A DNA stretch of 60,533 bases, filler included, from Asterionella formosa (lineage: Eukaryota), in the NCBI GenBank assembly GCA_002256025.1. It is 5 parts of 5 records of this genome, joined end to end, with 100 filler letters (N's around TTAATTAATTAA, not from the genome) between each part and the next. Parts side by side here need not be neighbours in the genome. Positions count along the whole stretch, not along the records: positions 48,526 to 60,533 come from NKIB01007968.1; 4 more parts are not named here. One strand, 5' to 3'. Positions 1-60,533 of this stretch are shown one piece after another (the first letter of the stretch is position 1; each line of letters begins with the position of its first letter). Position numbers and translations under genes: made by a program. The notes under the pieces are model-generated. The model was not told where the DNA came from. It saw nothing but the letters and a program-made list of their open reading frames with translations, and did not search any database.

Positions 1-1910
1 GGGCACATCGAATTTTTCGGGAATACAATTGCCGATTTTAGCATGACAACCAAAATAACGGTAATATGCATAGAGATGGTACAACAAGCGTAAAACACAC
101 GAGAATGATTGTAACATGCAACATCAACGAAAATTGAACATGATGTTTGGAGCAACCAAAGTATGAAATGCGATGTAATAAGTAGCATCAAATGAGAAGT
201 GTTGGGTTAGAAAAAAAAGAGTTCCAATGGAGACGTATGCATTGTGAATCATTGTAGTACTTACACAGCAGGCAACATTGACTTTCCATCACCACACAAT
301 CGAAGACCGAAAGAAGAAGAAAAAAAGCTGAACCCAATCTTGACCTACATCGTTATGTAGCGTCAATGGTCTGGTTTCTGCAACCATGCGCATCGCTGTA
401 GTAGCCTGACACCAGTAGCAGTATTTCCGCCTCAGTCATTCCTCTCCGCCGCCCACCAAACAAGCAACCCTGATCATTCCATTCTGAGCAAGCGTGATCG
501 CCACGCTGCTCCAGCACTATTGACCCTCTCTAGCTGAGTATTCATGTAGCTTCTGATACGAACTCGTAGTAGAAATGTAGCAAAGCGCGTTAGTACAAGA
601 AAAGCATTGCTTGGCGGCAATATTGACATAATTGTCAACGACTATACAAATCAACAAATACGATCAACAACGGCACAATACCACATCTTCAATGAGTAGT
701 CATTGATATATGCATTGGTTCTTATGTAGATAGATACAATCGAAACAAAACGACAGTGCGTAACGACAAACAACGATGGAAGCGATCAAAACAAACCACG
801 GAAGCAATCAAATCGGAAAGTCGGCCCAATAAATACGATCTACAATCCACATTCAGTATTTCCCTGTTGTACTCACCGATCCGCTTCAACTAGCATAACA
901 AGCAGTAGACGATGGGATCAAAGAAAGGCGAACGTTGCCTATTGCAAGCCCGAATAGAGTAAAGGCAGGCAAGATAGAGTGAGAACTATATTTGTTAGGA
1001 CGAAATCGGGCATACGGTACGTAAAATCAATGAATATGTGAACGATATAATTCAACATTTCAGGTCTCGTAAAAATAATAACGAGTCTACAGAGATAAAA
1101 TCATAACGTGTTCAAAGTAAGCGTTAAAGTATAGCTTAAACCATGCATGGTTGTTTTTAGTACCACGTATGTATGTAGACTAGATGACTGCCGGTACCGG
1201 TAATGAATATCCGTTAAGCATCATTACATACATGACCCGAGCAAAAACTTGCCACCAACATCAGATGTATCGATATCATCGTTCGTCCGACGAAATATGG
1301 ACGATGCGACTACATGATTACCTCGAGAAGACAAGCAATCCAACAATCAACCGCATCCGTTAGGCAAAGAATCGCTACTGGCGTCATTGCGGAACTGATT
1401 TCGCTTCAAACCGGTCATGATGGACGACGATTGGCATGGTGAAAGGTGAATTGCCGGAGTCCACTTTTCCGGAGACGAACAAAAACGAGGTGAATTCTAG
1501 ATATAAATTATTAGAATCTGTATAGTATATAAAATGGTTTCCTTAAGTAGACCCCTTGCCGATTTCGGCAATCCCAGGGCTGGAAAACCGAGGGGCAATT
1601 GGTGTCTGTTGTCTTGCCAAAATGCGAGCATATTATGAAATATACAACATATATTTTAATGATGGGCAATATTGGACCTTTGGCAATTTTCGAGGTGAAG
1701 ATGGGAAATATTCAAAATATATTTTATATGATGGGCAATAGTAGGCTAAAATTGACATTTATGCTAATTTGTGGGCAGTAGGTAAGCGAATGACGCGACG
1801 ATAGCTAGAGCGGGAATTGCCTCAACACCCTTCTCGGCGGCTACTTGCCTTCTCGTATACATGTGTACTCGCTGGCAAGAGACCACCTCGGGCGTGTATT
1901 GCCTTCAGCA
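1..1910 (-). mobile_element. Non-autonomous member of the tyrosine-recombinase (Crypton-like) family; far end runs off the contig
   Basis: Reverse complement starts TGCTGAAGGCAATACACGCCCGAGG at 1910, the same as 57387 and similar to 46266. About 1500-1910 aligns to 57387-57830, 910-1910 to 46266-47319, and 1-175 to 57065-57287. It interrupts the Copia RT frame at WFKKPRD(C). Confidence 0.8.
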
Positions 1911-4900
1911 GTCTCGGGGTTTCTTGAACCATTGCCGAGCAGCTTTTACCGTGCTGTACATTGCCTTATCCAGTCGGATAAAGTTGTCAGTCATAGTCGC
2001 TTCATTTTCGTAGTGGAAGTCAGCGATTCCATCTGGCAATTCTATGTAGATTTCTTCGTCGAGGTCGGCTTCAAGGAATGCCGCTTCGATGTCCACAATT
2101 TCACATACAAAATGATTGCAAACACAATACGTAGGCCAGTATCCGTAACAACAGGTGCGAATGAATCTGTGAAATCGACACCTGGTATCTGCACATAGCC
2201 TTTTACCACAATACGGCCCTTGTAGCGCGTAGTGTTGTCGTGCTCGTTCTTTTTTTAAATACCCATTTTGCTCCAAGTGGATTTCGTCCATTTAGGTTCT
2301 TCCGAGGATGTAGTTTTCACACTTTGCTGCACACTTTGCGGGAGAAGAAGTTTTCAATCTCAGCTTTGATTGCCTTGGTCCATTCGTCTTTTTTGTTGCT
2401 TGGTAGTGCCTGCTTGTAGCTCTTGGGTTCCATTCTTGGGTCAGAAGCTAGGCTCGTTGAGTGTGCTTCCTCACTATGTTGGTGCTCTTCGAGGTTTTTG
2501 TTGGTATCTTCATTGGTATCATCATCCAATATTAGCGTGCATGCTGCGGATGATTGCTGACATGTGCCTGCACGAGTAGGCGTAGGTGAGGTCACAAAGC
2601 CTGTAGACAGCCTAAGATATTCATTTCTTGTTCAAGCTTGGTAGATTTCGTAGCATTATTCGTATGAGGCTTGTTCGTATTCATAGCACCTGCAACGGAA
2701 TCTGCAAAGCTCACTCCCTTGGGAGTACTGGGATCGTCTTGTTTTGTTGGTCGTAGTGTAGTAGCCCCTTGCTCGTCAGGAGGTATTGCGTTGGTAGGTT
2801 TAGTAGGAGTGTCGAATTCCTCATTTATACCGGATCTGTCTGTGGTGAATTCGTCCATGTCCGCTGTGGGTTTGACATTTCCATGCCAGTCAGCCCATTT
2901 TAGGTCTCTTGTGTTGAAGACCCTTTTCGTTGCAATGTTGTACATGCGGTAGGTATCAACGGCGTGGTCATGGCTGTATCCAAGCATGACACATTTGACA
3001 CTTTTTGGGGTTAATTTCTGCCTTGGCATCCGAATCGTGGCCCACCCCACCCTGCCAAACTGAATCAGGTGAGGATCAATCTTAGGCTGAAAGCCGTAAA
3101 AAAGCCAATCGGGGCATTTTTCCGTATTCGAGTTAGCAACAGAGTTTGTTAGTTGCGTGTGCATGTGGACACTCTCGGCCCACAGTAGTTCCTGGTATTT
3201 GTCAAACAGTTTTGCGCTGAACATGGAGGCACATGCTTGGTCTCGTATTGTCACAAATTTTCGTTCCACGACTCCGTTTTTTTGAGGAGTATGGGGGGCA
3301 GTATACTCAATCTGAATACCCTGCATGGTGCAGACAATACTTAGACTGGTCATGTTTTCACCGGTGTTGTCGCAGCATAGTAGGAAGCGTACTACATAGC
3401 CCGCTGACTTGAGTGTAGTCAGTATGGCATCCGTGATGTTCACCAAAAGACTCTTCTTGTTAACAAAATAACTCCAAGCCTTACCTGTGTACTGATCCAC
3501 AAATAGAATCCAGTAGTTGCTTCCAATGAGAGATTTCTTGTAGGGACCTGAAATGTCCACGTAGCTAGTACAATCGTTCAGCTGGAGTAGTGGCCTTGAG
3601 GGTCATGACTTTAGGTACTGTAAAACCTGGTGTCTCGTATCCCCCCAGATACCTGTACCCTCCTTCGTACATCTGGCACAACACCCCCAAATATTTTATG
3701 TCTACAGAAAAAAGAACAGCATATTATTGTATTCTAGCTAGTTGTTAATGTATTTACTATTTAATTGTATTCTTACCGGTCACCATCATGAAACAACAAT
3801 TAACAACAACACGAGCAATGCCAATGACATTTGCGATGGCTATATCCTTGTCCTGAGATCTATTTCAAAAGTCGAAGCTGCAACTTGAATGCTTGTTGTG
3901 GAGCGATTATCAAGCTGAATGCTAAAGGCTCAGGCGGTTCTGGCCTTGATGTTGTCCGCTTACCGGAAGTGTTCACAGAATCATTTCGTCTGCTGCGTCA
4001 TGATGCAAAAATATTTCGTGCATGTCATGATTCTGGTCGAATAATCATAGAAGTGATGTGGTTGGCTTATATTAATTTCCATCACGATCCAAGTCGTGGA
4101 GTCTACACAAGTCAATACTGTTGTAGGATTACGTACAAATGTGTACACACTCTAGGAATTACTATTGATGCCATCACAAAACTCGAGGGCGCCGGTGCAA
4201 CAAAATAGAAATTCTATTGATCATAGAAACTGTTTGAACCTACAACAATAAATCTTTTAATGTTGCTATTCACGTTCTAGACCACGGCGAAAACGGTGGT
4301 TAAGTTGGTTTGCTCGAAGTGTTGGATTATCGAACAGGGTCCAATGTCTTGTACTCCCCTCTAAGTAAAACCAGTCGTGGCTGTGTACATTGAGGAGTAC
4401 GAGAGACCAGGTTTTACGGTACCGCTTTGGCCTTTGCCTTTGCTAGCGCGCAGCAAGCACAAGACTGAATCTTGCCCTTAGGTTCAATACCGAAGGACTT
4501 TAGCGTTGCGCGAAGGGATGCTTCGCTGATGTGGCTGTGGCCGTATTTGTCGTGGGCCTCGTCGATGTCAATCTGCGTTGGTTTCTTGGTAGTTTTTGCC
4601 GTAGGAAGATGCGTCACTGTCTTGGTACTCATTGGAGTAGGATCGGGTGTACGTCTTGTTGTTGAGTCGTGGATAGACAAGACCGTTTCGGATTGTTGGG
4701 TACGTTTTCCCTTGAAGTAGTAAAGGACGCCTTGATCCTCACAAGAAAAGGTAAGTTCGTTGTCGTACCCTTCCTTATGTAGACTCAACTCAGACCCCTT
4801 CATGCGTGCCTTGCACCCTCCGTTCTTAAGAAATTGCCCGATGCTGACGATATTCTTGTGGAAGTGTGGAGTGAAGAGTACCTTGCGTAGTAACATGGAG

Positions 4901-6138
4901 CACGTTTTGTTGGTAATCAGAATATCACCTTGTTTTCTGCATACCAGCTCTTTACAGTCACCAACAATGACCGAGACGTTGACATTTTCGACGTTTGTCA
5001 TGTATTCGTCAGTCATAGTGATGTGCGTGGTAGCCCCAGTGTCCGCGAGCCAGCGCTCCGTTCCATTGCTTGATGCGCAGTGTTGGTCTTCGTACCACTC
5101 GTCTTCCATTGTAGGGACGAAACACACGCGTAGGATTTCTTCAGGAGGAGTCTCGGTATTATTCTGCATCACGTCCATGGTACGTGGTACCTGGTACCAG
5201 GGATAGCGTCCGTCGCCTCCATACCGGTAATCTCCTCGCTCATTCCGACGTACATGCCGGTTTCTTTTTTCCTTCTTGCCGCGTAGTGCGCGTTTTGGTT
5301 CCGGGCAGTCTCTTGCAATATGCCCGACATATTTATTGCAATTATAGCACTTTATCTCATTTTTTTCGTTCGTACCGTTTGCATTCGTCCCGCTTGTGTT
5401 CGTTTTCGATCGGCAAACGTTGGCCTTGTGCCCTTGTTTGCCGCAGTTCTTGCAGATACCTTTGTATTTCTGCGTGAATAGGGCGATCTCCTTTGTGCTC
5501 TTCGTGCCCTTTAGCTTTCGTTTGTAGAATGATCGGATCTTGGCTTTCCATTCGTTGAGGCTTATTGTTGTCATGCCCTCGACGTCTGTAACAACTTTGC
5601 TGTACTCCACTGGAAGCTTGTCAATAACGTTCGCAATCACTTCCATTTCTTTCTTCTCAAATGACAGGTCGATTGCCATCATCTTGCTTTGTATTTGATC
5701 GAGCTCAATGAACCATTCGTCTGTATCAGAGGAGCTATCGTTCAGCTTGCAATTGTTGAAATCGCTTGCCAGCTGGATCAGGTTCGACACAGAATGGGGG
5801 GCATACCTCGCTTCGAGGTTCTTCCACGCCATGTATGCATCGCCATCAATCAGCGTTTTCGTTTTTGCTTGATTTACAAGTCCAAAGGCCATTCCGGTGC
5901 AGCTCATGATGAGCAACTGGTACGCCTTGTCATTGGCCTCGTAGATTGCCCTGACTCCTTTGTCTGTCTCAACTTCGTACTCTTTTTCAGAACACAGGTT
6001 GTGGTTCTTGGAGTACATCGTTCGGAATCCTCTTGCCTTCGCCAGAGCAAGCGTTTTAAGGCTCCAATGGTACCAGTTCGTTTCGTTGCCACCAAACTTG
6101 ATGAGCCTCATTCTTGCTTCAGACATTTCTGTAGACAT
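1911..6138 (-). pseudogene. Copia gag-pol, frameshifted and interrupted
   Basis: ORF fragments 4414-6147, 2592-3560, 2317-2595 and 1905-2291 are collinear. AKAVP and KVMTLKATTPAERLY rejoin when 3618-4419 plus one TA is removed. Confidence 0.9.
3618..4419. mobile_element. 802-bp MITE / non-autonomous Tc1-mariner (pogo-like) element
   Basis: Imperfect TIRs: CTGTAAAACCTGGTGTCTCGTA on the left and CCGTAAAACCTGGTCTCTCGTA as reverse complement on the right. TA on both sides (3616-17, 4420-21). Removal restores the Copia reading frame. Confidence 0.92.
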
Positions 6139-6405
6139 GTTAAACACTTCAGTTCGCTTTTTAACGTGTTCAAGTATTACTTTTTTGATAGATCTATATC
6201 GTTAGACAAAGAAGACTAAAGATAGAGATGTTTGTTTCTCTTTCCGTTTCTAGATTCTAATAGTGAGTTTACTAATCTAGTTTAGGTTGTTCTGTTTAAA
6301 CAAACAAACAAACAATTCTCCAAATGCTGTTTGCATTTCTAGAAACATAAAATCATAGATAGAACCTTGTCTATCTCACACTTACTGATCAGAGGTTTTT
6401 AACCA

Positions 6406-7280
6406 TGATGATTCATTTTCAAACTATCGGTCTTCCGAAATAGCTTATATCGTCTGGCTCATTATAGGCGGAGTAACAAGGTATAATGTGTAGTTGGTGA
6501 GAGCTTGGAGTTGGTAGATGCTATGTATCTTTGCTCTCATGCAGTAAAATTTGCTAGAATAATGTTTCTACACAAAATTTGTTTGTTTTACTTTGTTTGC
6601 TAATAATTGTTTTTATAAAAGAGTGAGCTTAATGTAAATGTAAATTTGAATTTATAATTTTCAAACTTCCAATCTCATGCATGTTTCAAAATAGAGGTGA
6701 TCTTCGGAGGCGAGGTTCATTTGAGTTCCCAACTTGAACTGAGAATAAACTACATCCTATCTCAACTTAGGCCAGATGCTGTTTGATTGAAGACTGCTTA
6801 CAAAATGATCCTGTTAATCATAACTAGATCATATCTAGTTTGCTTCTTTAATGTTCCTTGATGTTGCGGACATATCTGTAATTGTCTAGTCAATCATTTA
6901 TTGATTTGGCCTCTAGGTCTGATCGTCTTCGAGAGTCCAATTAATAGGTTAGAGAGAACTTCTCCTGAAAGTTCCTCTCTCAACTGTGGCATTTTACACG
7001 CGATATTCAACCATGTGTTCTTGAATCAATCATCAAGTGGATTGTGGTACATGTTCCTAATCAGGTCACAGGAGACGAAGTTATATTGACACTCTCAGAA
7101 CCTGATCATGAATCAGGAATCTCTATGTGTTTCACCTCTTGGTACATCAAAGTTGACTCTTTCGAATCGTTTGACTCGTCTGACTCCGAGTCCTAACTAC
7201 GTATAAGTGCCCTCTAAAAGTCTACACTTGCTGTAGAATGTCCGTACGTCAGTCCGTTATAGGCAGCTGTCGAGCCATCA
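6406..7280 (-). repeat. Probable 5' LTR of the Copia element
   Basis: Bounded by TGATG...CATCA (TG-CA with a 5-bp inverted repeat). On the minus strand it is followed directly by TGGTTAAAAACCTC at the PBS position. The partner LTR is not in the contig. Confidence 0.6.
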
Positions 7281-8173
7281 TATGTATTCATTTTATAATC
7301 TTAGTATCTACCGGGTAGTACGGTATGCTGGTGAGAATATTCCACTGGTGTGGTGCTATGGCAATATGCATCCTATGATACATAGCATCATATACACGCA
7401 CAGTTACGACTGTAGGATATGAGACGAAGCAACCAGTATTGTTTAGTCTCACAAATGTGTAGAAAAGTATGGGTATCCAGCCAGATATATAATACACACC
7501 TAACCCATCTGCACCTAGATAATCTAATATACATCCCAGCAATTGAAGAGAAGAAACTCACCATTGCATTGTTAAATTTGCTGACTGATGGTTTGCACAC
7601 TGCTGACCTCGAAAGCAAGCAGCTCAACTGGCTGAGGAGAGGCAACAGTGGTGTGTTTTGTAATCCATAAAAAGCCTTTAAAAAAACCCATCAGCCAGCC
7701 AGTAGTGCCTGCTGAAACTCTGCTGTACTTCTCACTTGCTTTTGACTAGAACATCGCTGGCTACACCTCTTGTGTACCAGTTACTTGCTTTGCATAGTAT
7801 ATACATAATATGATATATATTTATATAAATATTCACTAGTAATTTCAAGGAGAATTGTGTCTCTGACAAACTCTTCTTCTTTGATCAAGTACCTTAGGTG
7901 CAAGCTGGCGCCGCTGCTGCCGTTTATTGCTGTGGGGAGCATTGTGCCGATCTGGAGGTGGAAGATTGGCATGGTCATTATCATGCCCAAACTTCTCAAT
8001 GTTACTCTGCTGAACATGTTTAGACCATGAGCCAATAGTAAGAACTTCAGGTCTTGTTGAAAGCTCCCAAACATATCCAGCTCTTGCCTTGAGATAAAAG
8101 TTCCCTGCAGAAATGATTGCTCAACAAATTCTGGTGTAACATTGTGTGACCCTGTTGGAATCTCCATGTCTGG

Positions 8174-8805
8174 TTCAAACTATCGGTCTTCCGAAATAGC
8201 TTATATCGTCTGGCTCATTATAGGCGGAGTAACAAGGTATAATGTGTAGTTGGTGAGAGCTTGGAGTTGGTAGATGCTATGTATCGTTGCTCTCATGCAG
8301 TAAAATTTGCTAGAAAAATGTTTCTACACAAAATTTGTTTGTTTTACTTTGTTTGCTAATAATTGTTTTTATAAAAGAGTGAGCTTAATGTAAATGTAAA
8401 TTTGAATTTATAATTTTCAAACTTCCAATCTCATGCATGTTTCAAAATAGAGGTGATCTTCGGAGGCGAGGTTCATTTGAGTTCCCAACTTGAACTGAGA
8501 ATAAACTACATCCTATCTCAACTTAGGCCAGATGCTGTTTGATTGAAGACTGCTTACAAAATGATCCTGTTAATCATAACTAGATCATATCTAGTTTGCT
8601 TCTTTAATGTTCCTTGATGTTGCGGACATATCTGTAATTGTCTAGTCAATCATTTATTGATTTGGCCTCTAGGTCTGATCGTCTTCGAGAGTCCAATTAA
8701 TAGGTTAGAGAGAACTTCTCCTGAAAGTTCCTCTCTCAACTGTGGCATTTTACACGCGATATTCAACCATGTGTTCTTGAATCAATCATCAAGTGGATTG
8801 TGGTA
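8174..8805. repeat. 632-bp direct copy of 6418-7049 (internal part of the probable LTR)
   Basis: Same length; only two substitutions seen (tctttgc/tcgttgc, agaataa/agaaaaa). Confidence 0.95.
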
Positions 8806-9135
8806 TACGACGTTTGTCTGCGGTCTTTTGCGAACTTCGCGTTCTTTTGCATTCGTTTGGGAAAACGTGATGCGAGGTCGATTTTAGATAAACCACCGTT
8901 TTTGTACGTGACTTCTCGTACTTAAGAGTTTCCGTCAACTCCCCGTGTCATCGTGATGCATATCCATCCATTTAGTACATAGCAGGTAACAGTGCATATG
9001 TAGTGTAAAACAGTTGACATCTCCAATTCGAAGGAAAATCAAGAGATGTCCTGGTCATGTATTGTACATGGCTGGAGCAGCAGGCACGAGCGCATAAAAC
9101 GAAGAAAACTCCTGCAAGAAATCAGTGGTACTACG

Positions 9136-12055
9136 ATGAACGATATCCCTCCTTTAAGCAGTGCCGGAGCAGATGCTCCATGGCTCGACCACTGCCCTTG
9201 TCCCCACAACGAACAGCGATTTCTCGCGACTATTGCTCCAGCAAAGACCACAGGCGAACTTTGGGAAATTCTAGTTGTATCGATCACGTTGTTCTTTATG
9301 TTTGCTGTCCTTCTATCTGACAGAATTGGAGCTGATTGGGTCATGATCGCTGGATTGACCATCTTTATGGCTTGCCAGATAATTACCATATCCGAAGGAC
9401 TCTCTGGATTTTCCAACGAAGGGATCTTGACCGTGCTTGTTTTGTTTGTTGTTGCGGACGGCATTAGTAGGACAGGAGCTCTCGATTGGTACATGGGAAA
9501 AGTGCTTGGACACCCCAAGTCGATTGCTAGCGCTCAGATCCGACTCATGGTTCCTATCGCCACCTTGTCTGCCTTTTTGAACAACACACCCATCGTAGCT
9601 GTCATGATTCCAATTACCCTTCGTTGGGCAAGGAATATCGGCGTTCCTCGGCAGCAGTTGATGATTCCGCTCTCCTTTGCTACTATTTTGGGAGGGACTT
9701 GTACGTTGATTGGTACATCGACCAACCTTGTAGTTTCGGGTTTGTTACTCAAGTATTATCCAAAGGAACCAAAAATCGGCCTATTTGATTTGGGAGTTTA
9801 TGGTGTCCCTATTACGATTTTTGGTTTGTCGTACATTATGCTTGCTGCTCCATTCTCCCTGCCTGGGGGTCGGGCCTCCAAGAATCATGCATTGGATCCA
9901 CTCATGGACGCCGATGAGCTCTTGTTGGGAGCAAGGTTGACACCATGGTCACCTGCGGCAGGACGAACTGTCAAGCGCTCTGGCTTGAGAGACTCCGGTG
10001 GCATTTATCTCGTTAGTGTGCACCGTGCGTCGACAGGCAATGTCCATCATGCCGTTAGTCCAGATTTCGTCCTGTCTGTTGGAGACATCGTGTACTTCAC
10101 CGGGCTCATCGAAGAGTTTGGAGAATTCTGTGAGGAGCATGGTCTTGAAGTTGTGACGAATGAAGTGAAGGATACGCCTGAATTGAAGGACACTTCAATA
10201 TTACAACTTGCTGATGTTGCAGAAGTAGCCGATGTTGCTGACGATTTCCCTGTCGAAGTCGGTGTCACGAAAGAGTCAATGATTGAGTACGACGAATCAG
10301 AGCGTCTGAGAAGTATCAATAGGATGACCGACCAAATCAGGGAGCGCACTCCTTCTGCGGCCAGCGAGACAGGGACAAGTCCTCCAAAAATTGTTGTTGC
10401 GTCTGATAGTCATGATCGTTCAGTTGTGATTGGTGTTGATGCTCCAGATCGTCCAGGGTTACTTTTGGATATCTCGAAGGGCTTGCTTCGTCTCAACTTA
10501 CAGCTGCGACACACTGAGGCGAAAGTTTTGGGCGAACGATCACTCTCGATTTGGCGCTGCGAGTGCGTGGAGTCGGCGCTTCCTGATCTTGAAGAGGTTT
10601 GGTCTGTGCTGCATGCACTATTGGGGACCGCAAGTGGAGTCGCTGCTATCAAGAAGCGGGGTCTTCGAGTTATTCGAGCTGTCGTTACTTCGTCGTCGAG
10701 ACTCATTGGTATGACAGCTGCGAACATGAAGTTCCGGGAGACCTACAAGGCCGCCATAGTTGCAGTGCAGAAAGGTGGGAAGAATACATCCACTGATATC
10801 ACGTTCGAGGCTGGGGATGTTTTGATCCTCCAAGCTAGCGATGATTCACCTTTGCTGACAAGGCCACCTGATGACTTTTATACAAGAGTATTACCAAAAC
10901 GTGAAATCTCTTCTCGGCCTTCGCTGGCCAACTTGTTTTCAAGCACCAGAATCAGCAAAGAAGATTTGAAGGCAAGTACACCGCAGGTTCCTAGTGGGGA
11001 AGCATCGGATATTTCACACAATGATGCTGATTACGATGGTGAAGTCGGCAACACGACGACGGCCATGAACGAGGTGGTCTGGAAAGATTTGCAGGTTCTG
11101 TTCGAAGTGAAAAAAAATGCTACCGTTGAAAATGCTGCATTCCAGAAGGAATTCTTGACAGCCATGGAAATACCAGCACACTCTGCCTTCGAGAACAAGT
11201 CAGTTATTCAGGTAGGAATCTCTAAGCTTCCAGGAGTGTTCCTGGTTAGTATCGAGCGACCTTCTGCAGGATCAAACAACAGACAGGAAGGGCTTCCGCG
11301 CGCAAATCTAATGACGAGGCTTCGTGGTCTTGCTGCTGGTCCAGCTGGGAGTGTTGGAAGTGTGGACGAAGATTCAATTGTGAATGGTGGTGAACCGGTT
11401 CAATACACAGCCATTACCCCAGACGATGCGTTACAAGCTGGCGATGTACTTTGGTTTTCGGGATCTGCGTCGGCAATTGGCGATCTTCGAAAGATTCCTG
11501 GTCTACAATCTTACCAGAGCGATGAGGTTCGAAAGATGAATACCAATGTGCAGGAACGACGATTGGTGCAAGCAGTGGTTGCACGACGATCTCCCTTGGT
11601 TGGAAAGACGGTGAAAGAGGTTCGCTTCAGAACTCAGTATGGTGCTGCTGTGATTGCTGTCCATCGTGAAGGTAATCGTGTACACGACCATCCTGGTCAG
11701 GTCAAACTCCAGGCTGGTGATGTATTGCTTCTTGAGGCTAGTCCAACCTTCCTGTCCAAGAACGCGGACAATTATAGGACCTTCGCCTTGTTGGCTGTGG
11801 TTGAGGACTCTGCTCCGCCACGACTTGGTTTGTTCTTCTTGGCGGTGTTCCTTACGGTGGCAATGTTGGCTGTTTATACGGCTCAGGGCACGTCGTTGCT
11901 CATTACCGCCTTGGTTGCTGCCATTTTCATGGTGTCTTTTGGAGTCTTGTCTCAGCAAGAAGCTCGAGATGCAATCAAGTGGGACATCTTCGTCACGATT
12001 GGTGCTGCATTTGGAATCTCTGCAGCACTTACCAACTCCGGCGTAGCTGGAGGCT
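9136..12055 (+). CDS. SLC13-family / TrkA-C domain sodium-sulfate cotransporter (SLT/SAC1-like), 3' truncated by the gap
   Basis: Transmembrane N-terminus with GFSNEG, SAFLNNTPIV and LGGTCTLIGTSTNLVV; several TrkA-C (RCK_C) repeats (SPLVGKTVKEVRFRTQYGAAVIAVHR...LQAGDVLLL); C-terminal TM block begins before the gap. Start is 9136 or 9046. Confidence 0.9.
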
Positions 12056-12155
12056 NNNNNNNNNNNNNNNNNNNNNNNNNNNNNNNNNNNNNNNNNNNNT
12101 TAATTAATTAANNNNNNNNNNNNNNNNNNNNNNNNNNNNNNNNNNNNNNNNNNNN
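12056..12155. other. Artificial contig linker
   Basis: 100 bp of N with a central TTAATTAATTAA (stops in all six frames). Confidence 0.99.
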
Positions 12156-15015
12156 ACACGGGCGAGTTCGTCGGGGTTTCCGAAATTAAAGTCCTGGGTA
12201 GGAACAGTGATGGCGACGCCACGGTTCATATCCTTCTGATGCAGTGCACGAGTCATTGCAGCAAGAAGTTCTGCCTTTTCTTGGCCAAGGAGGCGTCGGT
12301 TGAACGTTAAGGGAATCTGGTTCGATACGTGCTCGTCAACGAACCCGATAACCGGTGGTTCAGGTGACGGGGCTTCGTATTTGTATTGCTCGCCTAGTTT
12401 CAACTCCTTGGGCTGCTTTCCCTTGACGATGTCGCGGTCCAGGCCGCGGACACCAACCTCGCTAGTGAAGTAAGGAGATTCACGGCTGTTGAACGTGTTC
12501 CACAAGTAATCTCCTGTTCTCTGCTGTCCAGGATTAGGATCGGTGTTGATACTGTAGCCGTCTCCGGTGCGAATGACATTGCCGGTGTCAATACGATTCA
12601 TGTCAGTCGAAATGATAGTACCACTATAAATCTTTTGTTTATCGCCCCCAGTCAACGAACCCGAAGAACCCTCGGTAATTAGTGTAGCAGTGGTGTTCTC
12701 GTCAGTCTGGTTATTGATCAGTAATATACCAACAGGCTTGCTGTTTATTATACCATCATACCTGTTAATGGTAACATTCTTTCCAGAAATGGTGATGTTC
12801 TGTTTGGTAACAGGATCATAGATGAAGGTGAATGGTCGTTGTGAGTCTTCGGCACTACGAGGCATATCAATGGTTGATTCTGTCAAGGTTGCCTTGTCAA
12901 AGGTCACAGTTCCTGCTCCATCGGAGATCACAACAGTATCATCCTTTGCGACACGAGTGCTTCCACCGTCATACTCAATCTTGTACCCGTCATCAGTAAC
13001 TTCCGGACAATAGATCTCCATTTCCATGCCGGGTGTCAAATCTCCTCGAGAGGCATCCTGGCAGAAGGACCGGTGAAAGTAAGAGGACGACATAGCATAG
13101 TAAAAATATAATCAAGTATTCTACACCACACTTCAATGAAATCATACGACAAGCTTACCTCGTACTGTTTGGCCTTGGCTCTCTTCACAAATTGCGCAAT
13201 ACGGCTATGTGATGCATCTCGAAGTTTTTTCTGTGCAGAAGGGTCAGATTCAGTCAAGGCTCGTTTAGCAAATCCAAGATCAACATCTAAACCCAATTCC
13301 TCCATAACTCGTTTCGTTGTTTCACGGATGCCATAGTTCACATTGATCGGGACTTCTGCTACTTTCGCTGAGAGAATATGTTCCATGGAAAGGGGAACTT
13401 CTAACGAGGGTATGTAGGCATTTGGATTCAACTCTGTAGAAGGGAGGTTCCACTGTTCAATGCCTTCAAGAATATTCGCATCTAGTCTGGCTGACGCTTG
13501 AGAACGAGACATTTTGGTCGTTGGTTGTTGTGACTTTAAGTACCCTTCATCAGACCAGTTGTCTTCCATTACCCACTGAAAGTGCTCAGCCGCCTTGTTA
13601 TTGTCGGAGGACAGTGGTGCATCTACAGATGGAGGTTTGATAATATTGTTGACGACACCAACGAGCTCAACAGTCACGCGTTGTCCATGTCCAACATTAA
13701 CAAAGAAAGCTGTGGCCTTTCCACAATCAGAAGACCCTATTATGGGTTGTCTGCAGTCCATGATGACAGCAGTAGTGTTGAATCCAGCTTCTTCATCCTG
13801 ATACTTGGACATGCCGGGGAAGAGGCAAGTTGGAGTAGCAGGTGGGCATATTAGCTTCTTTGTGAGGATCATGCGCGAGAAGGCTCCAGCTGTAGAGGCC
13901 ACCATTTGAAATTGGATTCCCGCTGAACCCTCATATCCGGAAGTTTTAAGGCCTGGGTAAATTGATTTGAAGTACGCAACAAGATCATTGGCGTACGTAA
14001 GGCACTTCTCACCAGTCGCAAGGACAGCTGTCGCACACAGGGGACTTGACAGGACAGTAATACTAGTCACAAGCTCAGGAAAGTACACGACGTACACTTC
14101 CTTCGCAACGCTTTTAGAGGTAGGGTCAATGTAAATGACAACACCGGAATCATGCTCCATAGGAGGGGAATCGGTGACGTTGGAAAAGATCTTGGCGACG
14201 TATCCAAGGCGACTTCGGACCTGTTTGTAAACAGTAGAAAGGGGGACTACATTGGGCGAGATTGGATCTTCTGGAAGAACGACGGCATCTCCCGCTAGTC
14301 CAGGGCTAACCTTCAAGGCGCTAGGCCATGTTGCTCCTTCCCACTCTTGAGGGAAAGATAAACATTGATGACTAGCGTATGCTTTGAATTGGTTTTTCTC
14401 GACGTAAGGCTCAAAGTTGGCAAGGCATACCTTGCACTGAGCGCGTATTTCATCCACACTGACATAGAGAAGATTTGGATCCATTCGAGCAACAGGTATC
14501 ATCTGCTGAATAGTAGTGCGATCCATCCCTGTGACCGCCTCATCCCATTGACGTGATTTGAAACAATCATGACGGTAGCGCGACTTTCCGTTGACTCGGT
14601 CGAGAATTGATGACGAAATAATTTCCAAAAGGCGTTCATGCGGTGACGACCAGTCCATACAGACAGTATCATCCTCAACTGTGTACAGTGCTTCCTCCAC
14701 CCCAGTTCCTCGCTGTACCCACTCTTTGCAAATAGAAATGTAGGAAGGAATCTCCAGGCCGGCAGAAACTGTGGGAGGACGGGGAAGGTCCAAGGCCATC
14801 TGCGCATTCAGGGCATATATATTATGAACGCAGTTAACAGCGAGCTGACGAAGTCCACCATTGGGAAATGTGCTGTAAATATCTGTTGGGCTGACAAGAG
14901 CTAGGATTGCCATCAGGGGCAAACCCACGATCAATAGACCCTTTCTCAGGGATGATCCTTTGGGCTCAGTGAAGGCCTTGTGCCCCGCCGTACGGGGTGA
15001 GTAAGGGCGCAGCAT
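12156..15015 (-). CDS. Unknown N-anchored (type II or secreted) protein, paralogue A; two exons (15015-13159, 13057-12156); 3' end lost in the gap
   Basis: A phase-0 GT-AG intron at 13158-13058 (GAG|gtaagc...gccag|GAT) joins the 659-aa and 329-aa ORFs. The joined sequence is collinear with the ORF at 22490-24195. Hydrophobic segment LLIVGLPLMAILALV near the N-terminus. Confidence 0.88.
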
Positions 15016-15899
15016 GCCTTTCCAAATGCTGAAATTGATAGCAAAGCTTATTAAAGTCGATAAAGTTACTGAAGTTGCCTTGCTGAGATGTGTAATAACA
15101 TGAGTAATACTTTATCGGACATGATAATATCAAGAATATATGTCTTCATACGTATGATACTTCGACATTATTTTTAGCGCAGTCATAATGTATAGTGGTA
15201 TTTACATGATCTTAGGTTAATTAAATGCAACTATATTGTGGTCGTAATTTGCTGTCACAAACTCGTGCATGAATAGATAGATATATAATAAAAGTCAATG
15301 TCTACATCGAATTAAGAAATTCTATATATACATCTGATAAAATACAACAATGTATATATTACACCACACCATGCGCACTAAAATACCGTACTCCGAGTAC
15401 ATTACAGGTTATCCGAGTACCAAGTACCACATAAGTGCAGTCATGCATGTGTAAAGGTGTGCCGACAAAAGTCATCGAAATTTCTATTTAATATCTGTGA
15501 CTCGCGACACTACGGTCATCCTAAACATTCGTTGACTATGTCTATGACGTGACCCAAGGAGAATGCCTACAATATCCGGGCAATGAGATGATGGTCATGG
15601 CGTTTTCTTTAAGTTCAAATTGTTGTGTAGTGGTCCTTCTTCACACCCTGATTTTAGGTCATTCCGATTCCTAAAAAAGTCAGTACAAAGCATGCATACT
15701 ACGAGAATGACTTCTACCCCCAACGGACATCACACCCCTTTACACAGAAAATTCTTATATTTTATGTTTGATCAATTAAAATTTTGATACATAGCATAGC
15801 ATGACTGCTTCGACAATTGAAAAGTATTTGAAGATTTTTATGACAATTAGCTAATTCACCTAAACCTGCGTCAAGTACAGCCACAAAGCCCATCATGTG

Positions 15900-18800
15900 T
15901 TAAATGGCAATATCAGAAATCTGTTTGCTACTGAAAAAATGTGGCTTTGCAATGACGTCATGGACCTTGTTAGGCATGGTTCTCAGATAGGTACTAGGCC
16001 ACTTATTTTGGTCTAGATGCCAGCACTGGTCCTTTGGAGTCACCATTGGAAGAACTCCCAATGAACAACTAGTAGCAACAATCATATCAAATGCCCTCCT
16101 GCAATGCAAATCTGACATTTCCTGATATAACAACCCTCCTTTTTCATGTGCAGCTAAATCTAAACTTCTCATGAGAAGCTTGAATTCCTCGAACCTTTCC
16201 CTCCCTTTGAAAACTTCATAGCACTCTGTCCTTACACTGTATCCTTAGAGTATGCCATAGTTTGTATGCAACAAGGAGGCCACATTTGGGAATTTCCCCC
16301 AACCCATCTAAAGTTTCCCTACTTGTGAATCCAAATTTTTTGTTCACCCATGAATTTGGCTTGATCTATGATCCATCACCAGTAGCTGACTATGGCATAT
16401 TGTTTGCTGTTGGAAACCATTGATCTAGCTCCTCCACAACAATTTTTCAAAAATTCTTTCAAAATATACTTCATTCTAGTCTCTGACAATGTCCCACCCA
16501 TGGTATGGTCATCCAACATCTTTTTGATACCTTCTAACACTCCTGGCTGTATTTCTGAAACAATAACCTTGATGTGCTCGATTGCAACAAGCTCGACAAC
16601 ATGAGGCAGAACCCCAGTCAGCTTCGTAACACACCTCTGTACAACGACACTGTCATCCTCCCAAGGATACGCTACTAGTACTAGCTACTCTGACAGAATC
16701 CCGCAACTCAATAAACTCTTGTTTCCTGAAAACGGGGCGACTTTGCAAGTATTGAATTGGTGAGGAATGCGCTTTGTAGCATCGAAATGGTGATGCATAG
16801 ATCATGCTATCATTCTGAACTATCATAATAGTGTTTTTCAATGGTGTGGTAGGAACCTTTTGATTCAAATCCATCTTTTTTCACCATAGCCACTGCCTTG
16901 GAAACGCCAACAGTACCATGATAAATACGTCCTGTACAGAAGCGCCAAACTTTGCAGATAGTACATTCATATCGCTTAAAATTCGACCTTGAAAGTACTG
17001 GTCACCAGCACCCTCAAACAACATAGAATAGTATAATTTTGCACACCTGACAAAGCAACTAGTCCTCCCACCCCGGCCGGTTATTGACTGATATAATTGA
17101 AAGGAGCTGCCCTAGTACCGCTAGAAAAATATTTAACCTGACCCTCCTTTCTAAATGGAATGTACACCTATGTCATAAGGTCCATAGCCAAGTTCAAGTA
17201 TCTCAGCATCCTTGTGCTTTTCTAGCACATGTTGTAGAATATCCCTAAATCGTGGCGTTCCTCCTACTTGGGACCTGGCAACAGCATACCATCCCATCCT
17301 GGAAGAGTCTTAAAAAACACAACAAGCTAGTACTCCATAACAACAGTCACACAGCACACAGGACACTTGTCAGCGGTTTTGTAAATATGTCGGGGATGCA
17401 AGTTCCTGGACCCTACAGGGTCATTCTTAACATGTGAAAATGAAATTCCAAATACATCAGCCCTCCACATCAGGTGCTTTGAGCATATACAGGTATTTTA
17501 ACCCCTTGACATCAAATTCCAAGTCAATGGCTGAGCACTACCGAAAATGTTCTTAAGTGAACCTCCATCAAGTAGCCATATTATAGATTTTTCATAGACC
17601 TCGAAAGTAATTTCGCGCTTGCCCATTTCCACAGAACCAAGGCCTTCCTGCACAGCCTTTGACACTACGCGTACAACTCCTTCCATTTACTTGTCCACAT
17701 TCTTTGAAAATTCATCACTTGCCCTGAACTTGTGGAGCCTGGAAATTATTCAAGATTGAGCGCTTGTCCATAGAAACCTTTCCCTTCAACAAAGGCAGAC
17801 ACACCATTATTCTTCCAATTCGAGATGTTTAGTCCTTGTAGACCATACCACTAAAATCAGTGGGTGTAGGGCTATTCTCCTTGTCCAACCATTCCCTATC
17901 AACAACTCTTGCATTAGCTTCCCACTTTTTCTGCGAAATTACTTGGTCGTCTGTGATCGCTACATGAATCTGATCAAGCAATCTTATTAGGTTGATCAAA
18001 CTCATCTGTCAATCCCTTAATTGTTTGTCAGATTCATTCTTGTACCAAATTACCAACCACATCATTATTTTCACGGCTTCATTTCTATAGCGGTCTCTAA
18101 TTGATTATACTCTATTTTTCTATGTAGCATTAGGAATTTATCAGGTAACCTCTTTTTTCGTCAACAAGCGATCATGCTTATTTTCTTATTGCACTAGTGC
18201 CAGCAGCATTTCCCCTTTGCTGCTCAAACCGATCTCGCTCCTCCTCCCATTATATAATAAGAAGTCGTCCTTGCTTCAAAATGATCTTCCATATTGCTTG
18301 AAGCATCCAAAACATGTGAAAAGGCTCTAATTAGCTAGAATTCGTCTCTCCATAAAGAAGATATAGCACTCCGTCACAGGAAACGCATTGACGGCTGATT
18401 GCAGCAGTATGAGGAAATTTGCCAGCATCATTGAGCAAATTGGGATGCAGATTCGATTATTTGGAAAGAACTCTTCCCACACTTTTCATTTGTAGAGGAA
18501 GTTGTTGATCTTCACTTTCATTTCTTCGATCCACTTATCTCGTTCAGGATGATTCATGATTACTTGAGCTTATTCATATCCTCTAGGTTCTCCTGGGTCT
18601 GATGCTAAGCAATGTTGTTGAATAAATCGGGATTTGTGTTCATTAATCCAGCCATATTAACAACTATCTGTATTTTCTCTCTGCTGTGCTTGGAGGGAGC
18701 AAAATGTCCATGAGGTTCAATGGGTGGTATCATCTTGGCTGGGTTGTTACTAGCTCCATCATCCAGTACTGGTAATGGTAGTACCACAATTTCTCGTGAT

Positions 18801-18950
18801 AGTGTGGCGATATTTTCATTGTCATGGACTCTCATGTCTGTTGTGACATTTTCTTTCATGTCAATCTCCCCATTTGATGTTTTCTTTCTTGGTTTCAGGT
18901 TGATAAAACATTTTTCACGTGTCGCCTGCATGATTGACAGAGTAGCCAAT
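15900..18950 (-). mobile_element. Decayed CryptonS-type tyrosine-recombinase DNA transposon; boundaries approximate
   Basis: Frameshifted fragments GKREITFEVYEK, LTWNLMSRG, ADVFGISFSHVKND..GSRNLHPRHIY, DIGVHSI-RK, YFSSGTRAAP-SIISVNNR.GW and EGAGDQY..GRILS.MNVLSAKF (about 17630-16940) match the stramenopile Crypton recombinase pattern. Confidence 0.82.
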
Positions 18951-19455
18951 CATTCTGCTACATTCAATCTTAAGATTGTAGTATATCTCAGGAAATTTTC
19001 CATCCAAATCCAATCCTGACATTGCTGCATTTTTTTGTTACATTACTATTTTTAGGTGTTTGTGTTTTGATACAACCATCCGCCCATAGGAGTCCCTGTG
19101 ACATCACTTTATAGTGAGCTCTGCACTCTCTACAAGACTACTAAGTTCCATTTTGATCTTTTCCACTTCTACTTCAATAATCTTAAAAAATTTTCTTCCA
19201 AATTAATATTGTGGCCTGCACTTGACACCCACAGTTGATATTATACTCTGGCAATAGCTGATGGTTTCATCATAATATACCGTTAGTTCGGTACCTGGTT
19301 CATTGTTTCAGGTATAACTCATCTTTGAAGCAGGATCATACGTATTTGCAGTCGATCACCTGACTCGACTAAAATGATCCCTTCACTATTAAATTCTACC
19401 CGTAATTTGCATTACCGGTACCTGTATTACTGGTAGCTATTATTATCGTTGTCCA

Positions 19456-22026
19456 ATGAGATTTACATCAAGCAAGTCACATTACTGTGTTCATACACAC
19501 ACACAAAAAGAGACGACTGTGGACAGGATGATGGCGTTCGTATTGACAATTATAATTCAACTGTGTTTGGTGAGCAATAATGCTGCCATGATACGATCCT
19601 TTCGTCTGTTCAAAGTCAGTCTTATCATGTCCAAACGATCCCACAGCAGCCTGTCCGCGTCTTCCAGCAACTGGTCCACGTTGGCACAAGAATGGACCAT
19701 TGACGTCCAATCCGTGCAGATGAAATCCAACAACGCATTGGTGGCAGCGCCCTCTGACGATGACGCAATAACCAAGGCCATTCAACGATCTCTCCCGCTT
19801 CTTGAAGATTCGAACTCCGTACCCTTTGTGTGTCGCTACAGAACAGACGTGATTGCACCACTCAGCGTTCCTCAAGTGCACTATCTTGCAGAAAAACTTC
19901 AGAAGCACAAAGCTCTGGCGACGTTGCGTAGCAAACTGATAAAAGTTGCGCCGAATCAACTTCACCGTAAGATCTTTGCATCCACATCCAAATCGGAATT
20001 GGACGATATGTATGCACCCTATAAACCTCCCAGCAAGGGGAGTATAACTGAACGGATTCAAAACGATCATCCTGAATTGGTTCACCTAGTCGACAGCGTT
20101 TGGTCGGGCGACCAACACGTTGCAGTTCACAAACTGATACCAAGAGAGTTCGCGGTTCATTTAATTGCGTCCAAGATTGCCAGTGATCCGACAGTCATGG
20201 ATCAACTCACTGAACGAATGACACGAGATTGTCGTGTCAAGATTGGGGAATTGGACGACAAAGAGAAAAAGTATAGTAACTATTATGATTTAAACCAGCC
20301 CATGCATTCCTTGCGAGACCATCAAGTAATGGCTATTACTCGAGGTGCTGATCAAAAGGCTTTGAAAATAAGCTATGAAATGGACGCCGAAAAGATGCTA
20401 GACATGCTTCGTTGGGTGCTGACAAATCAAGTACTTCCCCCAAGGATGGCCAAGGACTTCAAATACAATGACGACGTCAAGTCTTTGTTACAGGATGCCA
20501 TCAAAGATGCTTGGACTAGGTTATTGCGCCGAAAAGTAACTACGCGTTTGTGGTCCAAAAAAGTCAAGATTGCGGAGCTCCGAGCAATGCAAGTCTTTCA
20601 AGAAAATTTGAGGAATGCGTTGCTTGCCCCGCCTATGGTGCCTCCCAAACCTATCCTTGCTCTGGATCCGGGCTTTCACGCAGGTATTAAAAGTGCAGTA
20701 TTGGATCCATCTGGAAAAGTTGTGACGGATAGTTTAATGGCAATACAGTTCCTTGGCAGCAAGAAAACGATTGGGATAGAGAAAATGGTTAGTCTGATAA
20801 AACTAGCAAAGAAACAATCCAATGACGAAAAGGTAACTGTGGCACTTGGGAATGGACATGGGACGCACGAGTGCCGACAGTTGATACAGGAAGCTTCCAA
20901 GACTGCTAATATTCAAATTGAAGTTCACTTGGTCAATGAAGCTGGAGCTTCAGTTTGGTCTGTTACAGAAATAGCTTCACAAGAGTTTCCATTGCACCAA
21001 CCCAGTGAGATTGCTGCCATATCGATTGGCCGTAGGCTCCAAAATCCCTTGCAGGAGCTTGTCAAGGTGCCTCCGCGTAGTTTGGGACTTGGTATGTATC
21101 AGCATGATTTGTCAGAAAAGGACTTGGACGAGCGCCTACACCTTACCTGTGTAGATGCAGTGGCCGCTGTAGGGGTGGATGTGAACAGCTGTTCTCTTGA
21201 GATTCTTCAAAAGGTTCCTGGATTGAACAAACTAGCTCCCAAGATCATTGATGCAAGACCAATCAAATGCCGAGATGATTTAATGAAGATTACTGGGATT
21301 GGACCGACTACATTTGAAAACTGCGCTGCATTTGTTAGGTGTAAAGGAAAGGATGATTTGGACTCCACACTTGTGCATCCAGAGTCTTATGAATTGGCAC
21401 GTTGGCTTCTGAAAAATCTCGGCTGGAAGCTATCTATTCCACCAAAGATACTACCTCCACGAGAAGAATGGGGCTCATATTGGTCAGACTCCATCGATGC
21501 TGCATCCAAGAAATTCGGCGTCCCTGGCGAAAGAATTTTATTGGTGGCAGGACACCTGGTGGACTCCATGACGAACCCAGACCCACGCTTGAAAGTAGGG
21601 ACTTCGAGGAGTCAAGGAGCATTGATGGGAGTTACCCCACTATCTCCTGACCTCGCTTGCAATGCTGATGAATTACGAAACGCTTGTCCAGTCCGAGGAG
21701 TTATTGGAACCATTCGCAACATCGCGGATTTTGGCGTATTTATTGATTTTGGAGGGCACAATGATGGATTAATTCACAAATCCAAGTTGGGTTCGCAATG
21801 TATGGATTCATTGCTGATTGGACAAGAGTTAGGAATTGACATTCTCTCTGTAGATGCCAACCACAAGGTGTCTCTTGCATTAGCTGGTTTGGGTTACGAG
21901 CCAGAGGACAATCGAAGATCAGGTCCAGCGAACAACTCCAAGTTATCAAATAAACGACAATACTCCTCCAGCACAGCAACCAATGGGGCAGCTGGCACTG
22001 ACCCAAAGCGACCAAAATCCAAATAA
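19456..22026 (+). CDS. Tex/YhgF-like S1 RNA-binding domain protein (SRBD1-like); true start may be a downstream Met
   Basis: VPFVCRYR N-terminal motif; YqgF-like domain (LALDPGFHAGIK, VNEAGASVWS); AAISIGRRLQNPLQELVKV..SLGLGMYQHD; HhH motifs; LDSTLVHPESY; C-terminal S1 domain (GTIRNIADFGVFIDFG..DGLIH). Confidence 0.93.
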   Translation: MRFTSSKSHYCVHTHTQKETTVDRMMAFVLTIIIQLCLVSNNAAMIRSFRLFKVSLIMSKRSHSSLSASSSNWSTLAQEWTIDVQSVQMKSNNALVAAPSDDDAITKAIQRSLPLLEDSNSVPFVCRYRTDVIAPLSVPQVHYLAEKLQKHKALATLRSKLIKVAPNQLHRKIFASTSKSELDDMYAPYKPPSKGSITERIQNDHPELVHLVDSVWSGDQHVAVHKLIPREFAVHLIASKIASDPTVMDQLTERMTRDCRVKIGELDDKEKKYSNYYDLNQPMHSLRDHQVMAITRGADQKALKISYEMDAEKMLDMLRWVLTNQVLPPRMAKDFKYNDDVKSLLQDAIKDAWTRLLRRKVTTRLWSKKVKIAELRAMQVFQENLRNALLAPPMVPPKPILALDPGFHAGIKSAVLDPSGKVVTDSLMAIQFLGSKKTIGIEKMVSLIKLAKKQSNDEKVTVALGNGHGTHECRQLIQEASKTANIQIEVHLVNEAGASVWSVTEIASQEFPLHQPSEIAAISIGRRLQNPLQELVKVPPRSLGLGMYQHDLSEKDLDERLHLTCVDAVAAVGVDVNSCSLEILQKVPGLNKLAPKIIDARPIKCRDDLMKITGIGPTTFENCAAFVRCKGKDDLDSTLVHPESYELARWLLKNLGWKLSIPPKILPPREEWGSYWSDSIDAASKKFGVPGERILLVAGHLVDSMTNPDPRLKVGTSRSQGALMGVTPLSPDLACNADELRNACPVRGVIGTIRNIADFGVFIDFGGHNDGLIHKSKLGSQCMDSLLIGQELGIDILSVDANHKVSLALAGLGYEPEDNRRSGPANNSKLSNKRQYSSSTATNGAAGTDPKRPKSK

Positions 22027-22489
22027 AGAAGAATATTCTAGAAATTGACAATGTTAAGGGCATTGTTTGCTTCTAATAGATACGTGTGTTTAAACCACTG
22101 TCTGACAAAATGGAAATCTCGCAACTCCCCTGCCGAATTCGTATCACGACGTTCTACTAAAGGTTGCAAGTTTCCAACTCTTGGGCCAGCTCCTCTTTTG
22201 TGTTGAGGTGAATCCTGTGCCCTCTGCAACTAGACTCTCGGACAATCGCCTCCGTTGTACTTCATTTTAACCTCCGATACCAGTCGTCCCCACGATTGCA
22301 ATCTTGCGATTCCTCATGGAAAAAATCGTCCTTAATTACTGTTGATAGTGATCTGCACGCAACATTTAGCGCAATAAATTAACTTTATTTGAATAAACGA
22401 AAGCGACATGGCACGACAGCTATTTATATATTCCCTTTATTAATATTATTCTCTACGGATCACAACTTGGATCCGTTGCTTAGGAATAC

Positions 22490-24195
22490 CTAAAGTTCAC
22501 GAGATGCTGTTATTTCAGCGTCGGCAAGGAGTGCCTGAATTTCCTTCGAAGCGGCAATTACCTTGTCCTTGTGTTGGTTGCAAACACGGGAAATTTCGTC
22601 CGGATTTCCAAAGTTATAGTCATTCTTGTCGATGAGGATGGGAACACCACGGCTCATGTCATTCTGCAGGAGTTGACGACGGATGGCAGGTGGGTCAGGA
22701 GACTTGGCATCGTAGGTGTACTGATCCTCCTTGCTCAACTCCTTCGGCTGCTTTCTATTGACGATATCACGGTCCAAATCGCGGACACCGGTCTCTGCTG
22801 TGGAGTATATGGAGTCGCGGCTATTGAATTCGTCCCACGTATTTTGCTGCGGCGACATACCAGAACGCTTTTCGCCAGGGAAAGGATCTTCTTGGATCGC
22901 GTAGGCATTGCCTTTACGCACGACAGAGCCAGGGTCGGCACGGTTCATACCAGTCGAAATCACTGTTCCACTGTAAATCTTCTGGGTTTCGCCGATATGA
23001 AGGTTACCAGAAGCTCCCTCGGTAACGAGAGTGGCAGTGTAAGTGCTGGTCTGGTTATCTATTAATAACATCCCAATGGATGTCTTGCCAATAGTACCAT
23101 CAGATTTATTGATAGTGATATTCTTTCCAGCAATCGTTATGTTCTTCTTGGTAACAGGATCGTAAATAAAGGTGACAGGAATTTGTCCCCCCTTCGCATC
23201 CCGAGGAAGCATCACGGTTTTCTCCTTCAAATCGTCTTTGTCGAAAACGACGGTCCCAGCCCCATCGGAGATGATGACTCGGTCGTTCTTGGTCAGACGC
23301 GTGGTACCATCTTTAATCTCAATCTTGTATCCATCAGCAGTAACCTCTGGACAGTAGACCTCCATCTCCATACTGGGAATAGGGTTTCCGTTAGATGCAT
23401 CTTCCAACTGTACCGCCTTTGCCTTCGTGACAAAGAGCTCGATTCGCTTTCGAGAAGCTAGGAGCAGTTTCGCCTGCGAATTGATGACAGATGGAGTCAA
23501 CGCTCTCGTGGCAAACTTAAAGTCCTTGTCGCAATCTAACCCCAATTCATCCATAACGCGATTGTTAGTTCCGCGAGTACCGTAGTTGAGGTTGATGGGA
23601 AGGTCATCAACTTCACGGGCCATCACGTACACCATATCTACAGGAACCTCCACTAGAGGTACGTAGACATTGGGGTTTGCTGCAGCGTTTGGAAGTCCCA
23701 ACGATGCAATAGATGCAAGGATTTGATCGTCTGAGATTGCGCCAGCGACAGATCGAGCCATCTTGACTTTTGTAGGTGGCTTGCCCTTGGCGTATCCCTC
23801 GTCTTTAAAGTCGTCCACCATGACAAACTTGAATTGAGCTGCTGCCTTGAGCCCATTACTAGCCAAGGGTATAACCACATCTTTACTCAAAGGTCTCTTC
23901 ATATCAGGAGGGATATCAACGAGCTCGAGGCTCATACGCTGCCCGTGACCAACGTTCATGTAGAAGGCAGTAGCCTTGCCACAATTGGTAGATCCTAAGC
24001 ACTCCATGATGACGGCAGAGGTGTCAAAGCCTGCTTCCAGATCTATCATCTTGGACATACCAGGAAATAGACAGCTAGGAGTGGCTGGAGGACAGATGAG
24101 TTTTTTAGCAAGAATCATACGAGAGAAGGCGCCAGCGGTGGAGGCAACCATCTGATATTGAATTCCTTGGAGGCCGTGAAAGCCACTGTGGTGGA
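22490..24195 (-). CDS. Unknown protein, paralogue B (3' part; 5' part lost in the gap)
   Basis: Frame is open up to the gap. Shares QMVASTAGAFSRMIL.KKLICPPATP.CLFPGMSK, MEME.YCPEVT.DGYKIE and FIYDPVTK with paralogue A. Confidence 0.9.
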
Positions 24196-24295
24196 NNNNN
24201 NNNNNNNNNNNNNNNNNNNNNNNNNNNNNNNNNNNNNNNTTAATTAATTAANNNNNNNNNNNNNNNNNNNNNNNNNNNNNNNNNNNNNNNNNNNN
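24196..24295. other. Artificial contig linker
   Basis: 100-bp N linker with TTAATTAATTAA. Confidence 0.99.
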
Positions 24296-24579
24296 CAAGG
24301 ACAAATGTTGGTATGCCATTTATTTCGTCAGCAAAGAATGCTGCAATCATACCGACGACTGTTTCGTCAGGAACTACAATACCGAATGGCTTCCATTCAA
24401 CCAATTTTAGATACTCTCAATCAACCGGTCCCGACGCCCCGACCTCTGCAAAGATAACAATTAGAACTCTAAGTTCAGAATTTACCTTGAGTAAGGAATA
24501 GACCCATCCCCGTCTACTACTTTTTAGCCGACATTGGCCCCATGAACTGACACACCTTTTCCTCCCTACTCATCCACTT

Positions 24580-25902
24580 ATGACGAACGCTCCGACTATA
24601 TATCCCACAGATTCTCCTACTGGTCAGCCTATAATTACACCAAGTGCGGACCCGACATCGTCTCCTACTGAGCAGCCTACAATGATACCGACTAACGAAC
24701 CCGCAGCATCTCCAACTGAGCAGCCTACATTGAAACCGACTGCAGGCCCCACAGCTGCTCCTACTGATCAGCCTACATTGAAACCGACTGCAGGCCCCAC
24801 AGCTGCACCTACTGATCAGCCTACATTGAAACCGACTGTGGAACCTACAACTTCACCTAGTGCTCCACCCACAATGATACCGACTGAATACCCTTCGTCC
24901 TTGCACATCGCTGCCAAAACGTTAACACCGACTGCTGACTCCGCTGCTTCTCGTACTGATCATCCTTCATTGTTCGCAACTGCTCTCACTGATAAACCTA
25001 CATTGACAATAGTGTATGCTTTACAAGCCCATGTGTCGGTCACTATGGCCCGGATGGTGGCTGAAATGGATGTCAGCTCTACGGAGACATTTCGAAATAT
25101 TACGCAAGCGTTTTTGAGCAACTGGTTGCAATTCCAAGTACCTCCCGTGTCACACGTGAAAGTTACAGTGCTTAATCAATCATTGTCAAAGTTAACATTA
25201 CGACGACGGGTAATACAGGCTACTGATATTGTAATAAGTATGCTTGTATCAGGAGATACAAAAGTGGGGGATTCGGATTTAGCAGCAATATGCAATACCA
25301 TCTTTGATGACAAGGGGCATATCCTTGTCGACCGGCTTCAGGCGACCAACGACATTTCCTTCAGACAAGTGGTGACTGTTACGTCAACAAATCATACACC
25401 TGTAGCAGTAGTGGAAGGGGGATCAAAGACTTCACCTGCGGAAGGCGGAACCACAATTACTGGTACCTCAAATCGCTGGGCCATCTTTAGTATTTACATC
25501 TGGGTTGCAATATTTGTTGGTGGCATTGCCTTTTTAATCACGTCTTTTGGTACCATGCGTTTCATCTACAAAAGGCGTAATGCGGTAAAAGAACGAGAAG
25601 AACAAAAATATCAAGACGAAGAACCTATGAGTACAGGGCCAGCCTCAGTGGTATCCACAGTACTATCACGCAATACTGATTTTGATAGTACATTGGATTA
25701 TTCAGTGGTCGAGAAAAAGAGATCCTTTCATCGACAGAGTCGTCAGACTTTGAAGCCACTTTTTGAAGATGGAATCTCCCGCAACTCTGAAACTACTGGT
25801 GGCGATACAGGTCCTCTCGGACTTGGTCCTCAGTGTGTTTGTGGTTGTAAGCAGTTGGGATGTACATGTGCTTTAAATCTTGCTGTGTCTGAGTCATTGT
25901 AA
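24580..25902 (+). CDS. Pro/Thr-repeat single-pass membrane protein (mucin-like stalk); 5' end uncertain
   Basis: PTxxPT repeats including 48-nt tandem units at about 24718-24840; a globular region; TM segment IYIWVAIFVGGIAFLITSF followed by basic KRR; Cys-rich tail. Confidence 0.8.
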   Translation: MTNAPTIYPTDSPTGQPIITPSADPTSSPTEQPTMIPTNEPAASPTEQPTLKPTAGPTAAPTDQPTLKPTAGPTAAPTDQPTLKPTVEPTTSPSAPPTMIPTEYPSSLHIAAKTLTPTADSAASRTDHPSLFATALTDKPTLTIVYALQAHVSVTMARMVAEMDVSSTETFRNITQAFLSNWLQFQVPPVSHVKVTVLNQSLSKLTLRRRVIQATDIVISMLVSGDTKVGDSDLAAICNTIFDDKGHILVDRLQATNDISFRQVVTVTSTNHTPVAVVEGGSKTSPAEGGTTITGTSNRWAIFSIYIWVAIFVGGIAFLITSFGTMRFIYKRRNAVKEREEQKYQDEEPMSTGPASVVSTVLSRNTDFDSTLDYSVVEKKRSFHRQSRQTLKPLFEDGISRNSETTGGDTGPLGLGPQCVCGCKQLGCTCALNLAVSESL

Positions 25903-25921
25903 ATCATAATTTTTTTGAAAC

Positions 25922-26790
25922 TCTATCATCGAATTGAGCAAAATTTTGTTTTTATAAATTCAACTTCTGAGGAAGGGAGAGGTTGGCATTGTCTAATTCT
26001 GATGTGAAACTTTTTGTACTTATGCATAGACATGTGTGAAGTACAGCAATTACTGAGTGTTTAACTGAATGCACCATGTCATTTTTGCCCATCCATGATG
26101 TGGATACCACTTTTATATTTGGCTAACTACCCTTATGGAGACTGGCCATCTCCTCTGGTAAATGTGGGATGTTCCTTGAATAAAAATGGCAAACTTTTTC
26201 ACTTTCACAGGGCCTTAAAACTATTTTATTGGGGATTAGGGCAGCTTGTATGAAAAACAGCCTGGGTTTTGACAATTCTAACCCTCCAGTTATCAGTATA
26301 ACAAACATATTGACTTCTGGTGCTGTCAGGCAGGCTATCAGGCGGGGATGGTTGTGATATCTATCATCGACTTGAGCAAAATTTTGCATTTATTAATTCA
26401 ACTTCTGAGGAAGGGAGAGGTTGGCATTGTCTAATTCTGATGTGAAACTTTTTGTATTAATGCATAGACATGTGTGAAGTACAGCAATTACTGAGTGTTT
26501 AACTGAATGCACCATGTCATTTCTGCCCATCCATGATGTGGATACCACTCTTATATTTGGCTAACTACCCTTATGGAGACTGGCCATCTCCTCTGGTAAA
26601 TGTGGGATGTTCCTTGAATAAAAATGGCAAACTTTTTCACTTTTACAAGGCCTTAAAACTATTTTATTGGGGATAGGGCAGCTTGTATGAACAGCCTGGG
26701 TTTTGACAATTCTAACCCTCCACTTGTCAGTATAACAAACATATTGACTTCTGGTGCTGTCAGGCAGGCTATCAGGCGGGGATGGTTGTG
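25922..26790. repeat. Tandem duplication of about 435 bp (25922-26356, 26360-26790)
   Basis: Both units begin TCTATCATCGA and end GGGGATGGTTGTG, with scattered differences. Confidence 0.93.
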
Positions 26791-28755
26791 TTATGGAGCA
26801 CATGTTTTGCAGCCTGTCAACATGTGGAGGAATGCAGATTGATGCTAGAGGGTGCTGCATTTGCGTTGGTGTGTTTCAGTCTGTCACCTTTTCATTGGAC
26901 CTGTGAAAATAGTATGTATCTTAGTTTGTTTTGTTCATTTGGCCACATGGTGGGTTGGCATTGTGCAGCTTGGAAAGCAGGTGGTTATGTATTGCTGCCC
27001 ACTTTTTGCCAGTTTTGCCAATTCTTCATTTGAGGAAATCAGCCTTTTCCAAAAAATCTCATTTGAAGATTAGTTTTGAACAGAGCATATTGGGGAACGG
27101 TTGTTTAAACAAATGTCCATGATCCCTGAGACTGATTAAATGTTGTTCATTGTACAGATGAGTGACATGAACCTTGTATTCTGACTGTACTATGGGTGCT
27201 TTTTTTCTTTGTGGGGAACAATTTTGCATTCTTTCCACACTTTGGGATGTCAGCATCCATATTTGGACTATATCTTCCATGTACTACTAAAATGATTGCT
27301 GGGGATACATTCAATTGACTCTGATAGATCTTCACTTACGTCAATTGCTGTTTTCCACTTCTTCGAGAGCCTCTCAGTGTGAGCACACTTCCAATTATAA
27401 TCTTTGCCATTATTGCCTGTTGATGTTCTCTTGAATATATGATGCCTTTTAGATAGGTATAAAAATAGGTATAAAAGCGAAAATAATAAGGGCTAGGCTA
27501 GTACAAAAATAGAGCAGCAAGGAATCCTCTTGTAGTCAAGCTACACAGCCTTACAGGATCCCTCTGGGGAATTGTCAGAAAAAGGCGTCATCACCATGGC
27601 AAAAAGGCAATTGCTCTGGTCTGGTTGTAAAAATACCAGGAAACCGCCAGTATTATCTTTGTTGCAACACAGCGCAACAACGGCCACCAAAGGAAGCTAT
27701 CTAATTATACAAAAAATGAGGTGATGATGCAAAAGTAGGAGACATTTTCAACAAAGCTATTCAAGGCAAGGGAAATAACACACACCAGCAAGGAAAGTAA
27801 AAGTCAACAGCAAGAAGTAACAGCAGATTCAGCGTTTGTGCCAATCCTCAAAGTCGACCGGGCAACCACAAAGAGTGGTAATACATTAACTACAGAATTA
27901 TTGGATGACAAAATGGATGTAATTACCGGAGTCACTGTACACAAGAGTCACAATGCCACCTATATGAGCAAGCCCTAGGCAGCACCAAAAACAAAAAGAT
28001 AGTTGAATTCCATCCTAAATGGGCAGAAAACGGCAAATATAAAGAAACCTTCAACGATGTCATTCCATATGACACAGTGGAAAACAAGTGTATGGATGGT
28101 CAAGGTACATATCAAGGTGAACGCAAGCATTTTACAACCATCCCAGATTGCAAAACTTTTCGATGTAAAAGCACGCAAACCCCAACCAACAGGTGTCCAA
28201 GACTAAGCACAATGTAGAAAGTTCAAAGATGACCAGGATTATCAATAGATCAATGGGGTTGGACACTAAAGATTTGCGCCAAGAGCACAAGTCCAAACAT
28301 CATAAATAGGTTCCAATTGTTTTGGAAAAGACAGATTTTCTTTTTTTGAGGAATTGGCAAAACTGGCAAAAAGTGGTTAGCAATACACCTTCATTCCCAG
28401 TTTACCAAGAAAAGAAGTGGCATCATTACGCCAACCCATAGTGTGGCCAACTAGACCAAAACAAGCACAAACTACAATCCACTCTCTTCTACACAGCTGA
28501 TATAACAATGTGAAAGAATGACGCACACCCCAGCACAAGAAGCCTCTCAGCACTTTTTTACACTCTCTCACACTTTTAATGGCGGTTGAATGTGTGTTGC
28601 CCACCAAAAATATCCCTGCTGCTTGACTGCGCCAGAAGTCAATATGAATGCTATGATGATATCAGGAGGGTTAGTTTTTTAAAAACCCAGGCTGATCAGG
28701 CCAGGAAGCGCCAATTGGGCTGCCCTATCACAAATGGAGTAGTTCAAGGCGCTAC
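26645..28755. repeat. Long diverged inverted repeat (arms about 26645-27130 and 28240-28755), possibly a TIR element relic
   Basis: Shared blocks GATAGGGCAGC, CAGCCTGGGTTTT, CATATTGACTTCTGG and CCACTTTTTGCCAGTTTTGCCAATTC occur in inverted order. Confidence 0.7.
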
Positions 28756-29541
28756 AAAAATGAAATGAAATATTGAATAGATGACGGCTCTGCACCACAC
28801 TTTGGATAGATACACCCAAAAGCGTATTGTGTGGTTATTTGTTTCCTGAGGAGTTTCTTTTTTCTGTTGCTTATTTCAGTTGGCAGACCTGGAATAAATT
28901 CTCATCTGCAAATAAAAAGTATATATTTATAAGATCAAGGGTACCCCTGGTAGCATACTGCAAGTAACGCAAAAAAATTGGCAAATGATAATTATACCAT
29001 TATAGAAATGATAAAGTCATACTATAAGTATGATCATTTCCAGCATACTTATGAGGCCTTTTTTGTCATTTGTCAGAAAAGATTCTAAACTGCTTTTTGT
29101 CAAAACTACAAATCTTTATATTCTTCTTGCATTTCTCATGATCAACAAGTTTTAAAAAATTCTGCAACACGCCATATAATTAGCTAAATATTTTTCTATG
29201 CTGTAAATTCTTTCATTGTACATCTACCTTAACATGATTGTTATTCTAATCAAAGTCATGGTGCAAAGTAAGGTGAAATGGTTTGCAATATAGTTATAAT
29301 TAGAAACAATATCTATCTTTCAACCTGCTATATGCCTTTTCGCCATTCTTGCTGTGCCACAACCATTGCGTCTTTGATTCCCTGCATCATGGCAACGCCT
29401 CTGGTTGACTAAGCCTTTCCCTTGCTTCCCACACTTGTCAAGTCGATTGCAGACAAACCTACAGTTCTCATTGCCACTCAACTTAAGAAGAAATTGTCTG
29501 CCAATCACATATCCATGTTGTTCTGATTTCCCCTCATATCA

Positions 29542-29795
29542 AATTAAATTATATTAAATTATCTATCAAATCTTATAGTATGTTAAAGCTATCCAATAAT
29601 CGCACTTGTGCCCAAATAAATGAATAAATGGACACAATTATTTCCGGTTTTATTCATCTGTACGGTACAACGGGACCTGCCTTTTTGTTAGCCGCACCCC
29701 CCAGAACCCTAGGAACTACATGAAAAAGACAGGTGGAGAATGCAGGAATCGAACCTGCCACCACAACTTGTGTGCTAACCACTAAGTCATTCCCC
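29542..29795 (-). mobile_element. tRNA(Ala)-derived SINE with 18-bp TSD
   Basis: Head GGGGAAT..TGACTTAGTGG (A box)..GCAGGTTCGATTCCTGC (B box, T arm)..ATTCTCCA, with a G3:U70 pair and a reduced anticodon arm. AT-rich tail. Flanks TGATTTCCCCTCATATCA (29524-41) and TGATTTCCCCTCAAATCA (29796-813). Confidence 0.82.
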
Positions 29796-30029
29796 TGATT
29801 TCCCCTCAAATCATTGTTTGCTCTTTTATCCTCTCATGTCTTACTCTGGGTTTACATTTGCTTGCCCTTTTGCTGTCTCTTTTCCATTGGTCCTACCGAA
29901 AGGAGAATGCTGATCCATTTACAATTCATTTTTAACCCTAATTGTACTGACAATCAGAAGCAGATGGTTTTGATATTTATATATTGCTTGTCTACACTAC
30001 AACAAATGGTTCTGTTTCTAGATTGACTT

Positions 30030-30574
30030 ACCACCAGCTATTGATGTATATTTGAACATTTCTGAACAATAATGTATCAATCAAATATCGCATAAGCACT
30101 CATCAATATTTGATTCCAACATTGCTGTTTATAACTTTCAAATGCTGTTTAATGTCCATTATTCTGAATGAAGCAACATGCATGTGTCAGTTATGTTCTA
30201 TCAGGGCTGAGTTGATCTATTTTGACTATTTTTTAATGAAACCTCTTACCCAGCCACTGTGGTCTTTTACCAAATCAGTGGTTTCATATAGCCAGCATAT
30301 GGGATTTTTTGTCCAGTACCAAAGCAAAAACTGGCATTGACGTTGAAACTATTGTTGCGAAGAAGATCAGCCAAGCACAGCACTATAGGTACATCAAAAG
30401 TTGCATGGGAATGATCATCTGGCTGGATATAATCCGAGAAGGTAATTTCAGTGAAAAACCTTGGTAATAAGAGAAGGTATCTGTAAAACAGCACATATAT
30501 TATCGGTATCATGAAATTAGCCAACTAAAATCAGAAAAGGTTTGCCTTGCCTTCAAATAATCACTGGGGTCAAA
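30030..30574 (-). pseudogene. Decayed 3' portion of the Pro/Thr/Lys-repeat gene split by the Copia insertion
   Basis: Removing the Copia and one TSD gives LESID-PSDYLK in frame. A downstream exon-like block (YLLLLPRFFTEITFSDY...) carries a frameshift and TGA/TAG stops. Confidence 0.55.
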
Positions 30575-30830
30575 TGTTTGAGAAATTATTTTAGGAAAAA
30601 AAATCCCACCTATTGAATCGAATGAATCGGTATGGTACCAGAGAAAACTCAGAATTCGAAAAAAATCTACATCGCCAGTAAAACCCATAATTCTATAAAA
30701 ACTCTTAGGAACGATTACAATCGATTTCAGTCATATCGTTGATCTTATGTACAGCCTATTTGGCTGGTCCCTGACGTGTCCTTACAGGATACAATAAAGC
30801 AATAGAGGGCTTCGAGAAGCAATTTCAACA
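30575..30830 (+). repeat. 5' LTR
   Basis: TGTTTGAGAAA...CAATTTCAACA; homologous to 34997-35271. Confidence 0.93.
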
Positions 30831-30963
30831 GTTTTAATAGAATTAGCCGGCCAGGAAGCGCTGTAAGATCACAATCAACAACAGGCGGACCGTGGAGAGT
30901 CCGGAGAAAAGATTTGAGGGTACCAGACCATCCAGAGTCTGAAGAAGTTGCACAAGGCGCATA

Positions 30964-33900
30964 ATGAGTGGAAAAGGAAAGTTTACCAAGAAGGCTCAGG
31001 CCAAGGGCAAGTTTCAAGCCAAGGGAGGGAGCAATAATGCTTCTCACACCAACAAGAAGTCTGTTAATGACTATAAATACTACCTCGGATTGGCAAAGCA
31101 GGCATCTGACTATGAGACTACTACTGAGTACCTCATCAACTACATCAAGAAAGTCTTCAATTATTGCAACGACATTGGAACTGCGCTCAAGTTGTTAGAA
31201 CCAATTAAGCAACACATCGGCATGGAAGCCAAGAATACAGCTTAGCTGCAACAACAGATGAAGATTGCGCTGCAGAGAATCGGCAATATGAGATTGAGTT
31301 AAAGGACTTTATGATGCGTACAGCAAGAGGGTACAAACCTATGAAAATACTAACACCAAGGCATATGCATTGCTCTGGGAAAGATGCCGCAAATCCATGA
31401 AGAACAAGATCGAAGCGAGATCTGATTACAATAGGGTCGAAAATAACAATTGTAACCTTGCTTATTGCAATTAAAGAACACGCATTAAATTTTCAAGAGA
31501 ATCGATATTCAATGTTGATCATTTTAGATGTGATGAGAACACTTTTTAATACAAAGCAAAGAGAAGGAGAAAGTCTACAAGACTACACCAAGAGATTTTG
31601 TGTGGCACAAGATGTGCTCAAGTCACACATTGGAGGACCCATTATCCTCATCAAGTTTGTTGAAGCCATGGATGGTTACAGCAAGACAGATATCAAACTA
31701 TGAGATAAATTTCGCGAACAAGCTTTCAGTCAATTCCTGGCTTATTTATGCCTTGATAATGCGGATAAAGCCAAATGTGGATCAATTATGACTGGGCTGA
31801 ACACTCAACAGTCACTTGGCAGTGATCAATACCCAAAGAATATCACCAAATCAAATAATGTTCTCAGTAACCATAGGTTCGATGTAACAAATAAATCCAG
31901 CAGTCACAAGAAGCCAGCCAGGAGATCATAATAAAGACAGGGAACAAAAGAATGCAAGGAAGGAAGATGAAGATGTGAACTTATCATTTGCACAATTAGA
32001 AGGAAAATGATACTGCTGTGGAAGAGCTGGGCATAAATAACTGTCATGTTGCGAGCAGAATAAAACCAAAGAGGAATGGACAATCATTTCTTACAACAAT
32101 TTCTGAAAACATTATGTATCAGACAGCGCAATTGGTCAAGAATCAGACAGCTGATGTATATCGAGATGCTTTGACTCAGGTATTCCGTGTTTACAATACC
32201 GGAGGATTGAGAATTACAATAATCCACTGTGACAACAATTTTCTACCTATAATGGAACCACTTTCCAATGAATTTCAAGTCACTATGAATTACGTAAACC
32301 CACAAGAACATGTTCCCGAAGCGCAACAAAATAACCAAGTGATTAAAGAATGTGTATGTGCAGGTTATCATTGATTACCTTTCCAACATTTGCCGCGACT
32401 GATGATTAAGATTCTAGTCACAGAATCTGAAAAAAACTGAATTTGTTTCCGGCACAGAACAGGATATTCCCTGTATTACAGTCCTTGTATGATTTTACAT
32501 CAACAAAACCTGCACTATGCTTGACATTGCCAGTTTACATTTGGCACTTATGTCCAACCACATGAAGAACCGATGTTTTCAAATACTAATGCACCACGCA
32601 GCCTAGATTGCATTTATCTACATTATAGTGACAACGTGCAAGGAGGTCATGAATTACTACACCTACCAACAAATTCATTGATCACTAGATGTACAGTTAC
32701 TCCTCTACCACTTACCCCAGCAATCATAAATCAAGTACATGCCCTTGCTGTGCAGGAAAATATGCCAGATGGTCTCAACATATCTAATTGAACAGGACAA
32801 CTATTTTACGATAGTGATTGGATTGCAGGAGTGGATTATGACAATGAAGCATTCAAAGATGCACAAGATGAAGATTATGAAGATTAACAAGCTAGATATG
32901 ATGAAAGTAATGATGAACTGCTCAGAGAAGACTATGACAAAATGGCTCCAGATGAATTATATGAAGCAGAACAGTTTGAATTAAACAATATCCAAGAGGA
33001 TGACCCTGAACCTGAGGGCAACAATGAAAATAACGTTGAAATGAATGCAGATGAAATCCAAGATGATGATTAAGACCAGTAAATGAAAATGAAAATGAAG
33101 AGGCAATGTTAGAAGTCAATCCAAGCAATGAGGATGACACAGACCCAAATGTTAGAACTACAAGGTCTGGAAGGGTCTCAAGACAACCAACAAAACTAAC
33201 TATGGTCCAACATCATTTGCATACCCAAGCACACTGTCAAGAAGAATACACCACTGAAAATGCGAAAGTGATTGCAATGACAATGTGTTATATTAATGAG
33301 ATGTCTATCGATAAAGAAGCATTTCACTTTGTTCAGTCATACAGCTTATCAAAAGGCCTCAAGAAATTTGGCCAGAAAGGAAGGGATGCTGTGTATAAGG
33401 AGATGAAACAACTACATGATAGAGTTGTATTTGAAACAATTAGGATTGAAGACCTAACAGAGATCGAAAAGCGACGCACAATGGAAAATCTAAAATTTTT
33501 TTGGTTGAAAAGAGAGACAAGAGTATTAAAGACAGAGCTTGTGCCAATGGCAGTTCTCAACGTGAATATATGGAGAGAGATGAAGCAGCTAGTCCAACTA
33601 CCATGACTGAATCTGTTATGATAACAGGAACAATTGATGCAAAACAAAATTGTGGGTTGTGATAGCAGATATACCCAATGCATTTGTGCAAGTGGATATT
33701 GATGAGAAAGAAAAAGGGGAACAAATCATTATGAAGATTAGAGGTTTACTTGTCAATATGTTGACGGAACTCAGGCCTGAGACTTATGAAAATTTTGTTG
33801 TTTACGAAGGAAACAACAAGCAAGGTCCTATATGTTAGGATGATCAAGGCATTATATGGCATGTTACAATCATCATTGTTATATTACAAGAAATTTCGGA

Positions 33901-34974
33901 AGGATATTGAGTCAATTGGATTCAATGTCAATCCATATGATCCATGTGTTGCAAATCGCATTGTTAATGGCAAACAGCACACAGTTACTTGGCACATAGA
34001 CGATTTGAAATCTAGTTATGTGGACAGCAAAGTGAATGATCAATTTTTGGAATGGCTCAAAAAGAAATATGCTTCTGACGAAATTGGTGAAGTCAAGGTC
34101 AAACGTGGAAATAAGCATGATTATTTGGCGATGACACTAGATTACTCTCTTTCAGGAGTGTTGAGGGTGGATATGACTAAACATGTGAAATCAATGATTC
34201 ATGATTTTCCAGATGAACTTGAAGGTGTCGGAAAATTTCCATGGACAGATAAATTGCTCACAGTCGATATCAAATCAAAGAAGCTTGAATATGAAAAAGC
34301 AAAAATATTTCATACTTTTGTTATGAAAGGAATGTTCCTTTGTAAGCAAGGACAACAGGACATTCAAACAGGAATTGCATTTCTGGCAACCCAAACTACC
34401 AAACCGAATGAAGGCAATTGGGTAAAATTAGTCTAGATCATGAATCTCTTGAAAGCAACTCAGAATGAGGTTGCTTCTATGAGTGCTGATGACACTCAGA
34501 GTTTTTAAATGGTACATTGATGCGGCATTTGCGGTAGTACACAAAGATTTCAAAAGTCATACAGGAGCTACATTGTCACTTGTAAATGGAATTATTTGTT
34601 CTGTGTCTACAAAACAGAAAGTGAACACAAGAAGTTCGACTGAAGCAGAATTGGTTGGTGTCAATGACATTATATTCAAGGTATTGTGGAAGAAATTATT
34701 TATTGAAGCACAAGGACACAAAGTGACTACAAATGTCATTTACCATGACAACACTACCGCAATGAAGCTAGAAGAAAATGGAAAAGCAAGTTCAGGAAAA
34801 TGCATGCAACATTTCAACATTAAGCATTTTTACATTACTGATGATCTCATTGCAAGAAAGGAAGTACAGATTGAGTACTGTCCTATGGATGCAATGATTG
34901 CAGACTACATGACAAAACCATTGGTTGGGACAAAATTTATTCATTTTCGTGAGCAAATTATGAATTCAAAGTGA
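30964..34974 (+). pseudogene. Copia gag-pol with many stops and frameshifts; protease region deleted
   Basis: Collinear fragments; the sequence jumps from the zinc-knuckle remnant (about 32010-32080) directly into integrase. Confidence 0.9.
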
Positions 34975-34996
34975 GTATCCATGTCCAGCAGGAGTG

Positions 34997-35271
34997 TGTT
35001 GGAGAAAATATTTTAGGAAAGAAAAATCCCAGTGTGAATTACCTACCACATTTTGAATCAAATGAATCAAAAAGAATATGGTACCAGAGAAAACTCAGAA
35101 TTCGAAACAATCTACATTGCCAGTAACACCCATAATTCTATAAAAGCTCTTAGGAACGATTGCAATCGATTTCAGTCATGTCATTGATCATATCTACTGC
35201 CTATTTGGTCCCTGACAAGTCACTACAGGATACAAGAAAATAAAAGAGGGCGTCAGGACACAATTTCAACA
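34997..35271 (+). repeat. 3' LTR
   Basis: TGTTGGAGAAA...CAATTTCAACA; homologous to 30575-30830 with indels. Confidence 0.93.
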
Positions 35272-36317
35272 TCAATGGATTCAAGCCTTTCATTTGTAAG
35301 TAAACGCTGCATAAATCTAGGTTCAAATGTACTATCCTTAAAAGTCGGTAAAGGGAATTTAGAAGACTTAGTTGTACGGAGGTTACTATGTATATAGAAG
35401 TATGGGAATAGTTTGAAGACCACTTCGTTGGTAGAGAGGGTGTCTTTTACACGGTTGAAAATTGGAGGATAAGGAATGTATGAGCTCATGTCAACAGTTA
35501 CTGGCCAGAAGGAGACATAGACACAACCACTGGAGTTGAAGGTTTTGGTGTCACAGGCGCTCCTGTAGGTTTTGGTGTCACAGGCGCTCCAGTAGGTTTT
35601 CGTGTCACAGGCGCTCCTGTAGGTTTTCGTGTCACAGGTGCCCCAGTAGGTTTTTGTGTCACAGGTGCTCCAGTAGGTTTTAGGGTGACAGGCGCTCCAG
35701 TAGGTTTTAGGGTGACAGGCGCTCCAGTAGGTTTTAGTGTGACTGGAGCTCCAGTAGGTTTTTGTGTCACAGGTGCTCCAGAAGGTTTTCGTGTCACAGG
35801 TGCTCCAGTAGGTTTTAGGGTGACAGGTGCTCCAGTAGGTTTTAGGGTGACTGGTGCTCCAGTAGGTTTTAGTGTTACTGGTGCTCCAGTAGGTTTTGGG
35901 GTTGCTGGGGGTCCAGTAGGTTGTTGTGTCAGTGGTGCTCCAGTAGGTTTCCGAGTCACTGGTGCCCCAGTAGGTCTCCGAGTCACTGGTGCCCCAGTGG
36001 GTCTTGACGTTTCTGTCTCAAGGATAGGTTTTTCCGTCACTGGTGTCCAGGTAGGTCTTAAGGACACTGGTGCCCAGGTAGGTCTTAGGGACACCGGTGC
36101 CCATGTCGGTTTTGGTGTCACTGGCGCCCAGGTGGGTTTTAGCGTCACTGGCGCCCAGGTGGGTTTTAGCGTCACTGGCGCCCAGGTGGGTTTTTCGGTC
36201 ACCGGCGCCCAGGTAGGTTTTAGGGTCACTGGTGCCCTTGTAGGTTTTTGGGTTACTGGTGCCCTGGTAGGTTTTTCGGTCACTGGTGCACTGGTAGGTT
36301 TTTCGGTCACTGGTGCC
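35272..36317 (-). pseudogene. Pro/Thr/Lys tandem-repeat protein gene (5' end in the gap), frameshifted at about 35500 and interrupted by Copia
   Basis: 27-nt units encode KPT(G/W/R)APVTx. One added base gives MSPSG-PVTVDMSSYIPYPP, continuing to LESID at the LTR edge. Confidence 0.7.
35530..36317. repeat. 27-bp coding minisatellite (just under 30 units)
   Basis: Repeated GTCACAGGCGCTCCAGTAGGTTTT-type units with variation concentrated at synonymous positions of the minus-strand frame. Confidence 0.95.
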
Positions 36318-36417
36318 NNNNNNNNNNNNNNNNNNNNNNNNNNNNNNNNNNNNNNNNNNNNTTAATTAATTAANNNNNNNNNNNNNNNNNNNNNNNNNNN
36401 NNNNNNNNNNNNNNNNN
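36318..36417. other. Artificial contig linker
   Basis: 100-bp N linker with TTAATTAATTAA. Confidence 0.99.
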
Positions 36418-36419
36418 GT

Positions 36420-36602
36420 CCTGAAGAACGATATGCTGATCATGAATCGTCCGAGTGGAAGTCCTTTTACAATAAAAACATTTTTGATTGCCAAATTTAT
36501 GAGCTTGTCCAGTCTACATGGAGGGCTCAGATTCAAACAATTGTACCTTTGCAAATACAGATGGATCGTTTCCGGGGAGTAAAACAGTCCGAGGAAGATT
36601 AA
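36420..36602 (+). CDS. 3' end of an unidentified gene (possibly sulfotransferase-like)
   Basis: Frame open from the contig edge: PEERYADHESSEWKSFYNKNIFDCQIYELVQSTWRAQIQTIVPLQIQMDRFRGVKQSEED*. The N..D..xY pattern recalls sulfotransferase C-termini; product call is weak. Confidence 0.55.
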   Translation, partial: PEERYADHESSEWKSFYNKNIFDCQIYELVQSTWRAQIQTIVPLQIQMDRFRGVKQSEED

Positions 36603-37127
36603 GAAGAGGAAAAGTAAAAGATTCCGTGAATTACAGTTGCTAAGCTTCTATATAGCCTATCAAGTTATGCTAAAGTATGGGCAGACAAATTGAATTCTTA
36701 TTAGTCAGTTGGTTCAGAATCAACCAGTACCTTTATGGCGTAGTCTATTGTGCCTAGTAATAAAAGATTGTCATCATGAATTCTCATGACGAGCTCATAG
36801 TTCACTCTTTTCTTTGTGGTCATGGCCTTGTCTTTCCAAACTTTGTGTTGTCAGGACCCACTATATCTGCTAAAGAAATAAATGTAGACTCTACCTTCTG
36901 TTGGTACTCTGTACCTGATAGACTAGACTTGATGGTTTGAGGATTGTAATCCTTGAACAAAGGTATGATAGGGAGATTATCATATTTTTCCATATTCTAA
37001 AAAAGGATTTCAATTTAAAGTGAAGTATCCAACTGGAAAAGTATAGAATAGGTGAGCCTATTGTTCGCCTCTTTTACCTCGTCCGGTACCTGGTGTACCA
37101 GGTACCGGTATGACATGCACATTGTTA

Positions 37128-39480
37128 TGTCGCAAGCAAAATATATAACACCTGTTGACACAATCACGACAATACCATATGCCGCCGGACCCAGAGAAAC
37201 TATTTACCAAATAATTTTCTACATTTGTGTGCTCTATGAATTTATTTCATACCCTGGAAGATCCAGTAAAAAACACTATATACTAAAAAAGCCACACAGC
37301 GGTTTCAACCTACTTCATTGGAAGTCTGACCAGCTCACCAATTCAGAAATGATGAAAAATCTCAAAATATTTCCATTTATTTTATACTACCTGTAACCGT
37401 TATAAAGTTTCAAATGGAGAAGCGCTGCCACCTTTCACAGCAGAATCGCTGACTACCAACTTCAATTTGCTGACTGTGGACTTCTTGTTGCTAACTGCTG
37501 ACTTGATTTGCTGAAAATTTGAAATATTCGCTGACTGCTGACTTCATTTGCTGACTACTGACATGCAGTCGCTGACTGCTGACTTCATTTGCTGACTACT
37601 GACATGCAGTCGCTGACTGCTAACTTCAACATGCTGACGTCAAGCAAGCTACTTTGTACACAGGAAGAGACCAACTACCAGTTCCAGTGTACAAATCATG
37701 TTTACTTTTCATATTTGAAGAACGACAGAAACACATCTTTTTGTTGTTGGGATACTAAAAGCGATGCCTTCTACATTTTTTACTATTGGGAGTAACATAG
37801 ATATACCTGGTACTCCGTACATGATAATAAACTGTGAAATAGACATTGATGCCTGAATAAAATCATTGCTAACTTCTTCTTCATATTGCTACCACTATGT
37901 AGCGGTACTATCGTAAAAATGATGACTTCAACTTTCTAACTACTGACTACTGACTTGATTCACTGAAATTTTGGAAAAATCGCTGACTGCTGACTTCAAC
38001 TTACTGACTGCTGACTTAAAGTTCATTTTGACAATAAAACGAGTAACGGCTTAACATCTAGCTAGGCAAACAACTATTTAAAGATTTACAGAGTGGCGTA
38101 AAATTTAGGGGTTCGACAATTTTTGGGGGGTGTACTCCTGCCTTTTCTTGGAAGGGAATCGATGAACAGAAAACGAGCAACCTGCATGCTATGTGCACTG
38201 ATTACCAGACCTTCCTTTTGGATATACTGCTGGTAGCAGTTCAATCCATAGGTTCAAGTTCCAGCACATACATACATATGTATTGGTCACATGTATCTCC
38301 ACCATACTGTGTCTGTTAACCATGATATAATGACTCCACCAGAGGTACATTGTAATAATCCTCTGCTACTCCCCTTCATTCAAGCTGTTAACCAAGGTAT
38401 GTGTGCCACAAGATTACCCAGGTTTGCTGTGGAATCAATCATAAAATTTGAGCACATATGAAGAATTTTCTCATCAATTCACATGATTGGTTACTGCTGA
38501 GGTGCAATAGTCTCCCCTTTCTGCTATTCTGCTGCCATGGGACATATCTCCCCTATCTGTGATTCTCTGAGCATCTGTGTAGGCTAGATCCACCATTGCA
38601 GGGGGATATATCTCCCCCCCCTCCCCCATTTGAGGAATCGGCAAGCCAGGAGTCGGTGATGCTTGAGAGATGGGAAGACATGGTGGGGTAGCAATCAAGG
38701 AGGGTGGGTGGGAGATGTGGAGGCAGACCATGCAAAGAAGAGGATGCATCCAAGAGACAGGAAGAAAAGAGATGGAAAGATAGTAATGCCAGAGAATTCA
38801 TGCCCCTTGTGAGACTCTTATGGGCATAAGGAGTGCACCTGTTTAAAATCTTATGGGCGTCTTGAGTGTCTGTTTAAAACTCGGTACCGAGTAAGGTGTG
38901 TGTAAGGGGGCCACAATCAGTCAGAACCTCTGTTCGTAAAGCTGTGGGGAGGTCATTTGCAGGTCGATTCACACTGGGATTGAGTGCAGGGAACAGTTCA
39001 AAAGGCGTTCAACAGCCAAGAGCAACTGTATGCAAGCAAAAAGACGTTCAACGGTCAACTTTACTTGTGCGGCATTCAACTGCCAATGATTTTTTCTGTC
39101 AACAGGCGCCACTGTAGGAGGCGAGCCCTTCACAGGGGTATGATGTTCCAAGGCGCATGGGTACACAAGAGAGGTAAGGTCTGATAAACTAGTAAGCAAA
39201 ATATAAAACACCTGTTGACACAATCATGACAATACCATATGCCGCCCGCCAGGAGACCCAGAGAAACTATTTACCAAATAATATTCTACTATTGTGTGCT
39301 CTATGAATTTATTTCATAACCTGTTGGATATACTGCTGGTAGCAGTTAAGAAATCCATAGGTTCAAGTTCCAGCACATACCTACATACGTATTGGTCAGA
39401 TGTATCTCCACCATACTGCATCTGTCAACCATAGAATGACTCCACCAGAGGAGGTCATATGTTGTAATAATCCTCTGCCA
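37128..39480 (-). mobile_element. Possible internally deleted LTR element (direct repeats 37128-37255 plus 38216-38368, and about 39190-39480)
   Basis: Diverged direct repeats of about 290 bp; outer ends TG (37128) and CA (39480); minus-strand purine tract GAATGAAGGGGAG abuts the left repeat. No TSD seen. Confidence 0.5.
37256..38215. mobile_element. About 960-bp insertion with short TIRs and internal GCTGACT arrays
   Basis: Absent from the sister repeat at about 39320. Ends GGAAGATCCAGTAA and, as reverse complement, GGAAGGTCTGGTAA. GCTGACTGCTGACTTCA arrays at 37448-37640 and 37920-38020. Confidence 0.7.
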
Positions 39481-42033
39481 TTTGGGACCCTCCTCTGATG
39501 GCAATGATACATTTTTATTTTATACAATGAATACCGGTAGACAGGAGGACGGCTAATACTATGTAACGCTATCGTAGGGCGTACTCCCTCGTCAGCATAT
39601 GATACCTGGCTGTGGTACATGATACATTCTGTTATGATGTTATAAGAGAGTACTATCTGGTACCACCGGTAAAAAACTGCCTTCGCCCATGATGATTGAA
39701 TTAGGGTGTGTGCTTGACTCCTCCGACCATATGTACATTATATCCCATTTCAAACCTGTTTGTTCAATACATAGTGTCAGAACATCATCGTAGGAATAGA
39801 CACTGTACGAGTACATATTAGCTATTACACTGTACTGGTACCGGTACACAAAAATTATGCCCCATCCTCATTCATGTACCATTGGCACCAGGTACCTGGT
39901 GCCTGGTACTCGGTGTGCAGCAGCAGCAGCAGTAGACTCCTTCTTACCTACAGGTAAGGAGAGGAAGGTGTGAGTGATGGGACACCAACAGCAGGTGAAG
40001 GAGGGAAGTCTGATCTGCCAGTTTGTTTTTGGAACTTTATACTTGGGTTGTACTCCCAGCAGATCGAAATGCAATGTCACCTAGTTTTGAAACTAAGGCG
40101 GATGGTGACATCTGCCAGTCGACTCTGGTCTTGAAGGAGTTTTGATTCCTGACTACTAGTATTGTTGGTGGTAGCAGAAGCGACAAGTATGCAGAATAAA
40201 AATAAAGAGTCCAGAAATTCCTCAAATGAGGTGTTTGAAGAAGTTTTCAACAATAAACAAGTTGTTGAACCAACAGAAAAGATGCAGGATATGCAATGAA
40301 GATGTGTGGGAAAAAAAAACTATCATATTCCCATGATGCATCATAGGATTGTGATCATCTGATCATAATTTTTCGTTATATCATCTAATAATTTTGATAA
40401 GAAATGCCCTTGTAATTTAAATATTAACCCTTTTGACTATGTATATTTAATTATTATATGTATTGTTTCTATTAGATTTCTGTATTTGAATTTTTTGGTA
40501 GGCTAATGTACCAGCTAAAGTAATGTAATTTGGCTTGTCATTTCCATCCGTCATCACTCCGATTTTTGCAACAACAACGAAATACTAGCAATGACAAGGA
40601 AGTGGAATGATTGTTTGCGATAACGTCTTCAATTGTTGGTCAAGTGATCATTATATCTTTGAGTAATCGTCATGTGCAGCGAACCTATGTTCATAATCAT
40701 TCAATTAAGAGTTAACAGAGAATAAATCATTCAAACTGAATGGTTCCGCACACAGCGCAAATAGTAAATCCATTTCGTCGACCTCCAGTATGACAATCTC
40801 GCAAATCAACTTGTAAGCAAACACATTCTACTTGTTCTTGTTGACATTTTCAATTCTCACATGATCATACTAGCTACATCTACAATTGAGATTCAGCATA
40901 CCAGGAGATACGAAAATGTAACAGACTGCTGTCCACATAGTTATAGTAATAGAATGATTCTGATTACAATTTCTTTTTCATATCGCTCATTTCCGCATTT
41001 AGGATACTGTTCTTATATTCACTGTTGAACTTGTCCGCATCTTTGTTGCCATCAATAGGGCGACAAGTGGCTCTCATCATTGTTGTTTGCTCCTGGAAAA
41101 GTCGGAGTACGTGTCATCCTCATCAATAGAGGGACAAGTGTCCTTCATCATCGTGGTTTGCCATTGGAAAAATTGGTACCCATATCGTCATATGCTCGTT
41201 GGAACCACTGTCCGTTGCTTCAAACCTGATAAGCGTGTGTGTATGTGCACTGTCGACTTGTTTACATTACAGGAGTGACTTGTTAGGTACTAAAGTGCGT
41301 GTTATAATATCATACTCCGTAGTACGGTGCAGAATACTATAGTTCCCAATCATCTCATCATGATTGATAAGATGATAATGTGATATCACGATAGGTTTAC
41401 ATCGATACATACATCACCAACGTATGATATGTAATATTAAATAAAGTATATCACATAGCTATGATGCATTGATCATAGAACTGTGATGATTTCTTAAAAT
41501 TTTTATGATATAATTTTGATCAAAATATGATCATGTTAAAATAATACAATGACAATAAAATACGATGAAATATGTACTTATCGATACATAACAGAAAATA
41601 AATAAATAAATCATAATTATGTTACTTAATATATAAATTCGACTTTTAATGTATACAGTAAAAGCCAACCGTTAATATGATAGTATTACACGGTGGATAA
41701 GATCTAAGTATACGGATGTGTTGATATGTACATCACTAGAATATGATTTGTGATATGGATTGATGCATATCACATACCGGTATCCTCAACAACCAGCCAT
41801 CACGTTCATCGTCGTGTCGTTTTTCCTTGTTATAGCTGTATTTATTCCGGCATGTGTATTGTGTAAACACTACGCTGGCGGAACATGCATATTACACTTC
41901 TGTGCTCTGTTCAACAATTACTACACTTGGTTACCATCACACCAGCTGCACCTCCAGAAGCGCCGCAAAAAGCTCCTCGTTTCCCTTCCACTGTTTTACA
42001 TCATAGTCTTCTGGCCCTTTGACAACTTTCCAA

Positions 42034-43907
42034 ATGGCATTCCATGGATTTCATGCAAAGGATCAGTCAAACACCAAGAAACGTGACTTAATTCCATTGT
42101 TTACACTACACGACTTTATGTTTTCGGAAAAGAAGATGAAGAAAGTTATGAAATCAATCGAAGATTCCTTTGAATACACTCAAAGATCAAATGAATTTGA
42201 ACAGATTCATAATACTCCAGAAAAAAAATGAAGTATGCCGATACAATAGTGGCTGAGATTGAAAAGAAGGAAAGATTGCTTTCGAAGAGGAAACCCAAAC
42301 AGTTGGTCTTCGTGGATGAAGACTCTATTCGTACAGAGTCACAGTTCCACCATCCAGTGTCGTATTTTGCTCCTCATTCTCCTGAAATCGTTGATAATGA
42401 AGAAGAACTCAGTGATTCTCATTCATTTGATGAACAAATTCATGCGATGAATGACAATACCGGAGGAAATGTGGGAGACATGCATCACTTCTGAAGTAGA
42501 AATGGTTGAAAAGTTGCTAAACCAAGAAATATGTCTCACTATTCAACCCCTTTCAATTTTATAATCAAATGATCCTGAAACTATGATCATTTACTGTCCT
42601 GCTGTAGTAGAACAGTCCTGAACATATGGTGTTGCTCGCTTACTACTCTGACTACCCCCAGTATATCACTTCCTACCTGCTACTGGTACTCTCTATATAT
42701 TTGATAATATGTTATTGTCATATGATGTACACATGAAGAACTCCCGCCCAAAAAAGGGGCTTAAACAATTCGCTACCAAAATCCTTGCGCATAAATAATG
42801 ATACAAATGGGTTGTGACCCTAAACAATTGAATGGTCTACCGGTAAATGATTAGTTCCAACGGACATAGAAAATATTGATGCAAAAAAATTTTAAAAAAA
42901 AGCATCGGTACACTAAATTGTGGAAAACAATGGACATAACATGCATTGAATATTTTCGAATTATCTATGTGCAAATATGATCATCTCAACAATACTAGCT
43001 ATCAGATGTGCCATATTGTGAGTACCTTTGAATCTTATAAATTTATGACACTTGATATATTTATATATTTACAAATTTATAACTATATACATGGCGAATA
43101 TATTTGAAATCGTTCTGTCATGTTAACAAACAATGCCTGCTTCATGAAAAGAAATGTTGTAGTACAGCATATGACAAGGAAAGTTTACGCAATAACGAAA
43201 AACATTGTGGCTTCGACATATTGCGCTTCGAAGGATGGAGTATGTTTAAGGTAATGAAGCCATCAATGTGGTACTACTTGGATGACAATCGTTGGGAGGC
43301 AGGACAACAACAAATTGTAAGCTAAACGCACGTTTCCTTTTTTCTCAGTTGATTCAAGAGCTCGTTTCGCTTGTTGGGGAGCACCAATGTAAAACAAAAC
43401 AAAATTGGTAAGTGCTCTTGTCGTGGTTGAAATTATTCACTTCTGATGGAACATAACTGACAGACACGCCACTGTACCTTCTCTCAAAGTTAAGCTAACG
43501 AAAATGAATCGGTGCGTTTTATTCGGCAACATTGGAAACCTGAAACTTACTTATTCAAGAATTTAATGGCAATTTACTATTACAGACTTATGCAACACTT
43601 TCTTTGATTTGGCTGTGGTAAGTGAAGCAAGCAAGAGGATACAATGGAATGGCGCGATGCTGTGTCAGTGTAAGAACATGTCTAGCTAACAAGTCATTCC
43701 TTCTCATTGTTACTGTAACTGCATAGGGCAATAAAACCGATCAAACAACGGATTAGTCGGCGATTTCAGAATGACACTAACTGCAGGGAGAGAGACGAAG
43801 CACTGCTTGGCACAAGATTCAGAAAAGAGGAAGAAAAGGGCGAGACAGGAGCAATATACATTGAGCCGATTAGAGAGAGAAACGTTGGGTCGCTGGCATG
43901 TAGAATA
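42034..43907 (+). pseudogene. Decayed intron-containing orphan gene; whether the upstream ORFs belong to it is uncertain
   Basis: GT-AG introns at 43251-43348, 43408-43494 and 43618-43726 give a continuous frame with two premature stops. Frameshifted ORFs upstream at 42034-42494. Confidence 0.4.
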
Positions 43908-45389
43908 ATAGACAGCATTGCTAAATCTGATAGTTAAATTACGATCCATTTCAATCTATTTTGAACAATGCTTTTGATTAGAATTATGATCATGTTTAAG
44001 ATAGATATATGATGAAACAATTAACATGATAGAATAGAGTTTAGCTGATTCAAGGATGCGTTGTTGTTGTAGTAATAATTTACATCGGGCAATCACGAGA
44101 ATTGAAAATAATATGAGAAGATTAATGATGTTGATGAGTGATGTTTTTGATCAGTTGATATACATTGTGTGATGATAATGTTCTTATTATCAGTATACTT
44201 CAAGGTCCGTAAAATATTAATCAATCATCATAGTTATAGGATACCTTGATCATAATTTTGATCCAAAATTATCATATATACGAAAATCCTGTGCCACTTA
44301 GCGTACGATACCCTTGATCCTATATGCATGACACTTTTTATTTGCAGACAGAGGTAGGAGGGAGGAAGCAATTTTGTCAGTATTGTGGTCTTTCTGTTAC
44401 ACTAACAACTATTTGTTCTTTGGTAGGACAAAGTTGGAATAAGGTTTGTAAGGTGGGTAAAAATGTTACAAGGGTTGAACGTATAGAGTAGGAAAGGTGG
44501 ATTATTGTTGATTGGCAAAGCGTTGTGTGGGATATGGTGATGACTGCCCTGCTTTGAGCTGCGTTTTTTCACTGCCACATTGCAAATTGACCACAGATTA
44601 GATTGTCAATCAATTGATATCTGCTGATCATCACACTGGTGGTCATACACAGCTAGTATGTATTTAGGTTATTATTACACAGATGCATGATTTCATACTA
44701 CTGTAGTTACATTACTTTTCCACTATTTTTCATCAGCTATACAATACTGTAGTTACATTACTTTTTTCAATATTTTTCATCAGCAATACATTGATTGTTT
44801 TCACTTCATTTCGGGTATATGTGTATTATACATAAACATACCTACCAGTAATAGACTTGGTCCTCTATTCACTGTCATATATTGCCATAGTATATGCACT
44901 CGTGGTGACTCCATATTAAGTACTCTAAATATCTACAATGGTCTATTCCCCGCATACACGTACCCTGGTACCAGGTACCGGGTAGTACCAACCCAGTAAG
45001 TAATCACCGACCTATGCCGGGTACCAGTCGATAGGAGCAATGGTACCTGGTACTGTTACCAGTACCGGTATTGTCGTTAGCTTGGTGCACTCTACTGGAG
45101 TACTAGTAAACTACCAGTGCTAGCTTCCACTACGGATTTAACTGGGAGTAGAATTTTTACGACTACGTTCCCGGTAATATCATCGCTTGCCTACAGAAAG
45201 ACAGGCGAGTGAACGGTACAACCTGCAAGTTGCAGTCATTTTCTTGCTGAAGTGGACAACGTGACGAAAGACAGGCGCTCAAAACGACTACCGGGTAAAC
45301 AGAGAACGTCACCAATTCTCTCTTTGAGTCGACAGTATCACGACTTGCTAGTCACGCAAATAATTTTTTTCATAACACGAAAACGTGAA

Positions 45390-45865
45390 AACGAGGCAAA
45401 TGGCTGAAAAAGAAAATGACAATGACTAGTGAAATAGAGGGGTGGCCCGAAGCAAAAGTAAGCACAGGTTAAAAAAGTCTTGCTCACATTACTTTATTCT
45501 CTCCAAACTCAAAGTCGTTCTCCTTTTCCCGCCGAAGTGATGAAAAAACACAATCATGAACGGTTCTATATCAATCAGGATTTGAAATATTTGCATGCTA
45601 GCATCATCATATGTAACAACCAATGGTACCCGATATGACTATTATACAATTCCAACTGTATACATGCCAGTGACTGGACTCATGCTGCTTAGGGTACCAG
45701 CAAGTTGCGGACATTTTGCTTAATAATCAATTAAATTTGCGATAAAGACAGCTTAAGCTTTAGTTTTAAAAAAATTACCACAACTTGCAGGTACCCAAGG
45801 TAACACTTGTAAGCTCTTGTATATATCAGTAATTATTTAGCTTAGATTATTCGATTCATTTCTAT
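45390..45865 (+). repeat. Dispersed non-coding repeat; second copy at about 48925-49290
   Basis: Shared blocks GAAATAGAGGGGTG, GCAAAAGTAAGCA, ATGAACGGTTCTA and TAATTATTTAGCTTAGA in the same order. Confidence 0.85.
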
Positions 45866-46265
45866 GTATATTATATATTTACCGGTATAGCACTACAGAG
45901 TAATTGTGTAAAAGTATCACATGAGTGGCTGGAGTATGCATGGGGCATGACGAAATTAACAAATAACACCATGAACAATGAGAACGATGCTTTGCTATTG
46001 TTGGCTATACTTATATTAAGCACAATGTAGAAAATACAATTGTAAAAGAATAGTTGTAATAACTCTTATATTGACAAAGAAAATTGAAATAGCCGATAGT
46101 GCATCTTTTAATGAATTTTATAGATTAACAGTTCAAAACGACAATTCTATCAGCAGATTTGACACTTTCACAGTAGCTGCACAACGATGACAAAGACGAC
46201 AAAAACAACATGACTCATGAAAGCAAAAGATGTAAAACAAATTTTTTTATCAGCTTAGATTTGAT

Positions 46266-47319
46266 TGCTGAAGGCAAGACATGCCTGAGGTGGCTGGTCT
46301 CTTGCCTGCGAGTGTACATGTGTTCCGGCGCTGCAAGAACATCACCCTACGAGCGCCATCCCAGCCAAGTAAACATGAATACAAGAAAGCAAATAGCCAC
46401 CAAGAAGGGTATTGTTGAGGCAATTCACAAACTAGCTATCGTTGCACCATTCCCTCACCTACTGTTGCCCACTCATTGAGCGTGAATGTCATTTTTAGCT
46501 TCTTGCTATATATAGCCCATCAGCATGTAAAATATTTTGTTTATTTCCTATCTTCACATAAAATCTTACCTAGGTCCGATATTGCCCATCATTTAGATAT
46601 ATTTTTTATATTTCATATGTTCGCAATTTGGCAAGACAATTTACACCAATTGCCCCTCGGTTTTTCAGCCCTGGGATTGCTGAAATTGGCAAGAGATCTT
46701 CAAATGGAAACCATTTTATATGCAATACAGATTTGAATTAAATATATCAAGTATTCACCTCATCTTTGTTTGTCGCCTGAGAACGGACTCTCCAGCAATT
46801 CACCTTTCACCATGCTGATCATCGTCCATCATGTCCAGTCTGAAGCGACATGGTGAGTTCATTGATGATACCAGTGGCGGTTCCTTGTTAATCGGATGCG
46901 GTTGGTTGTTGGATTGCTTTTCTCCTCGTGAGATTCATGTACTCGCATTGTCCATGTTTCTTTGGATGAACAATTATATTGGCATCTTTGATAAATGTTG
47001 GTTGGAAGTTTTTGCTTTGGTCATTTATGTGCTCAACGGATAATCTAGTCATATAGCCTACATACATATGCAGTACTAAAAACAACCATGCATGGTTTAA
47101 GCTAAACTTTAATGCTTACTTTAAACACCCTGTTATAATATACATGCTTTACACTTGGTATTATCCTCATGAGATCAAATTATTTGCTTCACATATTCAT
47201 TGATTTTATTTATGCCCGATTTCATCCTTACAATTATACTTATCACTCAGCTCTGCCTGCCATTGCTGAATTCAAGCTTGCAATAGGGACCTTTCTACTT
47301 TCGATAAATCCCATCGTCT
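46266..47319 (+). mobile_element. Older, truncated non-autonomous copy of the Crypton-like family
   Basis: Begins TGCTGAAGGCAA; collinear with the reverse complement of 910-1910, with many CpG-type transitions. Confidence 0.85.
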
Positions 47320-47986
47320 GATGAGTTGTCGTTTGGTATACTTTCTACGGTTGTTGCACTTACATGGACCATGCCACCAGATGTTTAACGGTTACAATCC
47401 TCAAAACGAGCATACCGTCATTTTCTTCCTTCCCACCATTGCAACTTTTGGGGTTGCGCATTCCATAATTGAACACAAGTTGCCGTTGTTATACCGGTAC
47501 TCTTATATCGTACTTTTTACGTATGTTGAGAATAGATGGTCCGAAGAAAAATGGGTCCTCATGCGTCTGCATGCATTTTGCTCGAGATGAGCAAAAGTTC
47601 AAGTCGAAAAACGTAGTTGCCAATTTTACCATAATCTTTCTATATATAATGTATTCATGATCCTGGAGCTTAGAGCAAGCCGCACAATAGGGCAATTGAA
47701 GCGGCGAAAATCGTAGCAGTCAAAATGGCCCAGGATAAATTTGAATTATCGATGCAACTGTTACTAGACAGAGGGAGTACCAGGTACCATGTACCGGTAC
47801 CAGTACCAGGATCAGGTGTGTTAGGTGCACAAGCAAGCTCCCTTGTTCCTACCGGTATGCAATAAAAAGATTGTCATGCCTCATGCCTTTTTGATCATTT
47901 CTGCTTCAATTCACATTTGTTCTGCTCAGCCATATATATAAAGAAAGCCGCTCGTGCCACCTTTTCCTCTTCCACCCAGCCGCAAC

Positions 47987-48425
47987 ATGTCGAAGCCAAA
48001 ACCGGACCTTTCAAAGGAAGCAACTCACTGGATTGCTCCCATGACGGCAACACAAAAATCGCAAGTCAACTTGACTGAAGAGTGGCGGCGCCACAATTTG
48101 ATGCAGCTCAGAAGCATGCTACAGGATCATCGCAAGGAGTGGGTAGACGCATTGCACCAAGATCTTGGCAAGGATGTATGCGAAGCCCTTTGGACTGAAG
48201 TGCTGTTGACCATAAAGGACATTGACCACACCTTGGCTCATCTCAAGAAATGGATGAAGCCTCAATTCGTGGCAGGACCGGGATACAACGCTATAGGATT
48301 TGCGCAGGTTGAGCGCCGTCCGCTTCGGTCTCCCGGTGTCCTTGTCATTGGGCCTTCCAACTATCCCCTACAACTTACCATCATGCCTGTGGCTGGATCA
48401 TTGGCGGGAGGCAACCCCACTGTTA
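47987..48425 (+). CDS. Aldehyde dehydrogenase (ALDH3 / fatty-aldehyde type), 5' part
   Basis: EWRRHNLMQLRSML, ALHQDLGK, LKKWMKP, PGVLVIGPSNYPLQL..P.AGSLAGGN; runs into the gap. Confidence 0.9.
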
Positions 48426-48525
48426 NNNNNNNNNNNNNNNNNNNNNNNNNNNNNNNNNNNNNNNNNNNNTTAATTAATTAANNNNNNNNNNNNNNNNNNN
48501 NNNNNNNNNNNNNNNNNNNNNNNNN
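48426..48525. other. Artificial contig linker
   Basis: 100-bp N linker with TTAATTAATTAA. Confidence 0.99.
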
Positions 48526-48924
48526 GTGAAGTATTTCAAATAATTATGTGAAGTATTTCAAATAATTATGTGAACGTGATCACATAATATAGTGATGATC
48601 AGGAATGCATGCATGATACTTTGATCAAATATTTAACGTGATGTATTCAGATAATATATAGATATATTCAACTACGTATTTTGATGTATTCAACTAATTC
48701 ATGTGATGCATTCAAAATCAACTAGGCTTATTTATGTGATGGTCACTTCACGTAATACGCGGCTTAGATGTGAGCTCCCTGGATATGGAACAGTATGGTA
48801 CAATGCAAATGGAATCGCTAATATCAACAAGGCTACTGAGTCACTTATGATAGCTTGGAAGAAAATGCTTTTCATGGCTACAAATCAGATGGAACTGTTC
48901 GAAATTGAAGTAGAAAACCAACAT

Positions 48925-49290
48925 GAAAATGAAGAAAGGCAGCCAATGACTGGGGAAATAGAGGGGTGACCCAAAGCAAAAGTAAGCAAATCTTGCTGAT
49001 GTTGCTTTATTTTCTCCTAACTCAAAATTGTTCCCTTTATCCGGCCAAAGTGATGAAAACAACCAATAATGAACGGTTCTACCAGTAATATCAATTAGGA
49101 TTTCAAATATAGTGTGTCATCATAGGTAACAACTAGTGGTACCAGGGTACCCGATAGAACCACGTATTATGCCATACCACAGTAGAATGCATGCTGGTTG
49201 ATGCTTGCACTTGCTGCTCTGGGAAACCGAAGTAGCAGTTGTAAGCGCATGTTTTTAATTATTTAGCTTAGACTATTCAATATTTTCTGC
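48925..49290 (+). repeat. Second copy of the dispersed repeat at 45390-45865
   Basis: Same blocks as 45390-45865; differs by short TA-bounded insertions. Confidence 0.85.
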
Positions 49291-49827
49291 AAATAATACC
49301 GATACCGGTCGTAGTTGATGGCCGAAACATCATGATTTGCTTACGCCATTGCTTACGTCACCTGACGCCAACCAGATTGTCCATATTCTTTCACTTCGAC
49401 ACGTTACAAATGTGCTTTTATGTCACACTCTCGGAATTCCGTACGCCTTAGGTACACATGCTAGTAGAGTGTATTGTGGAACGCATCACCACTGTGCAAG
49501 GGGTATTCTTCATTCGTGGCAGTCCTCGCCACTTGCTTGATCGCTGAAATCTGCCTCCGACTCGTTGCACTCTGCGGCAAGCCTAATTTCCACCATCGGA
49601 CTAACCGGTACGGTAATACACTTTGTTGCCTATCAAATACAGGCAGTCTTATTAGAAACCCCGACCGTTGATCCCCATGGGGTCAAGAAATGTTGATTGA
49701 CATCACTCACCAATCATTGGCACCTTGGAGTAGGCTGATTTGTCCAAGTGGTTCGATCTTTTATTAACCGAAACTAGACTGCCGAACTACCGATTGTAGC
49801 GGACTCTATCAAAGTATTGATCAAGCC

Positions 49828-51234
49828 ATGCTGGTTCAAGTACTATTCTCGTTTTGTCGAAGTCAAACTGCTTCGGCGTCTGCGCCTGGACTGTTCGCTC
49901 GGTCATGCCGTGCGCTGCATACAACGACGGTGCGAGACTTACATTGCCAAGCAGCCCAACTGACAAACGCTAATAGCGAGAACCAGCAAGTACCGCTGAA
50001 GCGAGAGTACAACTCCCTCAATAATGAAACGCCCTACAATCTCTGCTTTCTCCGACACGGACAAAGCACATGGAACCGAGACAATCGATTCATTGGATGG
50101 ACAGATACGGTAAGCGTCTTGATGTTGAGAGAATTACGTGAAGGAGTGATTGTCATGCGAGTCACCTGCCTAGTTTTGCTTCTTGCATCCTCGTTGGAAC
50201 AAGTGATACCCTCACATCAACCCCACCCCTTTTGCTTTCAATTCAAGCCACTTACAGACGACGGGGTCTTGGAAGCCCGCGTAGCAGGTCAAATGCTTCA
50301 AAAATCGGGCATTCTCTTTGATGAAGTGCATACATCGTTGTTGCGTCGGAGCATCCGGACTGCTAATTTGGTTCTCATGGAAATGGGTCAAGAATACATT
50401 CCAGTGTACAAGAACTGGCGACTAAATGAACGAAGTTATGGAGATTTGGTGGGGAAAAACAAAAAACAGCTTGTGGAAATTCACGGGAAAGAGCAAGTGA
50501 AGCGGTGGAGGCGTAGTTATGATGAACCACCACCCGAAATGACGGATGATCACCAATATCATCCTGCAAGAGATCCAAGGTATCGACTGGTATGTAGTTA
50601 GTTGTGTTCTTGAATACATGACGTTTGTGTGAAAAAAGGTGGTAATTTTGTCAATGAATTGCATGTGTTTATGGGCACTACAATACTAACGTTCTTGTTT
50701 TCGTGACAGATGCTTGACCAAATTCCGAAGACCGAATCTTTGAAATGCACCGTCGAACGCTCACGTATTTATTGGAACGAAACGATTGCTCCAGCCCTTC
50801 GACACGGAAAAACTGTCCTGATAGTTGGTCATGAAAACAATTTAAGAAGTCTGTTAATGAAACTTGAGGGTATCGACAAGGAAGATATTATTAACCTCTC
50901 CCTTCCCAGAGCAGTCCCACTGGCCTATCGATTAGACAAGGACCTCAAACCCATTCCACGGAAAGACGGGACCAAGGACGAAGCCACAGGATTCTTAAAT
51001 GGAACATGGTTGGGTGGAGACCAAGCGGTTAGAGAAATTTTGGATCGCGACCACAAGCAAGTATATGATACCAGCATTCGAAAGAATTTAGAAACGGACG
51101 ATCCATCGAGAGACAATTGGAAAATGTGGTTGGAAGCAGCCGTTGGGAAGCCATCGCCTGAACAGGGAGCGCAGAGCAACCCCGGGCACTGCCGGGCGGA
51201 ACATGAATGGGAAAAGGAAAAGGTGGCGAGTTAG
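49828..51234 (+). CDS. gpmA: 2,3-bisphosphoglycerate-dependent phosphoglycerate mutase; exons 49828-50109, 50248-50589, 50710-51234
   Basis: LRHGQSTWN.DNRFIGWTD-PLT, WRLNERSYG.L.G.NK, WRRSYD.PP, ESL, VGHENNLR. Both introns are phase-0 GT-AG. Confidence 0.95.
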
Positions 51235-54200
51235 GAAAATTGGAAGAAGGGCGAGCCAAGCAATTGATTGTATCTTTAGTATAATGTGATGGGCATATTT
51301 TAATATCACCGTACTATTGTCGTGGTACAGTCGCTTACCTGGTGCTGCGATAAGCTCCCTGTTGTTCATACTGACAGGAGTAAGACTAGCAGTAGCTTTT
51401 CATCAACACTAGATAAGTGGTATAACTGGTCACAGGGATGAGGATATACAATACCGGAAAGTGGTGGAGTCTATTTATCTCTGCACTGCAGAATCATTTT
51501 CCAAAAATATATGTATACTTACTCAAAATCTAGTTGAAAAAGTTAGTTTTATTATTTAGTGACATATGTGAGAAAGATAGAAATGACATCAAAGAATGTT
51601 GAGAAAATAGCTGACACCTTAACTAACACAATAACAATAATCGCAATTCCGTTCGACATCAAGAACAGGAAAAAGAACCCAACGAACACTCCTGCAAGAC
51701 ATACATGCTCCAAAGCGGGCTTCGCAATGCTCCATGGCAAACTGACAATCAGAACCTCTGTCAAAACAAACCAATCTTTCGAAACCAATGAAGAAGCACT
51801 ATTCACCAAATATCTATGAATCGCTTCAATGATTCTTGGCAATTGATTCCACCAATAGGTTATTTCCAATGGATTCCAACACTTATGACATAGATGTACA
51901 TCATGCTGTAGCTACCATCAAGTCAGAACTTTTGACCCAACAACATGACTCAGATACCATTGCCCAGAATGGCTATCCGAGTTGAGGCATTGAAGCTAAG
52001 AACATGGGTTACCAAATCTGACAACAACAACAACCTAAATATTTCCATAAGTTGGAATAAACTAGTATGCAATTCATGCATGGTGGGTAATTAGTGCCAG
52101 CCAGGACACTGCTCACCAACCCTACAACATAGATAACAACTTGCTGCTTCTCATTGTCACTATGATTAGGATATCAAAACAAATTGCAAATGGATCAGCA
52201 TCTCATTTCAGTAGGACCTATGGAAAGGAGCAAACAGGCAAGCAAATGAAAAATCGAAGTAGACAGCCACCATAAGAGTACAAATGAGCAAACAGTGATA
52301 TGAGGGGAAGCAGAACAAGCTTAATGAGTGATTGGGGAACAACTCCTTTTGAATTTGAGTGATGGTGAGGACAGTATGTTTGTCTGCAATCACTGTGAGA
52401 AGTGTGGGAAGCAAGGGGAAGGCTCATTCAACGCAAGGCATTGTCTTGCTATCATGCTGCAGGAATCAAAGAACAAGCAAAGGTGGTAGCAAAGTGTAAG
52501 GATGGTGAAAAGGCGGATAGCAGGTTGAAAGATAGAAATGATTTCTAATTAAAGTAAATTTACAGCATTTATGATACTTTCTATTTGCAGATGGTATGAA
52601 TTTCAAGTGTAAAGACCAAAACATGATGTGCCTGCCCTGGCATCTGAATCCTATCTGCACACAACAAGTTCTCCATGTGTATAAAAGCTTGGTTTACATA
52701 AGTAAATTTGATTGCGCACTGCTATAGTAGGGGGTCAATGAATCATCATTTCTGTCTTGACCATGGTGAACTGAATAGACTCAATATCTCCACGAAAATT
52801 GACAATGAATAATTCCTATTGTGTATGTATGTTTAGCCTAATATAATCATTTCTTCCCAGAAAGAATGATCTGTAATTCATACTTTTGATTCCTATATCC
52901 TACACATATATGATCAAAGCATTGTTTTGGCACTTTTTTGTTCTCCCCGTGCCCGGAACCACACCCAGGCTTAGAGAGAGGTCCCGTGAGTAATCATGAT
53001 AGTGAATACTCGGATGGGAGTGGGGTAGGGAACAGAAATCCAGTGCATGCCACCCCTAGCATCAAGAAACCTGTTTTACCATTTGATAAAACAGCGTCAA
53101 TTATATTTAAGAAAAAAATTATCTAATTATTATATGATTTGTACCATATGAGATCTGTTTAATGACTCTGGCTAATTGAGGGGCTTATCAGTAATCAAAT
53201 CATTGACTTGTACTGAAGCAAGTGATACCCAAACTATTACAAATATTTCTCCAAAATCTATTACATCCATTCAACATCTTCATCATCGTGCATGACCACA
53301 TCATGGTTACCGTAATGTCATAAATTATCGTATTCAGCAGGCACAATATCTTGTGGAACATTGTTGATCTCCATATTTTTGCAATTGCTCTTCTGAGATT
53401 TTACAAACACTCTCGCCGCCCCCCGCCCCCCCCTCAAAGTCCACCCATTTTGGCCTGCAGTGATGACAGCTCCTGGCCCCCCTAAATTTTTTTCGTCTAT
53501 CGAAAAACTTCCACCCATGCGTTGATGTAGGCGGTTACTTTGTAACAGATCCATCAGATGCCAAAACTACTATTCCATTGAGAAAGTTCTGTTTGAAAGC
53601 GGTGAGATTGGACGGAAGCGATAAAATTGGACGGAAATGTGATGTCACCCATTGATTTTTGTAGAAATGATTTCTTTGCTACAAGTCTATTAACTTCCTG
53701 AAGGTACTGTGAAAAGTCTGAATTCCCTCTGATATCCTGGTGGCGATGATGTGTGTTAGCCGGCGGTTATCCTGTTATCTCATAAAAAGTAGCTATTGTT
53801 TTATGAATTGACACAGGAATTAACCCAACTGCATCTAGTTTACAGCACTTTTTCGAATTTAAGTCTAAAGTGACGTATTCATGCTACTTTTTTAAAAACT
53901 TATGGTACTTTTCTAAAATATTATGTTACTTTTTCCGTAATTTATTCTGGTTAAACAAAAATATATTTCACTTATCGAATAATTATGTGTGTTTGTGACA
54001 ATATATGTTGTCCAACTAGCCATCGTGACAGTATAAAAGCGAAATTATGTTGCTTTCATCATATAATGATAAAAGAGCCGCCAATTCCAATTCAGTTATT
54101 TTTTCCGCTCCGACATATTTTTTTGATCTGAACTGGCAAAGAATAACACATGCAAGAGGAAGATTCACACAGTAGAATTCAGCACAAGTAGTAGTAGTAG

Positions 54201-54307
54201 TAGTTGCTGTTGCAGACAAATTGTTTAGTCATTGTTGATTGTAGAGTTTCCAGCAGCCTGCCAGATTAGAAATAAAGCACCATCGGTCCTCGTTGAGCAT
54301 CGTTGAG

Positions 54308-54843
54308 CCTTGCATGTCGCCATAGTGAGTCGAAATTGAGATGTGCCTCAATGGCCTTCTCCATTCGATGCAACAACAAATAGTCTACATCGATAACTCT
54401 GGCAAGTGCAATATAGAAAAAGAAGCAAACGAGGATGAGTAGCTGTCAAAGATTGAATTCGTAAAATTGTTTAGGAACAGCTGTTGCATATTTTAACATT
54501 CAATGCATGTCCCTGTGATGAGTCGAAATTGAGATGTTCCGCAATTGCCTTATCCTAATTGGAGCAGCTAGCAATATTCTGAAGCGATAACTCCAGCAAG
54601 TACAATATAGAAAAAAAGCAAACGATGAGCAGCTGTCATCGATTGAATTCGTAAAATCGTTTTGAAACAGCTGTTGCATATTTTAACCTTGCATGTCGTC
54701 GTAGTGAGTCAAAATTGAGATGTTCCGCGATGGCCTTCTCCGTTTCAACGCAGCTACAAATAGTCTGCATCGATAACTCTATCTAGTATAATATAGAGAA
54801 AGAAGCAAAGGATGAGCAGCTGTCAACAATTCAAATCGTAAAT
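54308..54843. repeat. Tandem repeat of about 190 bp, nearly three diverged units
   Basis: TGCATGTC..TGAGTC.AAATTGAGATGT..CGATAACTC..AATATAGA..AGCTGTCA..TCGTAAAAT recurs at about 54310, 54504 and 54690. Confidence 0.9.
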
Positions 54844-54859
54844 CAGTAATAATTTTGGT

Positions 54860-56575
54860 TCCTAGTTTACATTTTTCCTTGGTCCAGATAAATGCAAAGA
54901 ATCAGGTTTCAGTCCATGTTTCATGACTGCCGAAAAAACTTTATCATTGTCCGTTAAGTTTTGAAGGATTTCCCACACAGTTAAGTCATACTCTTGAGAA
55001 TCCTAAATGTTCTTGTAGTGAATGATGGTGTCTGGTGGACGTAAATTACGGATGCTGAAAGTCATTGTATTCTTTTCCAAGTGTTGCTGTTTGCATATGA
55101 AAGTGTTGGTTGTGGCAATGGTACTTTTGATTACCAGCATGGGAACGAATTTCATTTGCGGGCATGTATAATCTCGGTTAGCTGAATCTTTTCCATATAT
55201 AACCTGTAGAGCTTTGCAAATGCCATCATAATCCTCCTTTTGGAATCTAATCAAATTGACTGAAACTGATTCTTGCTCAGTTGCTCCATGAATCTTTGAC
55301 CAGCTTACTTTTCATTTAATGATCCTGCCATGGATGTGTCCTTTTTGCTTATTCGAAATGTGATTTGCGAGTAGTTTGCAATACTCATGGGCCAATGAGC
55401 CATACAATGCTCCTGCGATGACAGTTTGGTTTAGGCCGAAAAACGATTCAGTTAATGTTAGGGAGGGATATTTTGCAAGTAATTTCTTCACTGTCAAGGA
55501 TTGCAAAATTTCGTTCATGCTTTTATGCTGTATTTTCAGTATTCCAAAAAAGTTCGATACATTCATGCTTCCCTTGTGTACATATTTCCGAATTTCCCAA
55601 GTGTCGATTGCTTGAGGTAATGTGCCATTAAATCGTGAAATAATTGGCATGTCCTCAGCCTGTTCTTGTGGTAGTCTCTTCATTTTTGGGGTTGACTTCA
55701 GGAGTGCCTTTAGTGTAGCCCGTACTATGGTCATGATTGTCTCATCGGTGAAGTGATGGTCTTGAGTGATCCGAAAATCTAGATAGTAAGTCAAGTATTC
55801 CTTCTATCTGGGTTTACATTTATCTTCTGATGCTGTATCGGTCGTGTCCATGAAATTTATCTGATTTCTTTGTTCTTGTTGTCCGTTTGTCTGATTTGTC
55901 TTCGCTGTAGATGGTATGTCTGGGTCTGTGCCTACCATGGCCTTGTTGATTCCAAGCAATTGTTATTTTGCAGTTGAAGCGGCTTTGCCGAGGGGGTTTA
56001 GGATTGTCGGAAAGCACAGCTGTTGTTGTTCCTTATTTGTATTTCTAGCCGCCTTATGTGCACCATTTGCAAGGGGTGTGTCAAGTGATGTATGATGGAG
56101 CGTAGGTAAGGGAATGCGGACTCTAGTGACCACACTTGTCTGTGGAGGTGTGCTGGGCGCGGAGCTATCCATATGCGACAATGATCCAAATGAATTTGTA
56201 GGAGAGTGTGGGTGCTTCATAGTGACTTTTTCCCAATTGCTGCTGTCGGCAATGCCGAAGGTGAGCCTTTGCTCTTTTTCTTGGCTGATTTCGAAGGGAC
56301 CCATTTCCACTGTGCCGAACCCTTTGCTTGTGGAGTGGGATCATCAAGAGAAATGTTTAAGAATAGTGCTTCATTGTCTGGTAAGAATGGGATGCTGTCA
56401 TTCGCTTTGCTATCATTTGGGTCTTCCCAGGGAGAGTGGTTGTTCTGCATGTTCATGACATTGTTTTGATGCATATTTGGGATTGATGAGATTGCTCTGG
56501 TGGTGTTGTCGTTGCCAATAGTGGGGAAGGTGAATGCGTTGATGGTAGCATGGGACGGAGGAGAGCCCACCATGA
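54860..56575 (-). pseudogene. Frameshifted long ORF, possibly ORF1 of a diatom non-LTR (Ambal-like) retrotransposon
   Basis: Collinear intronless fragments 56217-56573, 55963-56310, 55312-55794 and 55003-55254. Family assignment is from recollected resemblance only; no RT visible. Confidence 0.35.
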
Positions 56576-57064
56576 TGAAGAGGTGGATCCACTCATGAAG
56601 GGATACGTAGAAACCCTGTAGGTGGCTGGTACTGAATATATTAAAAATTTACTCAAGGCAAGTTTTCCAAACTTAGCAAAAATCTATTCACGAGTCATAA
56701 CATACACACACTACCATTATTCTTTTCCTGTTTCCCAATGCTAGCAAGCAACTTTTATCGAAACTTGCACAAAGATTGCAAATATAGCTGTTGCTCCTCC
56801 AACACCTCTGCAACCACAAGTCCAAATCAATACAGAAACCAGCACTGCCTCTAAATGCCTTCAGGCATTGGTTTCTGCTCCTCCAGGCCCAATCTGAATA
56901 TTTCTGAAATTTTCGTCATTACAACGACAAAAAAGTGTGAGTTGACAATTGTTAATGAAAAATGCATTGACAAATTTTCACACAATATTTCCGCTGACCC
57001 ATTTTCTTTTTCACTTTTTATTCTACTCCCTGCTTGTCATTTTCACGTCTTTCCTTTCGATTTC

Positions 57065-57386
57065 CATTTCATACTTTGGTTGGTTAACAACATCGTGTAA
57101 AAATTTCGATGCTTGTTACAATCATTCTTGTTTGACTATTTTTTATGCATACCGGTAACGGTATATTCGGTCGTCCATGCATTTCTGTTGTGTCCAAACT
57201 TTTTCCCATTAAAATTCTACTCCTGACGTTGCTGGATGGTCCCTGCTGCTCAAACCTAAATTGACTGCCGAAAAATCCACTCTGCCCCATATTGTCCCTA
57301 GATTAAACAATTACTTAAAGGATACCAAAACTTACTTAGACACCCACAGTTCTCATCGAAAAGCAAGATGATAGCTAGGGTGGGGT
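57065..57386 (+). mobile_element. Probable distal (right) end of the Crypton-like family
   Basis: CATTTCATACTTTGGTTG, TGTTACAATCATTCT and CCGAAAAAT.C..T.TGCCC align to the reverse complement of 1-175. Confidence 0.65.
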
Positions 57387-60300
57387 TGCTGAAGGCAATA
57401 CACGCCCGAGGTGGTCTCTTGCCTGCCCGGCGCTGCGAGAAGGTCACCCTACGAGTGCCATCCCAGTCGAGCACACATGTATACGAGAAGGCAAGTAGCC
57501 GCTGAGAAGGGTGTTGTTGAGGCAATTCCCGCTCTAGCTATCGTCGCGTCATTCGCTTACCTACTGCCCACAAATTTAGCATAAATGTCAATTTTAGCCT
57601 ATTATTGGCCATCATATAAAAGAAATTTTGTATATTTCCTATCTTCACCTCGAAAATTGCCAAAGGTCCGATATTGCCCATCATTAAAATATATTTTGTA
57701 TATTTCATATGTTAGCATTTTGGCAAGACAACAGACGTCAATTGCCCCTCGGTTTTCCAGCCCTGGGATTGCTGAAATCGGCAAGGGGTCTATTAAGGAA
57801 ACCATTTCATATACTATACAGATTTGACTATAATATATCAAGTATTGACCAATCTGTTGTAAAATACATCGATTTTGTTTGTTCCCGGATGATTGCTCAT
57901 CGATAATATCGTTGATTGGACTGTTGGGGAACAAGATTCATGAGTTGCGCCGGTAAGAAGTCCATTTTGCGCCATCGTTGTCACATTTTTGGTGCTATTT
58001 TCAGATGTTATATTCAGTTATTCTTCAAAAATTTATTTTTTAGTATGTTTTCTACGTGAAGATCAGATGTGATGTCTCGGAAGCAAGTTTGAGAGTGCTT
58101 TTGATGATGCTCTAAAATATATAGTTGCTCTGTTTTAATTCAATCTTATTACAATTCTAACATACTGATTATTCTACAATGACAACGGGAACTAGAAGCC
58201 GTCGTTTCTCTCAAAGAGCAGTGACAAATACTGCTAAGCGCAAAGTGCAAGATGATAACCGGCGTGCTGCATTGGCAATGTGTGCACTAGAAAGGAAAAA
58301 GAAGCTTGGGTATGTTGTTGATTGGTGTGTGCTTCCGCCCATGCTGGCTGACCGAATTGTCGATTTCATCCTAACATACTATTCAATTCATTACATTCTT
58401 CAGCTTATTGGAACGGAATGAGGTTGTTGCAAATGCTGCAAGTATTCCCGAAGCAGCCATTGATTGGAATGAAGAAATAGAAAGGTGCATTTGTTGTTGA
58501 TTGTTGCATAATTGTGCTTCCATTTTGATTCATCTATCATTGATGATGCGATCACTCACAGTCGCATTGTTTCCTTTCCGGTCATTGTCAGCTTTAAAGA
58601 AGCTTCTAAAAGCAATGTTTCTACAGTTGTGAACTCATCCAATGTTGTAGAAACACCCAATTCTGACATTGATAGACCCAGCTCTGTTGATTGTCATGAT
58701 TCTGAGGATGATTGCAACAGTACTACTAGCACATCTGATTCCGATTCAAGGTACTTGTTACCTGCTTCCATCATTGCTCCTCATGCTCATCGTGCTGATT
58801 CCCGGATTCCAATGTCTCACTCAACTGCTGAAGACTATGCCAATGCAATTCGATCCAGCAATAATGTTTTCGGATCAACAAAACAAACAAATTCTATTAG
58901 AAACCTGTCGCATAACACAATCAAATACACCAAGTCACTTACCATCATTGAATCAAGGTTTTTTGAATCCCTTGTCGAGAATGAAACCTTGAGCTCGCTT
59001 GCTTCTTTCGACAATGATCCTGACAATGGCAACCAACCAATCCGTCGATTCTATCTAATCTGTCGTGAGCTAAGACGCAACGCCACCAAAGACATCATCA
59101 ACACTGGTGTACTTTGGTTTGCAACCAAATTCTGCAAGAAAAAATCGCCCCTCATTCTCGAAAGTGCTTCTGACGAAGCCATTGCAACGGCAATGTACCA
59201 ACCGAACACCGCTCAAACCAAGCTGAAAGACCTCTTCCGATGCTTCTCCCACCAACAAGGCATACCATATTCCCTGTCGAAAGATTTCAATGGTGAGGGT
59301 GAGATTCAAGCATTCTTTAAAAAAATATGGCAATTGCTGCCAAGCACCGGCCATTGGAATATGGCCACAAGCCCATGGCGTCACAGTTTGGTCAAGACGA
59401 GGACAGGAAGCTACGAACACTCCAAATGCAGCCTTACCTTAATTATGATGATTGCCTCAAGTCCATGGTATGGAAAATGGGCAAAGCGTTTGGTGTCAGA
59501 GGGTCGATAGAAATGTGCGACTTGACATTCAATAAGGTGACAGTTGGTTTGATGGACGGATTACGAACTGTCGTGCTACATCCAAGTGAAGTCGAAAAAA
59601 ATAATGCCCTGACGTTGCAAAATACTGAGCGGAAGTACCAAGGTCTACAGGAACGAACTATGATCGAGGATACAGGCAACCCGACATGCATAGTGAAACT
59701 AATACATCACTACCGGGATAACCTCTGTTCGCCCGAGATGGTAACTAGCAACCAACCGTTTTTTCGGCGATGCGCTCCTGAGAAGGAACTCAAGGTATGT
59801 AAACTATGTGTGTAATCCCTTGGACACACCGGTGAATTCATTATACCTGGTGCCAAATTTGTACTGGTGATTTGTTGTGCATACTATGGACTAACTTATG
59901 TGCATCTTTTTCTACATGGCTCCTCGTATATCCATCACTAAGAACCGACGCAAGCTAGGGCTAACATACGAGGCAGGACACAAGAAGGGAGACTGTTTTG
60001 GTAAAGGCTATGCTACAAGACTATGTGTCGACCTAGCAACAGCTGCGGGCATGGATAATGCTGCTCGTTGCACTGCCCATGGGAGGAGGAAGAGTATGAT
60101 CTCTTCCCTTGTCAACTCTAGTGTTTCCTTACCTACAAAAATAATTCTCGACAAATCCAGGCATGGATCAGCTGAAATCAATGCCAGATACCAGCTGCCA
60201 TCAAAGGAAATGCAGCATCAAGCAAGGCTAGCAGTTTTTGAAAAATTTGAAGACAATGAGGACCAGCATAAAACTCCCGAGAAATATTCTTCCGACCTTG

Positions 60301-60533
60301 CAGTTGTTCCTCCTGATGTCAAGAAATCGGCTGAAATTTCCATTCCCATTGACGATCCTATTGTTGATTGTAAAGTTGTTTTGTTGCCCTCCTCTACCAA
60401 CCCAACTCCTCATGCTCATCCTCCAGGAGCTCCCATCCACTACTACTCCCACCATCTGCTTCAAACTCCTCAACACATATACAGTTCTGGTCCGCCGCCT
60501 CCTGCACAACATGCAATCTACCATCCCGGCCCC
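57387..60533 (+). mobile_element. Crypton-like tyrosine-recombinase DNA transposon (coding copy, right part beyond the contig)
   Basis: Family terminus at 57387 followed by a spliced recombinase gene; no RT, long TIR or TSD seen. Confidence 0.82.
58179..60533 (+). CDS. Tyrosine recombinase (DUF3504/Crypton-like); exons 58179-58309, 58404-58484, 58592-59794, 59943 to window end; one frameshift near 59330
   Basis: Three phase-consistent GT-AG introns. Catalytic set R (FGVRGSIE, 59498), probable K (EKNN), HxxR (TAHGRRK, 60078-89), H (SRHGS, 60162) and Y (NARYQ, 60189). Also YQPNT and CIVKLIHHY...PFFRR. Confidence 0.85.

Follow-up and report, generated by a model that had tools for sequence, protein, structure and literature searches.

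Here we show that, in DNA of the freshwater alga Asterionella formosa, the right end of one copy of a transposon directly abuts the left end of the next copy in a head-to-tail arrangement, at positions 57385/57387 of the stretch that was analysed (60,533 nt, hereafter the window). On balance we consider it probable that this joint is the head-to-tail junction of two Crypton-like copies, that is, a partial tandem, formed most likely by the element's own tyrosine recombinase. The sequence to the left of the joint would then be the last ~750 nt of one copy, and to its right a copy that encodes the recombinase would begin with an entire left end.

The window consists of five unrelated ~12 kb eukaryotic pieces of A. 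formosa, separated by spacers of N44-TTAATTAATTAA-N44, and the copy found at 1-1910 therefore sits at a locus other than that of the joint at 57387. Copies of the family were surveyed in the window (three copies, hereafter seg1, seg4, and seg5), in eight metagenome contigs, and in the contig summaries of four public runs (X1, X2, X6, and X7) from four studies. These runs were available as assembled contigs only, in which a circle and a tandem are indistinguishable. The transposon family is very high-copy in the contigs of the public runs, and a left-end pattern scan of viral-contig and genome-contig collections returned no matches.

The tyrosine-recombinase gene of seg5 starts at 58512 and runs past the window end (58512-60533, plus strand). 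Its match to DUF3504 is weak (E 0.001, 19.6 bits vs. a Pfam cut-off of 29.7), and catalytic residues are conserved: when 24 sequences are aligned, H74 does not vary, and no fewer than 90% keep R49 (of HGRR), R73, and Y83 (motifs HxxR, RH, and Y), the first catalytic Arg not being located. The window copy carries a frameshift in the A-run at 59319-59325, through which a 98% identical relative (P0001), with eight A residues there, reads. A probable intron of 148 nt (59795-59942, GTATGT..AG) leaves a spliced frame open over 355 codons, and the spliced product aligns ungapped across the exon joint with three of the six relatives tested. Only 36 protein relatives were recovered at E<=0.001 among 1.84 billion representatives, and the nearest Atlas clusters are DUF3504, Phage_integrase, NDC10_II, and ALOG. 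When a relative, P0014, was modelled (residues 234-504, pLDDT mostly 70-90), the structure scored Z 11.3 against QRICH1 (DUF3504) and Z 9-10 against Cre; a Foldseek search returned nothing at E<=0.001, its top rows nonetheless being recombinases, and a profile of the C-terminal half of the recombinase gave none at E<=10 against PDB sequences. Neither reverse transcriptase nor RNase H was found within 57387-60533, the 3' part of the element lying outside the window, and none of five long relatives (373-929 aa) contained a reverse transcriptase domain at E<=0.01. The Crypton assignment implied in an earlier note on this DNA is upheld by the weak DUF3504 match, the fold similarity to QRICH1 and Cre, and the long relatives free of reverse transcriptase. 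The view that the element encodes a Crypton-type tyrosine recombinase is supported, with DUF3504/QRICH1 and Cre as its nearest counterparts.

The left terminus of the element is sharp at 57387. All 11 left ends surveyed (seg4, from 46265; seg5, from 57387; the minus-strand copy seg1, which reads from 1910 down to 1; and the eight metagenome contigs) start their homology at TGCTGAAGGCAA, and eight of them have unrelated upstream flanks. The left-end module that begins here (57387-57850, plus strand) is the most abundant part of the family, is 91% identical to seg1 1875-1489 and 79% identical to seg4 46265-46759, and is common to recombinase-bearing and non-autonomous copies. Contigs cover it to a summed depth 10-50 times as great as that over the recombinase gene, and ~2 kb non-autonomous derivatives far outnumber recombinase-bearing copies. 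The motif GGCAAT/ATTGCC occurs five times per 464 nt in the module vs. 1.06 per kb in the whole window, and Tandem Repeats Finder detected no tandem duplication within the left end. A left-subterminal arm, termed site c (57522-57542, minus strand), is an inverted copy of the right-terminal arm situated 135 nt inside the left terminus; its pattern has two matches in the window (57522-57542 and 1800-1820), with 0 expected. The inverted repeat linking the right terminus and the left subterminus amounts to 21-24 nt, which is atypical for a Crypton. A DDE-type element, with the 24-nt inverted repeat as its end and a 130-nt leader as spacer, was considered and rejected, given that the left termini with diverse flanks fall at 57387 and not at 57522.

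The non-autonomous seg1 (1-1910, minus strand) begins with its left terminus at 1910; its right-end module occupies 219 to 1, where it is cut by the window edge, and the copy holds no ORF of more than 76 aa wholly inside it. Its left terminus splits an unrelated flanking fragment of a Copia-type reverse transcriptase (1905-2291, minus strand; RVT_2, E 1.3e-7), whose adjoining ORFs bear integrase and gag domains. The third copy, seg4 (46265-47319, plus strand), is more diverged and has an upstream flank other than a right-end module; a slight likeness of this flank to a right end was noticed by eye, and its best match to the right-end modules is not significant (E 0.14).

Upstream of the joint lies the right-end module (56613-57385, plus strand; left boundary approximate), a ~750 nt 3'-terminal fragment, so that the upstream partner of the joint is not a full copy. 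Summed contig depth climbs about 30-100-fold between bin 56456-56607 and bin 56608-56759, near-identical flank contigs of X2 and X6 end at 56642, and low-copy host-like DNA bounds the module on its left. No recombination-site-like sequence was found at the ~56613 boundary, and 56613-57014, a putative part of the family, is matched neither in seg1 nor at the eight metagenome loci. The ~270 nt upstream of 57387 share homology with the distal portion of seg1 and run in the same direction. The earlier note had proposed that 57065-57287 is homologous to the opposite end of that copy, and this is borne out: in a whole-window search 57065-57134 matches 170-96 (76% over 76 nt, E 2e-8), and in a sensitive search 57014-57134 matches 219-96 (69% over 129 nt, E 6e-11). 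A further match of 57247-57287 to 43-1 is collinear and marginal (E 0.17), and the whole of 57014-57385 is collinear with seg1 219 to 1 and with positions 100-430 of L001, one of the metagenome contigs. Position 1 of seg1 is the window edge rather than the right terminus of the element, which by comparison with L001 lies ~97 nt beyond; L001 supplies these ~97 nt of right end. The right terminus predicted earlier, ...GGGTGGGGTTGC, fits the joint, but ...GGGG-A-TTGC seems to be the reading of most other right ends, as judged from a loose-end consensus (agreement 0.48-0.51) and L001 and not from individual full copies with both flanks. The right-terminal arm GATAGCTAGGGTGGGGTTGC (57370-57389, plus strand), read directly in the sequence, is related to the right terminus of L001 and to the reverse complement of 57522-57542.

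Contig breaks in the public runs fall precisely at the joint. Loose contig ends behind 57385 number 42 in X1 and 24 in X2, and those before 57386/57387 number 50+36 in X1, 24+24 in X2, 18 in X6, and 20 in X7. The flanks beyond both sets of ends show low agreement, which indicates that both sides of the joint are true termini. With termini, orientation, and contig breaks in agreement, the abutment of a right end and a left end that had been placed at 57386/57387 is confirmed. The trinucleotide TGC (57387-57389, plus strand) is common to both ends and may constitute the crossover site or a terminal direct repeat: 11/11 left ends begin with TGC, the consensus following the right-end loose ends begins with ATTGC (X1 and X2), and separate ends each carry TGC where the joint carries a single one. 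The core shared by both ends is only 3 nt (TGC), perhaps ATTGC. A single TGC at the joint is the expectation for a recombinase crossover, and the joint sequence (right-terminal arm, TTGC-TGAAG-GCAA core, left-terminal arm) is that predicted for a circle junction.

The same arrangement recurs elsewhere. Three of the 11 left ends (seg5 and the metagenome contigs L001 and L007) are joined to a GATAGCT..G.GGG..TTGC arm. L001, an independent metagenome contig from a different assembly, contains the same right-end-to-left-end joint in another subfamily: its positions 1-333 match seg1 307 to 1 (90%), and positions 304-470 align with seg5 57258-57426 across the joint (71.5% over 179 nt, E 3e-21). The joints of both L001 and L007 read ...GGGAAT-TGC-TGAAGG. 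L007 contains an inverted copy broken exactly at site c (57522-57542) and joined to a left terminus; as its arm is the inverted subterminal copy, the partner of the left end is the arm sequence and not any adjoining DNA. The joints of L007 and L008 were formed at secondary sites containing TTGC/GCAA. The suggestion that a circle junction has been captured in this DNA stands in part, in that the sequence equals the predicted junction and the joint type recurs in L001. An Rfam scan of 56000-58500 (no matches at E<=1) and a tRNA scan (no genes) rule out a known RNA-derived repeat in this interval, and a protein search of other assemblies with a 79-aa ORF spanning the joint (57298-57537, minus strand) gave no candidate.

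Across the joint the right-terminal arm forms the left arm of a dyad, whose right arm is the left-terminal arm GCAATACACGCCCGAG (57395-57410, plus strand). The latter is identical in 10 of 11 copies, that of seg4 differing at three positions. The inner arms, TTGC and GCAA, are perfect and enclose the spacer TGAAG (57390-57394, plus strand). Allowing for at most one mismatch, TTGYTGANGGCAA occurs five times in the window, three of them at family termini, with 0.88 expected by chance. The arms of the att-like dyad claimed in the earlier note are present, and the dyad is above chance but modest: written as they were there, the arms of seg5 agree at 11/16 positions with one 1-nt gap and at 7/16 ungapped. 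If the spacer is fixed at 5, a dyad at least this good is found at 210 of the 60,494 positions in the window (0.35%); spacers of 3-9 raise the share to 1.8%. A DNA hairpin at the joint has z = -2.16, and 3/200 shuffles fold equally well or better. The dyad scores 11/16 at all three arm joints (seg5, L001, and L007) vs. 7-10 at seven ordinary flanks, the row for L004 having been dropped from this scoring as it had matched another site. In L001 and L007 the 11/16 is reached ungapped, for which the background is 30/60,494 positions. The dyad arms may be regarded as candidate recombinase binding sites. FRT has a third arm copy nearby, and the present site resembles loxP/FRT in having two inverted arms around a short asymmetric spacer with a third copy of the arm close by. 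It differs from them in that the arms match at only 11/16, the spacer measures 5 nt (taking TTGC/GCAA as the inner limits of the arms), and the shared TGC lies in the left inner arm, not in the spacer; loxP/FRT-type core sites have 11-13 bp inverted arms and a 6-8 bp spacer, according to the summary in PMC3212892.

A partial tandem of two copies could have been generated by either of two routes. A circular copy may have inserted itself at the right end of a copy already in place, which is now 5'-truncated, or a tandem dimer may have been formed, the upstream member of which was later mostly lost. The recombinase would bind the arms, crossover would occur within TGC, and circular forms of the element would exist. 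More tentatively, the joint might be the working recombination site of a Crypton lineage whose recombinase binds three arms, namely the right terminus, the left terminus, and the inverted arm that lies 135 nt in from the left end. The element would then multiply as circles or tandem arrays via self-end integration, a right end placed upstream may activate the recombinase gene, an effect reported in Starships, and in L007 the recombinase would have inverted the internal arm or caused an insertion there.

The shortness of the upstream module (~750 nt) and the low-copy host-like DNA at its left also suit a single, circularly permuted copy, in which a circle opened ~750 nt upstream of the normal junction and integrated there, making the 57386 junction internal. 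The joints of L007 and L008 at secondary TTGC/GCAA sites are consistent with such an event; however, the ~56613 boundary is devoid of any recombination-site-like sequence, and the route is more complex and nothing demands it, the far end of the element being outside the window, and we find this explanation unlikely. It is similarly improbable that the two ends became adjacent without a recombinase acting on a circle, through ordinary tandem duplication, through unequal exchange or microhomology-mediated repair between the short repeats at the flanks, or through a chance insertion beside an old fragment; the joint would then carry no information on a circle. Short direct repeats at the element flanks do allow a tandem duplication that gives the same joint, and with very many copies chance adjacency is conceivable. 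Against this stand the exact abutment with one TGC at two diverged loci (seg5 and L001), the third left end (L007) joined to arm-like sequence (bringing such joints to 3/11 sampled left ends), and the poor suitability of a 3-nt repeat as a substrate for homologous exchange. An assembly chimera, in which two abundant repeats were wrongly joined in the contig, appears highly improbable. In its favour, the joint is flanked on either side by an abundant repeat where assemblies of short reads come to an end, and no record bridging 57385/57386 was present among the 32 listed of about 34,900 pieces (which says nothing on absence), but L001 has the same joint type in a different assembly, and the 3-4 nt shared by the ends are too little for a de Bruijn mis-join. 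Although DIRS/Ngaro-type retrotransposons use a tyrosine recombinase and retain, within the integrated DNA, an internal copy of the junction between their two ends, and a few DNA-run contigs lack 59741-59942 (GT..AG ends), it is very doubtful that the joint is an internal repeat junction of this type (split direct repeats A1-ORFs-B1-A2-B2), as what comes after the left-end module is the body of the element (L001) or the recombinase gene (seg5) and not a second right-end module, a reverse transcriptase was seen neither in 57387-60533 nor in the five long relatives, and the recombinase gene keeps its intron.

The favoured reading, a tandem of Crypton-like copies, can be set against characterized elements. 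Crypton DNA transposons were reportedly described by Goodwin et al. in 2003. In Kojima & Jurka 2011 (PMC3212892), they are described as encoding a tyrosine recombinase only, with an intron in the gene, and as bearing 4-6 bp terminal direct repeats taken as recombination substrates, a circular intermediate being proposed. The present element is like them in its tyrosine recombinase, the intron in its gene, the lack of LTRs, and a putative short direct repeat at its termini, this repeat being TGC (perhaps ATTGC) rather than 4-6 bp. It is further unlike Cryptons in that the right-terminus arm of 21-24 nt recurs inverted inside the left end, non-autonomous ~2 kb forms dominate, head-to-tail joints are seen, and the protein falls under the Pfam DUF3504 cut-off and has few relatives. 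The active CryptonF-1_cRei of Chlamydomonas (PMC9977147) targets a short motif equal to its own terminus and undergoes insertions, excisions, and inversions in mutation-accumulation lines. Such rearrangements of ends and target-like sites by a recombinase are comparable to the joints of L007 and L008, whereas the present data consist of static sequence and the passages of PMC9977147 consulted do not mention a tandem joint. Starships, as described in bioRxiv 10.64898/2026.09.21.753150, are likewise eukaryotic tyrosine-recombinase elements in which a short microhomology marks the joining of the 3' and 5' ends, and in both cases a test of the mechanism hinges on the junction sequence; there, junction reads were derived from rare circles and a synthetic circle integrated, whereas the joint reported here lies in assembled, apparently chromosomal DNA and involves a different recombinase family.

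The element described here is a new Crypton-type family. A circle route for Cryptons was proposed more than 20 years ago, and to our knowledge the Crypton recombination site has never been defined biochemically. Our literature search found no paper reporting a head-to-tail or circle junction of a Crypton, and bioRxiv 10.64898/2026.09.21.753150 treats the circle as still a hypothesis for Cryptons. The family provides a concrete candidate recombination site of ~40 bp with sharp, well-supported termini, and it also offers a natural recombinase with an intact frame (P0001 type) together with thousands of substrate copies; junction and recombination assays can thus be planned straight from the sequence. 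Should the site prove functional, it would constitute a new eukaryotic recombinase/site pair.

The 60,533-base window is made up of five pieces (1-12055, 12156-24195, 24296-36317, 36418-48425, and 48526-60533) artificially joined by N44-TTAATTAATTAA-N44 spacers at 12056-12155, 24196-24295, 36318-36417, and 48426-48525, so repeats seen across the window lie between different loci. The joint between two ends of the Crypton-like family is in piece 5, and the copy at 1-1910, in piece 1, is another locus. Eukaryotic content of the pieces includes Copia-type gag, integrase, and reverse transcriptase (RT), a Tex/SPT6-like protein, a CitMHS transporter, an aldehyde dehydrogenase, and a histidine phosphatase. 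Public runs containing window sequence carry the labels algae, freshwater, or lake metagenomes. The contigs compared with 56000-60533, at 85% similarity, came from four public runs (X1, possibly the source sample, and X2, X6, and X7, from other studies; X1, X2, and X6 were all guessed to be DNA runs). Other repeats in the window include a long tandem array of 27-nt period (about 25 or more units) at 35431-36370, a 48-nt-period array at 24592-24885 within an ORF with Pfam PT disordered repeats, and families common to window pieces at 75-77% identity (45420-45630 and 48944-49143; 29287-29963 and 52144-52560) that are unrelated to the joint.

Homology within the window defines three family copies, seg1 (1913 to approximately 1, minus strand), seg4 (46263-47319), and seg5 (57386-57850), and their alignment begins at the identical letters TGCTGAAGGCAA, corresponding to 57387 in seg5. 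A pattern scan for this left terminus recovered eight metagenome contigs (L001-L008), all of which open family homology with TGC. Upstream flanks are mutually unrelated in 8 of the 11 left ends, and the left flank of seg1 is the inside of a Copia RT domain. Loose contig ends before 57386 and 57387 (50+36 in X1, 24+24 in X2, 18 in X6, and 20 in X7) show a consensus agreement of only 0.36-0.40, that is, diverse flanks. AT directly precedes TGC in three of eight ordinary left flanks, which weakly hints at a preference for ATTGC-like targets. Within the left end, 57426-57468 is a variable stretch (42-53 nt skipped or replaced by other letters in many contigs) that is absent from seg1 and carries a longer insert in L001. 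The Copia-type element at 1905-6201 (gag, zinc knuckle, integrase, and RT fragment) has its RT broken by the transposon left end at 1910/1911; two direct repeats of 632 nt, 99.7% identical and starting 1,756 nt apart (6418-7049 and 8174-8805), are possibly LTRs.

An earlier note had claimed that sequence upstream of the joint is homologous to the far end of the 1-1910 copy, and this was borne out: 57065-57134 matches 170-96 at 76% over 76 nt (E 2e-8, search against the whole window), and a more sensitive search extends the match to 57014-57134 versus 219-96 (69% over 129 nt, E 6e-11), with a collinear but marginal match of 57247-57287 to 43-1 (E 0.17). Since both the upstream module and the left end of seg5 match seg1 on its opposite strand, their relative orientation is as in seg1 and their order is reversed, i.e. 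head-to-tail. Position 1, which the note had taken as the opposite end of that copy, is a mere window edge; the sequence beyond it is supplied by contig L001, whose first 333 nt match seg1 from 307 to 1 at 90% and continue for a further 97 nt before a left terminus from position 431, where L001 goes on as a left end of seg1 type (93% over 623 nt). Based on L001, the seg1-type element is probably about 2.0 kb long; no long ORF was found in it, and it is a non-autonomous derivative sharing both ends with the recombinase-bearing copy. Contig matches stop behind 57385 in X1 (42) and X2 (24), where the loose-end consensus starts ATTGCC in each run, with little conservation beyond these letters (agreement 0.48-0.51). 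This consensus, as opposed to individual full copies, suggests that right ends finish ...GGGG-A-TTGC and are followed by diverse flanks. A near-perfect palindrome (CGGCAAT-TTT-ATTGCCG) lies at L001 297-315, approximately 120 nt inside the right terminus, with an imperfect counterpart in seg1 (window 20-45, minus strand) and a degenerate one in seg5; it is built on the same GGCAAT half-site as that enriched in the left end.

Separate left ends begin TGC and separate right ends seem to end TTGC, while the joint at 57385/57387 reads GGGG-TTGC-TGAAGG with TGC present once, a pattern that would be expected with a crossover in those letters. The simplest account would be a partial tandem, comprising the 3' fragment of one copy, a single common TGC, and the full left end of the recombinase-bearing copy; the recombinase would have linked the junction of a circular copy to a resident copy's right-end arm, or copies would have undergone an equivalent exchange. 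We lean, by a modest degree, towards a partial tandem made by the element's recombinase, the joint sequence then being that predicted for the circle junction. It is unlikely that off-site opening of a circle left a single permuted copy here, and similarly doubtful that duplication or adjacency brought the ends together without recombinase involvement. An assembly chimera at the joint is highly improbable. L001 304-470 aligns across the joint with seg5 57258-57426 (71.5% over 179 nt, E 3e-21), and in a four-way alignment the seg5 module is collinear with L001 to the last base ahead of TGC, upholding the head-to-tail abutment of a right end and a left end.

The dyad symmetry proposed across the joint (arms at 57370-57389 and 57395-57410) is present, with perfect inner arms TTGC and GCAA flanking the TGAAG spacer (57390-57394), and it is real and recurrent but weak. 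At the seg5 joint the 16-nt arms give 11 matches with one gap, which reflects a missing A, and 7 ungapped; equally good dyads occur at 210 of 60,494 window positions (0.35%) with a 5-nt spacer, and at 1.8% when the spacer may be 3-9 nt long. DNA folding of 57366-57418 gave z = -2.16, a value that 3 of 200 shuffles matched. The joints in L001 and L007 reach 11/16 without a gap, as do 30 of the 60,494 window positions, and ordinary left flanks score 7-10 (L004 was left out, as its row matched another site).

The right-terminal 21 nt (GATAGCT..G.GGG..TTGC) are repeated in inverted orientation at 57522-57542 and, in seg1, at 1800-1820 (two found, none expected); this arm copy lies 135 nt inside the left terminus and is also present in metagenome contigs. 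In L007, an inverted element copy (93.8% to seg1 864-1820) ends exactly at the internal arm, which is connected via a common AATTGC to a normal left terminus (joint 965/966, left end on the plus strand). Either the internal arm received an insertion or the terminal ~130 nt were inverted in place; the two look alike because L007 ends 52 nt past its joint. Left ends are connected to arm sequence in 3 of 11 cases, one of them involving an arm that belongs to no right end. This suggests that the left end joins preferentially to arm plus TGC, as it would to a recombinase-binding half-site. L008 carries a short, rearranged array at 2821-3310 (left end on the plus strand), in which left-end and right-end fragments of 88, 52, 54, and 80+ nt alternate and a ~50-nt unit is present three times; its breakpoints lie at or beside TTGC or GCAA. 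The left end shows an approximately ten-fold enrichment of GGCAAT/ATTGCC.

Over 56000-56607 the summed contig depth is low; it rises ~30-100-fold over 56608-57367 and is higher still over 57368-57823, with a dip near 57300 (8,148-14,057 in X1); over the recombinase gene it is 10-50 times below that of the left end. In X2 and X6, flank contigs of near-identical sequence end at 56642, and the upstream repeat accordingly starts at about 56613-56642. Neither seg1 nor any of the eight metagenome contigs has a counterpart of 56613-57014, so the family membership of this part is inferred only from continuity and copy number.

Downstream of the left end, ORFs lie at 58512-59510, 59321-59815 (a weak, below cut-off DUF3504 match, E 0.001), and 59895-60533. 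A database relative, P0001 (368 aa, 98% identical, 47 member sequences), stays in frame at the frameshift of the window copy: the A-run at 59319-59325 has seven A in the window, shifting the frame to -1, and P0001 implies eight. The extra A occurs in a minority of contigs (2,445 of 14,444 depth in X1), and the frameshift could be decay or homopolymer error. Excision of 59795-59942 (148 nt, GTATGT..AG) fuses the latter two ORFs in frame, and the spliced product aligned ungapped over the exon joint with three of six relatives, suggesting a homology-supported intron. A longer stretch, 59741-59942 (202 nt, GT..AG ends, frame kept), is skipped by one contig each in X1, X2, and X6; this would take out 18 conserved codons and could represent a deleted or a processed copy. 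Searched exhaustively, the last exon had only 36 protein matches at E<=0.001. The aligned relatives retain HGRR, RH, and a Tyr, and one short relative has a weak Phage_integrase match. For another relative, P0014, the nearest Atlas clusters (eukaryotic DUF3504, Phage_integrase, NDC10_II, and ALOG) are leads only. Its AlphaFold model (mean pLDDT 54.9, catalytic part mostly 70-90) resembles QRICH1 (Z 11.3, rmsd 4.2 over 150 residues) and Cre (Z 9-10), with every E-value above 0.001 in a Foldseek search. The encoded protein is a Crypton-type tyrosine recombinase. Five relatives of 373-929 aa gave no Pfam family at E<=0.01, and thus no RT, an absence that is no complete proof because the 3' part of the element falls outside the window; we give very little weight to the joint being an internal junction of DIRS/Ngaro type.

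Wherever a feature could be tested, the family agrees with Cryptons. It differs from them in a very short shared core, the inverted arm inside the left end, the abundant non-autonomous derivatives, and the head-to-tail joints. Crypton termini are tabulated in Additional file 1 of PMC3212892, which may help to judge how unusual a 3-nt repeat is. Full-text literature searches found no report of a Crypton head-to-tail joint, and passages of a 2026 Starship preprint (bioRxiv 10.64898/2026.09.21.753150) still give the Crypton circle as a hypothesis. The joint offers a useful, testable candidate recombination site.
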